From Phoronis australis (taxonomy: Eukaryota > Animalia > Phoronida), in contig NMRA01000166.1 of the NCBI GenBank assembly GCA_002633005.1, positions 715,620-779,619 on the forward strand: a stretch of 64,000 nucleotides of DNA, in the 5' to 3' direction. Position numbers and translations under genes: made by a program. The notes beneath the pieces were generated by a model. The model worked only from the letters and a program-made list of their open reading frames with translations, made no database searches and had not been told where the DNA came from. Shown piece after piece: positions 1-64,000 of this stretch (position 1 is the first letter of the stretch; each line of letters opens with the position of its first letter).

Positions 1-3000
1 TGTGCATTTTATTGTAAAACGTGTTTTAAATATGTATGAGCACTTTCGAAACACATTTCACGAGCTCGAAATACCCATACAACTTCGAATGCCAAACTAC
101 AATAGTGAATATTCGTACACGTTTCTCCCAAAACTAGACCTGATTAAAGAGGCTATAGTGCAATTTTCAGCAACAAAAGCAACTCTTCGTTTTGATCGCT
201 AACCATTGTGATATTGGTATCAAATTGTTCATTAGTCAAAATAGGTGAAATTTCTGTTTTCGGTAAGAACTGAAATTTCGTTATTTCCCGTCACGGCACT
301 TCGTTTGTTCTCCGAGCATTTCATCAACCATTAGCTGTCAGCTCTTTAGAAGACCTCAAATCATTCCTCATCTTAGTAAGGAACAAATTGGGACAAATTT
401 TATAGTGTTAAGTCATCTAAACCAAAAGTTAGTTTTTTTCGCCGGAACTGGATTAAAAACAGCTTTAAGTGAATACCATATAATATTTGATAATTTTTAG
501 AATTTCACTTTCAAAGTGAAGATAGCGAATTCAAGATGTTACGTAGCAAAGAGTTTGTGGCATATATTTTTTAAAATAAAAGTGTTTCTAGATCAGCCCC
601 TATTTTCACACCCATAGCCTCTGTTAGCAATAGATTCTGGTGAACAACTCTGACAATTGGTTTTTTATTGGTCAATGAAGAGGATGGACGTTTTACGAAA
701 ACATGGACCCGCGCTTCAGGGTTAACTACTTTCAATCCCATTCACCCTTGGACCACATTCTTTCGATAGGCACAACCGCCGAATATGCATCAGGCCTGGT
801 GTGACATTATCCTTAGGCCAACAAACTGACACAGATTTCGGAAACTCCGGATAACTTCTCGATATTTTCGTGATACTTGAATAACTCCTGTATGTTTACT
901 CGATTCGCCTTAAACAATCTCGTTTCTGATACTAGCGGATCTCCCATCCAGTAATGGGGGAAGACAAGAAGACGGGAAGCATCTAAAAACGCCATGCCGG
1001 TGGCGTTTTTGGCTTTGGCCTTGAATCCCTGGACCCCCTGAAGCCGCATATTAATGTGAAGTTGCCGTATGACACTCGCCTTCCGTGATCGGAACCAAAT
1101 TTAATTTATGTCACTTACAGTTATGAAATTGTTCTCAAATTGTTCCCAAATCAAAATAAATGTGATTTCGGAGCTTGTAAAGAGATAACACTTAGTTATT
1201 GCTTGAGTTGAGGCTATACGAGTTGGCTTGTCATGGGGAGCATCGGCTCGAGCAATGAACAACTGTCAACTTCTAACACCAAAATCGCTTCTTAATTGAA
1301 TAAGGACAGAGAGTGGGTTTATCACTGCTTCTTATTTTTTTATTAAAATGTTTATATTTGTCATTTCTCGATAACGTTAATGTTCAAAACATAAAACGCC
1401 GGGTTTTATTTCCGTGCAAACAAGTCAGTTTACTGTTTAGAATCAATTGCCGGAATAAACAGAGTGCCCGGCTGGTTATCAAGTTGGCCATGGCAAGTAC
1501 TGTAGCACAAAACATATTGGACTCCGCTACTTTCTCAGTTTTACTTGAGTCGGCAACGTGGCTCGCGGCAACAAGTCGAATCTGCAATTTGTGGTGAGGA
1601 GTTAGGCAACCCGCGATTTCGTTGGTACACGCGACAGAAGTAGAATCTACAGCGGGTACCAGCGTTAATGGCGCTGACCTTTGCAGACATCTAATTGTTT
1701 GGTGAAGTGACTCGCCTGATACCACATGCTGCTGAAGTGCAAGGGACATCTCTTTCTAAATTAATTTTCTCCGTTAAGTAGTAATTCTGTAACTACTTTC
1801 AGAAAATAGCCAAAAATCGTTGATTTGGAATTTGACCCTTCTTTCTGATACTAAGCTACTCTGTGAGCCATACCAACTCTCGAAACTCTCTCTGAGAAAA
1901 TTTGATAAGTACATAAAAATGTTTCAAATGGGCAGGCGATACTATAGCGCTTGGGATTAGGGAATAGACCCTTTCGGGCTCAGAAACTTAGCGGAAAAGT
2001 GAAAGATATATATCCACGCACCCAGAAAACCAGCATGAGATTTTACAAACTTCAAAAGAATTCCGGATGTGCAGTTCGGAAGACGCAAGAATCTCGTCTG
2101 GCTGGTTCCCTGCGTGCCGCTAGGTGGTAGCCAGCTCGCAGGTATCACTTAATTTTCCTTTGGAAATTTTTCACACCATCGTTTCTGATTGGCTGGTCGA
2201 ATTCTCAACAAGCGGCGCTTTACGCAAACAAATTGACTGATAGAGGAAGTGTAAATGTGGTCTGTTGTACTGACAAATCGGTACTTAAAATTGACGTTCA
2301 GGAATTGTGGTTGCACCTTTTCGGAGTGCATCTTTCTATTGTCGATAACTTTTGTTTACGATACTGTCATGTATTCATACAGTACGAATAACAAACCGGT
2401 TAAATCGGCCAGATATCATTGTACCTGTCTTGTGCTTCAAGCACGCGGCTACTTAACGTTACTGCAGAAACGAAATAGTTGTTGCTACGCCCCTTGCATG
2501 ACAAGACTAAAGATCGTTCATAGTCCGCCATTTTTCACGTTGTTGTACAGCTAATCAATGACTGCCGAGGTTACATCAACCAATGCTAAAGCGCGTGCTA
2601 CTGCGTAATACCAGCGTGCTGGCCAGGCACGTAGGGAACCAGCGAGGAAACTCGTGAGTCTTCGCAATGTACCACAATGCATTACAAACGAAGCACGTGA
2701 TAACAATAGCTTTTCTCGAGAGTGTCTTGGGTCTAGGTAACGCAGGCAGGGGCCGTATTCTAAATTTCCCTTATTTTTTTATATTTTGCTTATCTTTCGA
2801 AAATTTCATTAAGTTTCCCTTGTCTTGAGAAAAACACTAGTTGACGTCAAGGGAGAAGTGGAACAAAAACCCACCTTGATTCTTATCTCGCAAAAGGTAT
2901 ATTCCCATCGCCCCATGAAAGCTATCCATTTATTATGTGAAGCAACACAGGGGAAGGTTGCCTTATTGACAAAATAGAAGCCCCCTGCCTCGTGTGCGGG

Positions 3001-3637
3001 CAATGAGTTTGGTTGCCAAATTTTGTAACACACAATTCAGAATGAGGATACGTTTTATAAACGACCAAACAATTTCTCACCGGCTCCCGAGTAATTTCCA
3101 ACGAGTTGACACACCTACCTTTAAATACCTTTTAAAGTCATACTCATCCCATATGTCCACCTCCTTTTTATAATAACGTTCAGACCCGTGCTTTAATTTG
3201 AAAATAACGGCGACTCTATTTGGACACTTGGACAAATACCCATTTTATATAAAGATTCCATAATTACCGTATAAAATATGGGTTTATTTTTGTTTCGATA
3301 AATATTCCATAATCATGTTTGGTGTGTTTGTTTAACTCTTCATCCGACAAGCTTGGATTGATTGATTGGCGAGTCTATTCATTTAACCGTTGATTTTATA
3401 CGGTGTAAAGTTATAAATCCTCAAAAAGCCCAGGGCAAGGGGCTTAATTTTTGTTCTCGATTTTTTTTACTTTTTCCGTTCTACATTTGTGTTAACTCAA
3501 GATAATTGTCCATTATTCAGTGCTCAAGTACAATGTATTAAAATGTCCCAGGGTCGATTAACTTTTGTAAGGCCAAAGCAATAAAATAAACAGCGATTAT
3601 TTATGCTGGGTTCTTAGCGTTTTAGGTAAAAATTATT

Positions 3638-4134
3638 TAAGTATTAAATTATTTTATGTAAGCTATACTGCCTCCTCCTCATTATCATATTGTTTGGATT
3701 CTCAGGTCAGTGACCCTCTTTGTTTTACGATTATTGGTTTAATTGTACCACGTGATCTCTTTGTCTTGTTGCAACACTGGGCCATCGTCCACAATTCTCT
3801 CCAACTTTCATTTTTCACTCAATTTCTCTTTGAAGTTTCAGCACTCTCCGTCTCATCACATCATTAAGGTATTGTACCTTGTTTCCTGCTTGTTCTGGAC
3901 TAAATATGCCACCTAGTTGTTTGATTTTGGGCAGTTCTTACGTGCGTTGGCTGGACGCCTATCTTAATTCGCCTGCGGCGACCGACCAGGGTCTGACCAA
4001 TCTGGGTTTCCACGAGTCCATCAACTCCTTAGGGTTGTCCGGGGCCACCCTCGCCCCTGGCCCTCGTTCTGTTCGCCATTTGACCCCAGCCATCGCCGAA
4101 TTCTCGGCCACTTTAGTGTTAGCGCATATAAACA
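3638..4134 (+). mobile_element. Ngaro-like (DIRS-group) retrotransposon remnant with truncated SGNH-hydrolase-like ORF
   Basis: 5' part is similar to 21349-21540. ORF MPPSCLILGSSYVRWL resembles the SGNH block I GxS motif. It ends in TTAGCGCATATAAA like the 21170/21675 repeats. Confidence 0.55.
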
Positions 4135-6149
4135 ACCTTATTGAAAACGTCTGTGCACATCGGAGATGGGTGCAAAACACATAACAATTTATTTCAATTG
4201 AAACTGAATTAATAAACAATGCAATGCGTTTTCTATGTCTTCTAGAGTAACTGTAAACACTGTAGTTGATTTGTGTGATCTTACTTCGTGCATTTCCGTC
4301 TAAACGAAACAGTCACGACTTTAGAGCCTCATTCAAAATGGCCAGTGATATCAGCGACCGTTTCAAAATTCTGCTTACGGAGACAAACAAGGGTTAAGAT
4401 TGGCAAAACACGTACATTTGTGAAGGCTGATATATATATGTCCATGACATCACATGAGCAGTTACTAACGGACATTGGGTGGTATGACAACCAGATGCTT
4501 TTTATACTTATATTCACGACTTTAGGTAACCGGTGGCTATGTTCTCCATGACAATATCAAAGTGGGCTAACCCACTGAAACTCTTCACCCACACGGCCAC
4601 TTGCTCGGCTCTGATTAATGCCCTTTACAATCCCAGAACCTTTTACTCGTTTGTTATACGCTATGCCTGTTCTTCGAATTGGTCACCTGGCACTGCACTC
4701 TTGTCTTCCAAGTGTCGACAGCTGTGCGCAACTTCGGTTAGAACTTTCTTGACATTTTCGGGAACCGTGCTCCACACACTGTAGACTTCAAACTAATCTC
4801 CGAAAGAACACTGCCAAGACGCTTATTGTTTAATTCTGAATGGATTTACGTGCAAATTGTGGAAATTACGACAACGTACATGGAGGCGCTGTCTGATTCT
4901 ACTAGTCGAAAAGAGTTTCCACGATGCTCGGTTTATTTTGAAAACTGTTACACCAGCGCAAGTACTGTACACAATTATGTTGACCTGCTGCGAAGAAACA
5001 TGTCAGTATTTCCTTGAGATAGGTTTGTTGAAGGAAGAAGTTAAGACAGAAACATGAGAGACAGCAGTGTTGACTTATGAAAAGAAATCTACCGATACGG
5101 GTGGTTATTAACCATCTCCAGGTAAACCATCAGCTCTTCATAAGACTTGGCCTCATTTGAGTAGAGACTGAATAACAACCATGTTGTGATGAGATTTTAT
5201 ACCTACTGTTAACTATACTGGAGTGTAACAGGTCACTACTCCGATGGCCCACTACTCCGAAAAATACATTACTACGAAATGTTGGTTTTATTTTTACACG
5301 ATCTTCCTACATTGTCTTCCAATTTCACGAATGTGTCATTAATTTGTTACTTACTGACAAAATACCTCACAAAACTATAATTTGGCAATGAAGTCCAATG
5401 ACATTTTTGCCGTTTCTACTGTCTTTGTAATTAAGGACTCTTGTATCGCATCTCCTTTGAAGTTCGCTTGGCTGAGAGAAAATGTATCATATTAATGTCA
5501 TAAAACGTTCATGAGCAAAATGTTTGGCCCACTTTAGTATGCAATAATCAGAATTTGGGAAATGCGTGTTGAAGTGCTTAACGAAGAAAGTGAAGCAGGT
5601 TGAATGTTTTTGAATCTCCCGATTTACCATCCCTTATGCGCGCCTGATTTTTTGTGGATTCTCCGCCATCCAATTTACTGACCCCTTTCTTAGTCTTGCG
5701 CTTCCGACGGCGCTAATGACTGCATCATAGAGAACTGTATTTCACAGAAGAAAATATTTGTTAAACAAATTAAATATATGTTTCGTGCAACTAGTGCGTT
5801 CTTTTCATAAATATGTCGATGAATGCAGCCTATTTTTAAATACACTTCAATAAAAACCACATTTTGATAACTAGTAACTAAGTTCATAAAAATTTTGTTG
5901 TATATCTTAATATTAGGTATACTACATGATGGCATAATGCAGCCAGACGTATTATTTTAAGTTCTACATTTTTATAATGTTTATTACAACAAAACATGAA
6001 AGACAATCTGCTTACACATGAGGATATGTCTGCCATGTGGGTATCTCCACAGGAACACAGAGGCGAAATATTATTAAAATTATGTCTAAATTTCTCGTTG
6101 TTTAGGAATAGACCACATCTTGATCTGTATAGGGTAATTGTTAGAATTG

Positions 6150-7740
6150 GAACTTAGAACGTAGAATTGGAATCAACATCGGACTGCCACCTTTGCAAAA
6201 CACAGTCCTTAACACGTTGTGAGAAAATATTTACAAACGACTCGACATGCGACTCGTTGGTTTACCCAAACATCATAGAAACCATGCATTGACAATAAAT
6301 TACGAAGTGAACTTGCCCAATTATACATATGTCTACCATTTTCATCTAGTCTGTACAACATGTTGTAAACGGCTCTTTGATAACGCTCCTGTGGCATATT
6401 CAAAATTTTAAACCAGTATTTAATACAGCTAACAAAGTATCTCGTAAACATAGGGTATCTGCCAGATTCACCCAATACTGCAACGTTAGAGTTAGAACCG
6501 CCTAGTCGTAGGGTCCATTTAGAAAATTTTAATTGATTTTTTTGGACACTCGTATTCTTTAAAAGCCCAAGTCTCGGCCCCATAACACAATGTTGGATAC
6601 ATCAGTTTATCAAATAATTGAAAGGCAAGTGATGGGGGCATATCGCGACAAACACGTGATGCAGCTTTATTTGCTTGACAAGAGAGAGAGTTTTTGTCGC
6701 TTTCGACAATGACAGTTTAAGTGTGATAAGAACACAAAGATGTTTATAATGAGATACATCATCAACTTGCTATTTGTTAAAAAACATTTCTCACAGTGTC
6801 TTAAGGGATCACCATTTCTAAATACAATTATTTTGGTTTTCTTTAAATTCACGGCCATACCCCATGAATTACAATAATCGAGACAGTTTAACATAGTTGC
6901 AAGTTAGACGCTGTTATAGCGCATAATATGGAACGCCTCTAGCGTCACCTTATGACGGGTCTTTTCTGTGAAGTGTAGCACCCTGCAAAAGTACAACGGT
7001 GGCTTCTGCGTTAGATTCGCATGTACAGTCAAAATGATATAAACGAAAGACTGTATTTTTCAAATAAACGAGGGCAACGCTGTGAGGACTTGATGTCTGT
7101 GACCTTGGATGATTTTCGTACGTGCTGTGTCCACAGTTGTTGGGTTCTTGTAGGTTCTATTTGCTTAATCAGCGAAGATGTACTATCATTGCTCAGTGGA
7201 GACAGGACATTGTGTAAGTTGTGTTTTTGTGTGAGACGGTGCTAGCCATTTTTTCTTTTTTGTCAAACGTTCAGCCTATGTAATTGTCAGTCACGTCAAA
7301 ACATGACGATCCCATTGGGTTGGTCAACACACTGTATAACCTTAACACTGATTGGTTCTTTTAAGAACATCGACAGCATCACTGACGCGTCAGCGTGTAG
7401 TAGAAATGCCTCGTCATGTGTCAGAAAACACCCGTCATAAGGTGACGCTAGTGGCGTTCCGTAGCATAGAACCATGTCATCTGCATATAACAGTGAATTA
7501 ATATTTGTAGCATGCTCATCTAAGCAGATGCTATTTATGTCACTATGCGAATTGAGTTTTTCTAGAAACTCATTGAGATACAAAACAAATAGCAGAGGGC
7601 TTATCATACAGCCTTGACGAGTGCCAATAGTGCAATTAAATAAGTCTGTTAAATCATCACGTGTTTTAACACATGATGTCAACTTGCTATACGTTGATCG
7701 CAGAATTGATAACATGTTACCAAGAATGTTAGCATAATAA
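6150..7740 (-). mobile_element. Degenerate non-LTR retrotransposon (RTE-X-like) RT/C-terminal remnant
   Basis: GTRQGCMISPLLF, LLYADDMVL, KTKIIVFRNG, LGESGRYP...IKYW; frameshifted and interrupted by a MITE. Confidence 0.85.
6927..7463. mobile_element. Non-autonomous TIR element (IS3EU-like MITE) inserted in the LINE RT
   Basis: About 40-bp TIRs TATGGAACGCCTCTAGCGTCACCTTATGACGGG / CCCGTCATAAGGTGACGCTAGTGGCGTTCCGTA; 6-bp TSD GCATAA/GCATAG. Confidence 0.8.
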
Positions 7741-7910
7741 GGACTATGTAAATACAGGAATTGTTATTAATTTATATTGTTACAGTTACTGAAATTGAAA
7801 TTTAAATAGAGGCCCCTATATATGCGTGATTGTTTTGGCGGTACCGGTATTAATTCAGTTTGTCCAATCTGTGTTGTGGTCGTGTTTACTAACCACATAC
7901 AGGACCGTAA

Positions 7911-8125
7911 CAGGGGCGGATCCAGGATTTTGGGTTAGGGGGGCCAGGGTACAGGAATAACCAGAATTTCGCCTCATGAGCGCGCCCAGCCTAAAATGTA
8001 GGGATGTAGGGGGCCCCCCTGGGTGCGTGCATATGCTAGTCAGCAATTCGCACCCCGAACTGGAATCTGGGAGAATTTTAGGGGGGCCATGGGCCCCTTG
8101 CCCTCCCCCCCTAAATCCGTCACTG
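7911..8125. mobile_element. hAT-like MITE
   Basis: CAGGGGCGGATCCAGG ... CCTAAATCCGTCACTG termini; 5-bp flanks CGTAA/TGTAA. Confidence 0.65.
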
Positions 8126-9837
8126 TGTAAGAAGGTAAAAACTATTGGGGTACACAAACTAATACTACTTCTCCTAACTTTTGACCACCCACGTGGTCTC
8201 AGATTTTTGTAGACGGAATATTGTCTCAGAAACTTTAGTTATAGCTTTAATCGTCTATTTGGAGAGGAAGGTCAAGATTAATGGCCCAGTTTGGAGAAAG
8301 TTCATTTCATTACGATCATGCTTTGAAGATACATTTTGTAAGAGTTTGGTCCGAGGTCCCTGTTACATTGCATCAAGGGCTATTTTGAAACCCCTTGTTA
8401 AAAATGGCAAATGAGTTTCTGGTCTGATGGCTGCACCTTCCGGGGGAAAATGATATAAATGACCAGGCTACATCGTAGAACAACAATTCCTTAGACGGTT
8501 ATTTCAGAATGCCAAAGATTAGCAAGTGTTCTTTATTGTTTGGTGGACGGGTGATGCAAATTTCCCCTAAGTTCAACTTGTATCTAAGTCCGTTAAAGTA
8601 TCATTATTTTCTTTAAAGATTAGCTCCTGATTATTGGAGGCAAGCGAAAGAATACGAGCATCATTTTCTGAACAGTCATTTTATGATGGTGTGCTGGCAG
8701 TATCTTGATCACGGCACTATAGACATAGATGGTGGTACGTACCAGATGGATACAGGATACCACAAAACACAAGTAAACATTAAAGGGACCGAAATCTCGG
8801 CGAAAAAACAAGTTTTGCAAACAAGATACTAGCACCAAGCACAGTATAAAAACCAATTTTAGAGCCGTTTTCATGATTTTGACAACTCAGTAGCATTAAC
8901 ACAATTCTCGCTTCCTCGCGAAAACGAAATAGCATTGTACCGATGGAGATGCGGTCTTTTCCTCAACTCCAACAAGTTCAGTTAGGCACAACTTTAGTAA
9001 TGTCTCTCCAAACTGTAAATGTGGTGACCATCAATCATGTTTTCTTTAAATGTCTCCTCATCGAACACCCGAGAAACTCACTCTTTCGTGCACTCAATGA
9101 AAACCAATTAATTGTAAATGCTTTCAATTTTTGCAATAATATACCTACTTAAGTTACATTATTTTAAATGTTAGTCCAAACTTTGACCTATTTCTCAATG
9201 AATTCCTCTTAAGCAATGTTAGCAAATTTTTATATATTGCTTATAAATCTTGTTGCTTGTGATTTCCATATTATATCTGTACATGTTTTTGTTTTTAGTA
9301 TGTTCGTAATAGCATTTATACCACAATATTAGCCTCGAATGGTAGATACAAAAGTGTAATAACCCATAAAGTTATCTCACTAGTGAGATAACATTTTGGC
9401 GGGAACCCGAGGCCGGATTTTTTTTTTTAATGTTTATTACGAAATCTTCAGAATACAATCAATATACATAACCCAGAAAGCGCCAAGAGGCATTAGATCT
9501 GGGTTAAAAAATACAAAGAAGTCTATATACAATGATTATACACGAATACATAAATAAAAGAAACTGATGTTAAGAATACAATGATATATGACAACGAATG
9601 AAAATAATTCATTTTCATACAGATGTATAAAATTCTATCCACTCACACAAAGAGATTTAATGTTATAAAGAAATTCTGATACTATTTCAAATAAAACCTT
9701 ATTTTCGTTTGAGTTAAGTTCTTGACATCCATATAGAAAGAAATTAATTTTGTTGTACAATTGCGGAATTTCAGAATATTTTTTATAAACATTGGGGTAT
9801 TGTTCGAGTGCCTGGAAGAGCTGTACCCTCTCCTCCT

Positions 9838-9912
9838 TGCATACCTCACGGATACGAACCCGGGCCTCAACAGTTGCGAGTCGCCGACTTTACCACTACA
9901 CCACTCAGCGGC
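9838..9912 (-). mobile_element. tRNA-derived SINE head / tRNA-like pseudogene
   Basis: GTGGTGTAGTGGT A-box and GGTTCGTATCC B-box-like motifs, no clean cloverleaf. Confidence 0.45.
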
Positions 9913-10452
9913 TGACGTCATCATTCGTGAAAATAGAATACTTAAATGAGCACGCGCAACAATCGCATGTTCAGAAAAGGGCATTGCACCGACATTTATA
10001 CGCTATGAAAAATAAGACGCATAATTTCCATAAAAACGATATTTTAATTCAGTGAAAATTTTCTCTCGTGTTGTCTCACATGTAAATCACCGATCTCCAA
10101 TTTTAATGCAGGTATCGTGTCGTCGGGATCCTTTGACTTGAGCATTATAGTCAGTTACTAGTGGTAACCTACTTTAGCAGACGATATTCTCCCGGTCGAA
10201 GCTTAGCGTGATAAAATGTGAAGTAAGCTATAATAGTTGCTAAACCTTAATTTATAGATTCATTTTATTTTTGTTTTATTTTTCAATTAGTTTAGAGTAA
10301 AAGCATTATTTGACAAAAATAGCTAGGCTTTTCTTAAAAGGTCCCGACCTCCGACCCCGGGCCTCTCACATAGAAAGTAGTTACAAAGCCGAGGCGAGTC
10401 GAGAAAGGTAGATCGATTCATTCCATTGTTTCTCGTTCAGTATGTGGTATAA

Positions 10453-10616
10453 ATAGATTATTACATGTTCTCAGTCGTTATCCCCCTAATCAAGAGCCCT
10501 CGTGGATTTTGGAGAATCATCACCCTCGGGGCAAACGTCCCTCGGGCGATAATTCTCCAAAATCCACTCGGGCACTAGATAACGGGGAATAACGACTTCG
10601 CCATGTATTAATCTAT
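10453..10616. mobile_element. Short fold-back (palindromic) MITE
   Basis: ATAGATTATTACATG...CATGTATTAATCTAT with internal arms GTGGATTTTGGAGAAT/ATTCTCCAAAATCCAC. Confidence 0.65.
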
Positions 10617-11183
10617 ATATCTAAATATTTGAATACTCTTATTAGATACTACTTACATGTATATAGTTCTATGTACACTAGTTTCATTTATGAACTGTCT
10701 ACAACCCAGGTATAATGCTTCGCGACTTATGGGTTTGTTATTGTTTCCTTGTATGTTCTGTGTAATCTAATGTTACCGCAGACTGCCATGTCATGTTATT
10801 CTGACTTACGCGTACGAATATGCTAGTTTCCCGCCATATAAGTAGACTTGTTACTGTGTATTTCTTGCATCAGATGTCGCTCTCTCCGACTATTTATTAT
10901 CGTGCCGCCTTTTTCGAATGTCATTCCACAAACGTTTATGGTGGAGAAACGTCTACTGTACATAGTTATTCAACGGGTTTTGGTTGGATTTGGGGCGACA
11001 TCGGCGTAAGTATTCGTGTTTCTTGATATAAAGCAGTTTATATACATTTGTTAGTTTTCCCATGTTCTGTCACTGTATTTAACGTTTTGAACACTTGCTA
11101 TTACTGTATGCCCTTTGCCATTTTCTAGGTTGTTGTCCGGGGGAATTGGCTTGTTATCTACATGGTATAGTATTATGTAAAGA

Positions 11184-11268
11184 CCACTACCACCACCACT
11201 ACCACCACCACTACCACTACCACTACCACCACCACTACCACTACCACTACCACCACCACTACCACCAC
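11184..11268. repeat. (CAC/TAC)n microsatellite
   Basis: Directly visible. Confidence 0.95.
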
Positions 11269-11558
11269 TGCGTATTTGTGGGCTTGTGAAAACAGATTGT
11301 CATTCCTTATGCTGATTGATTTCATTACTAAGGAATTCTTTTAATTGCCTTTAATACAAATTGAGAATGAACTTTACGTTGAATTCTTGATATCATTGAA
11401 AATAAGTAGGTATTTTTTTCATTTTTCATGCAACACCCATAATTTAATGATTAAATCCTAATTATTTTGATAGAATTAAGGGCCCCGCTTTAGTTATATT
11501 ATTAGAAAATGTTATTATTCAAAAAAGAGCTCATAGTGAAGATAAAATGATAGAAAAA

Positions 11559-12806
11559 ACTAGAAAGATTATTGTCACGGCGTGACAATAACGGACTCTG
11601 CGCGTGCGTATTACTGGAATTATTATGGGAAGTTACTGACAGCAACCCGTTTACCAATATGAAAAGGAATTCTTTAAAATTGTAGGGGAAATTACATATT
11701 AATTTTTTGATGACCTTTCCACTAATTGACCTCTTCCGGTGCATTATGAGCCCCGATGAGGGAGTAATTGTTAACTCGATTAAAAGTGTAGTTAATGCTA
11801 ATAATCACAGATGTTTTACTTTAAGCACTTCAGAATACAACATGAATGAATTGGTAAAACTTTCAGAAGAAAAATGCACCTAATGACCCCATGGGTGCAC
11901 CAAATGACCTGAAAATTTAGAATTTAAACTCAATCGTACTTAGTAAACAGATATGTAATTCTGAAATCTCTAACTCAAAATTTTAGTTTGCACTCAATGA
12001 CCTTTGACCTATTTTTTTCTGATTGGTTAGACCTATTGCGAAGTAAAGTAGGGTATTCAATTGGCATGTTGACTTACACCAGTGTGTTGAAATTGAAAAG
12101 AATTCCTTGAAAAACGTAAGAGATTCAACATTTTGAGCGTTACACCTTATACGGTGCATTTTGAGCATCTTTAGGAGAATTATTGCAAAGCCCATTGTAA
12201 ATGTGTTTAACGCTGAGAATCACAGCTATCTAACGGTTGACACATCAGAATACTTGCTGATTGAAAAGGTCAAATTTTCAGAAGAAAAATTCACCTAATG
12301 ACCTCATGTTTGCACTAAATGACCTGAAACTTTGGATTCCGATTTGATTTACCTGTGGCAATCAAACCTGTCAATTTGAAGTGTCTAGCTCAAAATTTTA
12401 GTTTGCACCTATTGACCTTTGACCTATTTCACCTGATTGGATGACCCGATTTCTTAGAAAAGTAATTTTTAAAATTGTCATATTGACTTATATCTGTGCA
12501 CCGAATTTGAAAAAGATAGCTTTAAAACTGAAGGAGGAGTAGCATTTTGAAAATTATATGACCTTTGCACCAAACGACCTCTTCCGGTGCAATATGGAAT
12601 ATGATTATATAACCAATCAAAATTTATATACTGTCAAAAGTTATATGCTGAATTTAAAGACCGTACCTGCACCCAATTTGGAGTTATTAAGCCTCAAAGT
12701 TGGTCGGAAGAAGAATAAGAAGAAGAATAAGAAGAATAAGAATAAGAATAAAATTGAAGAAAACCCAGGAACAACAGTACTCTGCGCTTACACGCGCAGA
12801 GTAATA
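11559..12806 (+). mobile_element. Helentron-associated non-autonomous element (HINE/DINE-1-like), family A
   Basis: 5' palindrome ATTGTCACGGCGTGACAAT, subterminal ACTCTGCGC repeated in 3' hairpin ACTCTGCGC-TTACAC-GCGCAGAGT, internal tandem duplication, (AAG/AAT)n near the 3' end, TGACCTTTGACC motifs. Confidence 0.7.
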
Positions 12807-14046
12807 ATACATCTGTGTGTAAAGAACGAATCAAATACGCCAAGATTTAGAGAGCTTTGTTGAGTCAATATTTGGTATTGTTCTAAAATACATGTGTAGA
12901 TGTATTCTTTATTTTGGCAAGGTATATTTTTTCTGCATCGCGATTTCACTCATTTAACGAGATATTGGGTGACTTTGTTGGTAATTAGCTATCTTTAGCA
13001 CAATATGAAGGACAGCTTTGACGCACTGTGTTTGCTGAATGCGATTTAAGCTGGGACGAATAAAATTGCAGTGAGATACGACTACATACATTAAGAAGAC
13101 GAGTTTATTTCAAACAGTTTCAGAAAATAGGCTCGGGCGTATATTCGGTTTCATTTGACGTTTTGAAAGGTTGTTTTCCGATTATACGCCCATGAGTCTA
13201 TTTCCGAAAATTCCTGGTATTTAAATTGCCTTGATTTCAACGAAAGTCTGGCAGCCAATAGCGAGAAGTAGAGATTTGTATTAAAATCACAAAAACATAG
13301 CGGCAGTCAGGGCTGTCCATAAAGTCAGCGTGGGCTGTCACATTGTTGGAAAAAACTGCTCAGTCTACAAGGATCCCGTAAATGAATCAGGAGCTACAAT
13401 ACAAAATCGCCACTAGGGGACGGAACAGTTGTCAGACTCATTCAAAAATCAACGTCAGCATAGAACACAACCGCTTAGTTTAATAACGATCTTTTGAGCA
13501 GTTTGGCGGATAAAGAGGCGGACGCCAGAAAAACTGTCTTGAAATAATAAAAATGACCACGTGCGCAGAATACATCGAACCTGTCCAAAATTGAAAAGGC
13601 ATTATCTCCTTAATAGAAGCCTATCTGCCAAATTTTACGAAAATCCATCCATGAACTCCAAAGATTGATACAGAGGTAAACGTAAAAAACAACCATACTA
13701 GGGGGCACAGCTGTAATCGGATTGGAACGCGAAAGCTCGTCAAAAACAAATCATGTCGAAAGTACCATCTCTTAACGTCTAGTACAGAGTAATTTACATT
13801 CCCCTGTGAGAAAAGTTCTAGAAAAACCCAAAATTCACGATTTTTAAATACGCGCTAAGGAAGAACTCTATGGTTACCACAGACTTTCTAATCTCTCTCC
13901 CACTTATGGTAAGTGCGCGCATACGCTCACAGTCAGTTGCTTGACGTCGTTTGAGATCAAAGGTCTCATTTTCCATATAAGGAAAACGTGCTACGTCTAT
14001 GTCTTGCCATATCAAATAAGGAGACGTGCTTTGCTTTGTGGGAGAA

Positions 14047-14598
14047 TGTCAGGAGTGGACTGACACTGTTCTTAGTTTTATTATTTTGTTCTATTGTTCT
14101 GTTTGTGTTCCAGCAGATAGTTATTGATTGGCAGGTCAGCGATGATACAATTTGTTTATCAAAGAATAGTGTGGAACTTTATAGAAGATTCGAGCATGCA
14201 AGTGATTAATGTAATCTGGAAAATTCTAGAGCGTAGTATATATTTGTCGAATGGTTGAGTAGATTCCGGAAAGTTCTAGAATGTGCTTGAATTGGTGAAA
14301 AGTTGTAGAAAATTGCATGAGACTATAAATACCCTAACACGGGTTTGTGACAGTCAGTTGAATTACAAGACAGCTGCAGCTGAGTTGCTGAAAGTGTTTC
14401 AGAAGTTCATCACAAGCCAAGGCTTCGCAGCACTGGCTGGAGCATAGAACAAACATTACGTCGGTCGTTTTGTTTGAGTAGGTCGAGATTAATAAAGTGA
14501 TTAACTCCAACGAGTCTTCAGTCTAGCGTCGCACCGAAAACGACTAGCATCGGTCGATAACTACCTGCGCCCACCCACACACGAGGAAAAACGTGACA
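14047..14598 (+). mobile_element. Solo LTR (Gypsy/BEL-like)
   Basis: TGTCA...TGACA termini, TATAAATA near 14324, AATAAA at 14491; TSD imperfect (GAGAA/GAAAA). Confidence 0.6.
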
Positions 14599-15904
14599 GA
14601 AAAAATCGACGAATTGGCGAGAAGTTGACAGATCGTGTTTTTTTAATTTTAAACTAAAAGAAAATGGTTTGATATGAACATAAATTAAAAGTCTTTACGG
14701 ACAAGCCATAAAAATATCTGGTGAGTAGGTTGAAATCTGTTTCAGTGGCAGAGAACCACTTTCAATATTGCAATTTAGTCTGTTTATTGCGTCCCAGACC
14801 TCTTTAATCTCCTCGTCATCCGTTGCCATGTTCTCCATAGGAGCACATCTGTCAAATTTCTCGAAGATCGTTCAAGGAGGTAAGAAAACACACCCATGGA
14901 CGCAAAAAACAAAATTGCCACTAGTGGGCACCTGTGACCGGTTGCATGAAACAGTCCCAAATAGGGATTCAACTAGAGTCCCGAAATCTACTGCGTATTT
15001 TTGGACTTGTGAAAACATCGATTGCCCTTTCTTGGATTGTTTTAGTTTCATTACTAAGTTAACTTTTGACTTTGATACAAATCGAGTGTGAACTCTACGT
15101 TGAATTGTCAATGTTATCGAAAATAATTAGGGATCTTTTCACGCAACAGCCCCAATTTAAGGACTGAGTCCCAATTTATTTTCAATGAACTCTCGGCTCA
15201 GTTTTTAGTTATATTATAAGAAAATTTTATTAATCAAAGAGGAGCTCATAGTAGAGATGAAATGATAGAAAAATATTGCACCTGTGCGTCCATGAAGACA
15301 CAAATGTGCAAAAAGACTTAGGGACCTTAGTTGAGTCTCTATTTGGGACTGTTTCCTGGAACCGTCCACAGAGCAGTAAAACGCATCCGAAAAGCAATGT
15401 CTTCTCACCAGCAAAACATCTGTAACTTTTTATAATGATCTTTTAAGTGGTTTGGCGCACATCAAAAATGCACTCAAAGTGTTTTAAATGACCATCAAGT
15501 GGTGCAGAATACGTCAAATTTGTCCCAAAATTGGAAAGCGTCGACGTCCTCTCAATAGAAACCTGTTTGCCAAATTTCTTGAAAATCCATCGAGGAACAC
15601 TAAAGACACAGAGGCAAACGGCATTGGTTTCAGCGAATGGACATGTCTGACAGGCATTGGTGCGAACTGGCGATTTTGTAATAAAATCACAAAGAAACAA
15701 CGAGTTTGGTTGTTGGGTAGCTCTGGTTAAACCTAATAACTTCAAAAAGTCTACCCAATCCAATAATATTAAAAAAATATTTCCTGCCGTAAAAGCGATA
15801 ATATCTCTTTAACCCTTTCTAAAACCGCTCTGAGGTGGTGGTGTGTTATAACTATTATTAAAATCACTTGGTCTATTTACACCGACCCTTTGTCTATTTA
15901 CACT

Positions 15905-15950
15905 GTCGCGACGTTTCGGTCGGCCTATTCTCCGGCCATCGTCAGGTGTT
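15905..15950 (-). ncRNA. Minimal type I hammerhead ribozyme motif
   Basis: CAC-CUGACGA-U-GGCCGG-agaauagg-CCGACC-GAAAC-GUC-GCG. Confidence 0.6.
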
Positions 15951-16098
15951 CCCGCGTTCTTAGAAGAACGAGCACGGATGTTTGGTACACTCATGGGTGA
16001 TTTTTTGTCCGAGGCTGGATTTGAATCTACGACTTCTGAAACTACAGATAATTCGAGTCCAGCACCTTAACCACTACACCAAATGTAAATGGATGACT

Positions 16099-16173
16099 CC
16101 GTGGTGTAGTGGTTAAGGTGTTGGACTCGAAATATCTGTAGTTTTATAAGTCGTGGGTTCAAATCCTGCCTGG
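16099..16173 (+). pseudogene. tRNA-Ser(CGA)-derived head (not a functional tRNA)
   Basis: GTGGTTAAGGTGTTGGACTCGAAAT ... GGGTTCAAATCCTGC; anticodon and acceptor stems broken. Confidence 0.55.
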
Positions 16174-17011
16174 GAAAAAAATCACACCATGAGTGTACCA
16201 CATATCCGTGCTCGTTCTTCTAAGAACGCGGGAACACGAAACGTCGTGACATAGTAAATAGAGCAAGAGATTTTAATAATAGTTATCTCTTTAGCCCGTT
16301 AGACATGAACACTGTACACGGCGACGTCCTAAAAATTATAGCCCGACAATCTGATCGACAAGTGCAGGTTTCCTACGAATAACTCTCTCTACGTACACAA
16401 TGATTTCTTGGAATTATTTAATCGATATAAAGCCATTGTTAATACTTCTTGCGTAATTTACAAATAGGAGTCTTCAACTTCGTCAAACTTCATGTATTAG
16501 AGTCTCACATTATTTGGTTGGAAGTGTTTTGATTTTGCTAAGCTTCACATGAACATGTTCTGTGGTTCTCTCAACCAATTTGAAAGTTTGTATATATATT
16601 TCCTCTCGTGAATAGGCAAATGCCCCGGAACGCCTCTTCAAAAGAGAGCCCCGTCTCAAAGGAGGCCCTTTAAACAGTACACACCATGGATTTTTGCACA
16701 TTTTGAGTTACCGGTGGCCACAGACTAAATGTATGACGTAAAATTTAGCTAAACCCATGTTTATTTCGTGTAATTAGCTCGAAATTTTGATTTTTCTTTC
16801 AATTTTGCCAATTTTCACATTTGCCGCCATGTGACGTCATGGGTTGAAAACAAGAGATCAGTGACTAGCATTGAACAATGGCGGAGAGCAGGGAATTTGA
16901 AAGCGACGACGATTATGAGCATGAATTGAACGAATACTATGAAAAAACGTACGGGCATGGTGGCCAGGATGAGGAAATGGGGTTGCACGAAAGCGAGAAC
17001 AAGTTTAATGT

Positions 17012-17495
17012 NNNNNNNNNNNNNNNNNNNNNNNNNNNNNNNNNNNNNNNNNNNNNNNNNNNNNNNNNNNNNNNNNNNNNNNNNNNNNNNNNNNNNNNNN
17101 NNNNNNNNNNNNNNNNNNNNNNNNNNNNNNNNNNNNNNNNNNNNNNNNNNNNNNNNNNNNNNNNNNNNNNNNNNNNNNNNNNNNNNNNNNNNNNNNNNNN
17201 NNNNNNNNNNNNNNNNNNNNNNNNNNNNNNNNNNNNNNNNNNNNNNNNNNNNNNNNNNNNNNNNNNNNNNNNNNNNNNNNNNNNNNNNNNNNNNNNNNNN
17301 NNNNNNNNNNNNNNNNNNNNNNNNNNNNNNNNNNNNNNNNNNNNNNNNNNNNNNNNNNNNNNNNNNNNNNNNNNNNNNNNNNNNNNNNNNNNNNNNNNNN
17401 NNNNNNNNNNNNNNNNNNNNNNNNNNNNNNNNNNNNNNNNNNNNNNNNNNNNNNNNNNNNNNNNNNNNNNNNNNNNNNNNNNNNNNNNNNNNNNN
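17012..17495. other. Assembly gap (N run)
   Basis: Ns. Confidence 1.
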
Positions 17496-18042
17496 TGGAA
17501 GGACTACAAAATTGTTATGCTTTTCAAAAACAATAAAAGAAGTATTTCACTTTTCGGTGTTGATGATTGAAATTGACTGTTTTTATAAGCACGTCACTGC
17601 GTATTCCTTGACAATCAGTCTGACTGTTTGTCTGGTCGCGCTCTATATCTTTTAGATTTAGACCTTATGTTTTGGGGTTTGTTTTTGCATCTGCTGTTTG
17701 TGATAAAAATAAATGATTGACTTTGAGTCTATGCCACCACTATCCTTTACCGATGTTTTGATGTGGTGACATCACGGTGTCGGGTATGGGACGTCCTTAT
17801 GGAGAATCAGAACAAATAATGTTACGTGACTGGAATGTCTAGGCGCACACAGGGCACATGCTTGTACGTGTGCGTGTCTGTGTTCCAATGAACTTTGGAC
17901 AATATATTGAAATCTTTAAAAATTGCATAATTACACCAAGGAACTGAATACAACGCTATATCTGTTGTCTTTATATAGACGCTGAGGTTGGCCAGTAATG
18001 AAATATATCAAATAAACACAGAAAAGTCAGGAAACCCAACTG

Positions 18043-18162
18043 CTCTCTCTCTCTCTCTCTCTCTAGAGCACTTGAGCGGCAATCTAGAGTCCTGTGGTTC
18101 GATTCCCAGTTGTGGTTCCGGATTTTTCTGTGTTTATTTGATCTGTTGTCTTTGAAACACAA
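18043..18162 (+). mobile_element. (CT)n microsatellite followed by tRNA-derived SINE fragment
   Basis: CT repeat, then AGAGCACTTG...GGTTCGATTCCC B-box. Confidence 0.5.
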
Positions 18163-19031
18163 AAATATTTATAAAATTTGCTTACGTGATGCAAGATACT
18201 ACCTTTCATCTCCTTGTAGGCTAGTATAAGAATATAAATGAATAACGCATGTTTTAAATAACATTGCTCCACCTAAATACACATATAAACGTTTTAGTGA
18301 AATCACCAGTTGTAGTCCACGATGTGTGAATTTATTTTAGCCCGTGTTTTATTGCGTGAAGCCACCGCTAACGAGGTAACTGGTCACAATACGACCTTAG
18401 ATCAGATTTTCTGATAAACAAACCTCTTGACGATAGCGGGACTTGTACAAACCATTGACGAAGTACAAGGTCCCTTGAGAAGGGAGGAGGTGTTAATGCA
18501 ACGGCGAGACTTAGTGATTTGTTACAAAATAACAAAAATACAACGGATATTTTGTTTTATAACTCTGTTCAAAGCTAATAACTTCAAAGTGTCTATCCCA
18601 TTCAACAGCAATCCCAAAGTTGCCTTTTTCAGCCTCAAAACGATAAAGTTCTTATATAGGCTGTTTATAGAAATACACTTTTTTCACAACACTACCAAGT
18701 TTCAAGTTGAATTTTTATTCTTATGAAATACAATTGTTTCTTGGTTTTCATTTGTTAATGTTGTATTAAATCGAATGTGATGGTTTAACTTCCTTACTCT
18801 GGACAAAATTTTTGATACATGCAGATTCTTACCACACGTCTTTAAGTAGCGTGTTCCTTTTACACGCGGAATCTCGCCCTCCGGGAATGTACGGTACTGC
18901 AGAACGCATAAGCCTCTTGGAAATAGGCTACATGTTCTGTTTTCAAGCCAACTTATCGAACGATTAATCGACATTTACCACTTAGAGCGCTGTGGGAGAT
19001 GAAGATAATCTGATGGTGGGCATTTGAAAAA

Positions 19032-19083
19032 ATGAGACTGGCATACATGACTCTGGTTTTAACAACTCTCGCTTCCTGTATAA
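19032..19083 (+). CDS. Ly6/Quiver-like exon 1 (signal peptide)
   Basis: AAAATG start, MRLAYMTLVLTTLASCI, donor A|GTAAG in phase 1 matching exon 2. Confidence 0.75.
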
Positions 19084-22000
19084 GTAAGGTTTGAAATTGC
19101 TTTTTGTGTGACATTATGCAAAGAAACTTTCAATAGTACTTCTATATCACACACTATTTTGGTTATTGGTACGTTTTTAAAAGCTGGTTCTAGTCCGCCT
19201 TGTCATCAAGCGAAAAGGAACTTTTGATTTAGACCACTTGCCGCAATAATACTGGTCTCTATTTTTTCCTCACATAAATGAGGAATATTTTCTGGGACCG
19301 GAAAGAACTGATCGTTAAGAGACCGCATAATATAATCTGCTTCCATGGCAAGTTCACGTTCAGCTTGAACTTCAGCAAAAATCTGTCAGTTATTTTAAAG
19401 CTCTGAAATCACCTTTTATTCAAGTAGTAACCAACTACGAGTGTTTCTTCTTTGCACAATCCCAAACCTGAACAACCGTTGCCTTCAGTGAAAAAGTGAT
19501 ATAATTGTGCACGTTTGTGCGTTGTTTTTCGCACTAAGCGATTGTAATTTCTCTCCCCATTCGTCTGTTTAGGTTATTGTGAAAACGTGTTATTAAAGGC
19601 AATAGCACGGTCCCGGATTACACAGCTACATTTGAATTTCACGGCATTGACCCACAATGCTTCAACATCCGTCAAGCAGTTCTCTAGCCTCGTTTTTTAC
19701 GCTTCTGAAGTTTCTCGTGTAATTTTTTAAATTTTACTCGACTGCATGAATTGTATTCGCCAGCGAACTTATACTGTTGTGCTGTGGGCTGCAATCCCGA
19801 CAGTAGAAAGATAGATAAACTTGGGATGTGTCCATGAATTATATCTTTTCCGTACTTTCTAAAACGAGACCAATGTAATAAGACGTTTTCCTGTCTCCAA
19901 GGGAGATTTCTATCCGGGACCGTCTTATTGCTTTAGTACCTATGTCTTTGGTCAACGTTATGCAAACATGGTTTCGACAGATGTATGACTGGCATCTGTA
20001 ACATGAGGAGTGAAACCAAACTTTACGGAGATTTTAACGTCTCTTCGATGAAAGGGCAAGACTCTGTCTTGGTCAAATGCTAGCCCTACCATGGAGTGTG
20101 CAATGCTTTCTTTGGGGAGGCACTGTAGCGTTTTCTCTCACGGAGCACACGTCAGTCACTGGACTTGCTGCCTTTCTTCTATTTGATCAAAAAACGTGTG
20201 AACAGAAAACTTGTGTCATTTCACATCAAAAGCACACATGACAAAGAAACTTTATTTTTTCTATCTCATATTTAGCCCTTTCACTCCCATGGAAAAGTAA
20301 ACCAAGCTCAGAAAAAGGTGGCAAATAGCACAGAATTGACACTTTTCACCCAAAAACCACAACTTCCGTGCCAGTGCTCTACATAACCCAACATTAGGCT
20401 CTGAAAGCAAAGTCACCACAGATTCTAAAAATGTGGTCCAAAAGTGCTGCCATTACATTACATTTCTGTTAATTCTAGGTTGTTTGAGGGCACCAATATA
20501 ACAATGGTAGAGGCGCCGCCATTTTAAGAAAAAAAGTATCTACAGCTGAATTAGTGGACTTTTCTTATTCGTAACATTTTCACAAATACGAGCAAACCAA
20601 TTTCACTGAACTTAATCGTAATGTATACCTCAAGACCGCCTCTATATATTTGTGTTGAAGCCTGGAGAGCTGGTTTGTGTTTTGTTTCTTTTACTTTTAA
20701 TCACAAACTTCTATGGAATCATTTGTATAGTGTTTTAAACGATAATGAAAATTTTACAGCTTTTGGAACATCAAAAACTGATTTTGAGAGTATAAATTGT
20801 CGAGATATCCAAAACTGAAGATTTGATAAACTTTCTTAGTCAATAAAAATGCACGTGACACTTTTCGTGCAATATCATTATGAATGAAAAGGTCATTGGA
20901 GCCAGAAACGCGAATAGAATACGGGTAATATTGTCGGATGGTTTTGAAACTGCCGGGAAACAACTCCTGGAGTTGAATAGCCTCGAACCAGTCTCCAGCG
21001 CGCAGTCAGCTTCGTGTATGACGGATAACACAGTTAGTACCTGACTGTATTCGCTTCCTCATTTAGAAAATCGTGTGAGTTGACCTGCGTGATAGGTGTC
21101 GCTCAGTGGTGTACGTTTATTACGAACTAACACTAACGCAGACTGTGTTATTATGCATCCTTCTGCTGCGAGGCAGATTGTCACCCACCTTTACAGTTCA
21201 ACATGTTATATAACTTTTGTAATTACTGATATCTGTAGTAGTTTAGTTTGTCATAATATATATGACCTTTTATCTCAACTACACGTGTTGTTTCACTGTA
21301 AACTAGCTTCGGTATCGCTTCGCAGTTAGCGCATATAAAAACTATTAATAAGTATTAAATTATTTTATGTAAGCTATACTGCCTCAACCTCATTATCATA
21401 TTGTTTGGATTCTCTGGTCAGTGACCCTCTTTGTTTTATCATTATTGGTTCAATTGTACCACGTGATCTCTTTGTCTTGTCGCAGCACTGGGCCATCGAC
21501 AACAGTTTTCTCCAACTTTCATTTTTCACTCAATTTCTCTTTCCCTCCCTCCCCCAAACCAATTTTCTTTCTCTCTTATCCTCAAATTTCCCATGTCGCT
21601 GTCCCGGTGTTGCTGTTATGCTTCGGCATATTGTTTCTTAACTTACTATTCACCACTTGTGTATACCTTCATTGGAGGCAGATTGTCACCCACCTTTACA
21701 GTTCAACATGTTATATAACTTTTGTAATTACTGATATCTGTAGTAGTTTAGTTTGTCATAATATATATGACCTTTTATCTCAACTACACGTGTTGTTTCA
21801 CTGTAAACTAGCTTCGGTATCGCTTCGCAGTTAGCGCATATAAAAATATGTTGCCGTTAGCAAGCGGACGACTACATGAAATTAGAAGTTATGAAAGGTC
21901 AACCTCCGTCGCTTAGGTCCTCGTGCGTTATTTCTATGACCAGAAGAGATCGGAGGCGTCTAGTCTCGCTATGGGTACTAGTCTAGTTAATATGGTGAAA

Positions 22001-23210
22001 TATTGGCAGATATTTGAAGAATTGTAAAGAATAATGACATCAACTTAAAATTTCGGGCGTTAATCCTGCTGCGACTTAGCATCACGGAATCGTGCCTGTG
22101 GACTGCCTTGCGATCCGTCATCGGCCTGCGACGTTTTACTTTCGTTTTATTTTACGTTGTTTGTATCTAATTCAAGTAAACAAAAGCCATAAACGATCTA
22201 AATTTTTCCATGGATGACAACTTAGATTTCTTTTAAGACGTTTTACACTTGTCATCTTTAGAAATCGCGAAAAACTTATGTAGGGTGCTTTTAAGGTTTG
22301 TTTTTACGGCACCTTAACTTTTACACAATTAAAATTTTGGCCGCCGGGTGGAGCTCATTGCTCCTGATGATAGTCCATCCACCACAAATTTAATTATCGG
22401 TGACTTTTCATATTGGCGCAATCTAGAGTAATTAGGACGTGAAAGTGACTTCCGATTGCTCCCGACTCAGATTCCGCAATGGACAGAAGCTCATTTACTG
22501 CATAGTGGTTCATTGATCTAAGAACAATGGAACAAATCCCCCCTGTCAGCCCCTCCAATTGTTTGATTAGTTTAAGTGCATTAATTTACTTTAGCTTTTT
22601 AACATCGCCTGGGACAGATTCTTCTTCGCAGTGTAAAATGTTTGGAACATGATGTCATTGTTCATCCATTGCTATTTCATAAAGTTTGCCTCTTTCCGTA
22701 AGGCATTAGTACACCCCACAGACAAATTGCCGGCTTCATGATACCAGGAAAGGTGATTACACCAGTAGGTTGAAATCTTGCGTACGCATTACGTAGGATC
22801 TGCATGTGGTGCTGAACGCCTGTCCACCATTCCAGATCGCCGTCTGGCGGTATAGTGAATTTCAATATGGCGTGGCTATTTCACATTCCACTCTTCTAAT
22901 AGTTGCTGTCTTCTGTCTTTAATCACCATCAACAGATCGACGTCGTCAAAATCGCGCTCAGTGTTATTAGGCCTACTATTCTTCCAAGTCACTATAATGT
23001 CTTTAGGTCATAGTCCAGAACATAATGCATTGACGTATTCTGCTCGTCAAGGGTTAGGCTATTGCATTGCTGTATCATGTGTAGAACAATGCTTCTTGAA
23101 GTCTCCTGAATAGTTTCATAACAGGGTGAGAACTCATTAGGTCTTCATAACACAACGAGATCCGCTTCATGTCGACGTTATTAAACTAAAAGGCATGGTG
23201 TACTGTTCCC

Positions 23211-23257
<47 letters not shown>

Positions 23258-26200
23258 TGAAGTCACGCGTCCAAGTTTTGAGAAGTTCGAAATTTATTTT
23301 TCATCTTAGGAATCTCCAGACCTGTTTTGCTTATTGTTTGAATATTGCAAAATATGAAAATGCCAACTGTCCTCCGTTTTACATACCCTTTATTCTTTCA
23401 GATGCTCGCCGACTACGCTGCTTTTCATGCAGAACTCAGACAGACAATGGCTGTGGGAGTACGTTTGCTTCCACAGGATCCAGCGTAGAGTGCGAAATGT
23501 TTGATGAGGAGAAATCTTGCTTAAAGATACACTACTACGACAAGGAAACAGGTAGGAGGTACACCGACTGCCAGTGCAGTATTTTTATTACTAACTAAAT
23601 GTGCTACAGCTTAGAACCCCCTCAAAACGGGCTGATAAAATTGAGAGTCGGGTGGGCGAAAATTGCAGCTACCAAGTTTTCATAGCTTAGGCGTCTATAG
23701 AAACGTTTTAAGGTTTAAACATGTTAGCTTTAGTAACAAGAGCAACATAAGGCGTTGGTATGCGCCCATAGTGCACCGCAAACGGAATGTTTCAACATTC
23801 GCTTTTCAGTTTCAAAAAATGTTTGCAATAAAATCATTCTTTGTATATTTCTGAGCAGTTTTACCAAACTACCTACAGAGACGTGACTGTAACAGATGTG
23901 AGACTGTGGCAGTTGCTTAAGCGAAGTTTTAGTATCCGATGTCTAATGAATTTTTAACCGAAAATGTGCAGAGTTAAAATGTCGTGACAGCCTAAACATT
24001 CACACCAGTGAGCAACGCATACTTAAAATTTCTTGAGATTACGATGCTGGACTTCATTTAAAAAATCAAACTGACGTCTGTTACAAAATACAATCCACAG
24101 AAAGCACCTCGGGTATTGAAGTACCCAGAGAAGCCACAATTCATTGTCAACATCTATCCAACATAGCTTAAAAGTCACCTCCTGGTACATGGGAATTAAC
24201 ATGGACCTGCAGTCATAAACATGACACTACTCACATTGATTATAGGGCACATGTCGAGTAGAATTGAGCAGATGAAATTGTTGAAATCTATAATAGGGAT
24301 GACACACATTTTGTTTTATTAGAGGGCTTTTCAACTAAGTGCGGTATTATGTCAAGATATTGGAAGTTTTCTAAGTCAAACAAAAGTAATTCCACAGGTC
24401 TCGTTTTCTCGTCTTTCAAAAGCTCTGTATTGATAAAATTGCTTGTTTGTTGATTACTGTTGTAGAATTTAAACTGTGCCAGCAACAGAAGTAAACTCTT
24501 CTTCTAGTTAATTTTTGTCAAAAATTTTAATGGAATAATTCACTATTTCAACGCATTAAACCTAAAAGTGTGTTCTAAAGGATTTCATCAGTGTTCATCA
24601 ATTTCTAACAACTATAAATACTTTGTGGGAAAAATGAAAGACTGAACCATTAGAAAACTGGTAATGAGTAACAGTTGATACCACCATCGCATCGCTTTCC
24701 GTCAACAAGTGATTTTTAATATAAAAGTTTGACTATTACTTCACAAAAACAGGAAAAAAGAAGCAATTACTCCATCAGTGGACCCCCCTCCGTGAGTGGC
24801 TTCTTATAAAAAATAATAATAAACAAAAACATTAAAAGGGAAGCCATAGTTGCCATCAACAAGTCAATCCAAGAGCTTGCATTTATTTCAAATGATATGC
24901 TATTTCATAAAAAAAGAAAAAAGAAATATTAGAGATGATTCCATTATGTGGTGTTAATCTCTGGATAAATACAGCTCTGAATCTCGTATGAATGATTTTT
25001 GACTTTAAAAATCTGAATCAATTTGTCCTGGGAAATATGTGCTTAACTAGTTTTCTCGGACTTCTTTAAAGTGTGTACAAATAAGGGCACTTTTCAAGTG
25101 AGTATAGACAACCCACACTACAAACTTCATTGGGGACCTCTAAAGGATAGATCCAACACTGGTAGCAAACATTTTTTTCTGTTCTACGTGTTTCGCTATG
25201 TCGATTGTACCTGGCCCCGCCCTGCACCAATGCCGGTAGCCACGAAGGTTTCATAGATATATATTTGTATGTGTGTATGTATGTATGTATGTATGTATGT
25301 ATGTATGTATGTTTGTTTGTATGTATGTATGTATGTATGTTTGTTTGTATGTATGTATGTATGTATCTATGTATGTATGTATGTATGTATGTATGTATGT
25401 ATGTATGTATGTATAATGTATATGTATATGTATATATAGACATGTATAGTTGCACAAATATGTAGACATATGCTGCCATGCACAGTTACACAGGTATATA
25501 GATATAGAAAGTTTTGTACAGTCTATCACCTGCAGTCAAATGACAGACCTACGAAGGTTGAATGTTGCCGGTGGGTTGTAAAAGCATAAACTTTGCTCAA
25601 GGGAGAACAACTGTTGTCTGGCAACCAGTCTACGCACGTGGTTATTGATATGATAACTGGTGTGTGGATTGCTCTCGAGACGAATTCGATTCAAATGCGA
25701 AAACTAAATTTCACAGACGAAGTTGTAGTCAGAGCTTTAGGAGCTTTCAGGGGACATAATCGCCGAGAAAAGCGAGTTTCTGACATCAGACTCGGCGCGG
25801 AATTGAACTTGGAACCCTCGCGGTCGCAACGCTCTTCTGCCAAAGATAAATACCACTCGATAAATGACAGAGTATTTTTTCGTATTTAACTGGTAAGCTA
25901 CCAGACTTGATTTCAGCAAATGTTTGGCGGACGTGGCAAAAAGAACGGATTTTACCGCTTTACAGCTCTAGTCAAAGATGTTAACATCAGTTAGTCTATT
26001 CCAGCCTACAACAATCTCTAAAATGCATTTTTCGGTGGTAAAACCAGTAATGTCCCTTTCAAATATGTTTCGTGAGTACTTTCATCGGGCAGTTTTATTT
26101 TGCCATTTTCCACCTCACTCGTAGGTCTACTTTTCAATTACCGAGGAATTTGATGACAAATGGCAAATCCTTGAATATTTAAAGTTTTTATACGTTCGGT

Positions 26201-29200
26201 CATTATTGATGGAAATATTAGTCCAGGTACTCTACCAAGCACATCTAAATACTGTTGATGACATTAAAAAAACGAGCAAAATCACACCACTATCTACCTG
26301 TAGAATTTAAAACTACTTTGCTCAATTGCTATGGTCCACTAATTCAATAATACATAAGAGTATTACGTCAATGTATTGAAAGTTGTGCTTGAAAATTTGA
26401 TTTTTGCAATGTTAAGGAAGTATGCCACCTCTTTATTGTAAGTTTATTGTCTCAAAGCTGTATTATTGAAAGTGCCTAAACTTGAGGCTAGTGCAGTTGC
26501 ACTATATAGCCTTGTCCATACCTATCTCACACGCAGCTGTAGTAATATTAAACGACCAATATTTAGTATTACGTTGGTCACATGGTAATATAAATTGCCA
26601 AGCATGTGTCCTAACATGATTGGAATTTGTAGAAAACACAAGAAATGTTAAATGTGGAGCTAGCTTTTCTCCCTGTTGAGTCCGGTCGCCCAGTGCCTTG
26701 TGCTATTGCGATTATAAACTTAAGCCAGTTTTGATGATTCAGTCCAAATCAATTTAAGTCATCGAACTGCTCCCACACATGTACTTTTTCGGCTTCATTT
26801 TCATTAAAATATTTACAAAATGGACATTTTATTACCTGCGTTTTCATGATCAGATATGAACTCATCTTTTTATTAACTTGGGTTAAACCGTTTTAACTGT
26901 GCTAAAAGTAGTCTAACCATGGGTTTCTCACTCTGTCCGACACTCGCCTTTGTTATAGAATTTACAGCTACCGCGGGAACTATAAATGGCTCCCTTTCTT
27001 TATATATATATATGTGAGAGTTTAATCCATGAAAACCTCATTTTTACAGAAAATGTGCTACCTAAAACGTGTGAACTTTTTAATGAATGGCTATAANGGT
27101 CGCCCAGTGCCTTGTGCTATTGCGATTATAATCTTAAGCCAGTTTTGATGATTCAGTCCAAATCAATTTAAGTCATCGAACTGCTCCCAGACATGTACTT
27201 TTTCGGCTTCATTTTCATTAAAATATTTACAAAATGGACATTATATTACCTGCGTTTTCATGATCAGATATGAACTCATCTTTTTATTAACTTGGGTTAA
27301 ACCGTTTTAACTGTGCTAAAAGTAGTCTAACCATGGGTTTCTCACTCTGTCCGACACTCGCCTTTGTTATAGAATTTACAGCTACCGCGGGAACTATAAA
27401 TGACTCCCTTTCTTTATATATATATGTGAGAGTTTAATCCATGAAAACCTCATTTTTACAGAAAATGTGCTACCTAAAACGTGTGAACTTTTTAATGAAT
27501 GGCTAAAATACATTATTAACAACAGATAAATATACTGGTGAAAGTAACCACAAGGAGGTCTCTTAAACTCAGTGTCCATCAACTATAATATCAAGTAGGA
27601 AGAAGCTTCTTTCGGGAGTCGGTCAGTCTCTCACATCAGTCCAGACTTGCATTTTGTCTCTGCGTTTTTGCCACGACTTAGGGACTGTGAGTGTTCACCA
27701 TGGCCAGTACTGTAATCACATATGCCTGCGTTTCAACATAAATTTCGTGTTTGGTCATCATTTTTGACGCTTTCATGTTGTTTTACGAAAATTAATAAAA
27801 TTCTATAACAGCCAACTAGTTCCAAAATTGTTTGTCGTAATTACGTCAATAAATCCAAAAAGGCAAGCCCCGGTATGCTGTGAAATAATGTTCACTAATG
27901 CTTTCTACAAGCAAGCACAAGCATGTGGTACATAACGGCAAATCAATTATTCGTTCGAACGCCACAACATGGCTATTGCATTTCTTTACATCTGTAGTTT
28001 GTCATTAAACATAGCGGGCCAATTAGGCAATACAAAACATAAGGGACTTCTTCAATGTTGGCGATCACTCAAACTAGATGCAACCACGTGTATGTTTCAT
28101 AAGTGGCACGATTCCTTCGAAGTGCAATTATGAATTATTAACTTGTCCCAGTTGAATTCGCAGAGGCCACTTTAGGTCCTCGCTTGGGTATTAATTGAAG
28201 TTATTGCTCTTGATTACAAAGCGTGTTAAATGTTCGAGTACATAACCCGTCTCTCCTTAGTTGGATATGGCAAATTAAATATAAGTATATAATTTGATAA
28301 TCGTTGCTTTGTATCACATCAAAAATCATTTGAAAGAGACGACAATCAATATTTTACGTTGCTGAGCGAGAGTTAGGCGATCAAGACGGCTTAAGTTCAA
28401 ATTAAACCGATCTTTTTGTATATATACATCGAAACGAATTGTGACATTGGATACGGATACAACGACTAAAAATGCCTGTCCTTGCAATATCTAAGAATTC
28501 GCGAAAAAATCAAACAGGCTCCCTGTAAAAGTAAGATCCGCAAATACTGTTACAGAATGCAAGACATGCGGCTTAGGGATTTTTGTACCGGCCCAGCTCA
28601 AAGGTAATAATCCGTTTCGATATACCATTGATACTCGTTATCTATAGTCTATGGATATACAATGCATGACATACAAAAACATCAGTCTAATCTCAATTTT
28701 AAAGTCCTAGAAGCACACGTTTTTAACCCTTATTAAATGGTTAGAAGCCATTATAAGGAACCACGCAGTACTTATCCTATAACCAATGCACAATCTATAG
28801 TCGAAGAAAGTTTAAATAAACGCGTCACTCACGATTCCGACCCGAAGTTCTTAACCATTTTGAACTAACGGCGAAACCGAAAGAACAATTCATTCAAGAA
28901 CCCAGGCGTAGTATACGCCGTCTGTGCGACTGGGACAGTGTCTGTTACCAGCCTGCAAATGAGGATAAAATAATCGACAGCGGACCTCAACTTTAATAAA
29001 ATCAAAATAGGGACAATTTGTACTGAAAATGTTGAAAAAATGTGGCAAAATAAATTTTGACAGAAATTATTTTGCGGGCTCGGACCTGCAGGAACTCAGG
29101 TCACGGAAATAGACGGGAATAGTCGATGATTTTCCGCTCTCGGCCGAGGTACAAAATTGTGCTCAGGCTAAAAGAGGATTTTAGTTTGATAACAGAATTG

Positions 29201-32200
29201 ATGTGAACATTCTGCCGTGTTACATAGTACTTAATTTGGTATATATTTTCAAATTTTGAACAAGAATACCCTTTGAGATATGGACTTTAAGCCAGCTCAT
29301 TCGTCGAACTCGGGAGAAGTAACTTTAACGATAGCCTCAAGCTATTGAAGTATAATAGGCGCAACTCCAATGTCTTATGTAAATTAACACGTGCATAAAC
29401 GTATTGGATTTCAAGAGTGGCGTACGCCATGCATATGGATCACGTTGAACCTACTTACCAAACCCGGCGGCCTCTTCTTACACTCGATATCTGAAAATTG
29501 ATTTTGGCATGTGTTACAAGTGACGTTGCAGCTACCAGGGAGTCTGGACTACGTTAGATTAAAGCTACGATATATCCTGCTATGGTGTTACCGTCAACAT
29601 TCTTCACCACCGTATTTGCTTTTGGAGAGCAAAGTGATCGCGTTCTTAGTTTTTATTTGAATCGAAATTGGTGACAAATAAGAATTCCCGGCCTTAGTAG
29701 TCGATCATACGCCATTGGCAACTAAAACTAACCCGCCGTAGCAATGACCCTAACAGGCGTGGTCTGATTCAAATGACAACCTGTCTCCGTAGAAATCATT
29801 TCTAAACTGAGTAAGAAGTTAAACGAGACTGGTTTTATAAAAGTGCGTGGCCTACACATAAATCAAAAGTTGGTTTTGGCAGAAGTCATGGGTTCATTTG
29901 CTCAAATTGTCACAGCATATTTTGCGTTTCGTCGACCACTGCTGACCCAAATTGTCAATATTGAGAAGTTGTATCAAGTTGTATCAAGTTGGGACGTCGT
30001 AGCAATAAATGTTTAAAAGTGACAGAGAATTCTGGCTAAAAAATATTGGGCCGTTTTGTCAACATGGGCGCGCACTAATTATATAACATGCCTATAGTAT
30101 GCCCGCCAACAGCCCTCAGCAACTGCATGAGTTGGTTGTCTGCAAATAATTTCCCCAGGCGTGAGCCAATCTACAAGTAAGACGCTTTCCTGGTTTGCTG
30201 TCATGTTGGTTGGTCTACAAGAGTGTGTCTTTCGCAAAGACATTTACCAGGGGATTAAACTTTCAAAAATAGAGGTTGACTACAACAGTATGCACACAAA
30301 CAAGCCAGTAATGAAAACGAAAATACTTTGCACACCCGACTCTAACGGTGAATACATGTATGACATGCTCACTGGCGTAGCCAGAAGTTTTCAAGAGGGG
30401 GATTAAACGCGAAATTGATGGCGACCATAAAGATGAGTGGCGACAGCGTTGACGGGTTTTCAAAACTGAAATGAGTGCCGGCTAAGGGGGGGGGGGAGCT
30501 TTTTTTGTANGACATGTTAAGTGCCAGAAACGTACCAGGATGCATGGAAATGTCACCGTTTGTCTACAAAAATAAAACGTTACCCCCCGCTCGGCGCCAC
30601 ACGCCTCGGATTCGACCTTAGCGGGAATCGTAACCCCCCCCCCCTTACTGAAAACGTAGATTTGCCACTGAACAGGGGTCTTATATCAACGTGGGTAGCC
30701 GACTTCTTCTCATACACCTGTGAATAGCTACCGTTGCAACAATCACTTGTAAACAAAAAGTAACTATTTTCAGCTCGTAAAATGGAGAACACGCGCCTAT
30801 CCCATCACTGTAGGTAGAACATTTCCCTGGCACAAGATGAAGCGGCAGTAAACCCACGTTCTTAGAAGAAACATTCCAAACTTTTGATTAAGACCACTGG
30901 AACCGCTACAAAATTGGTTTCAATTCTTTCCTTATTCTGACGCGAGGTATTTCGTCTTACAAAGAACTAACGGTTCGCTGTTGTTTGAGACCATGCTAGG
31001 CGAAGAAATTGACAGGGGGATCACTTATATTGGCAAGGTGCCCGCAGGCGTGCACCAAAAATTGTTGCGAGACTCCCTATTGCGGGTGCCAGGTCTGCTA
31101 ATTCCCATCCCTTTTTGCGGGGTAAATTTTTCTGTCACATCCTCTTTTAAAAATTACCGTGACATTTTTTTCTTTCCTTTAGTTATTTGTACAGATGGTC
31201 ATGGGCCTAAAGTACAACAAACAGCAATACACAAGCTGTCCCGTTTTTAGATGCGTAGTATACATATTTCACAACTGATTATCAGGATTACATAACAGTC
31301 TATGAAATCTAAACAAAGAGGGATTTGTCCAGAGGCTCTCACTTAGAAACTTAGCTCTGATTTCGGAAAAAGCTTCGCAAACTAACAAAAAGTGATATTT
31401 ATCCTCGAGCATAATGTACACACTCTGTCTTGATATATCACATTTACGTGACGACCAGTTTCTACTGCCAGTCTGTGGTTTGCACATCGAAAACGTGTAA
31501 AATTTTGCACGAACACTTTTGGAAGATTATCAATTTCTAAATAGTTTTCATGTTCAAATACAACCTTAAATTTTTCATAATATTTTAACTTAGAATCGGA
31601 ATCAACATCGGACTGCCATCTTTGCAAAGTACAATCCTTAACACGTTGTGAGAAAATATTTACAAACGACTCTTGACATGCAACTCCTTGGTTTACCCAA
31701 ACTCTATAGAAACCATACATTGACAATAAATTGCTGACTGATCTTGCCCAACGACAGTTTAGTGTCCTATTGGATCGCGCGCGAGTCCCGCAAAACATGC
31801 TGAAAAGTACCGACTAGCCGTAATTTCTGGTACCCGCCTGCGGCATCTTGTCAATATGATTGACCCCCGGGTCAAAAATGAGCTTTTAGTACGATAAGTG
31901 GCATAAATCAACATGCTTTTTAGTCCAATGCGAAATCAATAGCGAGCCGCTTTAGTCGTTGGGCCAACTTGGGCTGCTGTGACACTGGGGCCTGTAGACT
32001 ACCATAGATGAACCACAGTAGAGGACCAAATTGACACAAGCAAGAATTATCTAGATAATTTGGACAAAGTGTGTCAATTTTGGGCCGATAATAGTGACCC
32101 AACTGGTCACATTCCATTCATTACTATTAAAATTCAGAAACAATAATTACGATTATTTTGGTGTTGACTTTAGCCTACATCGGTGCGATAATTAAGCAGT

Positions 32201-33005
32201 TGCTCCTGTCTGTTAACATAGACCATTCTTAATATAGATGAGCATGAGACATTCTTTATTGATTACATATTGGTTGCCAGTGTCGATGTAACTTGTCTGC
32301 AATGATTCCTGAAGGCAAGTTCTAGTTCTGACGTCACGACGACCCAGTGATCTCTGGGCTGGTCTCGCACACTCGTTCCTGTGTTTCAATAACTGAGTAC
32401 AAGCATAAATCGATGGCAGAATTTATTCAAGGTCATAGATACGTGAACGTACAAAAAATCTCTAGAACTGTTACCAGTTAGGTATACGAACTCAACTCCA
32501 ACGACTGAGATAGCAATACGACTTGATTGTGGCCTGCTGCTCAAGCCTCGTTTTTGGCATCAAAATATCGACCTTGCATTAATTTTAAGAATTGCCTACC
32601 AAATTTGGGTTTTGAATTGTTTGGAACTAAAACTATAGATAAGGTTTTACGAGGTTTTACAAATTTTTTTTATTTTTCCACAAACATCAGTATAAGGTCG
32701 TTGGGATGTTGTTTGACAAAGAGCTGCTGAAAACGATAGCAAATTCTCGACAGAAAAATTCTTGCTTTAGACTGTCAAAGTATTAACTTTCAGGATTTTA
32801 TTTTTCAGAAAGAGAAGAAATCGAACGATCTTGTGGGAAAACGTCAGGCGACGGCTTGTGTCAGAAAACTACGTTTCGGGGTGATAAGAATGCTTTAATA
32901 TGTGCATGTGAGAGCGATAACTGTAACAAAGCACTTGAGCTCTTATCTCCGAAAATCCTGGTCACGGTTTTAGCCTTAGGTGTGCATTGCGTAACAGTGT
33001 TATGA
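19032..33005 (+). CDS. Ly6/uPAR (three-finger) GPI-anchored protein, Quiver/Sleepless-like; 3 exons join(19032..19083,23402..23551,32809..33005), 132 aa
   Basis: Manual splicing with GT-AG sites and phase 1/phase 1 introns gives MRLAYMTLVLTTLASCINARRLRCFSCRTQTDNGCGSTFASTGSSVECEMFDEEKSCLKIHYYDKETEREEIERSCGKTSGDGLCQKTTFRGDKNALICACESDNCNKALELLSPKILVTVLALGVHCVTVL*. It has a signal peptide, 10 domain Cys, LxCxxC start, CxCxxDxCN end and a hydrophobic GPI-type tail. Confidence 0.88.
19597..19932. mobile_element. Kolobok-like MITE
   Basis: TTAA|AGGCAATAGCACGGTCCCGGAT ... ATCCGGGACCGTCTTATTGCT|TTAG. Confidence 0.6.
21170..21846 (+). mobile_element. Ngaro-like split-direct-repeat terminus (B1-A2-B2)
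   Basis: Apparently identical 172-bp direct repeats 21170-21341 and 21675-21846 enclose a segment matching 3638-3830. Confidence 0.6.
23213..23253. repeat. (GT)n microsatellite
   Basis: Directly visible. Confidence 0.95.
23402..23551 (+). CDS. Ly6/Quiver-like exon 2
   Basis: Polypyrimidine acceptor TTATTCTTTCAG, LRCFSC...C...C...C, donor AG|GTAGG. Confidence 0.9.
25267..25436. repeat. (TATG)n microsatellite
   Basis: Directly visible. Confidence 0.95.
26684..27504. repeat. About 410-bp tandem duplication across single N (27097); probable haplotype/assembly overlap
   Basis: 26684-27094 matches 27098-27504 with a few SNPs and a different (TA)n length. Confidence 0.85.
28703..29286. mobile_element. 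Kolobok-like non-autonomous element
   Basis: TTAA|AGTCC ... GGACT|TTAA; a related copy starts at 63330. Confidence 0.6.
30370..30670. mobile_element. hAT-like MITE fragments joined at single N
   Basis: CACTGGCGTAGCCAG start, GTAGATTTGCCACTG end; 3' part similar to 38210-38399. Confidence 0.5.
31190..31755 (-). mobile_element. 5'-truncated RTE-X-like LINE 3' fragment
   Basis: KLKYYEKFK..FEHENYL..FRCANHRLAVETGR..RVC..C..EDKYHFLLVC; overlaps in sequence with 6170-6320. Confidence 0.85.
32809..33005 (+). CDS. Ly6/Quiver-like exon 3 (CACESDNCN + GPI tail)
   Basis: Acceptor TTTATTTTTCAG, ERSCG...LC...ICACESDNCN, hydrophobic tail, TGA; AATAAA at 33115..33120. Confidence 0.9.
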
Positions 33006-33114
33006 CTGCCCCCACATAAGTAACCAACAGCGGGACGGAAGTCGCTCGAACCCATGCACTCCCATGTGTGCACTGAACTTCCTGGCAAGTTCTAAATTAT
33101 GTACTGCACTTGAA

Positions 33115-33120
33115 AATAAA
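33115..33120 (+). terminator. Putative polyadenylation signal of Ly6-like gene
   Basis: AATAAA about 110 nt after the stop codon. Confidence 0.5.
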
Positions 33121-33128
33121 GGGGTACT

Positions 33129-33380
33129 CATGCGCGCACCCAGCCTTTAATGTGGGGGGGTCGTATTTCTGACGTTGTGGACCTTTTGGTAACAAAAAAT
33201 CGGGCGGACTAAAAAAACGGAGTGCACCACTGTGAATTGCGCGTTTGTGCTTGTTAAGTGGACTTTTGTCTCATTTTCTCGGACTTTTTGTTTCTCAGAG
33301 GCGGACCTTTTTGCCCACTTCGCCAAATGGGGGGCTTGTTCGAGCCCCCCGAGTCCCCCCCCTCCCTGGGTGCGCGCATG
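33129..33380. mobile_element. hAT5-like MITE with 5-bp TSD
   Basis: TIR CATGCGCGCACCCAG/CTGGGTGCGCGCATG, TSD GTACT/GTACT; second partial copy from 36348. Confidence 0.75.
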
Positions 33381-35869
33381 GTACTGTAATTGAAACTTCT
33401 TTTTCATTAACTTTTTAGTTTAAAAGATCATTTCCAATATACACACAACCTAGCTAGTGGAAGGTGAAAGGAAATAGCCTACCTTAACAAATACACAATC
33501 ACCTTCCAGTCAGTAATTCCGAAACTCAATTTCAATAAGTAGCGATTGATTTTTATCATCAAAATCCTAAAAGAAATGGCCTTGAAATGGATTGCAGCTA
33601 TCTTTTTCAAAAGTGATTGCACTTCGTACGCTTGCCAAAAAGAAGAAATTGTCACGGCCTTAAATTTAAAGTGTCTCCAAGCCCGCGTTCCGTCCCTCAA
33701 GCAGAACTTTTGATTTAGACCACATATTGCAAAAAAGTGGTCTCAACTTGTTCCTCAGGCGTTAAATGGTTATTCCTTGAAGTCATGGTCGGTGCACAAG
33801 TCAACTTGTGGAGCTTCAGTGGTCTCAGGCAATCACTATATGCCAGTCCTGAAATCACTTCTAATTGTACTAAAGCACTGTTCAAGACCAGTTTCGAAGA
33901 TTTGGAGGTGGAAGGCTATTTTATAACCGCTACATGCTTTGTAACCCCAGTTGTGTTATTTAAGGTTACGTAGGATCCTAGAAAAATTTTAGATTTGACA
34001 AACAAATTCGGAACATCAAATCTCAGAAAAGGATGATCGGGTTCATATGAAACTTTAACTATGCAATAAGCACTGATCTACAAAACGACTTAAAGAATAG
34101 TTTTAGAAATGTTCATCTTTTGCATGAGAAAATAAGACTTATATGATTTTCTGAAAAAAATCAGTATAAAACAAAGATTAAATTGTAACTCAGAAAACTG
34201 TAACAACGTTATGAGATTTCATCTTGAAGATTTAGATGGAACGAAATTAGGTCATTTTATTGCATGCACCATTAGCTTTGGGTAAAATTTACTAAAAAAG
34301 CAATGTGGTCACGTGACTAGATTCACGGCAGATTAGCATAAAATTAAAAATCAGTCTAGTCTTTGTACTTTCAGAAAATACGTACTTTCACAGAGTTAAA
34401 ATTTGCAGATCTCTTTGTACCAGTTACGCTAAATACACCCACTCGTGGATACGGTCTTACATACATCTTGAGACAGACAAATTTTCTTCCGGATATATTC
34501 TAATGGTATGTATGTTACAGACCGTAAACACTGGAGAGGCCTGTTGGATTTGTAGACACCCATACGAATCTTTATATCATGCAAAACCTTTAATTTAAGG
34601 ACTAAGTCTCTATTTATTTTCATTGAAACGCAGGCTCAGTTTTTAGATAAATTGTCAGAAACTGTAATGAGTCAAAGAGGAGTCACTAATAAAGATAAAA
34701 TGATAGAAAAAAAGAAAATTAGTGAGAAGAAAAAGACACAAACACGCTGAAGATTATGGGAGTTAAATGGAATCTCCATATTGGACCGTCTCGTGCAACT
34801 AGGCAATGGACCAAAATAAATTCAACCAAACAAGTACCTCATTATGTGTTCAACAGGTAATGCAACTACATTTTCCTTACACCTCTTGGTATAATTTATA
34901 GGAAGGTCCCTGAGGAGGATTTACGCAGCCATCAAATTCTTTTCAGGCTATCCTCACAGTAAGGTGCTAAAAAAATCCTAATCCGTGAGGGAGAAAGGTC
35001 CAGAGCAGTAACGTTTTCCTCCCTTCCAGTCGCCCTACTCAGGTGTGAAACGCATCGTGAGACCTCATCTTTTTTGCATGAACTCATGCGATGATTCTGT
35101 ACAATTTTCTGTCAATGCTAATTGTTCTTACGAGGGAACAGGTCACTTCGTACCCAAGAATCAACTCGTACCAATATCAATTCACAAAACTAATTTATTT
35201 TGGTAAGTAATGATCGAAATAAAAACATCAGTTTATGTTGACAAAAAGTGGTCACGTGTTACCCACTATTTAGTAAAATAAAGTGGTTATAAACCGCCTT
35301 GCGTCGCAAAAAAACAAAATTTTATTTTGACCTTTATGAAATTGTCCCAAATTGTCCTTTAGTCAAATTAGCGGTTGGGTTGTCACCGCTTTGGTGACAG
35401 AGGCGTAGTCTCAAAAAATAACGAACTGTCAGTAGCACTCAGCTCATTGCAAGACCAATAATCACTTCTCATCTGACCGAGAAACAAGTGGAGACTACTT
35501 TTACAGCGGTGAGTGGTCTACATGTCAATTAACAGCTCATTTCTTGAAGGGAACTCCCATTTATAGCCGCTTTGAAATGAGTCAAATTGAATGTGTCCTG
35601 GGTAAGAATTGACTGGAGTCTTTTTTAAAATTATTTTCAACAAACAGAAATTTCAGCATTGTGGAGTATTGCGTAAAGTTTAGAACCTCAAACTCGACAG
35701 TTAATTTTGGCGAATTTTCTAAATTCTTTACACAATTAGAAAATCGCTGGCATTTCAAAATAAACTGCGTCCTTCTTTTAGAACAATGTCAATCATTCCG
35801 TTTACTGAGCATAATGTTTGCATGTCCCTTGATGACGACTAGAACTCAGGACTCTGGTGTTGTGTTGGT

Positions 35870-36345
35870 TTAACGTGGGGCGTTGGAATGCGCCCACGAA
35901 TGCACCGCAAACGGCGTTTTTCTAGGGTTGTTTATTTTATCATAAAAATTGCCACTAAAGGATGCAAAATACGTCGAATCCATCCAAAAGCTGGTATGTG
36001 TCATCAAAGCTATTTGCCAAATTTCATACAAATTTGACAAGGTTTGCCTGAGAAACCAAGGAAAATGGAAAAAATGAAATTGCCACTAGGAGGCTATGGG
36101 CGCAAAACGTAACTCACTAGGAGGCGCCACAGTAGTTGAAGTCATCGAAAAATCATTGTCAATCGTCCTCTTCACACTAAAAATATATATGTCAATTTTC
36201 ACAAACATCCTTAGAATGAGAGTGGTTTGGCTGATAGAGGACTGCTTGCCAAAAACAGACTAAAAACAGAAAAAATGTCCACTAGATGGCGCAAAATATG
36301 TCGAACCCAACAGGAACCTGTCATGGTTTCAATAGAAAGCTACTT
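35870..36345 (+). mobile_element. HINE family B fragment
   Basis: ATGCGCCCACGAATGCACCGC start and GCCACTAG core repeats shared with 56392-58199. Confidence 0.65.
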
Positions 36346-36585
36346 ACCATGCGCGCACCCAGAGGGGCTCCAATGAGCCCCCCCCCATTTGGCGAAGTGG
36401 GCAAAAAGGTCAGCCCCAGAGAAACAAAAACTACGAGTAAATGGACAACAGTCCACATGAATTCGGCGCCAATGCGGCAATTCATAGGTCTGAACATAGT
36501 ACCTCGTTTATTTATTTTTTATTTTTTCAGTCCCGTTCTATATCTTTTCACTAACAGGTAAGCAAACCAAAAAGTCGAGCCCCCC

Positions 36586-36826
36586 NNNNNNNNNNNNNNN
36601 NNNNNNNNNNNNNNNNNNNNNNNNNNNNNNNNNNNNNNNNNNNNNNNNNNNNNNNNNNNNNNNNNNNNNNNNNNNNNNNNNNNNNNNNNNNNNNNNNNNN
36701 NNNNNNNNNNNNNNNNNNNNNNNNNNNNNNNNNNNNNNNNNNNNNNNNNNNNNNNNNNNNNNNNNNNNNNNNNNNNNNNNNNNNNNNNNNNNNNNNNNNN
36801 NNNNNNNNNNNNNNNNNNNNNNNNNN
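36586..36826. other. Assembly gap (N run)
   Basis: Ns. Confidence 1.
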
Positions 36827-38399
36827 AAGGAGCCCTAGTTCCGACCTCAACACCTACCGTCTGTCTACCTGCAATAAGCACACTGCCGTCTTCTATACTG
36901 GGAATTTCCGCAGAAAGGCTCACCCGATGAAACGCTCATGCCCATAGGCATTTATTTGATATTAGTACTTCGGGTTTCAAGCGTTCAGACATTGGGACTT
37001 TTATTTTGAAAATTGCCAGAGATGCAAATAGGTCCTGGGATGCTTCGTCTAGGTTTGAAGTAGTTCATGATGAACGGATCAAATTTAGTTACGCATGTAA
37101 GTCTTTTGAATGGACTTGGCAACCTCAAGGGTCTTAGTGTCAACTAAGCTGCGAAACGAGATGCTGACAGTTGTAGAGGCTTACAAGCTCATTGACACAG
37201 CAGTTGACGAAGTGCAAGCGTTGGGAACAAACATCGAAGATATGTGGGTAGAATGGTTCCAAGACGAGCAAATCATTGGATCCGATATACAAATTTCTCG
37301 GCAGTCTAGACAACAGAAGAATAGGACTAACGTATGAGTAAGCACTGGGGATTAAAATTTTAGAGAGAAGTTTTCAATTCAAATTTTTTTGCATAGTACA
37401 CTTTAGGTCTCGCGACGGACCAGGTCAGTTGAGTTTCAGTGTACTTCTGGTCCCTCGGCGAACTAGTCTTGTGATTTTTTTTACCAAAGTGTGCTTTGTA
37501 AAACTATTTATCTCAGCCAGTACTGTTTGGTCCCGCGACAGATCGACTATTTGTATAGGGATAATAAGCACAGGTGTACTCTTGGTCTCGTGACGGACCA
37601 GGTCAGCTTTTTGTGTACTCTCATTGTACATCTGGTCCCTCTGCAAACTAGTCCAATGTATCTTTTCACCACTGTGCACAGGGTGTTTTGGTTTCGTGAA
37701 ACTGTTTTCAGGTGATTTGTTTCCTGATAGATTTGACGTTTTTCAATTGTTGTCAACGTGATCCAGCTTAATAAAGTGATACCTAATTATTTATTGTCGC
37801 TTTTGATAATAGACTATGAATTGAGAGCACCATCGTTCGCTATTTTTTCTCGTAACGAGACAGAACACGTGTTTATTTCCTGACTAACAGTACAGGTCTT
37901 CGTTCTTAAACAACTTGAGGCTGCTGTTACGCGATCATCTGATATTCAAGTTTTTACGCCCCGTCGGTGCTCCTTAATCATGCTCTTGAATATTTGGAAA
38001 TTGTCTTAACCCCTGTATACACACCACACTTTTTCGTATACGACTTTTCGTATGCTAAAAAGGTGTGTGTAAGCAGATGTTCCAACAAAAATTTTTGCTG
38101 GTGGCGAGACTCATACCCAGATGTGCACAATATGGTTTCACGAAACTTATGTGCCAAGTTCATGTGACGAAATCGAAAAGGGTCTTTAATTATCTTAAGA
38201 AAAACTCCAGACATGTTAAGTGCCAGAAACCTTACAGGATGCATGGAAATTTCACTATTTGGCTAAAAAAACAAAAAAATATCTTACACGGGTGGGGAAG
38301 CCCCCCTCCCGACCTCCCCCCTCTCGGCGCCACGCGCCTAGGATTCGACCTTGGCGGGAATCCTAAACCCCTCTTGCTGAAAACGTAGATCCGCCACTG
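36827..38399 (+). mobile_element. Degenerate hAT (Tip100/PRKRIR-like) transposon remnant with internal minisatellite
   Basis: ORF 37110-37337 (VVEAYKLID...VEWF...RQSRQQKNRTNV) resembles a hAT transposase helical region; repeats at 37400-37680; hAT-like terminus GATCCGCCACTG. Confidence 0.5.
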
Positions 38400-38756
38400 G
38401 TTTGGTTGACAGGGGGGCAGACGCCAAAAACAGTCTCGAAAACAGTAAAAATGGCCACTAGGTGGTGCAAAGTATCTCAAATCCATCCGAAAACGGGTGC
38501 ATACTGCACGGTCATCTCACTAACATATGCCTAAGTGCCAAATTTTATGAAATTCCGTTGAGGACCTCCGAAGATACAGAGGTAAACGTAAAAAAACTAA
38601 AATTGCCACTAGAGGGCACATCAGTAGTAGGAGAGGTCTGAAATTCTTAGTCATCCGTTGTCAGCTTCATAGGAACACATCTGCCAAATCTCACCAAGAT
38701 CCCGTGAGGATTTAGGAGCTGCGGACGGCCGACGACAGACACCCAGACAGAGCTGA

Positions 38757-38935
38757 CGGCTATATGCATCCACATATAAGAGGGAGTTTGAAACGGGATG
38801 GTCAGCAATTCCAGTAAATCAATAAACCAGAAGCTTGACTCAGTTTCAGCTAATGAGCCTTCATCATCTTGGCTGATAGAAACAAGTATGGGTTGATTTT
38901 GTCTGAATGAATATATGGTTTGTATTAGACCCACC
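38757..38935 (-). mobile_element. Penelope-like pLTR fragment with degenerate hammerhead
   Basis: ATGATGA-AGGC-TCATTA-GCT-GAAAC-TGAG-TC on the minus strand. Confidence 0.4.
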
Positions 38936-39043
38936 TTGTACCAGCAGCGTGATTTCTTTTGAGTAGCCTAGCTTTCGAATCCACTTTAGATTCTTTTTCG
39001 GGTTGACTGATAGGAAACTATCAACACACACAATATTATGAAC

Positions 39044-39049
39044 TTTATT
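39044..39049 (-). terminator. Putative ZMPSTE24 polyadenylation signal
   Basis: AATAAA on the minus strand about 320 nt after the stop. Confidence 0.4.
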
Positions 39050-39369
39050 GAGAAATGTGAATATACACTTGCACATTGATATCCTTTCAGTCAAGGCAGA
39101 ATTATTTCAAACTTGAAATTATGATGTTGCATGATGCACCCAACACGTAGTGCACAGGAACCTGACAATGTTAAATCTTCCTGGGAATACAGATCTGTTT
39201 ATAACAGCATATCCATTTGCATTCACTATTTCCACCTGGATGCATTCAACAGTCTTGTTGGATAATGGTCTTGATTAAAGACATCAAAAGGTCAGGTAAC
39301 TGACAGGTGGTGCATGAGATGGGAATCAAGCTGACATTTGCTGTTTTATCAGTGCCAATGACTTTTGAG

Positions 39370-39588
39370 TTAGTCCTCCTTTTCGAGGGCCTTCAGTCTC
39401 TCTAGTAGCGGAGGGTGTGAGTAGTTCCAGGCTGAATACAACCAATCAGCGACGGGAAAGCCAAGATTGTCCTTATTTAGCTTAATGAGCGAAGACTTGA
39501 GCTCGGCACCACGATGGAGGGCACGGGCAAAAGAATCGGCCTGGAACTCGAAGAACCGGCTCAGAGCCGTCATCAGGAAGGACAGCAG
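39370..39588 (-). CDS. ZMPSTE24: ZMPSTE24 exon 10
   Basis: [21 protein letters not shown]...[17 protein letters not shown]. Confidence 0.96.
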
Positions 39589-42500
39589 CTGAAACGAAAA
39601 GGCATCAAAGAATTTGGGGAAAGAATAGGCCCATTTTAAATGTTTGCTCTAGTTTAACTTTGCGCTACTTGTGAGTTTTCAATAACAGAAATATGAAGTA
39701 AGGTCAAGGCACAATATGAAATCGATGGACGACATCAGTAAAATTAAGCAACACGTCAACAACATTTTGCTCATAAGAAATACATGTGGAACACAAAGAC
39801 AGACTATTAGCAAAAGTCATTAGTTTGACCTTCCCTCCAAATGACCTTGCATCAATATAAACTAATGATGTTGATGCAAAAACAACGATAACCAGTCATA
39901 TTTCTAAAATATTGATTTCTACAGTGATTATTACATTTCTGTAGAAAACAGAATGTCGCAAGCTAACGAAATTTTAACCTAGATGGAAAGGCACTCTGGA
40001 GCACGGTTACAAAAACATACAATATTACTGTGATTACAGCTCAAAGAGGTGATTAATCCAAGATTCTATTTTTTGCTTTTAGTGTCTTTCCATGACCCTG
40101 CTGTGGTTGCCATGGTATATCAGAAGCATAATCGCTACAACTTCAGCCTGGGATAATGAAACTGCTTTTAGTACCAAAGCTCAGTTTGCTTGCAATGACA
40201 AAAAATCCAGCACTTAGCAACTTTCTAACCAGCATGAAATCCATCTGGTAAATTCTGCTGAAATGACCCAGTAGTTATGGCTAACTTTCAGTAGATACAA
40301 ACCTCATTGTAAGGTGAGAAAATAAACTGGAATATGATGAGGATGCCTATGAGAGTGGGCTGGCTGGTGAACCCGAACGCTTCGTAAAGCACTGTCTTGT
40401 TCATTAGATAAGCAAAGACCATGAAACAGAGGAATGTGTTAACCTGGAAAAACAGTTGAGTAAAGCAAAAATTAGATCAAAACATTCAATACTTGCTGTT
40501 GTGCAAAACAGTATATCCCAGTGTAATAGCAATAGTACCGAAACACCACTACATGTAACAGTAAACAAAACACTTTAGAAATAGGATTCAAAATTGCACT
40601 CATGTCACTTCAAATACACCCATGATTTATAACCATTAGCTGGTACTGTCCTGTACTTTTTTATGTCATTTACGACATTACCAATCTGGACAGGGAAACA
40701 GTGTTCTCCCTGAAAAGCAACAACTTTACCAAGGGGCTTGAAAACAATAGCTCATCACAACAGGAAGTTGAATCCACCTCACAACTTTGGCGAGAACTTT
40801 CCTAAGAGGCGTGGGGAAAATTAGGCTTAAGACAGGGACTTGAACTTTGACTAAGGATGGACAAGGGCTTTGGGAAGATGAGGGCTTTGGGAACAACAGC
40901 TTGATAAGATGGGGAATTTAACTACTAACAATGACTATGGGAACAATAGCTTGTCAAGTCAAGGAGTTGAGCTTTGACACGGGCTTTGGGAAGACAAGGG
41001 CTTTGGGAACAATAGCTTATCAAGACAGTGAATTGAACTTTGACAAGGGGTTGGGAAACAATAGCTTGTGGAATTGTGAATCTTGTTATTTCAGTCATTA
41101 TATCACTGGGTATACAGTAGAAATACAAATATGCGCAAACTACATTAAACAATCAAAAGCACTTACTTGGCCAATTACCAAATTCTTGAGATTGTGACTC
41201 AATTTCCAGTGGCCCAGCTCATGTGACAGTACTGCCAACACTTCTTCATTGGTACACCCTAACTTCTCAGTCTTTTTCTCAGCTGGAGAATCACCCTACG
41301 GGCAATGTGTATGGTCAGGCAATGGACAATTTCTTTTAAACACATTCAAGGAGTCTGATCTTGTGATTTCCATGCATATTCAATGACTATACGTTAGTCT
41401 TATTGGACACTTGCAAATTATCAATAGGACAAAAAGTTCCCTTGATGAATTCCCCAATGTCGTTGAAATTAGTTTAAAATAACCAATTTGAAAAATATTC
41501 TTCAAAATATTTGAATAATTTGTTTCGTGTTTCACATTCAACCATAAAGCAACTTTTAAGACATGCGTTCAATAATCTCTTTACTGCATTTTCTTGTGTT
41601 TCGTTTTCTTCATCTTGATCGTCTGCTGACTTAGTGCTGTTGTCTTCTGCTGTACCCTCCCGCTCTTTGATTGGTGTATAGTCAGCTAATAGGGTGTCAA
41701 ACAGCACGATGCGCTTGTTGTTGAAGAAACCGTAGAAGTAAGCATTGCTGTGAGAAGACCTCTTAGAACCTGAATTAAAGGACATTATGGGACTAATTCT
41801 CTACGCAGTTAGTAAGTACCACATGTAGCCATATCTTTAGAAATCTTTGTTTTGAGGACAGATCTCAAAGTTCTTGTTCTGCGAGTTCAGTGATTGGTGA
41901 TATGACTCGTCACCTTGAACTTGTTTTACTACAGTCGACATGACTTAATCAGGCCTGCCAGCAAGAGCTTTAAAAAGACTTATGAGCAGTGACCAGTAGA
42001 ACCTTTGGCAACAACTATTTGTGGTCATACTTTCATTTAAAGTCATATAAAACTTAGTCTTTGAAACTTCTGACTTTGCCTGGATTGCATATTAAAAGTA
42101 TTCTAAGAGTAGACACCAAATTAACGTTCCAAATTTCACAAGATCACAAAACTGACCAAATGGGGTGGGTCCACTTGATGGCTGCTACGACAGTTCAAAG
42201 GTGGAAATTTTGATGTGGTATAATTATCGCTGTATCTGGCTGTAAATTGCTTGCTTCTAGATTAGGCTCAGATGCAGTTTTAAATATACACAACATAGCA
42301 AACATTAGCTTAGAAATGGGTGTGGTTCTTAACTGCCGTTGTCCATAACAGGACATTTTACTTAGAACTCATTATGAAATGATTATTTTGGTAATGGTCT
42401 CATATTATTCATAACTTAAAATGCTAGGACATTGATTGTGTGTTCATACGCTATTCATATGGAGTTTTGCAAATCAACATAAACATGAAACAGTGTCAAA

Positions 42501-45500
42501 ATCCAACACCATATCTTGTCATAACACCAGCTTATAAATACAATTATAGTGAATTGTCAATGCTTACAATTTAGTTTTACATAAAAATCTATTTGTAAAA
42601 GCCCTATTATCATTCTGTTCAAAAATGATCAGAACCACTCACCATCCACTACATACAGCTTCTTCAGAGGAAAGTTGATGCTGGCAGCTAAAGTTTCAAT
42701 CTGTGTCCTCAGCTCACCCTCAGGAAGAGGGGTGAACTTGTCAAACAAGGGGGCAATGTAGTCAGCGTAGACAGTCACCAGTATCTGTGGTGGAATAGAA
42801 ATGATAAACTCAAGAACAACACCATAAGAATGATATGCAATGTAGTATGAATCAAATAAACCTGTGCACTTTACATGGAAATAAAGCCACTTATCAAATC
42901 ACACAACTAAGCCCATTTCATCAGGTCTTATTTTGTAAACTTGGGAAAATGCTAACAGGATGCAAAATCCTGTTCTGTTGATTTCACCATGGCAACTGAA
43001 AACTGATTATATCACCTATATTGCCAGTACTTCCCTTGAGAGATAAAATGATTATTCAGCAAAGACACTTCCTCAGGGAGTCACAAGATGGATTGTGTGT
43101 TTTGAGTTGGACGGCTTTCCCAATGAACTCTTCCAATGTCCAAGGTGCAATTTACACTAGCTTGTCAATTCATTGTAATTGATAACCTTATTGACATCCT
43201 GTCACATTTCATAAAATAACATTTTTAGAGTTAAAATAATATGCTTTTTGATACCTCCATGATTAAAAATTCTGAATTCACCTCTTGAAATGTTGAAAAA
43301 TTATTGATAACCACATGACTGATGTTTCTGTGAAAAAAGTAATTTTTACTTTGAACAAAAATTAAAGAACTTCAAATGCAGGTGACTTAGTGTTTGAACT
43401 ATATATTCTTACTGCCAAAACACAGATACTTTTGTCATAGGTTTTTGATTTACCTTAAAACAACAAATATATCAGAGACAGACATTAAAGTTCTTCTTCA
43501 AAAAAAGGTCTTAACTTTTCATTTTTGGCAGCCAACATCTCTGTTTTTCCGGGGGAAATTAAAAATCTGAGACAAGATTTCTTCAATCAAAGAGCACACT
43601 CAGCAAGTTTCTAGTCATGAGTACCTACAAGTAGTCCATGTGATTTTTGTTTGCAGACCAGTTTTTCCTATTTCACTATTATCTCAAATGGCTTATGTTC
43701 AATTCTTGTTTATTTATTAAACTTTTTCATTGTTCTTATCAAAAGTCAGTGAGATTAAACTTTAGCTAGCGTTGTACTATGTCTGCGAATAGAAGTATCA
43801 GAATGTATTGTATTGCATTGTTATGTGTGCTCACCAATGAAATGACAAACGTGAAGAGCCAAGCATAGATGAAGAAGTAGTCACCACCCCACTTGATAAC
43901 GTAGATAAGGCCAGCCACAATGGGAGCTGAGATCAGCATCATCACCACAAACTTCTTCAACGTGTCTTTTAGGAAAAAGCCCAGTGTCTGTGAAGATATA
44001 ACCAAAACATATAATAATTACTTAGACTTAAACTCATAATATACATAATAACCATAATAATGATAATGATAACACTCTATAATACACAGTGGCAATTGAC
44101 CTCCACAATAAAAGTAATCATAGTAATAACATAACAAAACATAACACTAACAATATAACACAGCAATTTCAAAACTAAAATTTTCACAACTGAGTTACAA
44201 CTGTGGTTCAAGATCATGTATTTGTTATATTTATAAAGTGCTTTGCACTGTAACCAGTGTCCAAACCAGCCAGCTGGCTATTTTTAGGTCAAGCTCAATA
44301 TTAACACCCTCAATTGTTTTAATCAAAAATTTAACAAACCAGTTTGATTTATATACCATGTATTATACATCAGTGTGAAGCTCATAAAATCAGCTTCATC
44401 TCTATCATATTAATCTGGAAGATAACTAAATTATATGCTGCTGATGACCAATGGAACACCGTAATGGTGTAAAATACAACAGTTTTCAATATTCTCATCT
44501 CATGCAATTTAAACACAAATAACCAAAACATATGACTATAAGTCAATTAAAACAAGGGTAGAAGTGTTCTGAAATCAGTATCAAGTGTCCATTTCAAACA
44601 CGAGGCCTCAGAACAACAGGTAAATCAAGTTAAGTTACCGGTGTGCAAGAAGACTGGAAAATCCCATGCTCAATATGGAATCCTAGACCAATATTGCTCA
44701 ATTAGCCAATCACAAACAGTCTTTCATGAATACTTGGGACCTTATGCCTTGTCTGAAGCAACCCAGCCTAACTAGGCCCTTTTAAATTATCTGATTGGCC
44801 CTTATTTTTTAATTGAGTTTGACCTACTTAGGTGAATGCTGGTCAGCCGGATACATCTGGCATTAGCCAGACAGGCTGGAATGTTGAGACCCGTATGAGC
44901 CTGGGCTTAGCAGCAGCAGGGTTTTAAGACAGGCCACAGTATTTCGTTATTTTACATTTCACCTATTTCAACCAGGTAAGATGCACAGACACAAAAATAA
45001 AGGCCAATTTAAAAATGAACGTTAACTTAGATGAGCCAGGCTACAGCTAACATCATATACTTAATGTCCCTTGAGTCTGGACATGTAAACAAAAATTTAC
45101 TAATTTACCAGAAACGAAATTTTAAACATTTTATTCAAACAACTTTTTTACTAACAAATGATGTATTCAATATGATTTCCATCATCGACCATACAAAGGA
45201 TTATGAGCTTTGGAAAAGTATACAAACTCAATGTTATACATCCTATCCAAATTGCATCAATATTAGAAAATTTCTTCCTCATGGCTTCAATCAAGTGTGT
45301 TGCATTCGTTCTGTGATTTCCAACACACTCTCCTTCAGCACGCTCCACAAACAGTAGTTAAAAGGCCAAGGTCAGGCAAAGGAGGTGACTGCAAAACTAT
45401 GCTTAACAGGATTAGACTTGAGGAACATCTTGATGTCTCATTGTAGACAACTAAATTTAGGGAAATTGCATGAAGGTAATTGTGGTAAGTCTGCTTGACT

Positions 45501-48500
45501 ACCGTACCTGTTTGTTGAAGCCGTGCCTCTCCTCAATAACAAATGTGCTGTACAAACTGAAGGGCAAGCCAGTCACAGTACTGTATACGGAAGCTAGGAC
45601 CACAAACACGACAGACTGAAGAATCTGAAAAGAAAGGGTAAAGTAGAAATGGAGAAATAATTTCACAAAGCCCAAGTCTAATAGGTTCAAACTTCCTACG
45701 CTTAGCAACTGAAAAACTAATGGAGCTATGAACTCGTGTTGATTTAGACAAGGAATAAAAATCTTAAAAAAGCCTTTTAAGATACTTGCCTCATACTCAG
45801 GACCATAGTCGTACTTAGCCAGCAAGTATCCAGACACTCTCCACAGCAAAGGGATACCATAAAACCACAGAATAAGCTATGAAGAAGAAAACTGGTGTTA
45901 ACATGCACTGAAAGCGTTCCATTTCCATACAATTAGGCGTATAAGCGCATAATAACAATTGACTTCTAACAATGTGATGACAGTTTTCAACTACGGCAAT
46001 CATATATGGAGAATTCAGGTGATTTCATCTATGGTGCAGCTGTCCTTTTTCAAATGCATTGTGGGATGGCTGCCGATTCATAAACATCTGGTGACAATGT
46101 GGACAAGTGGGGAATGTGCAATTTGATTGATAATCTCTGTTTTGGGTGGCATTTTAGGTAACTTCAGCAAGCTCTTGATGGCACATGCCTGGAGAATCTC
46201 TCACAGAAAGGATAATGTTGCAGTATGATTTGATGCATTTTGAGGCTCATTTTCAATCATTTCATTTAGTAAGCCTGTTGCACTTGAACTGTGAGCTCAA
46301 ACATCAAGGGCTGATTTCCATCATATTGCTTTCACACCAAGCTACCTGTAATGTCACCAGATGCTTACCAGCCAACTACTGCAGCATCGTAGATGAATTC
46401 CCCACAATGTCTGCCTCAATAAATATCTGGTAAATTGTACTAATACCCAGTCTTGACCTTTTATCTCACATTTAAACCAAAATTGTTTTTCTAGCTTGAA
46501 AAGTAAACATTTTGCAATAAAAAATGTTCCAACATGTCACTCTTGCGTGAGAAAGGAATATAAGTGGGATAGAAAACAACTTACAGTAGATTCCACCTGA
46601 GACCACAGCCCTGACCAAAATCCAAAGTTACTTTTGTCAAGCTGATACAGTCTTGCCTTGTTAAAGGTATCTTGATCCAAAACACCAGTCAACTCATTAG
46701 GAACCTCGGTGACAGTTTTCAACAGATAACGCTGTAAGTAAAAACACACGTTTGGCATAAACATGTAAACATAAAGAAATAGAGAAAGAAGTAACTCTTA
46801 TTGAGTATTGCACACCCAATGCAAAGCACAGGAATTTGATTCCTATACACCTGTATACTCATGGTGCTGTTGGAGTTCGGAGTCCTGTGACCACAGATAT
46901 CCCCATAAAAAGTTAATCATTTCAAAATACAGCAAATAATATTGAATGAAGAATACATATACCGGTATACACAGTGACAAATAATATTGAATGAAGAATA
47001 CATATACCGGTATACACAGTGACAAATAATATTGAATGAAGAATACATATACCGGTATACACAGTGACAAATAATATTGAATGAAGAATACATATACCGG
47101 TATACAAAGTGACAAATAATATTGAATGAAGAATACATATACCGGTATACACACTGACAAATAATCGACACATGCCATGACTCTGGAGACACTTTAATCA
47201 ACATAATTTGAACATATCCATGAAAATCTGTCGAGGTTCACTCGAGCTTCCCTTGCCAGGTGCCATTTTGAGGGAGTCACGCAAAATCACGAAGTTCATG
47301 AACAAAAAGTCCAAGAGACACAAATACTAAAAGTTCCTCCAAATATCCTCCCATGCTGCTTTTTTCAAGTGTCAACCACCAGTTCATTCACTCTGCACAG
47401 TCTCTTGTTTGACGTAACTCGCATGACGTTAATTGAAATACTGTGTGGTTATTGCGTAGTGAAAAAGTTAACGGCGACCAAAAAAGAAGTTGGAATTCTT
47501 CGCTAGTCATCTTAATTCTCACAGACATGCTCCATCCAGGATATGCATAGAACCAGAAAGGATCACTGCAGAAAGTAAGCAGTTTATAAGAGACAATTTT
47601 AAGTGTAAAATATATTTTTTGACGAGATGAAAACCTCTTATTCGATGACCGATATGGGCTATCACCAGATGAAAATACATGGGGATGACATTAATACCAA
47701 TACCACTGAGGAATGTTGAAGACCCTTTCCAGCAAGCCGAGGGGCTACGTCTTGCCTAATCCACGCATTGCTAGTAATTGATGTCAACAAAAAGAAGAAA
47801 GTCTTAAAGATTTCCTAGCTGCAAGTTTCATTTTTCATCAGTCTGCGTGTTAATAGATATGATTCTGTGAACACAGCGATAAGTGACAAAATTTAGCACT
47901 AATAATGAATTTCATCCATGTCTTGTCTTGTAAATCCCTGCAGTTATTTGACGCAGCACCGTTTTCAGATCTAGTATCTACGGACAGAAGTTCATGCAAG
48001 TACACAATCAAATCTTCAGTAATGATCCTATGCGGAACGATCACAGATGCAGGCAGAAAGCAAGAAAGCACTTGCATTTAGCAGTTATGTCTAGGGAAAA
48101 TTACGGCACAAAGGATGCAAGACATAGCAGAGCACAATAAGTTGAAAATAGATTTCAGGGTCACTGGGCATAATCCACAGCGTTATCATAACCTACAGCA
48201 CTAAAAAGAAAGTGAGAATCTCACTGGTTTCCAGTGAGATTCCAGTTAGATTCTCACTAAATCACCCATTACAGTTAGAAATGCCAGTGAGAATCCAGTG
48301 GGAATTGAACAGCTGAGCCAGTCAGTGAGAAATAGTGAGAAAATGTTATGTAACAATTAGAATCCAGTGAGAATTTTGGTCTTAGAAACATTTTGAGTGA
48401 GAAACCAGTGAGAATTTTGGTCTTAGGAATTTTCAGAGTGAGAATCCAGTGAGAATTTCAGACTTAGATAACTTCTGAGTGAGAATTGAGTGAGAACTTG

Positions 48501-49921
48501 GACTTGCCACAATTGGAGTGAGAATTCAGTGAGAATTTAAGATAAACAAACACCCTGATAGGCTGTTCCTGTGGAAATTTCAGTTGAACCAGATTTCTGA
48601 ATTCAAACTAAAATGGCGCCAGGAATGAGCACTTAGAGAAATAGCTTGAAGATTGCTGACGTTTTTCTCACAAATATTGTGAAATTACTGAACAGTTTGT
48701 CTGCAAGTCAACCAGAAGGGATTCTGGACTGAATTTATGAGTTAATAACCTTAAGGTTAGTAAATTTCATACATCTAGTAGAGTGCATGAAGCACCAGTA
48801 TTAGACTGATGTCTTCCTTCTGTGTTGACAGTTGAGTTTTTAGTATTTTGCTGATTTACCAAAGGCATTAAAATTGTAAGTTCAAGTCTGCTATATTTCA
48901 CAATTAGCAACTAAATTGCACCTTTTGTCAAATTTCAAGATAAACTCACAAAAAAGCAGTGTTTTGGTTTCCAACAAAGCTTTAACTCTCATCCAGTCTC
49001 GTTCAGTCAGTGGTTATAAATACACACACACAATTTTCTAAGTTCAAAATTCTCACCCAGTGAGATTTTCACTCAGTGACAATTTCACTAAGACAAATTC
49101 TCACTAATTTGTATAGCATTCCTACTCAGTGAGAATTTCAGTGAGACAAATTCTCACTGAGTGGGAATGCTTAAGCAAATTAGTTAGATTCTCACTGAGT
49201 CAGTTATAACGGCAAATGACTGGGGTGAAAACTGCAGATTTGGTGTTTCAGTCCTTCGTTCAGTTGAAAAAATCGGTAATTGGCCATTTTTACACTGCTC
49301 ACTGCTCGCACCAGGGAGCATGACGTCATATCCCCTGCCTCTGACACGAGCCTAATTGTAACAATGGTCAGTTTGGGCAACTGAATGAAGTACTGTTTGA
49401 AAAAAATGTTCGATTGCTGGAGTATTTGTTCGAGCTGGGAATAATTAAGATGTCAACGACCTCTTGGATGTACTTATAGCAACGTGACTTTGATGGTTTT
49501 ATCAGTGTAGTAAGGCATAATTCGTCAGAAAGCTTCCGGCATATGAAGGCCCCTATGCCTATGCGTAACATCACCGTCTGGACTACTAAGTAGAGACAAT
49601 GTAACTGTCTAGCCTAGTATTAGGCAATTACATCGCCCTGGATGCCGCAGGCCAACCGAGGGCGTACGTGTTGCCTAGCCTAATCTACTCTAAACTGACT
49701 ACGGACAGTAGAGTAGAGTTTATTGGTTGAACATGTTGTTGAAAACAAAACCGAGGTGGGTAGTTATTAGAAAAGACTGTAACTAAGGGTGTTATGAATC
49801 GTATTTCAAACACTGAGTTATTGCAGACCTGACGGGATGATAAGTACGCCTCCCACACGTACATGATCCACATAAATATCATAACAGCAGTGAAAATATC
49901 GCCTGCAAGTGGAACTTCCAT
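39370..49921 (-). CDS. ZMPSTE24: CAAX prenyl protease 1 (zinc metalloprotease STE24 homologue, peptidase M48), 10 exons, 470 aa
   Basis: Exons 49829-49921, 46585-46731, 45790-45876, 45508-45624, 43835-43987, 42643-42784, 41585-41769, 41167-41295, 40303-40443 and 39370-39588 splice in frame (1413 nt). Motifs: [32 protein letters not shown] (HExxH), [13 protein letters not shown]. Confidence 0.97.
40303..40443 (-). CDS. ZMPSTE24: ZMPSTE24 exon 9
   Basis: [47 protein letters not shown]. Confidence 0.95.
40840..41065. repeat. Degenerate intronic minisatellite (GGGCTTTGGGAACAATAGCTT-type units)
   Basis: Repeated TGAACTTTGAC / GGGCTTTGGGAA motifs. Confidence 0.7.
41167..41295 (-). CDS. ZMPSTE24: ZMPSTE24 exon 8 (HExxH)
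   Basis: [31 protein letters not shown]; acceptor position less certain than donor. Confidence 0.9.
41585..41769 (-). CDS. ZMPSTE24: ZMPSTE24 exon 7
   Basis: [27 protein letters not shown] plus acidic loop. Confidence 0.92.
42643..42784 (-). CDS. ZMPSTE24: ZMPSTE24 exon 6
   Basis: [48 protein letters not shown]; not in the ORF track, read directly. Confidence 0.95.
43835..43987 (-). CDS. ZMPSTE24: ZMPSTE24 exon 5
   Basis: [13 protein letters not shown]...[18 protein letters not shown]. Confidence 0.95.
45508..45624 (-). CDS. ZMPSTE24: ZMPSTE24 exon 4
   Basis: ILQSVVF...[20 protein letters not shown]. Confidence 0.95.
45790..45876 (-). CDS. ZMPSTE24: ZMPSTE24 exon 3 (GC donor)
   Basis: [16 protein letters not shown]...GPEYE; ends GAG|GCAAGT. 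Confidence 0.9.
46585..46731 (-). CDS. ZMPSTE24: ZMPSTE24 exon 2
   Basis: [14 protein letters not shown]...[14 protein letters not shown]...EST; AG / GTAAGT. Confidence 0.95.
46933..47165. repeat. 45-bp tandem repeat x5 in ZMPSTE24 intron 1
   Basis: Unit AAATAATATTGAATGAAGAATACATATACCGGTATACACAGTGAC. Confidence 0.95.
48196..49297. mobile_element. Element with many subterminal GTGAGAAT/ATTCTCAC repeats (possible CACTA/CMC-like non-autonomous)
   Basis: Direct repeats on the left and inverted copies on the right; termini uncertain. Confidence 0.4.
49829..49921 (-). CDS. ZMPSTE24: ZMPSTE24 exon 1
   Basis: [31 protein letters not shown], donor CAG|GT. Confidence 0.9.
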
Positions 49922-51599
49922 TTTGCCGGATGTGGCGAGATAATAACGACAATACCAAAGCGCACCCTGGTGCAAAAGTTTAGAACGTTTCTTCAAACAG
50001 TTTCATCGGGATGGTGCCGGGAATAGTAGTTGACACAAGGAAATTCATTTTCCATTCATTTCTGTGAGTATTAACAACTTTTTTGGATGGAAAATTAATT
50101 TCTCTGAGTCAGTTGAGAACGTTGATTTGTTGAACCACTTTGCCGGAGTCTGCAGACTAAACAATAACCACAAAACTAAAGCATTCTTTCTGAGCAGAAA
50201 GCTTGTAGAAATTTATTTTTGACATTTTACCAATCTGACATTAATTGGGACACATGACCACGCATTTTATTAAAATTTAGCAAAGTAGAAGATATATCAC
50301 GGGAGTACAACAACCGTTGGGCGGGGAGCTATTTTTGTTTCATTTATCAAATGTAATGAAATCTTAAAAACACTATTAAGGTTTTCATAAAACGATAACG
50401 TACCCTTTTCATAGTCAAGAACTTCTTCTTTTCAGCCAGTATAAAACTTGAACCCATCGACCAGTCTCTCGGGAATAGTGTATACTATGCCGACGCAGTA
50501 CGTGACGACAGAGAAGCATACGCCAGCCTGGTCCTATTCCGCGGTAGCCAAGGGGACTCGAGGGGTTCGAACTGACGAACCCCCTCCCCCCCTCCGCGGA
50601 AAAGGGTCCAGCCCCAGCCTTTCCGTTAAATATAGGATACAGATGGACAACAACAAAATTGTTGCAGCTAGTACTAATATCTACAATACTAAATTAGTAA
50701 TAATTTTGAATTTGCTTCTGATTCAAAGCGCTTCACGTAATCATCGGGTCGTACCCGGCCAACTTAGCTCAAGTCAGGGTATTTGCGTACTGTAGATGAC
50801 AGGATCGTGCAGACGATTAGAAGAGGCTTTATGTTACTCATCGGCATTGAACACACGCTGTGTTTACACCGGAGGGTAACAAGGGAGCCGCCTACAAGTA
50901 AGTGTCCATACCTAGCTAAGCTATGTACAGCAGCGAGAGAGCTCCCAAAAAGTCACAGTGCAGTGTACGTGAATGCCTTTTATTTTAAAAAATCGACCAA
51001 GAAACAAAACAACAGAAAATAGGTTTGTTATCTGATATTGCTTGCTAGCATAGTATGGCAAAGTGCAGGCGTTTTCAAATTTGGAATTGGAATTGTTCGT
51101 CAGATACAGGTATGTTTTTCATCCAGTGTCCAATTCGATTGTGGATTGGTGGATTGACATGCATGCGTGCATGTACACGTGTGTGCGTTTCCGTTCTTTT
51201 AAATTCAGTTGAAGCCGACGTTAGGTTAACTATAGGTGAGCCCTCCGTCGATGCTCAAAACCAGAATTTAACTATAACCTTGTTTGCTTGCTCTGAGAAA
51301 ACACCGACAAGCACGTTCACAGTTTTTTAGAAAAGTAGGTCTAGACCCAATAAAAACTTTGGTCAATGGAGATAGACTTCTCTTATCAATTTTGTAAATG
51401 GTGCACAGGGTCCCAGACTTCATACGAGCAACTAACTTGATGGAAAAGATTTCCAAGGTTAGATGCCATAATTCCGAAGGTTCACTACTCCGAAGGTCCA
51501 CTACTTCGAAGGTTCGCCACCTTCGAAAGTTCACTACTTCGAATGTTCACAATTCCAAAACCAGAACTCCGAGTTATTTTTTTTTTCTTAGATATAAGC

Positions 51600-51800
51600 A
51601 CAGCCCCAGGAGTCGCTTTCGCATTATATCCAGGTTTTAATTGACACCATTGGGCATATTCACCAGTAAGACACAGCTAGCTCAGAGGAGTAAGAGACAC
51701 CTTTGTGCAATACTCGCTCGATGATTGGCAGCCAGTAAAGCCAGGGTTCGAACTCAGGTCTCCCAAACAGGAGCCCCGACTTCAAACCACTGAGCCACAC
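51600..51800 (-). mobile_element. tRNA-derived SINE (duplicated at 52378-52590)
   Basis: GTGGCTCAGTGGT A-box and GAGTTCGAACCC B-box on the minus strand. Confidence 0.6.
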
Positions 51801-52057
51801 AGTTCATTACTCAGATTATCTGCTAATGAGTCGTTACAAACATGAATAAATTATTGCATTCGTGTCCATTTAGTAACCATTTAAAGTGTGTGCAAAAGTT
51901 GACTGTGTAACATTTTTGACGAAAAATGTTAGAATTATGTAACGATTAATCGATAATTAAATTTATGAACAACTGTGTTAATTAATAACAGTTAACTATT
52001 TTGAAAGTCACAAATATTCTAGAACAGGACTTGTTATTGTAAACAACTTGTTGTGGN

Positions 52058-52203
52058 TGTGCTTTGCCGTCTTCATTTGGGAAGAAATTTCACGGGGAAG
52101 AAATTTCATGCCTTAGACGTGAAATAACTTCCCCTCAATACCGCGCATGCGCAAAAGGGTCAGAGTGGGAAGAAATTTCACGGGGAAGAAATTTCACGCG
52201 ACA
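52058..52203. mobile_element. Right end of Ginger1-like MITE
   Basis: GAAGAAATTTCACGGG repeats ending ...CGCGACA followed by CCGG; the matching sequence at 50017 has CCGG with no element. Confidence 0.5.
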
Positions 52204-55200
52204 CCGGGAATATCAGTTGACACAGGGAAATTCATTTTCCATTCATTTCTGTGGGTATTAACAACTTTTTTGGATGGAAAAATTAATTTCTCTGTGTCAG
52301 TTGAGAACGTTGATTTGTTGAACCACGTTGCCGGAGTCTGCAGACTAGGCAGAGTTATTTTTTCTTAGATATAAGCACAACCCCAGGAGTCGCTTTCGCA
52401 TTTTATCCAGGTTTTAATTGACACCATTGGGCATATTCACCAGTAAGACACAGCTAGCTCAGAGGAGTAAGAGACACCTTTGTGCAATACTTGCTCGATG
52501 ATTGGCAGCCAGTAAAGCCAGGGGTTCGACTAGACTCGTCCCCGGCCCGGCCCAAACAGGAGTCCCGGCGACCTCAAACCACTGAGCCACACAGTTCATT
52601 ACTCTGATTGTCTGCTAATGAGTTGTTACAAACATGAACAAATTATTGCATTTGTGTCCATTTAGTAACCATTTAAAGTGTGTGCAAAAGTTGACTGTTC
52701 TTAATACAATGATTTCATATTGCTCGGATCATGAATGCCAACCCGGCGTGAACCGTGATTCTTGAATCTAACGACTCAAGCATGGACAACATCTTGGGCA
52801 CGGGTCAGAGGGTTGCAGCGACTTTGCTCACTGACTTCGTGAAGACTGACAAGTGCAGGGCCGCCTGCTTGCTACATCTAATTTCGACCCGCCGCCGTGT
52901 GCGTTGCTCCGTGGGTGACCGGAGCCGGGTTCAGGCGCCGCGGCAGCGGCCCTAAACTTTTCAGTCGTGCCGTAAAATGATGCGACCTTGACATGGATTT
53001 GATGAATGTATCGTGATGATAATTCATCAATTTGAATATTCCCACTCCATATTTTTAAAATGCAATAACATTCTCATTTTCCGTGTTCGTAAGACATGAA
53101 GACAATGGTCGCATGCGATACATCCAAACAAAGTGTTTTAGTACCCGGGCATTATTTTCGGTATAGGTACACCGTTCAGTGTACGTATCATTCATTTTTG
53201 CATGTAAAAATGTAAAATTTGAGTTGAAAAGTTAGAGTGAACCATCGAAGTAGTGGACCTTCGGAATCATGGCGAACCGAAGGGTGAGTAATGAGCTGTT
53301 TCGGCCATTTTTAACGACGTAAGCAACTTAAGTAAAACGCAAAAATATAACTACATATAGATAAAAGATTTCGTCAAGTTATTCTCCGACTAAAAATTTC
53401 TGTCCGAGTAGGTGTAATCACTCATTTAAGCACGCCTGATTTGAAAATTTGCGGGCAGGAAGGGAGTAACGCGAGAACGTTTTGGACCACATTACATCCG
53501 CAGAGCAACTGTCACTGCATCCTCATCTCTGGTATTACTAATTCCGTCTCGTCTCAAAAACATAGAGCCGAGTCATCGTTGTGCATACAAATTTCCTTCC
53601 CCCTGATTAAGCTGCGTCAACGAAAGGCCTTAATGAAAACTCCGCAGTGTCGACGTTTGCAAAATATCAAAGGTTCACCGTTCAAGAAATTCGAACCACC
53701 CCTGCGCAATGCTGGCTACGGGGCCTGAGTATAAGAGCATGGGCACACATGGCGAAATGTTTCTTCGCATGAACTTAATAGTTCTACTCAAATGATTCAT
53801 GTGGCACTATGCCAGTTTCCTTGTACGTGGTCTGCCATATGCGAAATAACGACTTTTCACAACATTCTTTACTTTAAATGACTCGCATATGGACACATGC
53901 GCCTAACCTCAGCAATGGGGGATTCTTTGAAGTATATTTTCTATTGAGCTTGCTTTTGCGGGAGAATGTTTTATGAAGAATTGGATCTTTAAAAAAAAAT
54001 ATTGGAGTGGAATTTGACTGGATATCAAATCTGATTGATAGCTATAGCTCTTGTTACAAGGGCACTACTTTGCATGAACTCACTGTCACTTTCATACTTG
54101 TCGCGAATACCGATGACAGCTCAAATTCATCCGTGATGACTTCAGCAAATGTCAGAACAGATTCGATTTGAGCCACGAGTTAAGGGAAAACGGCGAATTA
54201 AAAAAGACCACTCAGCTGCGAACATTTACCCGTAAATCAATGAGCGTGTACTAAGTAATCAGAATCACAAAACGTAAGGAATTGTGTAAACTGACCAGTT
54301 ATGCGATGACTCAGGCTCACGATTGCATGACAGCCTACATACCAGTGAGCAAAGACTAGCTTTATGCAGGAATTGGCCTGACAGACATCTCAAGCTATTG
54401 AATTCTTTATCTTAACTGTTGTGTTTCCAACTATAAACACTATGTAATTATAAAAAATAATAGCAGGCGGTAGTGACATGAGCAGGTCGTGCATGTGGGC
54501 CCATTGCACTGACCACCTAGAACTATTTCTGTGCTTTATTAATATATGGTTAAAACGGAGCTGAAGAGCTAGAAACTTGACTAAAGGGCCAAGCAGTGTG
54601 GCCCAGCGAGATTCAACCCACCACCTTGAGTACAGAAAGCAGTTACTACGTAATCAAGTACTTTATTCCTTTCCCGCCTCTCGAGGGATATGACAGATAT
54701 TAACAACACAATCAGCATATATCATATTCATAACCTATCATACTACATATCTACACTAATGAGCTTTTTGACATCAACAAGAAATCGACTGAACCTAAGT
54801 AAACAACAATAAAAGTATAGAAATACGAGTCTATATACAGGGGTAACGTGACACCTATAAGTACAGCTTATTATAATATACCGGCATTATGAATACCTGA
54901 CAAATGAACGACAACCAAAATGGAATGATAAGTCAAGCCTTCCAGAAGTGGTTAAAAGTTGTACTATAATTTTTGCTAGTCTCTTGACTAAATAATAAAA
55001 AAGTTTAAATAATTTGTACTGTTGAAACTAATAAATTGATACTAAACAGAACTTTAAGACCATGTCTTTCTATATCAGATTCATTGGAATTCCAAAAGTA
55101 GCCCAGCCAAATTTTTCAAAAATATCTACAACAGCAACACAGGCCATTGAAATGCACCCACGACTGCAACACAAATTTTCTACAGGTGTTTATCGGTGTC

Positions 55201-56391
55201 CAGTAATGGCCACTTGAGTGGAGCAGAATATGTTGAAAATCACAGTCAGTCGTGCTGTTGTCAGTGGGGAAACATTTCTAGTTTTTGACTCTTCAATTGA
55301 GCAGCTTGACAAATACTGACTTCCACCAGTGGCACAAAAATGTCAAATTTGACCAACATGTGGCACACAATACAACTAATCCATTCCAAAATAAAGACAT
55401 GTTGTCATGCCTTCAAGAGAAACCTACTGTCTAGATGTCTTGGAGTCTGTCAGGGGACTCTTAATATACTGAGGTAAGATTAAAAAGACAAAAAATGTTA
55501 GTAGAGGTCACATTCAATGTGAGATCAAACCGAATGTCATCAAGATTTGTTGTTAAATTCATAAAAAAGCATTTGCCAAATTTCACAAAAAATTATACAA
55601 GAGGATCATAAGAAGATACAATTTCATTTGCAAATCAAATTGTAGGTAAGAGGCACCACAGTCATTGGACCTATCCAAAAGCCAACGTCAGCCATGGTTT
55701 GCTCTAACAGAAGGAGTATGTCTGTCAATTAAAATCCTTGGCACTGGTTTGGCAGATAGAGAGACAGATTCCAAAAAGTCCCGACTTTTAAATAACAAAA
55801 ATTCCACTAAGTGGTGCAGAATTCACCGAATCCATCCAAAAATTGGAATAAGTTGTCATATCTCCTACTTACCTGCTGAATTTAATGAAAATCTGTTAAC
55901 AAAATCTGAAGATACCACGGTAAACATACAAAAAATAATAAATGTCACTAAGGGTCACAGTCGTATTCGGATCCTTCTGAGAGTCGTCATCATCGTTAGT
56001 CGTCATCTTGATAGCATGACACATTCTAAACTTTATGAAAATCCAACCTGAGGTTAAGGGAGCACATCTTTGGCCCTAACAATACAATATTGCAACACAA
56101 CTGTGCCCAAATAGTTGGATTCTTCTCAACAGTTGCCAATATTCCTCATGATCCTTCAAGGCAAACAACAAAAATGAACACAGAAATAGTAAAATGGCTA
56201 TTGGAAATAAAGTTGCCTTCCTTGGCCATATTCCAAAAAAATTTGAAATTCTGTTGTAGAGACAGTTGTTGTCTTCAGCCAATGTTCTCTGAATGTCACA
56301 TAGCCACCAGTGATGTACGGAGTGTATCTGAAACGTGTGTAAAGGAAATACATAAACATTAGGCAACACAAGTACATCATTCAGACAAAAC

Positions 56392-58199
56392 ACAAGAGCA
56401 ATGCAGAGTGTTGAAATGCGCCCACGAATGCACCGCTAACGGTGTGCTTCTAGGGGTGTTTATTTGGAATATAAAAATAATGGCCACTAGAGTGGCGCAA
56501 AATACGTCGGATCCATCCGAAAACTTGTATGTGTCATCAAAGCTAATTACAAAATTTCATAAAAATCCGTCAAGGAACTTCTGAGAAACAGGAAAACGAA
56601 AAACTAAAATTGCTGCTAAGAGGCTATAGGCGCAAAAAAACATAACTGCCACTAAGAGGTGCCACAGTAGATAAAGTCGTGGGAAAATCATGGTCAGACT
56701 TTCACATTAGGAACAGACATGTCAATTTCCACAACCATCCTTAAGAGTGGTTTGGTTAAAAGAGGGGCAGAAGCCAAATAACAAGACTTGAAAACAGTAA
56801 AAATGGCCACTAGGTGGCACAAAATATCATGAATCAAACAGAAATCCGAAGGATAGGGCCAGCTCACAAATAGATACCTATCAACCAAATTTTATGAAAA
56901 TCCGTTGAGGACCTTTGAAGATAGTGATAAAATTAAAAAACTAAAATTGCCACTAGGGGGCACACTGGTAGTCGGATCCATATCCGAAAGTCGTCATCAT
57001 TTGTTGTGAAGCTCATATAAATACACTTGCTAACTTTAATGAAGATCCTGCATACATGCCAATTTCCACAATCATCCTTAGAGTGGTTTGGTTGACAGAG
57101 GGGCAGATGCCAAAAAACTCGAAACAGTAAAAATGGCCACAAGGTGGCGCAAAATGCCTCGAATTTAACCAAATCCGAATGATAACATCACCTCCTGTAG
57201 AGCATTTAGAAGATACAGACATGGGCGCAAAAACAAACAAAACTGCCACAAGGAGGCGCCATAGTAGTCGAAGTCATCGGAAAATCATCACCAGCCGCCC
57301 TCTTTACAGTAAGAACATATATGCCAATTTTCAAAATCATCCCTAGAGTGGTTTGGTTAATAGAACAGCAGACGCCGAAAACCAACTCGAAAACAGTAAA
57401 AATGGCCATTAAGTGGCACAAAGTACCTCGAATCTGTCCGAAAATGAGAGGATGGCATCACCTCACTAATAGATGCTTAACTACCAAATTTTATGAAAAT
57501 CCGTTGAAGATCTCCAAAGATACAGAGGTAAGCATAAAACATTAATTAAAATTGCCACTAGTGGACACATCGGTAGTCGGAGAGTCCAAAATTTGTCATC
57601 ATTCGTCGTCAGCTTCATAGGAGAAATTCTGCCAAATCTCATCAAGTTCCTGTAAGAGGTTTAGGAGATACAGCCATGGGCGCAAAAACAAACATAACTG
57701 CCACTAGGAGGTGCCACAGTAGTCAAAGTCATCAGAAAATCATCGTCAGCCGCCCTCTTTACAGTAAGAACATATCTGCCAATTTTCGAAATCATCCCTA
57801 CAGCGGTTTGGTTGATAGAAGAACAGACGCCAAAAAACAGACTTGAAAACAGTAAAAATGGCCACTAGGGGGCGCAAAGTACCTCGATTCCGACTGAAAA
57901 TGGGAGGATGACATCATCTCACTAAAAGATGCCAAGCTGTCATATTTTACGAAAATCCATTGAGGACTTCCAAAGACACAGGGGTAAGCATAAAAAACTA
58001 AAATTGCCACTAGGGGGCACACAGGTAGTCGAAGAGGTCCGAAATTCATTGTCATCTGTCATCAGCTTCATAGAAACACATCTCCCAAATTTCGTTAAGA
58101 TCCTCTGAGGGGTTCAGGAGATACAGCTGTGGACATCGGACGCCCGGACAGAGATGACAGCAATATGCGACCACATGTAAATAAGGGGGCGCATAAAAA
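56392..58199 (+). mobile_element. HINE family B, near full-length, with internal tandem array
   Basis: ACAAGAG 5' end, subterminal ATGCGCCC / GGGCGCAT, repeated AAAACAGTAAAAATGGCCACTAGG units, CGGAC-type repeat near 3' end. Fragments also at about 13380-13760, 14760-15760, 23735-23790, 38400-38756 and 55140-56070. Confidence 0.75.
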
Positions 58200-58402
58200 C
58201 ATATCCCATCTATGTATTGAAATGCACTTCGAGACTTTAACTGAGATTCATTGTAGCCTACAGTGCTTAATTGTCCCTCTTACCCATAAGAGATATAAAA
58301 ATCAATTAATGATGGTACATTTTCTAAAACATAGTTACTGTACTCTTGTTCAGAATAAACAATACAGTTGCTTTATACAGGCTTCCCAATGTTGACCTGT
58401 GC

Positions 58403-58516
58403 TTAAGTGGACGTCTCCGAAGATGCTCTTCCAGACCCTGCGTGTCGTAAGTCTATGTACTTTTGTGCAGCACTCAGTAAGCCCGTCAATGTCTTCACTG
58501 TATCGGCTTGGAAGTC
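58403..58516 (-). CDS. NRF1-like gene last coding exon
   Basis: DFQADTVKTLTGLLSAAQKYIDLRHAGSGRASSETST*; CTACTTCAG acceptor. Confidence 0.6.
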   Translation of the reverse strand, partial: DFQADTVKTLTGLLSAAQKYIDLRHAGSGRASSETST

Positions 58517-61500
58517 CTGAAGTAGAATGTCATCAGTGTACATGCATGCGTAAAAAAATGCAATTTGAAACACGCTCCATTCGTTTGTATGAAAGGTGGT
58601 TAAAAATACGTATATTCAGAACACTTTCCCCTATAACATTGGCAACAACTTTTTCCGTGGTTTCATGATTTACAAAAAACTTACAGTTAGTTCTTCAATG
58701 CACTGATGGTCCATTTTCACTTAAGAAACAGTTAAAAGAAAAACTTTATATCGGCAAGTGATCTAAATCAAAATCATATGATATTTGTGACAGGTTAATT
58801 GACACATTCGGCCATAATGTTCAATACACCTTAAACAATAGAACATAAATTAAACAGTAACTGTTGCTTTTAAGATCAATCTGAAAACCACAAGATGATC
58901 AAAACAAAGTTTTTCTTTCTTGAATTTTTGAGCCAATTCTACATTCTGCATCACTGCATCTATTCATAATTTCACAAGTTAGTAATCAGTGGATAAATTT
59001 ATCTTTACTTCAAAGCATTAAAAAATTCCATATAATCTATGAATACGGACTATTTGTTTCAATAAATAAGACGTTGCTTTATTTGAAATCCATGAAAAAA
59101 CCAACTGTCATTCTGCATGCCTTACATTGGCAAGAGCTCTTCTTATTTCTTCAAAGATACAATTTAGGCTCACGTTCATCGTTGACGCTTTGTTATTCTG
59201 GTCACTATCAAAATAACAAAAACACTCATCACACAACATTCAATTTCTATGTGCAGTATCAGAACATAAATTATTCAAATGATATGCTTTCGCTTTGAAT
59301 CACTCTAAATCCAACATGCGTTATTATGAGCTGTCTAAACTTTTGACATTTATAGTAAAATTTCCTCCTGTGCACAAGGAAAGACAGTATTCAGAGTACA
59401 CCCTTGTTTTTCCCTTAATTTTACTATAAACAAAACATGTTCATGTGACCCAAGATATAGATAAACATCACGCTATCAACTGTAAAATGTACGTTTTTAC
59501 TAAGTAAAGATCTATGATTTTTGAAGGTAATTGGCTAAATACACATACAGGACAATATAGCCTTACATAGCCTTAAACACAAGATATACCTGTCACTCGC
59601 ATTAGCTATTGGGCCATCCTTATCATTCATGTCATCCTGATCACTCATGTCATGTTGGTCACTCATATCACCTTGGTCACTCATATCACCTTGGTCACTC
59701 ATGTCGTGTTGGTCACTCATGTCACCATGGTCACTCATGTCACTATGGTCACTCATGTCACCATGGTCACTCATATGAGATTGTTCATTCCTTTGACCTT
59801 GGACACTTGCGACAGCCTGGTCAATCAAGTCAGCTTGTACACTCGGGCAAGCTTGGTCATTCACACCTAACTCTGCACTATCACTGCCTGGAAGGTAACA
59901 TAGATACTAAAATATACAATATGTGACTATATTATCAATGAAAGTAAGCAGATCACAGACATTTATCATGTTGTGAATTCTCATGGCAACGTTATATGTG
60001 TCCACAGAGTGCCACTTAAAAGGGTGACATATTTTGAATACCAGTCATTCAATCGATGGTCTAGAGAAGGGTTTTATTACATTTTCAAACCAGAACTAAG
60101 ATAGAAAGTTTTAAAGTATGCACAAATCAGAGTGACTTGTCAGCTTTTCCAATGCTAATATGTGCTGGCATGGGTTGCTTTACAAAGTACAGGACATGAG
60201 AAAAATTTGTCCTCCGACTTTACCTTGAACATAACTTAATAACCATGTTTTTTAATCACAGTAATATACTACTGTGGCCTGAAAACCCTTGCAGGTTCAA
60301 TTTATGCGATGATCACTTTGCCTCCATTGGTGTATATGGAAAGGTATATGAACTAACTTAAAGGTAATACTATTACCGTTCTTGTTGAAAAACGAATCTG
60401 CAATTGCAACTAACTCTGTTCTTGTCAGTTTGGGACCTGCAAAATTATAATAAAAGTATTCAGTGGCTACAAAATACCATGTGGACAAAAAATGTTTACA
60501 TTTCTAAAATAGGTTTGGTTTCTACCATTGTAGCATCTCCGATGAACATTGCTGAAGTATTTATCTCTTAAAGTATGAATACATTTTAACCTTAACAAAA
60601 TTTGGTTACAAAATTCAAGTTTAGTGACCAGGAGATAATCTTTTTAGCAAAGGATATGCTTATACCGTAATCGTTCGGGTTAACGCCCTGGGCGGTTAAA
60701 TTGGCAAACCCAAAAAATCGGGGGTGGGCGGTTAACCAGACATGGGCGCTTAAACGTGAAATTTCAAGAAATCTAGGGTGGGCGGTTAANTGAAAAACGA
60801 ATCTGCAATTGCAACTAACTCTGTTCTTGTCAGTTTGGGACCTGCAAAATTATAATAAAAGTATTCGGTGGCTACAAAATACCATGTGGACAAAAAATGT
60901 TTACATTTCTAAAATAGGTTTGGTTTCTACCATTGTAGCATCTCCGATGAACATTGCTGAAGTATTTATCTCTTAGAGTATGAATACATTTTAACCTTAA
61001 CAAAATTTGGTTACAAAATTCAAGTTTAGTGACCAGGAGATAATCTTTTTAGCAAAGGATATGCTTATAGTTAGGATACACTTCCATGCTTTATGTCACC
61101 CTTATAGCTACCCTATGTTCTAACGCCTGATATTTATGCTTACCATTGCAGCTACTGTTGGGAGACTTGAACTCTACATTAACAGGCCACCACTCGGGCT
61201 TGTTCTGAGAATGCCAGAAGTACCGTGAACCTAAAAATGTCATCCCGAATTTTTAGATTATGTTTATGGTACAACCATTATCAAATTCTCATCCTAAAAG
61301 TTAGAATCTCAGTGATATTCTAATGAAACTATTATTAAAATCACTTGGTCTATTTACACCGAGCTCTTGTCTACTTACACCGTCACGTTTTCGTCGGTCT
61401 ATTCTCCGGCCATCATCAGGTGCTCCTATACGTTCTTAGAAGAATGGGCATGGTGTGATTTTTTGTCCAAGGTAGGATTTAAATCCATGACATCTGACGA

Positions 61501-62818
61501 TAGCCGGAGAATAGACTGACCGAAACGTCGTGATAGTGTAAATAGACAAGAGTTTGGTGTAAATAGACCAAGAGATTTATTATAATAGTTGTAACACGCC
61601 ACCACCTCAGAGCAGTTTTAGAAAGTCATTCCAATGAGAATCTAATCATAAAGATTCCATTAAAATTCTGTAAAAAAGAGATACAGTTTGCGCATTTATG
61701 TATGCCCTTAAAGACCCAATCAAGTGCACCATTTTGATGTCAGATTCAAAAGCATATTGAACATCCATGTGGTGTATTATATTGTCTCAGAAATATGAAG
61801 TAGACATCTAAATGCCACTCCACTAAATTGTGGTCCAGGAAAACCATTCTTTTCTCCACACAGACCATTCAACAATTACATGGTTCATACAAAAGGGCAC
61901 CCTGTCAAGTCTTCACCTGCAAGCATTTAGGCCTACATGTCTGCATTTTTAGCTGGTGGACCCATCTATCTCTTACATATGTTTGGGCGCATCTTGACAT
62001 CACCTCTGTCGGGAATCCACTGCCATAACAAATCCCAGGACCTTCATGAAATTTGGGTATGTGTGTCACTATGAAGCCCTGATGACATAATGTCTATTAG
62101 ATGAACTAGCTACCTGTGAGTCGCCCCAGGGGGTGGGGGTTCTTCAATGGTACTTTACGTTTAACTTAGTATCTAATGAATTGCTTGATGGGTTTTCACG
62201 AAATGTGACAAATACGTTTCTGTTATGGATGCGACTGGGCCTGGGCCAATTAAAACTGAAAAAGAATTTTTGTAGAATTTACCATTATACTTGCATTTTT
62301 AAAATCTATAGAAAACAGCAAGAGTAGACAACATACCGGAGGGGTTGGTAAGTGTTGGGATGAATGTCCTAAGCTTCCTCCGAGAGTAGGAGCGATAATC
62401 ACTTCGAGCTGCTAAAATCAGTGCAGAGAAATGTGTAGCTCAACATAGCTGCATCAAAATTTTATTCATCACAAAGCTTGTCCCAAGCAAATGAAAACTT
62501 ATATCATAAACTGAAACAATGACCGTAAACTATATAGCCCTCTGTGTAAGATGATTAGACTCTTTCTCTGACAAAAACAAAAATTATAGTTGTACTTATG
62601 CTAACACTATGATATAAAATGATTTTGTGACAATGGCTGCAAAAAGGGATTAGAAATGCTAATGTCCACTTGTTCGCCTAAAACCAAAAATATTTTCCGT
62701 ATCTGCCATATCAATACATTGCTAAAATTCATCCATAACGAGGAAACACCTTCAGTATTGTACAACTACATGAGTATAGATAACGTACCTAATACACTTG
62801 GACACCTCTTCTCCTCAC
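58403..62818 (-). CDS. Uncharacterised protein with divergent NRF1/Ewg-like DNA-binding domain and Met/His/Asp repeat; 5'-incomplete, exons 62789-62818, 62337-62411, 61144-61230, 60377-60436, 59590-59887, 59126-59204, 58403-58516
   Basis: All exons have AG/GT ends and compatible phases (1,1,1,1,2,0). The spliced product includes YSRRKLRTFIPTLTNPSGSRYFWHSQNKPEWWPVNVEFKSPNSSCNGPKLTRTELVAIADSFF, resembling NRF1 LRAFIP...KPIWWP. Confidence 0.72.
59126..59204 (-). CDS. NRF1-like gene exon
   Basis: DQNNKASTMNVSLNCIFEEIRRALAN, phase 2 to 0, GTAAG donor. Confidence 0.62.
59590..59887 (-). CDS. NRF1-like gene exon with MSD(H/Q)xD repeats
   Basis: Open frame with 18-nt coding repeats; CTTCCAG acceptor, AG|GTATAT donor. 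Confidence 0.75.
60377..60436 (-). CDS. NRF1-like gene exon (PKLTRTELVAIADSFF)
   Basis: TTTTGCAG acceptor, G|GTAATA donor. Confidence 0.72.
60665..60789. mobile_element. Left end of Tc1/mariner-type MITE inserted at TA
   Basis: TA|CCGTAATCG...; the empty site is visible in the duplicate at 61061-61075. Confidence 0.6.
61144..61230 (-). CDS. NRF1-like gene exon (KPEWWP)
   Basis: TTTTTAG acceptor, G|GTAAG donor, SRYFWHSQNKPEWWPVNVEFKSPNSSCN. Confidence 0.8.
61327..61626. mobile_element. Palindromic hammerhead-containing Penelope-type retroelement (copy 2)
   Basis: Same family as 15816-16283; HHR cores in both arms; TSD ATTCTAATGA/ATTCCAATGA. Confidence 0.75.
61491..61532 (+). ncRNA. Minimal hammerhead ribozyme motif
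   Basis: CAU-CUGACGA-UAGCCGGAGAAUAGACUGACC-GAAAC-GUC-GUG; stem II degenerate. Confidence 0.5.
62337..62411 (-). CDS. NRF1-like gene exon (RRKLRTFIP)
   Basis: TTTTAG acceptor, G|GTATGT donor, phase 1/1. Confidence 0.72.
62789..62818 (-). CDS. NRF1-like gene micro-exon (30 nt)
   Basis: Acceptor TTTATTTTCTAG, EEKRCPSVL, donor AG|GTACGT. Confidence 0.55.
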   Translation of the reverse strand: MRRRGVQVY

Positions 62819-63329
62819 CTAGAAAATAAAGAAAATCAATTTTGCATGTAGTTTGCAACTCAATTTCTGCCTAAGAGTAACAGAAACACAATGAATCTTC
62901 ACCAAATTGTTGAAGCTGTATTTCTCCCTGTTGAGAAAAACGAAAATTGTATTAGATGCCTTTCAGACTTGATCTCAATTAGGTATCATGAAAAAGCAGT
63001 CCAATGTAAGACCAAAAATCACTTCTATTCTGGATCAGCAACAACTCCAGGTCATTTTTTGTAGTAGTAAGAAAGATCAAAAGTTACTTTTTCCACTGAA
63101 CGTGGTTTTACTGAAGCTTAAAAATAAATGACACTGTTTTGAATGGTATTTTCTAATTTCAAATTTGTGAAAGCACAAAAAGGAAATAATTTTAACGTTA
63201 CTGGTACTTCATTTATGGAAAATATCCAAGCAACATCAACATGAAATGAGGGCAATGTGAGAGTACAAGTGCAGCTCAGGTACCAAACTGTTTAAAACTC
63301 AATGGATTGACAGAGACAAATATACTTAA

Positions 63330-63720
63330 AGTCCTTCTCTCATGCGTTGTTAACCCTTATTACATGGTTAGAGGATGTTATAAGGATCTAAGAAGTACCT
63401 ACCCCATAACTAATACACGATCTGTACTCGAAAAAAGTTTAAATCAACGCGCCACTCACGATTCGCACCTGAAGAACCACCGCCATTTTGAACTTGCCGC
63501 GAACCCGGAAGTACAATTAATTCAGGAACCCAGGCCGAGAAAACGCCGTCAGTGCGACTGGAGCAGTGCCTGTACTGTTACCAGCCAGCAAACGGGGATA
63601 AAATAATCGACAGCGCGCCTTGATTTTAATAAAATCAAACTACGGACATTTTTATCGAATTTGCTGAAGGAATGTGGCAAATAAATTTTGACAGAAATTA
63701 TTTTGCCAGACTCAAGACCG
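63330..63720. mobile_element. Kolobok-like element, second copy of the 28703 family (right end not identified)
   Basis: TTAA|AGTCC start; extended similarity to 28703-29090. Confidence 0.55.
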
Positions 63721-64000
63721 CAGCATATCGGACCCGGTGCGGATCGAGACTAGACACTGGCAAACGGTAAATGCATTCGGTTGCAAGCTGTTTTGTCGAA
63801 GTAAAATGGTCAAATCATAAATGCTGCATATATTCAAGGTTAGTTTCAGACACTTGCATGAAATTACGGGCTGGTTAATCCTGTGTCGCACTGCCGCGGC
63901 AGACCTTAGTTAGCCTCAGTCACCAGCTACCAGTGAAGACTATCGTCAAAATACAGCTTGTTAGTAGGTCTATACAGCTTTGCGCCAAGGCTACCCTTAG

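What the first reader, a model, noticed from the sequence alone, without database searches (positions are those of the whole stretch)
58403..62818. Cryptic micro-exon gene encoding a divergent NRF1/Ewg/P3A2-like DNA-binding domain
Seen: exons of 30, 75, 87 and 60 nt, mostly absent from the ORF track, splice to ...SYSRRKLRTFIPTLTNPSGSRYFWHSQNKPEWWPVNVEFKSPNSSCNGPKLTRTELVAIADSFF. Known: the NRF1 domain reads MTQAQLRAFIPEML...GWGKESCKPIWWPEDIPW...WTQALRTIVKNCY. The LRxFIP, W and KPxWWP spacing matches, but overall identity is too low for the true orthologue. Inferred: a lineage-specific NRF1-like transcription factor, or a transposon-associated/domesticated DNA-binding protein, fused to a novel repeat. 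The start codon was not found; a weak candidate exon lies at 62903-62927.
Basis: partly seen in the sequence, partly recalled or inferred. Interest (0 to 1): 0.7.

Follow-up and report, generated by a model that had tools for sequence, protein, structure and literature searches.

The report
Divergent NRF1-like DNA-binding protein gene
A small spliced animal gene, confirmed by RNA reads, encodes a domain predicted to fold like the DNA-gripping half of the transcription factor NRF1 but with two of its three base-reading residues apparently changed, so it is likely a separate regulator with its own DNA target.

Summary
The gene is real. Stranded RNA reads from three runs support all six junctions of a seven-exon, minus-strand chain (62818 to 58403; 77 junction reads, all GT-AG), open for 246 codons. 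The duplicated fourth exon beside the N is likely an assembly artefact. The start is unresolved: the proposed 62903-62927 exon has no read depth. The 87-nt exon hits Pfam PF11001 (fungal YDR124W-like) weakly, and its only remote hit is a sponge (Halichondria) family with tandem copies of the domain. A profile of those copies matches across three exons, and a model of one sponge copy matches the NRF1 DNA-binding domain best (Z 7.3; plant EIN3 3.9). The fold is therefore supported by proxy; the window's own spliced domain was not folded. By eye the R206 equivalent is kept, N242 and R244 are not, identity to human NRF1 is about a quarter, and no dimerisation domain lies in the recovered part. Verdict: a divergent NRF1-DBD-like protein, not the NRF1 orthologue, likely a DNA-binding regulator with changed specificity. 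Such domains are already auto-annotated in databases; ten paper searches found none characterised. No sign that the gene itself is mobile, but its 5' region overlaps a Kolobok-like element.

The parts
62789..62818 (-). Exon A, 30 nt; most 5' read-supported exon, frame open at its 5' end
   Evidence: 14 + 3 junction reads to exon B
62337..62411 (-). Exon B, 75 nt; predicted recognition helix (LRxFIP motif, NRF1 alpha5 equivalent); alternative acceptor at 62408
   Evidence: junction reads; adds signal to the sponge profile, 0 of 1000 shuffles reach it
61144..61230 (-). Exon C, 87 nt; long loop with the KPxWWP motif
   Evidence: junction reads; PF11001 E 4.4e-4; sponge protein E 6e-7
60377..60436 (-). 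Exon D, 60 nt; predicted closing helix of the domain
   Evidence: junction reads; aligns to the last helix of the sponge profile but not above shuffles, 97 of 1000 reach it
60791..61069 (.). 279-bp duplicate of intron plus truncated exon D beside a single N; likely two alleles joined by the assembler
   Evidence: 99% identical, 2 differences; skipped by reads; same pattern at N 27097
59590..59887 (-). Exon E, 298 nt; acidic linker with nine M(S/N)D hexapeptide units, likely disordered, one predicted helix before the repeat
   Evidence: tandem repeat 59615-59774, period 18; 27 D/E in 100 residues; nine units; single-sequence model pLDDT 60, pTM 0.18
59126..59204 (-). Exon F, 79 nt; start of the C-terminal segment, no Pfam match
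   Evidence: 5 and 7 junction reads
58403..58516 (-). Exon G, coding part up to the TAA stop; the 3' UTR continues towards 58260
   Evidence: 7 junction reads and read depth; no Pfam match
62903..62927 (-). Candidate 25-nt upstream exon, unconfirmed
   Evidence: in frame with good splice sites; zero read depth
63326..63706 (.). End of a multi-copy TTAA-flanked (Kolobok-like) element; holds a candidate promoter and start (ATG at 63486, GT donor after 63469), unconfirmed
   Evidence: 79% identical over 383 nt to 28699-29075 from the same terminus; high two-strand read depth with mixed flanks at 63326

Best explanation
This is an expressed, spliced animal gene whose N-terminal part is predicted to form one NRF1-type DNA-binding domain, and whose product likely acts as a nuclear DNA-binding regulator that would recognise a short site different from NRF1's TGCGC half-site. 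Shown: the exon chain, its strand and open frame. Inferred: exon B forms the recognition helix with the arginine that matches NRF1 R206, exon C the WWP loop, exon D the closing helix. The changed loop residues (N242 and R244 equivalents) would alter base read-out. The acidic repeat would be a flexible spacer or activation-type surface, and the last 60 residues may supply a partner or dimer contact in place of NRF1's dimerisation domain. It is a paralogous offshoot of the NRF1-DBD fold group, not the NRF1 orthologue.
For: 77 junction reads on six junctions. A profile of 52 sponge repeat units from 12 proteins aligns to chain residues 12-82 at 33.6 bits; exon B, which was not the search query, adds signal (0 of 1000 shuffles). 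The model of one sponge repeat (pLDDT 82) ranks NRF1 first among 48161 chains (Z 7.3 and 7.0, 80-81 residues aligned, rmsd 3.1-3.4; next row 4.1) and in Foldseek; the sponge profile also ranks 8K3D first by sequence (E 0.17). The Atlas's best cluster for exon C carries PF10491 on 60% of members (score 0.83, lead only). The domain segment is basic (14 K/R against 7 D/E in 85 residues). The NRF1 DBD alone is a monomer and binds DNA with Kd about 1.4 uM (PMC10810270, section 19). Outside the repeat, 5 of 8 read variants are synonymous (p 0.027 against an assumed 25%).
Against: The fold evidence is by proxy, and Z 7.3 is within the range that the tool calls possibly a common arrangement; Foldseek E is only 0.26. 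Exon D does not beat its shuffles (97 of 1000). Exon C alone finds no NRF1 chain in the PDB and no PF10491 match. The sponge repeats keep the R206-equivalent arginine in only 19 of 52 units, so base reading is not a fixed feature of this group. The fungal PF11001 proteins were of unknown role in the one paper read (PMC8545126, passages). The 5' end is open, so further domains could lie upstream. With the three variants inside the repeat counted, the tally is 6 synonymous of 11.
Confidence: 0.6

Rival explanations
1. The domain has the NRF1-DBD fold but works as a protein-interaction or non-specific chromatin-tethering module, not as a sequence-specific reader.
For: Two of three base-reading residues differ from NRF1 by eye; the arginine column is variable in the sponge repeats; LEM and SAP domains appear among the weak fold matches (Z 3.5 and below).
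Against: The helix motif around the R206 equivalent is the best-kept stretch against NRF1, and the segment is basic; the two best-fitting named fold matches, NRF1 and EIN3, are DNA-binding domains.
Confidence: 0.2
2. These exons are the 3' part of a longer gene whose upstream exons lie beyond 64000 and add other domains (a dimerisation domain, BTB, or more repeats). This changes the architecture but not the domain call.
For: No joint from 62818 to any place up to 63560 was listed and the 25-nt candidate has no depth; 7 of 47 gene-sense reads at 63470 keep the window's letter against 0 of 36 antisense (p 0.015), so transcription seems to pass through that point.
Against: An in-frame two-exon start exists inside the window and gives 261 residues; a 25-nt exon may be too short for the read tool, although it placed pieces of 21-26 letters elsewhere.
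Confidence: 0.45
3. The gene is an accessory or domesticated gene of a DNA transposon.
For: Its candidate promoter lies in a TTAA-flanked element with RR..YY ends, the signature of Kolobok (PMC9587614, passages).
Against: No second end of that element lies downstream of the gene; none of the ORFs listed from 50000 on was recognised by eye as a transposase; read depth on the coding exons is low and one-stranded while the element is deep on both strands; the Kolobok accessory proteins named in that paper are nucleases, a helicase and KolX, none NRF1-like.
Confidence: 0.08
4. It is a fast-evolved true NRF1/Ewg/P3A2 orthologue.
For: LRxFIP, W and KPxWWP match in order and near-spacing; the 5' end is open, so a dimerisation domain upstream is not excluded.
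Against: About 17 of 70 positions match human NRF1 by eye (alignment), whereas bilaterian orthologues are nearly invariant in this domain (recalled); N242 and R244 are not kept; exon C shares fewer than three 5-residue words with any protein of 71-2000 residues in the collection.
Confidence: 0.04

Closest known systems
NRF1 / Erect wing / P3A2 DNA-binding domain (Pfam PF10491; PDB 8K3D, 8K4L)
   Same: Order and near-spacing of the helix motif LRxFIP, the single W and KPxWWP; R206 and W224 equivalents kept (by eye); best fold match of the proxy model.
   Different: About a quarter identity; N242 and R244 equivalents replaced; shorter loops; no dimerisation domain in the recovered chain; acidic hexapeptide repeat and unrelated C-terminus.
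Halichondria panicea tandem-domain proteins (LOC135339482 to LOC135339529; uncharacterised; PF11001 with PF10491)
   Same: Profile match over exons B-D (33.6 bits); conserved Y, L, N, S-x-N-x-P-x-W-W-P, V-x-F; read-through ORFs of the sponge genes break at spots matching the introns after exons B and C.
   Different: Sponge proteins carry several copies each in a cluster of at least 12 genes on one contig and most end in a coiled-coil-like tail; here there is one copy, 19-35% identical (median 26%) to the repeats, and the tail is unrelated.
Fungal YDR124W-like helical bundle (Pfam PF11001, formerly DUF2841)
   Same: Exon C matches profile positions 47-66 (E 4.4e-4).
   Different: 20.7 bits is under the 31.3 cut-off; fungal; role unknown in the paper read.
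Plant EIN3 DNA-binding core (PF04873; PDB 4ZDS) and GTF2I repeat (PF02946)
   Same: EIN3: weak Pfam match of the sponge proteins at the WWP loop and Z 3.9. GTF2I: Atlas score 0.80 and Z 2.8 for the sponge repeat.
   Different: Weak, proxy-only matches; no direct match to the window's exons.

Membership tests
NRF1/Ewg/P3A2 (PF10491) | Three-helix DBD fold with long WWP loop (NRF1 201-284) | tested here: inconclusive
   Met by the sponge proxy (Z 7.3) to which the window chain aligns; the window's own spliced domain was not folded
NRF1/Ewg/P3A2 (PF10491) | Base-reading triad R206, N242, R244 | tested here: not met
   By-eye alignment to the chain shown with numbering from PMC10810270: R kept; S and N stand at the other two places
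NRF1/Ewg/P3A2 (PF10491) | N-terminal dimerisation domain (NRF1 54-172) | tested here: inconclusive
   Only about 11 residues precede the aligned domain in the read-supported chain, but the 5' end is open
NRF1/Ewg/P3A2 (PF10491) | Pfam PF10491 score at or above 23.5 bits | tested here: inconclusive
   0 of 4 single exons (B-E) match PF10491 at E up to 10; the spliced domain was not scanned
NRF1/Ewg/P3A2 (PF10491) | Orthologue-level identity in the DBD (near-invariance recalled) | tested here: not met
   About 17 of 70 positions by eye; no close relative
NRF1/Ewg/P3A2 (PF10491) | Binds GCGCATGCGC as a homodimer | not testable with these tools
   Needs a binding assay
YDR124W-like helical bundle (PF11001) | Pfam score at or above 31.3 bits | tested here: inconclusive
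   Exon C alone gives 20.7 bits; spliced domain not scanned
Halichondria-type NRF1-DBD-like repeat | Profile match over the whole unit | tested here: met
   33.6 bits over residues 12-82; fully shuffled maximum 7.9 bits in 1000 shuffles
Halichondria-type NRF1-DBD-like repeat | Several tandem units and the shared C-terminal tail | tested here: not met
   One unit in the chain; the last 61 residues score at most 0.5 bits against the stored proteins
Transposon-borne gene (Kolobok) | Gene enclosed by two element ends, with transposase, in many copies | tested here: inconclusive
   One element end upstream, none downstream in the window; no genome held, so copy number was not counted

The most novel reading that the evidence does not exclude
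The NRF1 DNA-binding domain is one member of an old, exon-shuffled helical module shared with fungal YDR124W-like proteins, the plant EIN3 core and perhaps the GTF2I repeat. Invertebrates redeploy it, free of NRF1's dimerisation domain, as phase-1 exon cassettes to build an overlooked class of transcription factors; this gene is a re-programmed single-domain reader that took its promoter and start codon from a Kolobok-like element.
Probability: 0.25. Interest if true: 0.68.

Novelty: new variant of a known kind. Interest (0 to 1): 0.42.

Why it matters
NRF1 is usually counted as a one-gene family in animals (1 in human, 0-1 in six tunicates, 3 in Branchiostoma floridae in Table 1 of PMC8122590). 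This gene and the sponge cluster suggest that its DNA-binding half exists apart from the dimerisation half, in divergent copies that Pfam catches only partly and that gene finders can miss because the domain is split over exons of 60-87 nt. If such proteins bind new sites, invertebrate transcription-factor lists are undercounted and the origin of NRF1 as a fusion of a MADS-like dimer domain with a mobile reader becomes testable. For now it is one uncharacterised gene with a proxy fold.

Tried and rejected
No genome is held for this window, so a canonical NRF1 and paralogue number could not be sought. The run index listed no RNA holder; the three raw-read runs came by species label. Word-based protein searches with exon E (0 hits among 182 candidates) and exon C plus flanks (no candidate) were blank. 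Exon C against PDB sequences gave one chance WW-domain row. Four metagenome loci for the exon C ORF were returned; the one examined, L001, is a chance match inside a 941-residue bacterial-type ORF without the WWP motif; the other three had the same match statistics and were not read. No relative of P0011 in viral contigs and no viral fold match at E 0.001 or better. No Rfam match in 56000-64000. hhalign of exon B to the whole-protein sponge alignment gave only probability 2%, E 0.023, in the expected register. tblastn of the chain against the window found only its own exons and the duplicate. The reading of 60791-60840 as a real alternative exon was rejected: it runs into an N, and no joint to it was listed. 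Earlier scan findings: nothing by place or sequence. Paper searches that found no description of stand-alone or divergent NRF1-DBD-like animal proteins, or of the NRF1/PF11001/EIN3/GTF2I link; the library lacks most subscription papers, and no supplements were read.
Full report
Observation. The window is animal-type genomic DNA (GC about 38%; intron-split genes and many dispersed repeats). Adding three downstream exons gives a 743-nt chain that is open in one frame for 246 codons and ends at the TAA at 58403; 2 of 20000 random chains of the same lengths were open in any frame. Three stranded RNA runs of the same species label (about a fifth of each read) were laid on the region. All six junctions appear, with 14, 10, 20, 18, 5 and 7 reads from 5' to 3', plus 3 reads for an acceptor one codon further in; five junctions are seen in 3 of 3 runs and the 59590-59204 junction in 2 of 3; all 77 reads have the first mate on +. 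Depth on the exons is low (mostly under 8 per bin). The three runs come from one study.

Assembly artefact. Positions 60386-60664 and 60791-61069 are a 279-bp direct duplication with two differences, split by a small palindromic multi-copy element and a single N. Reads go from 61144 directly to 60436. The same pattern occurs at the N at 27097. The simplest reading is two alleles, one with the small element inserted, joined end to end by the assembler (inference).

The 5' end is not settled. A scan for in-frame AG..GT micro-exons between 62819 and 63480 gave three candidates, of which 62903-62927 joins an ATG at 63486 followed by a GT donor, for 261 residues in all. That ATG sits in ETS-like and YY1-like motifs (names recalled), as does the start of the neighbouring CAAX protease gene. 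Against it: the 25-nt candidate has zero depth in 3 of 3 runs and no joint from 62818 upstream was listed up to 63560, though the tool may place very short exons poorly; in the wider lay 12 joints were not shown. The ATG lies inside a repeat: 63326-63706 is 79% identical to 28699-29075, from the same terminus, and that second copy runs from TTAA-AG to CT-TTAA over about 590 bp, the target and termini given for Kolobok elements (PMC9587614, passages). Most reads there come from other copies, on both strands. At 63470, 7 of 47 gene-sense reads and 0 of 36 antisense reads keep the window's letter (p 0.015), which fits either a promoter in the element or an intron read through it.

What the domain is. 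Of five single-exon peptides scanned against Pfam, exon C matched PF11001 (YDR124W-like helical bundle; E 4.4e-4, 20.7 bits, cut-off 31.3); none matched PF10491. In the Atlas its three best clusters carry PF10491 (60% of members), PF11001 and PF10491 (96%), with scores 0.83, 0.77 and 0.75, which the tool rates as leads only. Among 1.84 billion representatives exon C had one hit, a Halichondria panicea protein with five copies of the motif (E 6e-7). A further search gave 16 proteins among 116 candidates: 12 named sponge proteins from one contig and 4 unnamed short ORFs of the same family. They match PF11001, PF10491 and, weakly, the EIN3 domain. A profile of 52 repeat units from the 12 named proteins aligns to chain residues 12-82 at 33.6 bits. 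Exon B, which played no part in finding the first sponge hit, adds signal (34.9 bits with exon C; 0 of 1000 shuffles of B reach it); exon D does not (97 of 1000). Identity to the repeats is 19-35%, median 26%. The unnamed ORFs and three in-frame insertions in named proteins depart from the spliced consensus right after the glycine that ends the first helix region (6 cases, continuing G-M, G-I or G-V, as a phase-1 GT donor would read), and the four unnamed ORFs depart again a few residues after the conserved F of the loop. These match the window's introns after exons B and C; this is indirect, as sponge genomic DNA was not fetched, and NRF1's own intron positions were not checked.

Fold, by proxy. 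An AlphaFold2 model of one sponge repeat (82 residues, 15 rows, pLDDT 82) has a short strand, two long helices and a long loop. Against 48161 chains the two best rows are NRF1 (8K4L Z 7.3, rmsd 3.1, 80 aligned; 8K3D Z 7.0), then an unrelated chain at 4.1 and EIN3 at 3.9; a GTF2I domain scores 2.8. Foldseek ranks the three NRF1 chains first, with E 0.26 at best, and the sponge profile ranks 8K3D first by sequence (E 0.17). Each score alone is modest; they agree, but all rest on the sponge family. The window's own spliced domain was neither folded nor scanned against Pfam.

Comparison with NRF1. PMC10810270 (abstract, passages and section 19 read) defines a dimerisation domain (54-172) and a DBD (201-284), with R206, N242 and R244 reading the TGCGC half-site; the DBD alone is a monomer that binds with Kd about 1.4 uM. 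Aligning by eye to the chain, about 17 of 70 positions match; the R206 and W224 equivalents and KPxWWP are kept, N242 and R244 correspond to S and N. Only about 11 residues precede the domain in the recovered chain. After it come an acidic segment with nine M(S/N)D hexapeptide units, modelled with low confidence as mostly coil, and about 60 residues with no Pfam match and no likeness to the sponge tails. Of 11 read variants in coding positions 6 are synonymous; leaving out the three inside the repeat, 5 of 8: a weak sign of constraint.

Mechanism. Most likely (0.6) the protein enters the nucleus, lays the exon-B helix in the major groove with the kept arginine on a guanine, and reads neighbouring bases with a rewired loop, so its site differs from NRF1's; the acidic repeat and C-terminal helices would recruit partners. 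All of this is inferred. A non-specific or protein-binding role (0.2), a transposon gene (0.08) and a fast-evolved orthologue (0.04) are less likely. Independently, there is a real chance (0.45) that more exons lie beyond the window.

Novelty. Divergent NRF1-DBD-like proteins are already visible in databases and a table lists three PF10491 genes in Branchiostoma floridae (PMC8122590, passages), so the kind is known, but eight searches aimed at such proteins or at the link between these folds found no paper describing them. PMC11310086 (passages) mentions only NRF1 motifs. An earlier unchecked scan note reports an NRF1-type exon in a BTB gene of an arthropod; it fits the idea of a movable domain but was not tested. 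This gene's product was not returned by any protein search, so it may be unannotated; whether the genome is annotated at all is unknown. Verdict: a real gene, a new variant of a known domain kind, interest 0.42.

Noticed in passing
window 41474-49921 (-): CAAX prenyl protease (ZMPSTE24/STE24-like) gene downstream of the finding on the same strand; Pfam Peptidase_M48_N and Peptidase_M48 on two ORFs.
   Followed up: partly
window 28699-29290: Apparently complete ~590-bp TTAA-flanked element with short terminal inverted repeats (Kolobok-like); shares its first ~380 bp with 63326-63706.
   Followed up: partly
window 60663-60789, 61338-61625 and 15815-16284: Palindromic multi-copy elements in the gene's introns; the 61.3-61.6 kb one has a relative near 15.8-16.3 kb.
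   Followed up: partly
window 26684-27397: 300-bp duplication across a single N at 27097, the same likely assembly artefact as at 60790.
   Followed up: partly
window 23185-23598 (+): ORF end with a weak match to the Quiver/Ly-6-like domain (PF17064, E 0.004, under the cut-off).
   Followed up: no
window 6209-7763 and 31382-31813 (-): ORF fragments that look like decayed non-LTR retrotransposon reverse-transcriptase regions (by eye, recalled motifs).
   Followed up: no
window 56480-58190: Tandem-like array of a dispersed repeat family (units about 455-600 bp) just past the gene's 3' end, deeply covered by one-stranded RNA reads from other copies.
   Followed up: no
P0001, P0004-P0014 (Halichondria panicea, one 7.09-Mb contig): Cluster of at least 12 uncharacterised sponge genes, each with several NRF1-DBD-like repeats; one carries a precomputed PF27048 match whose name was not available. 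Possibly of more interest than the window gene.
   Followed up: partly
P0001 residues 224-306: Atlas features place the sponge repeat nearest to GTF2I-repeat clusters (0.80, lead only), a possible distant link between GTF2I repeats and the NRF1 DBD.
   Followed up: partly
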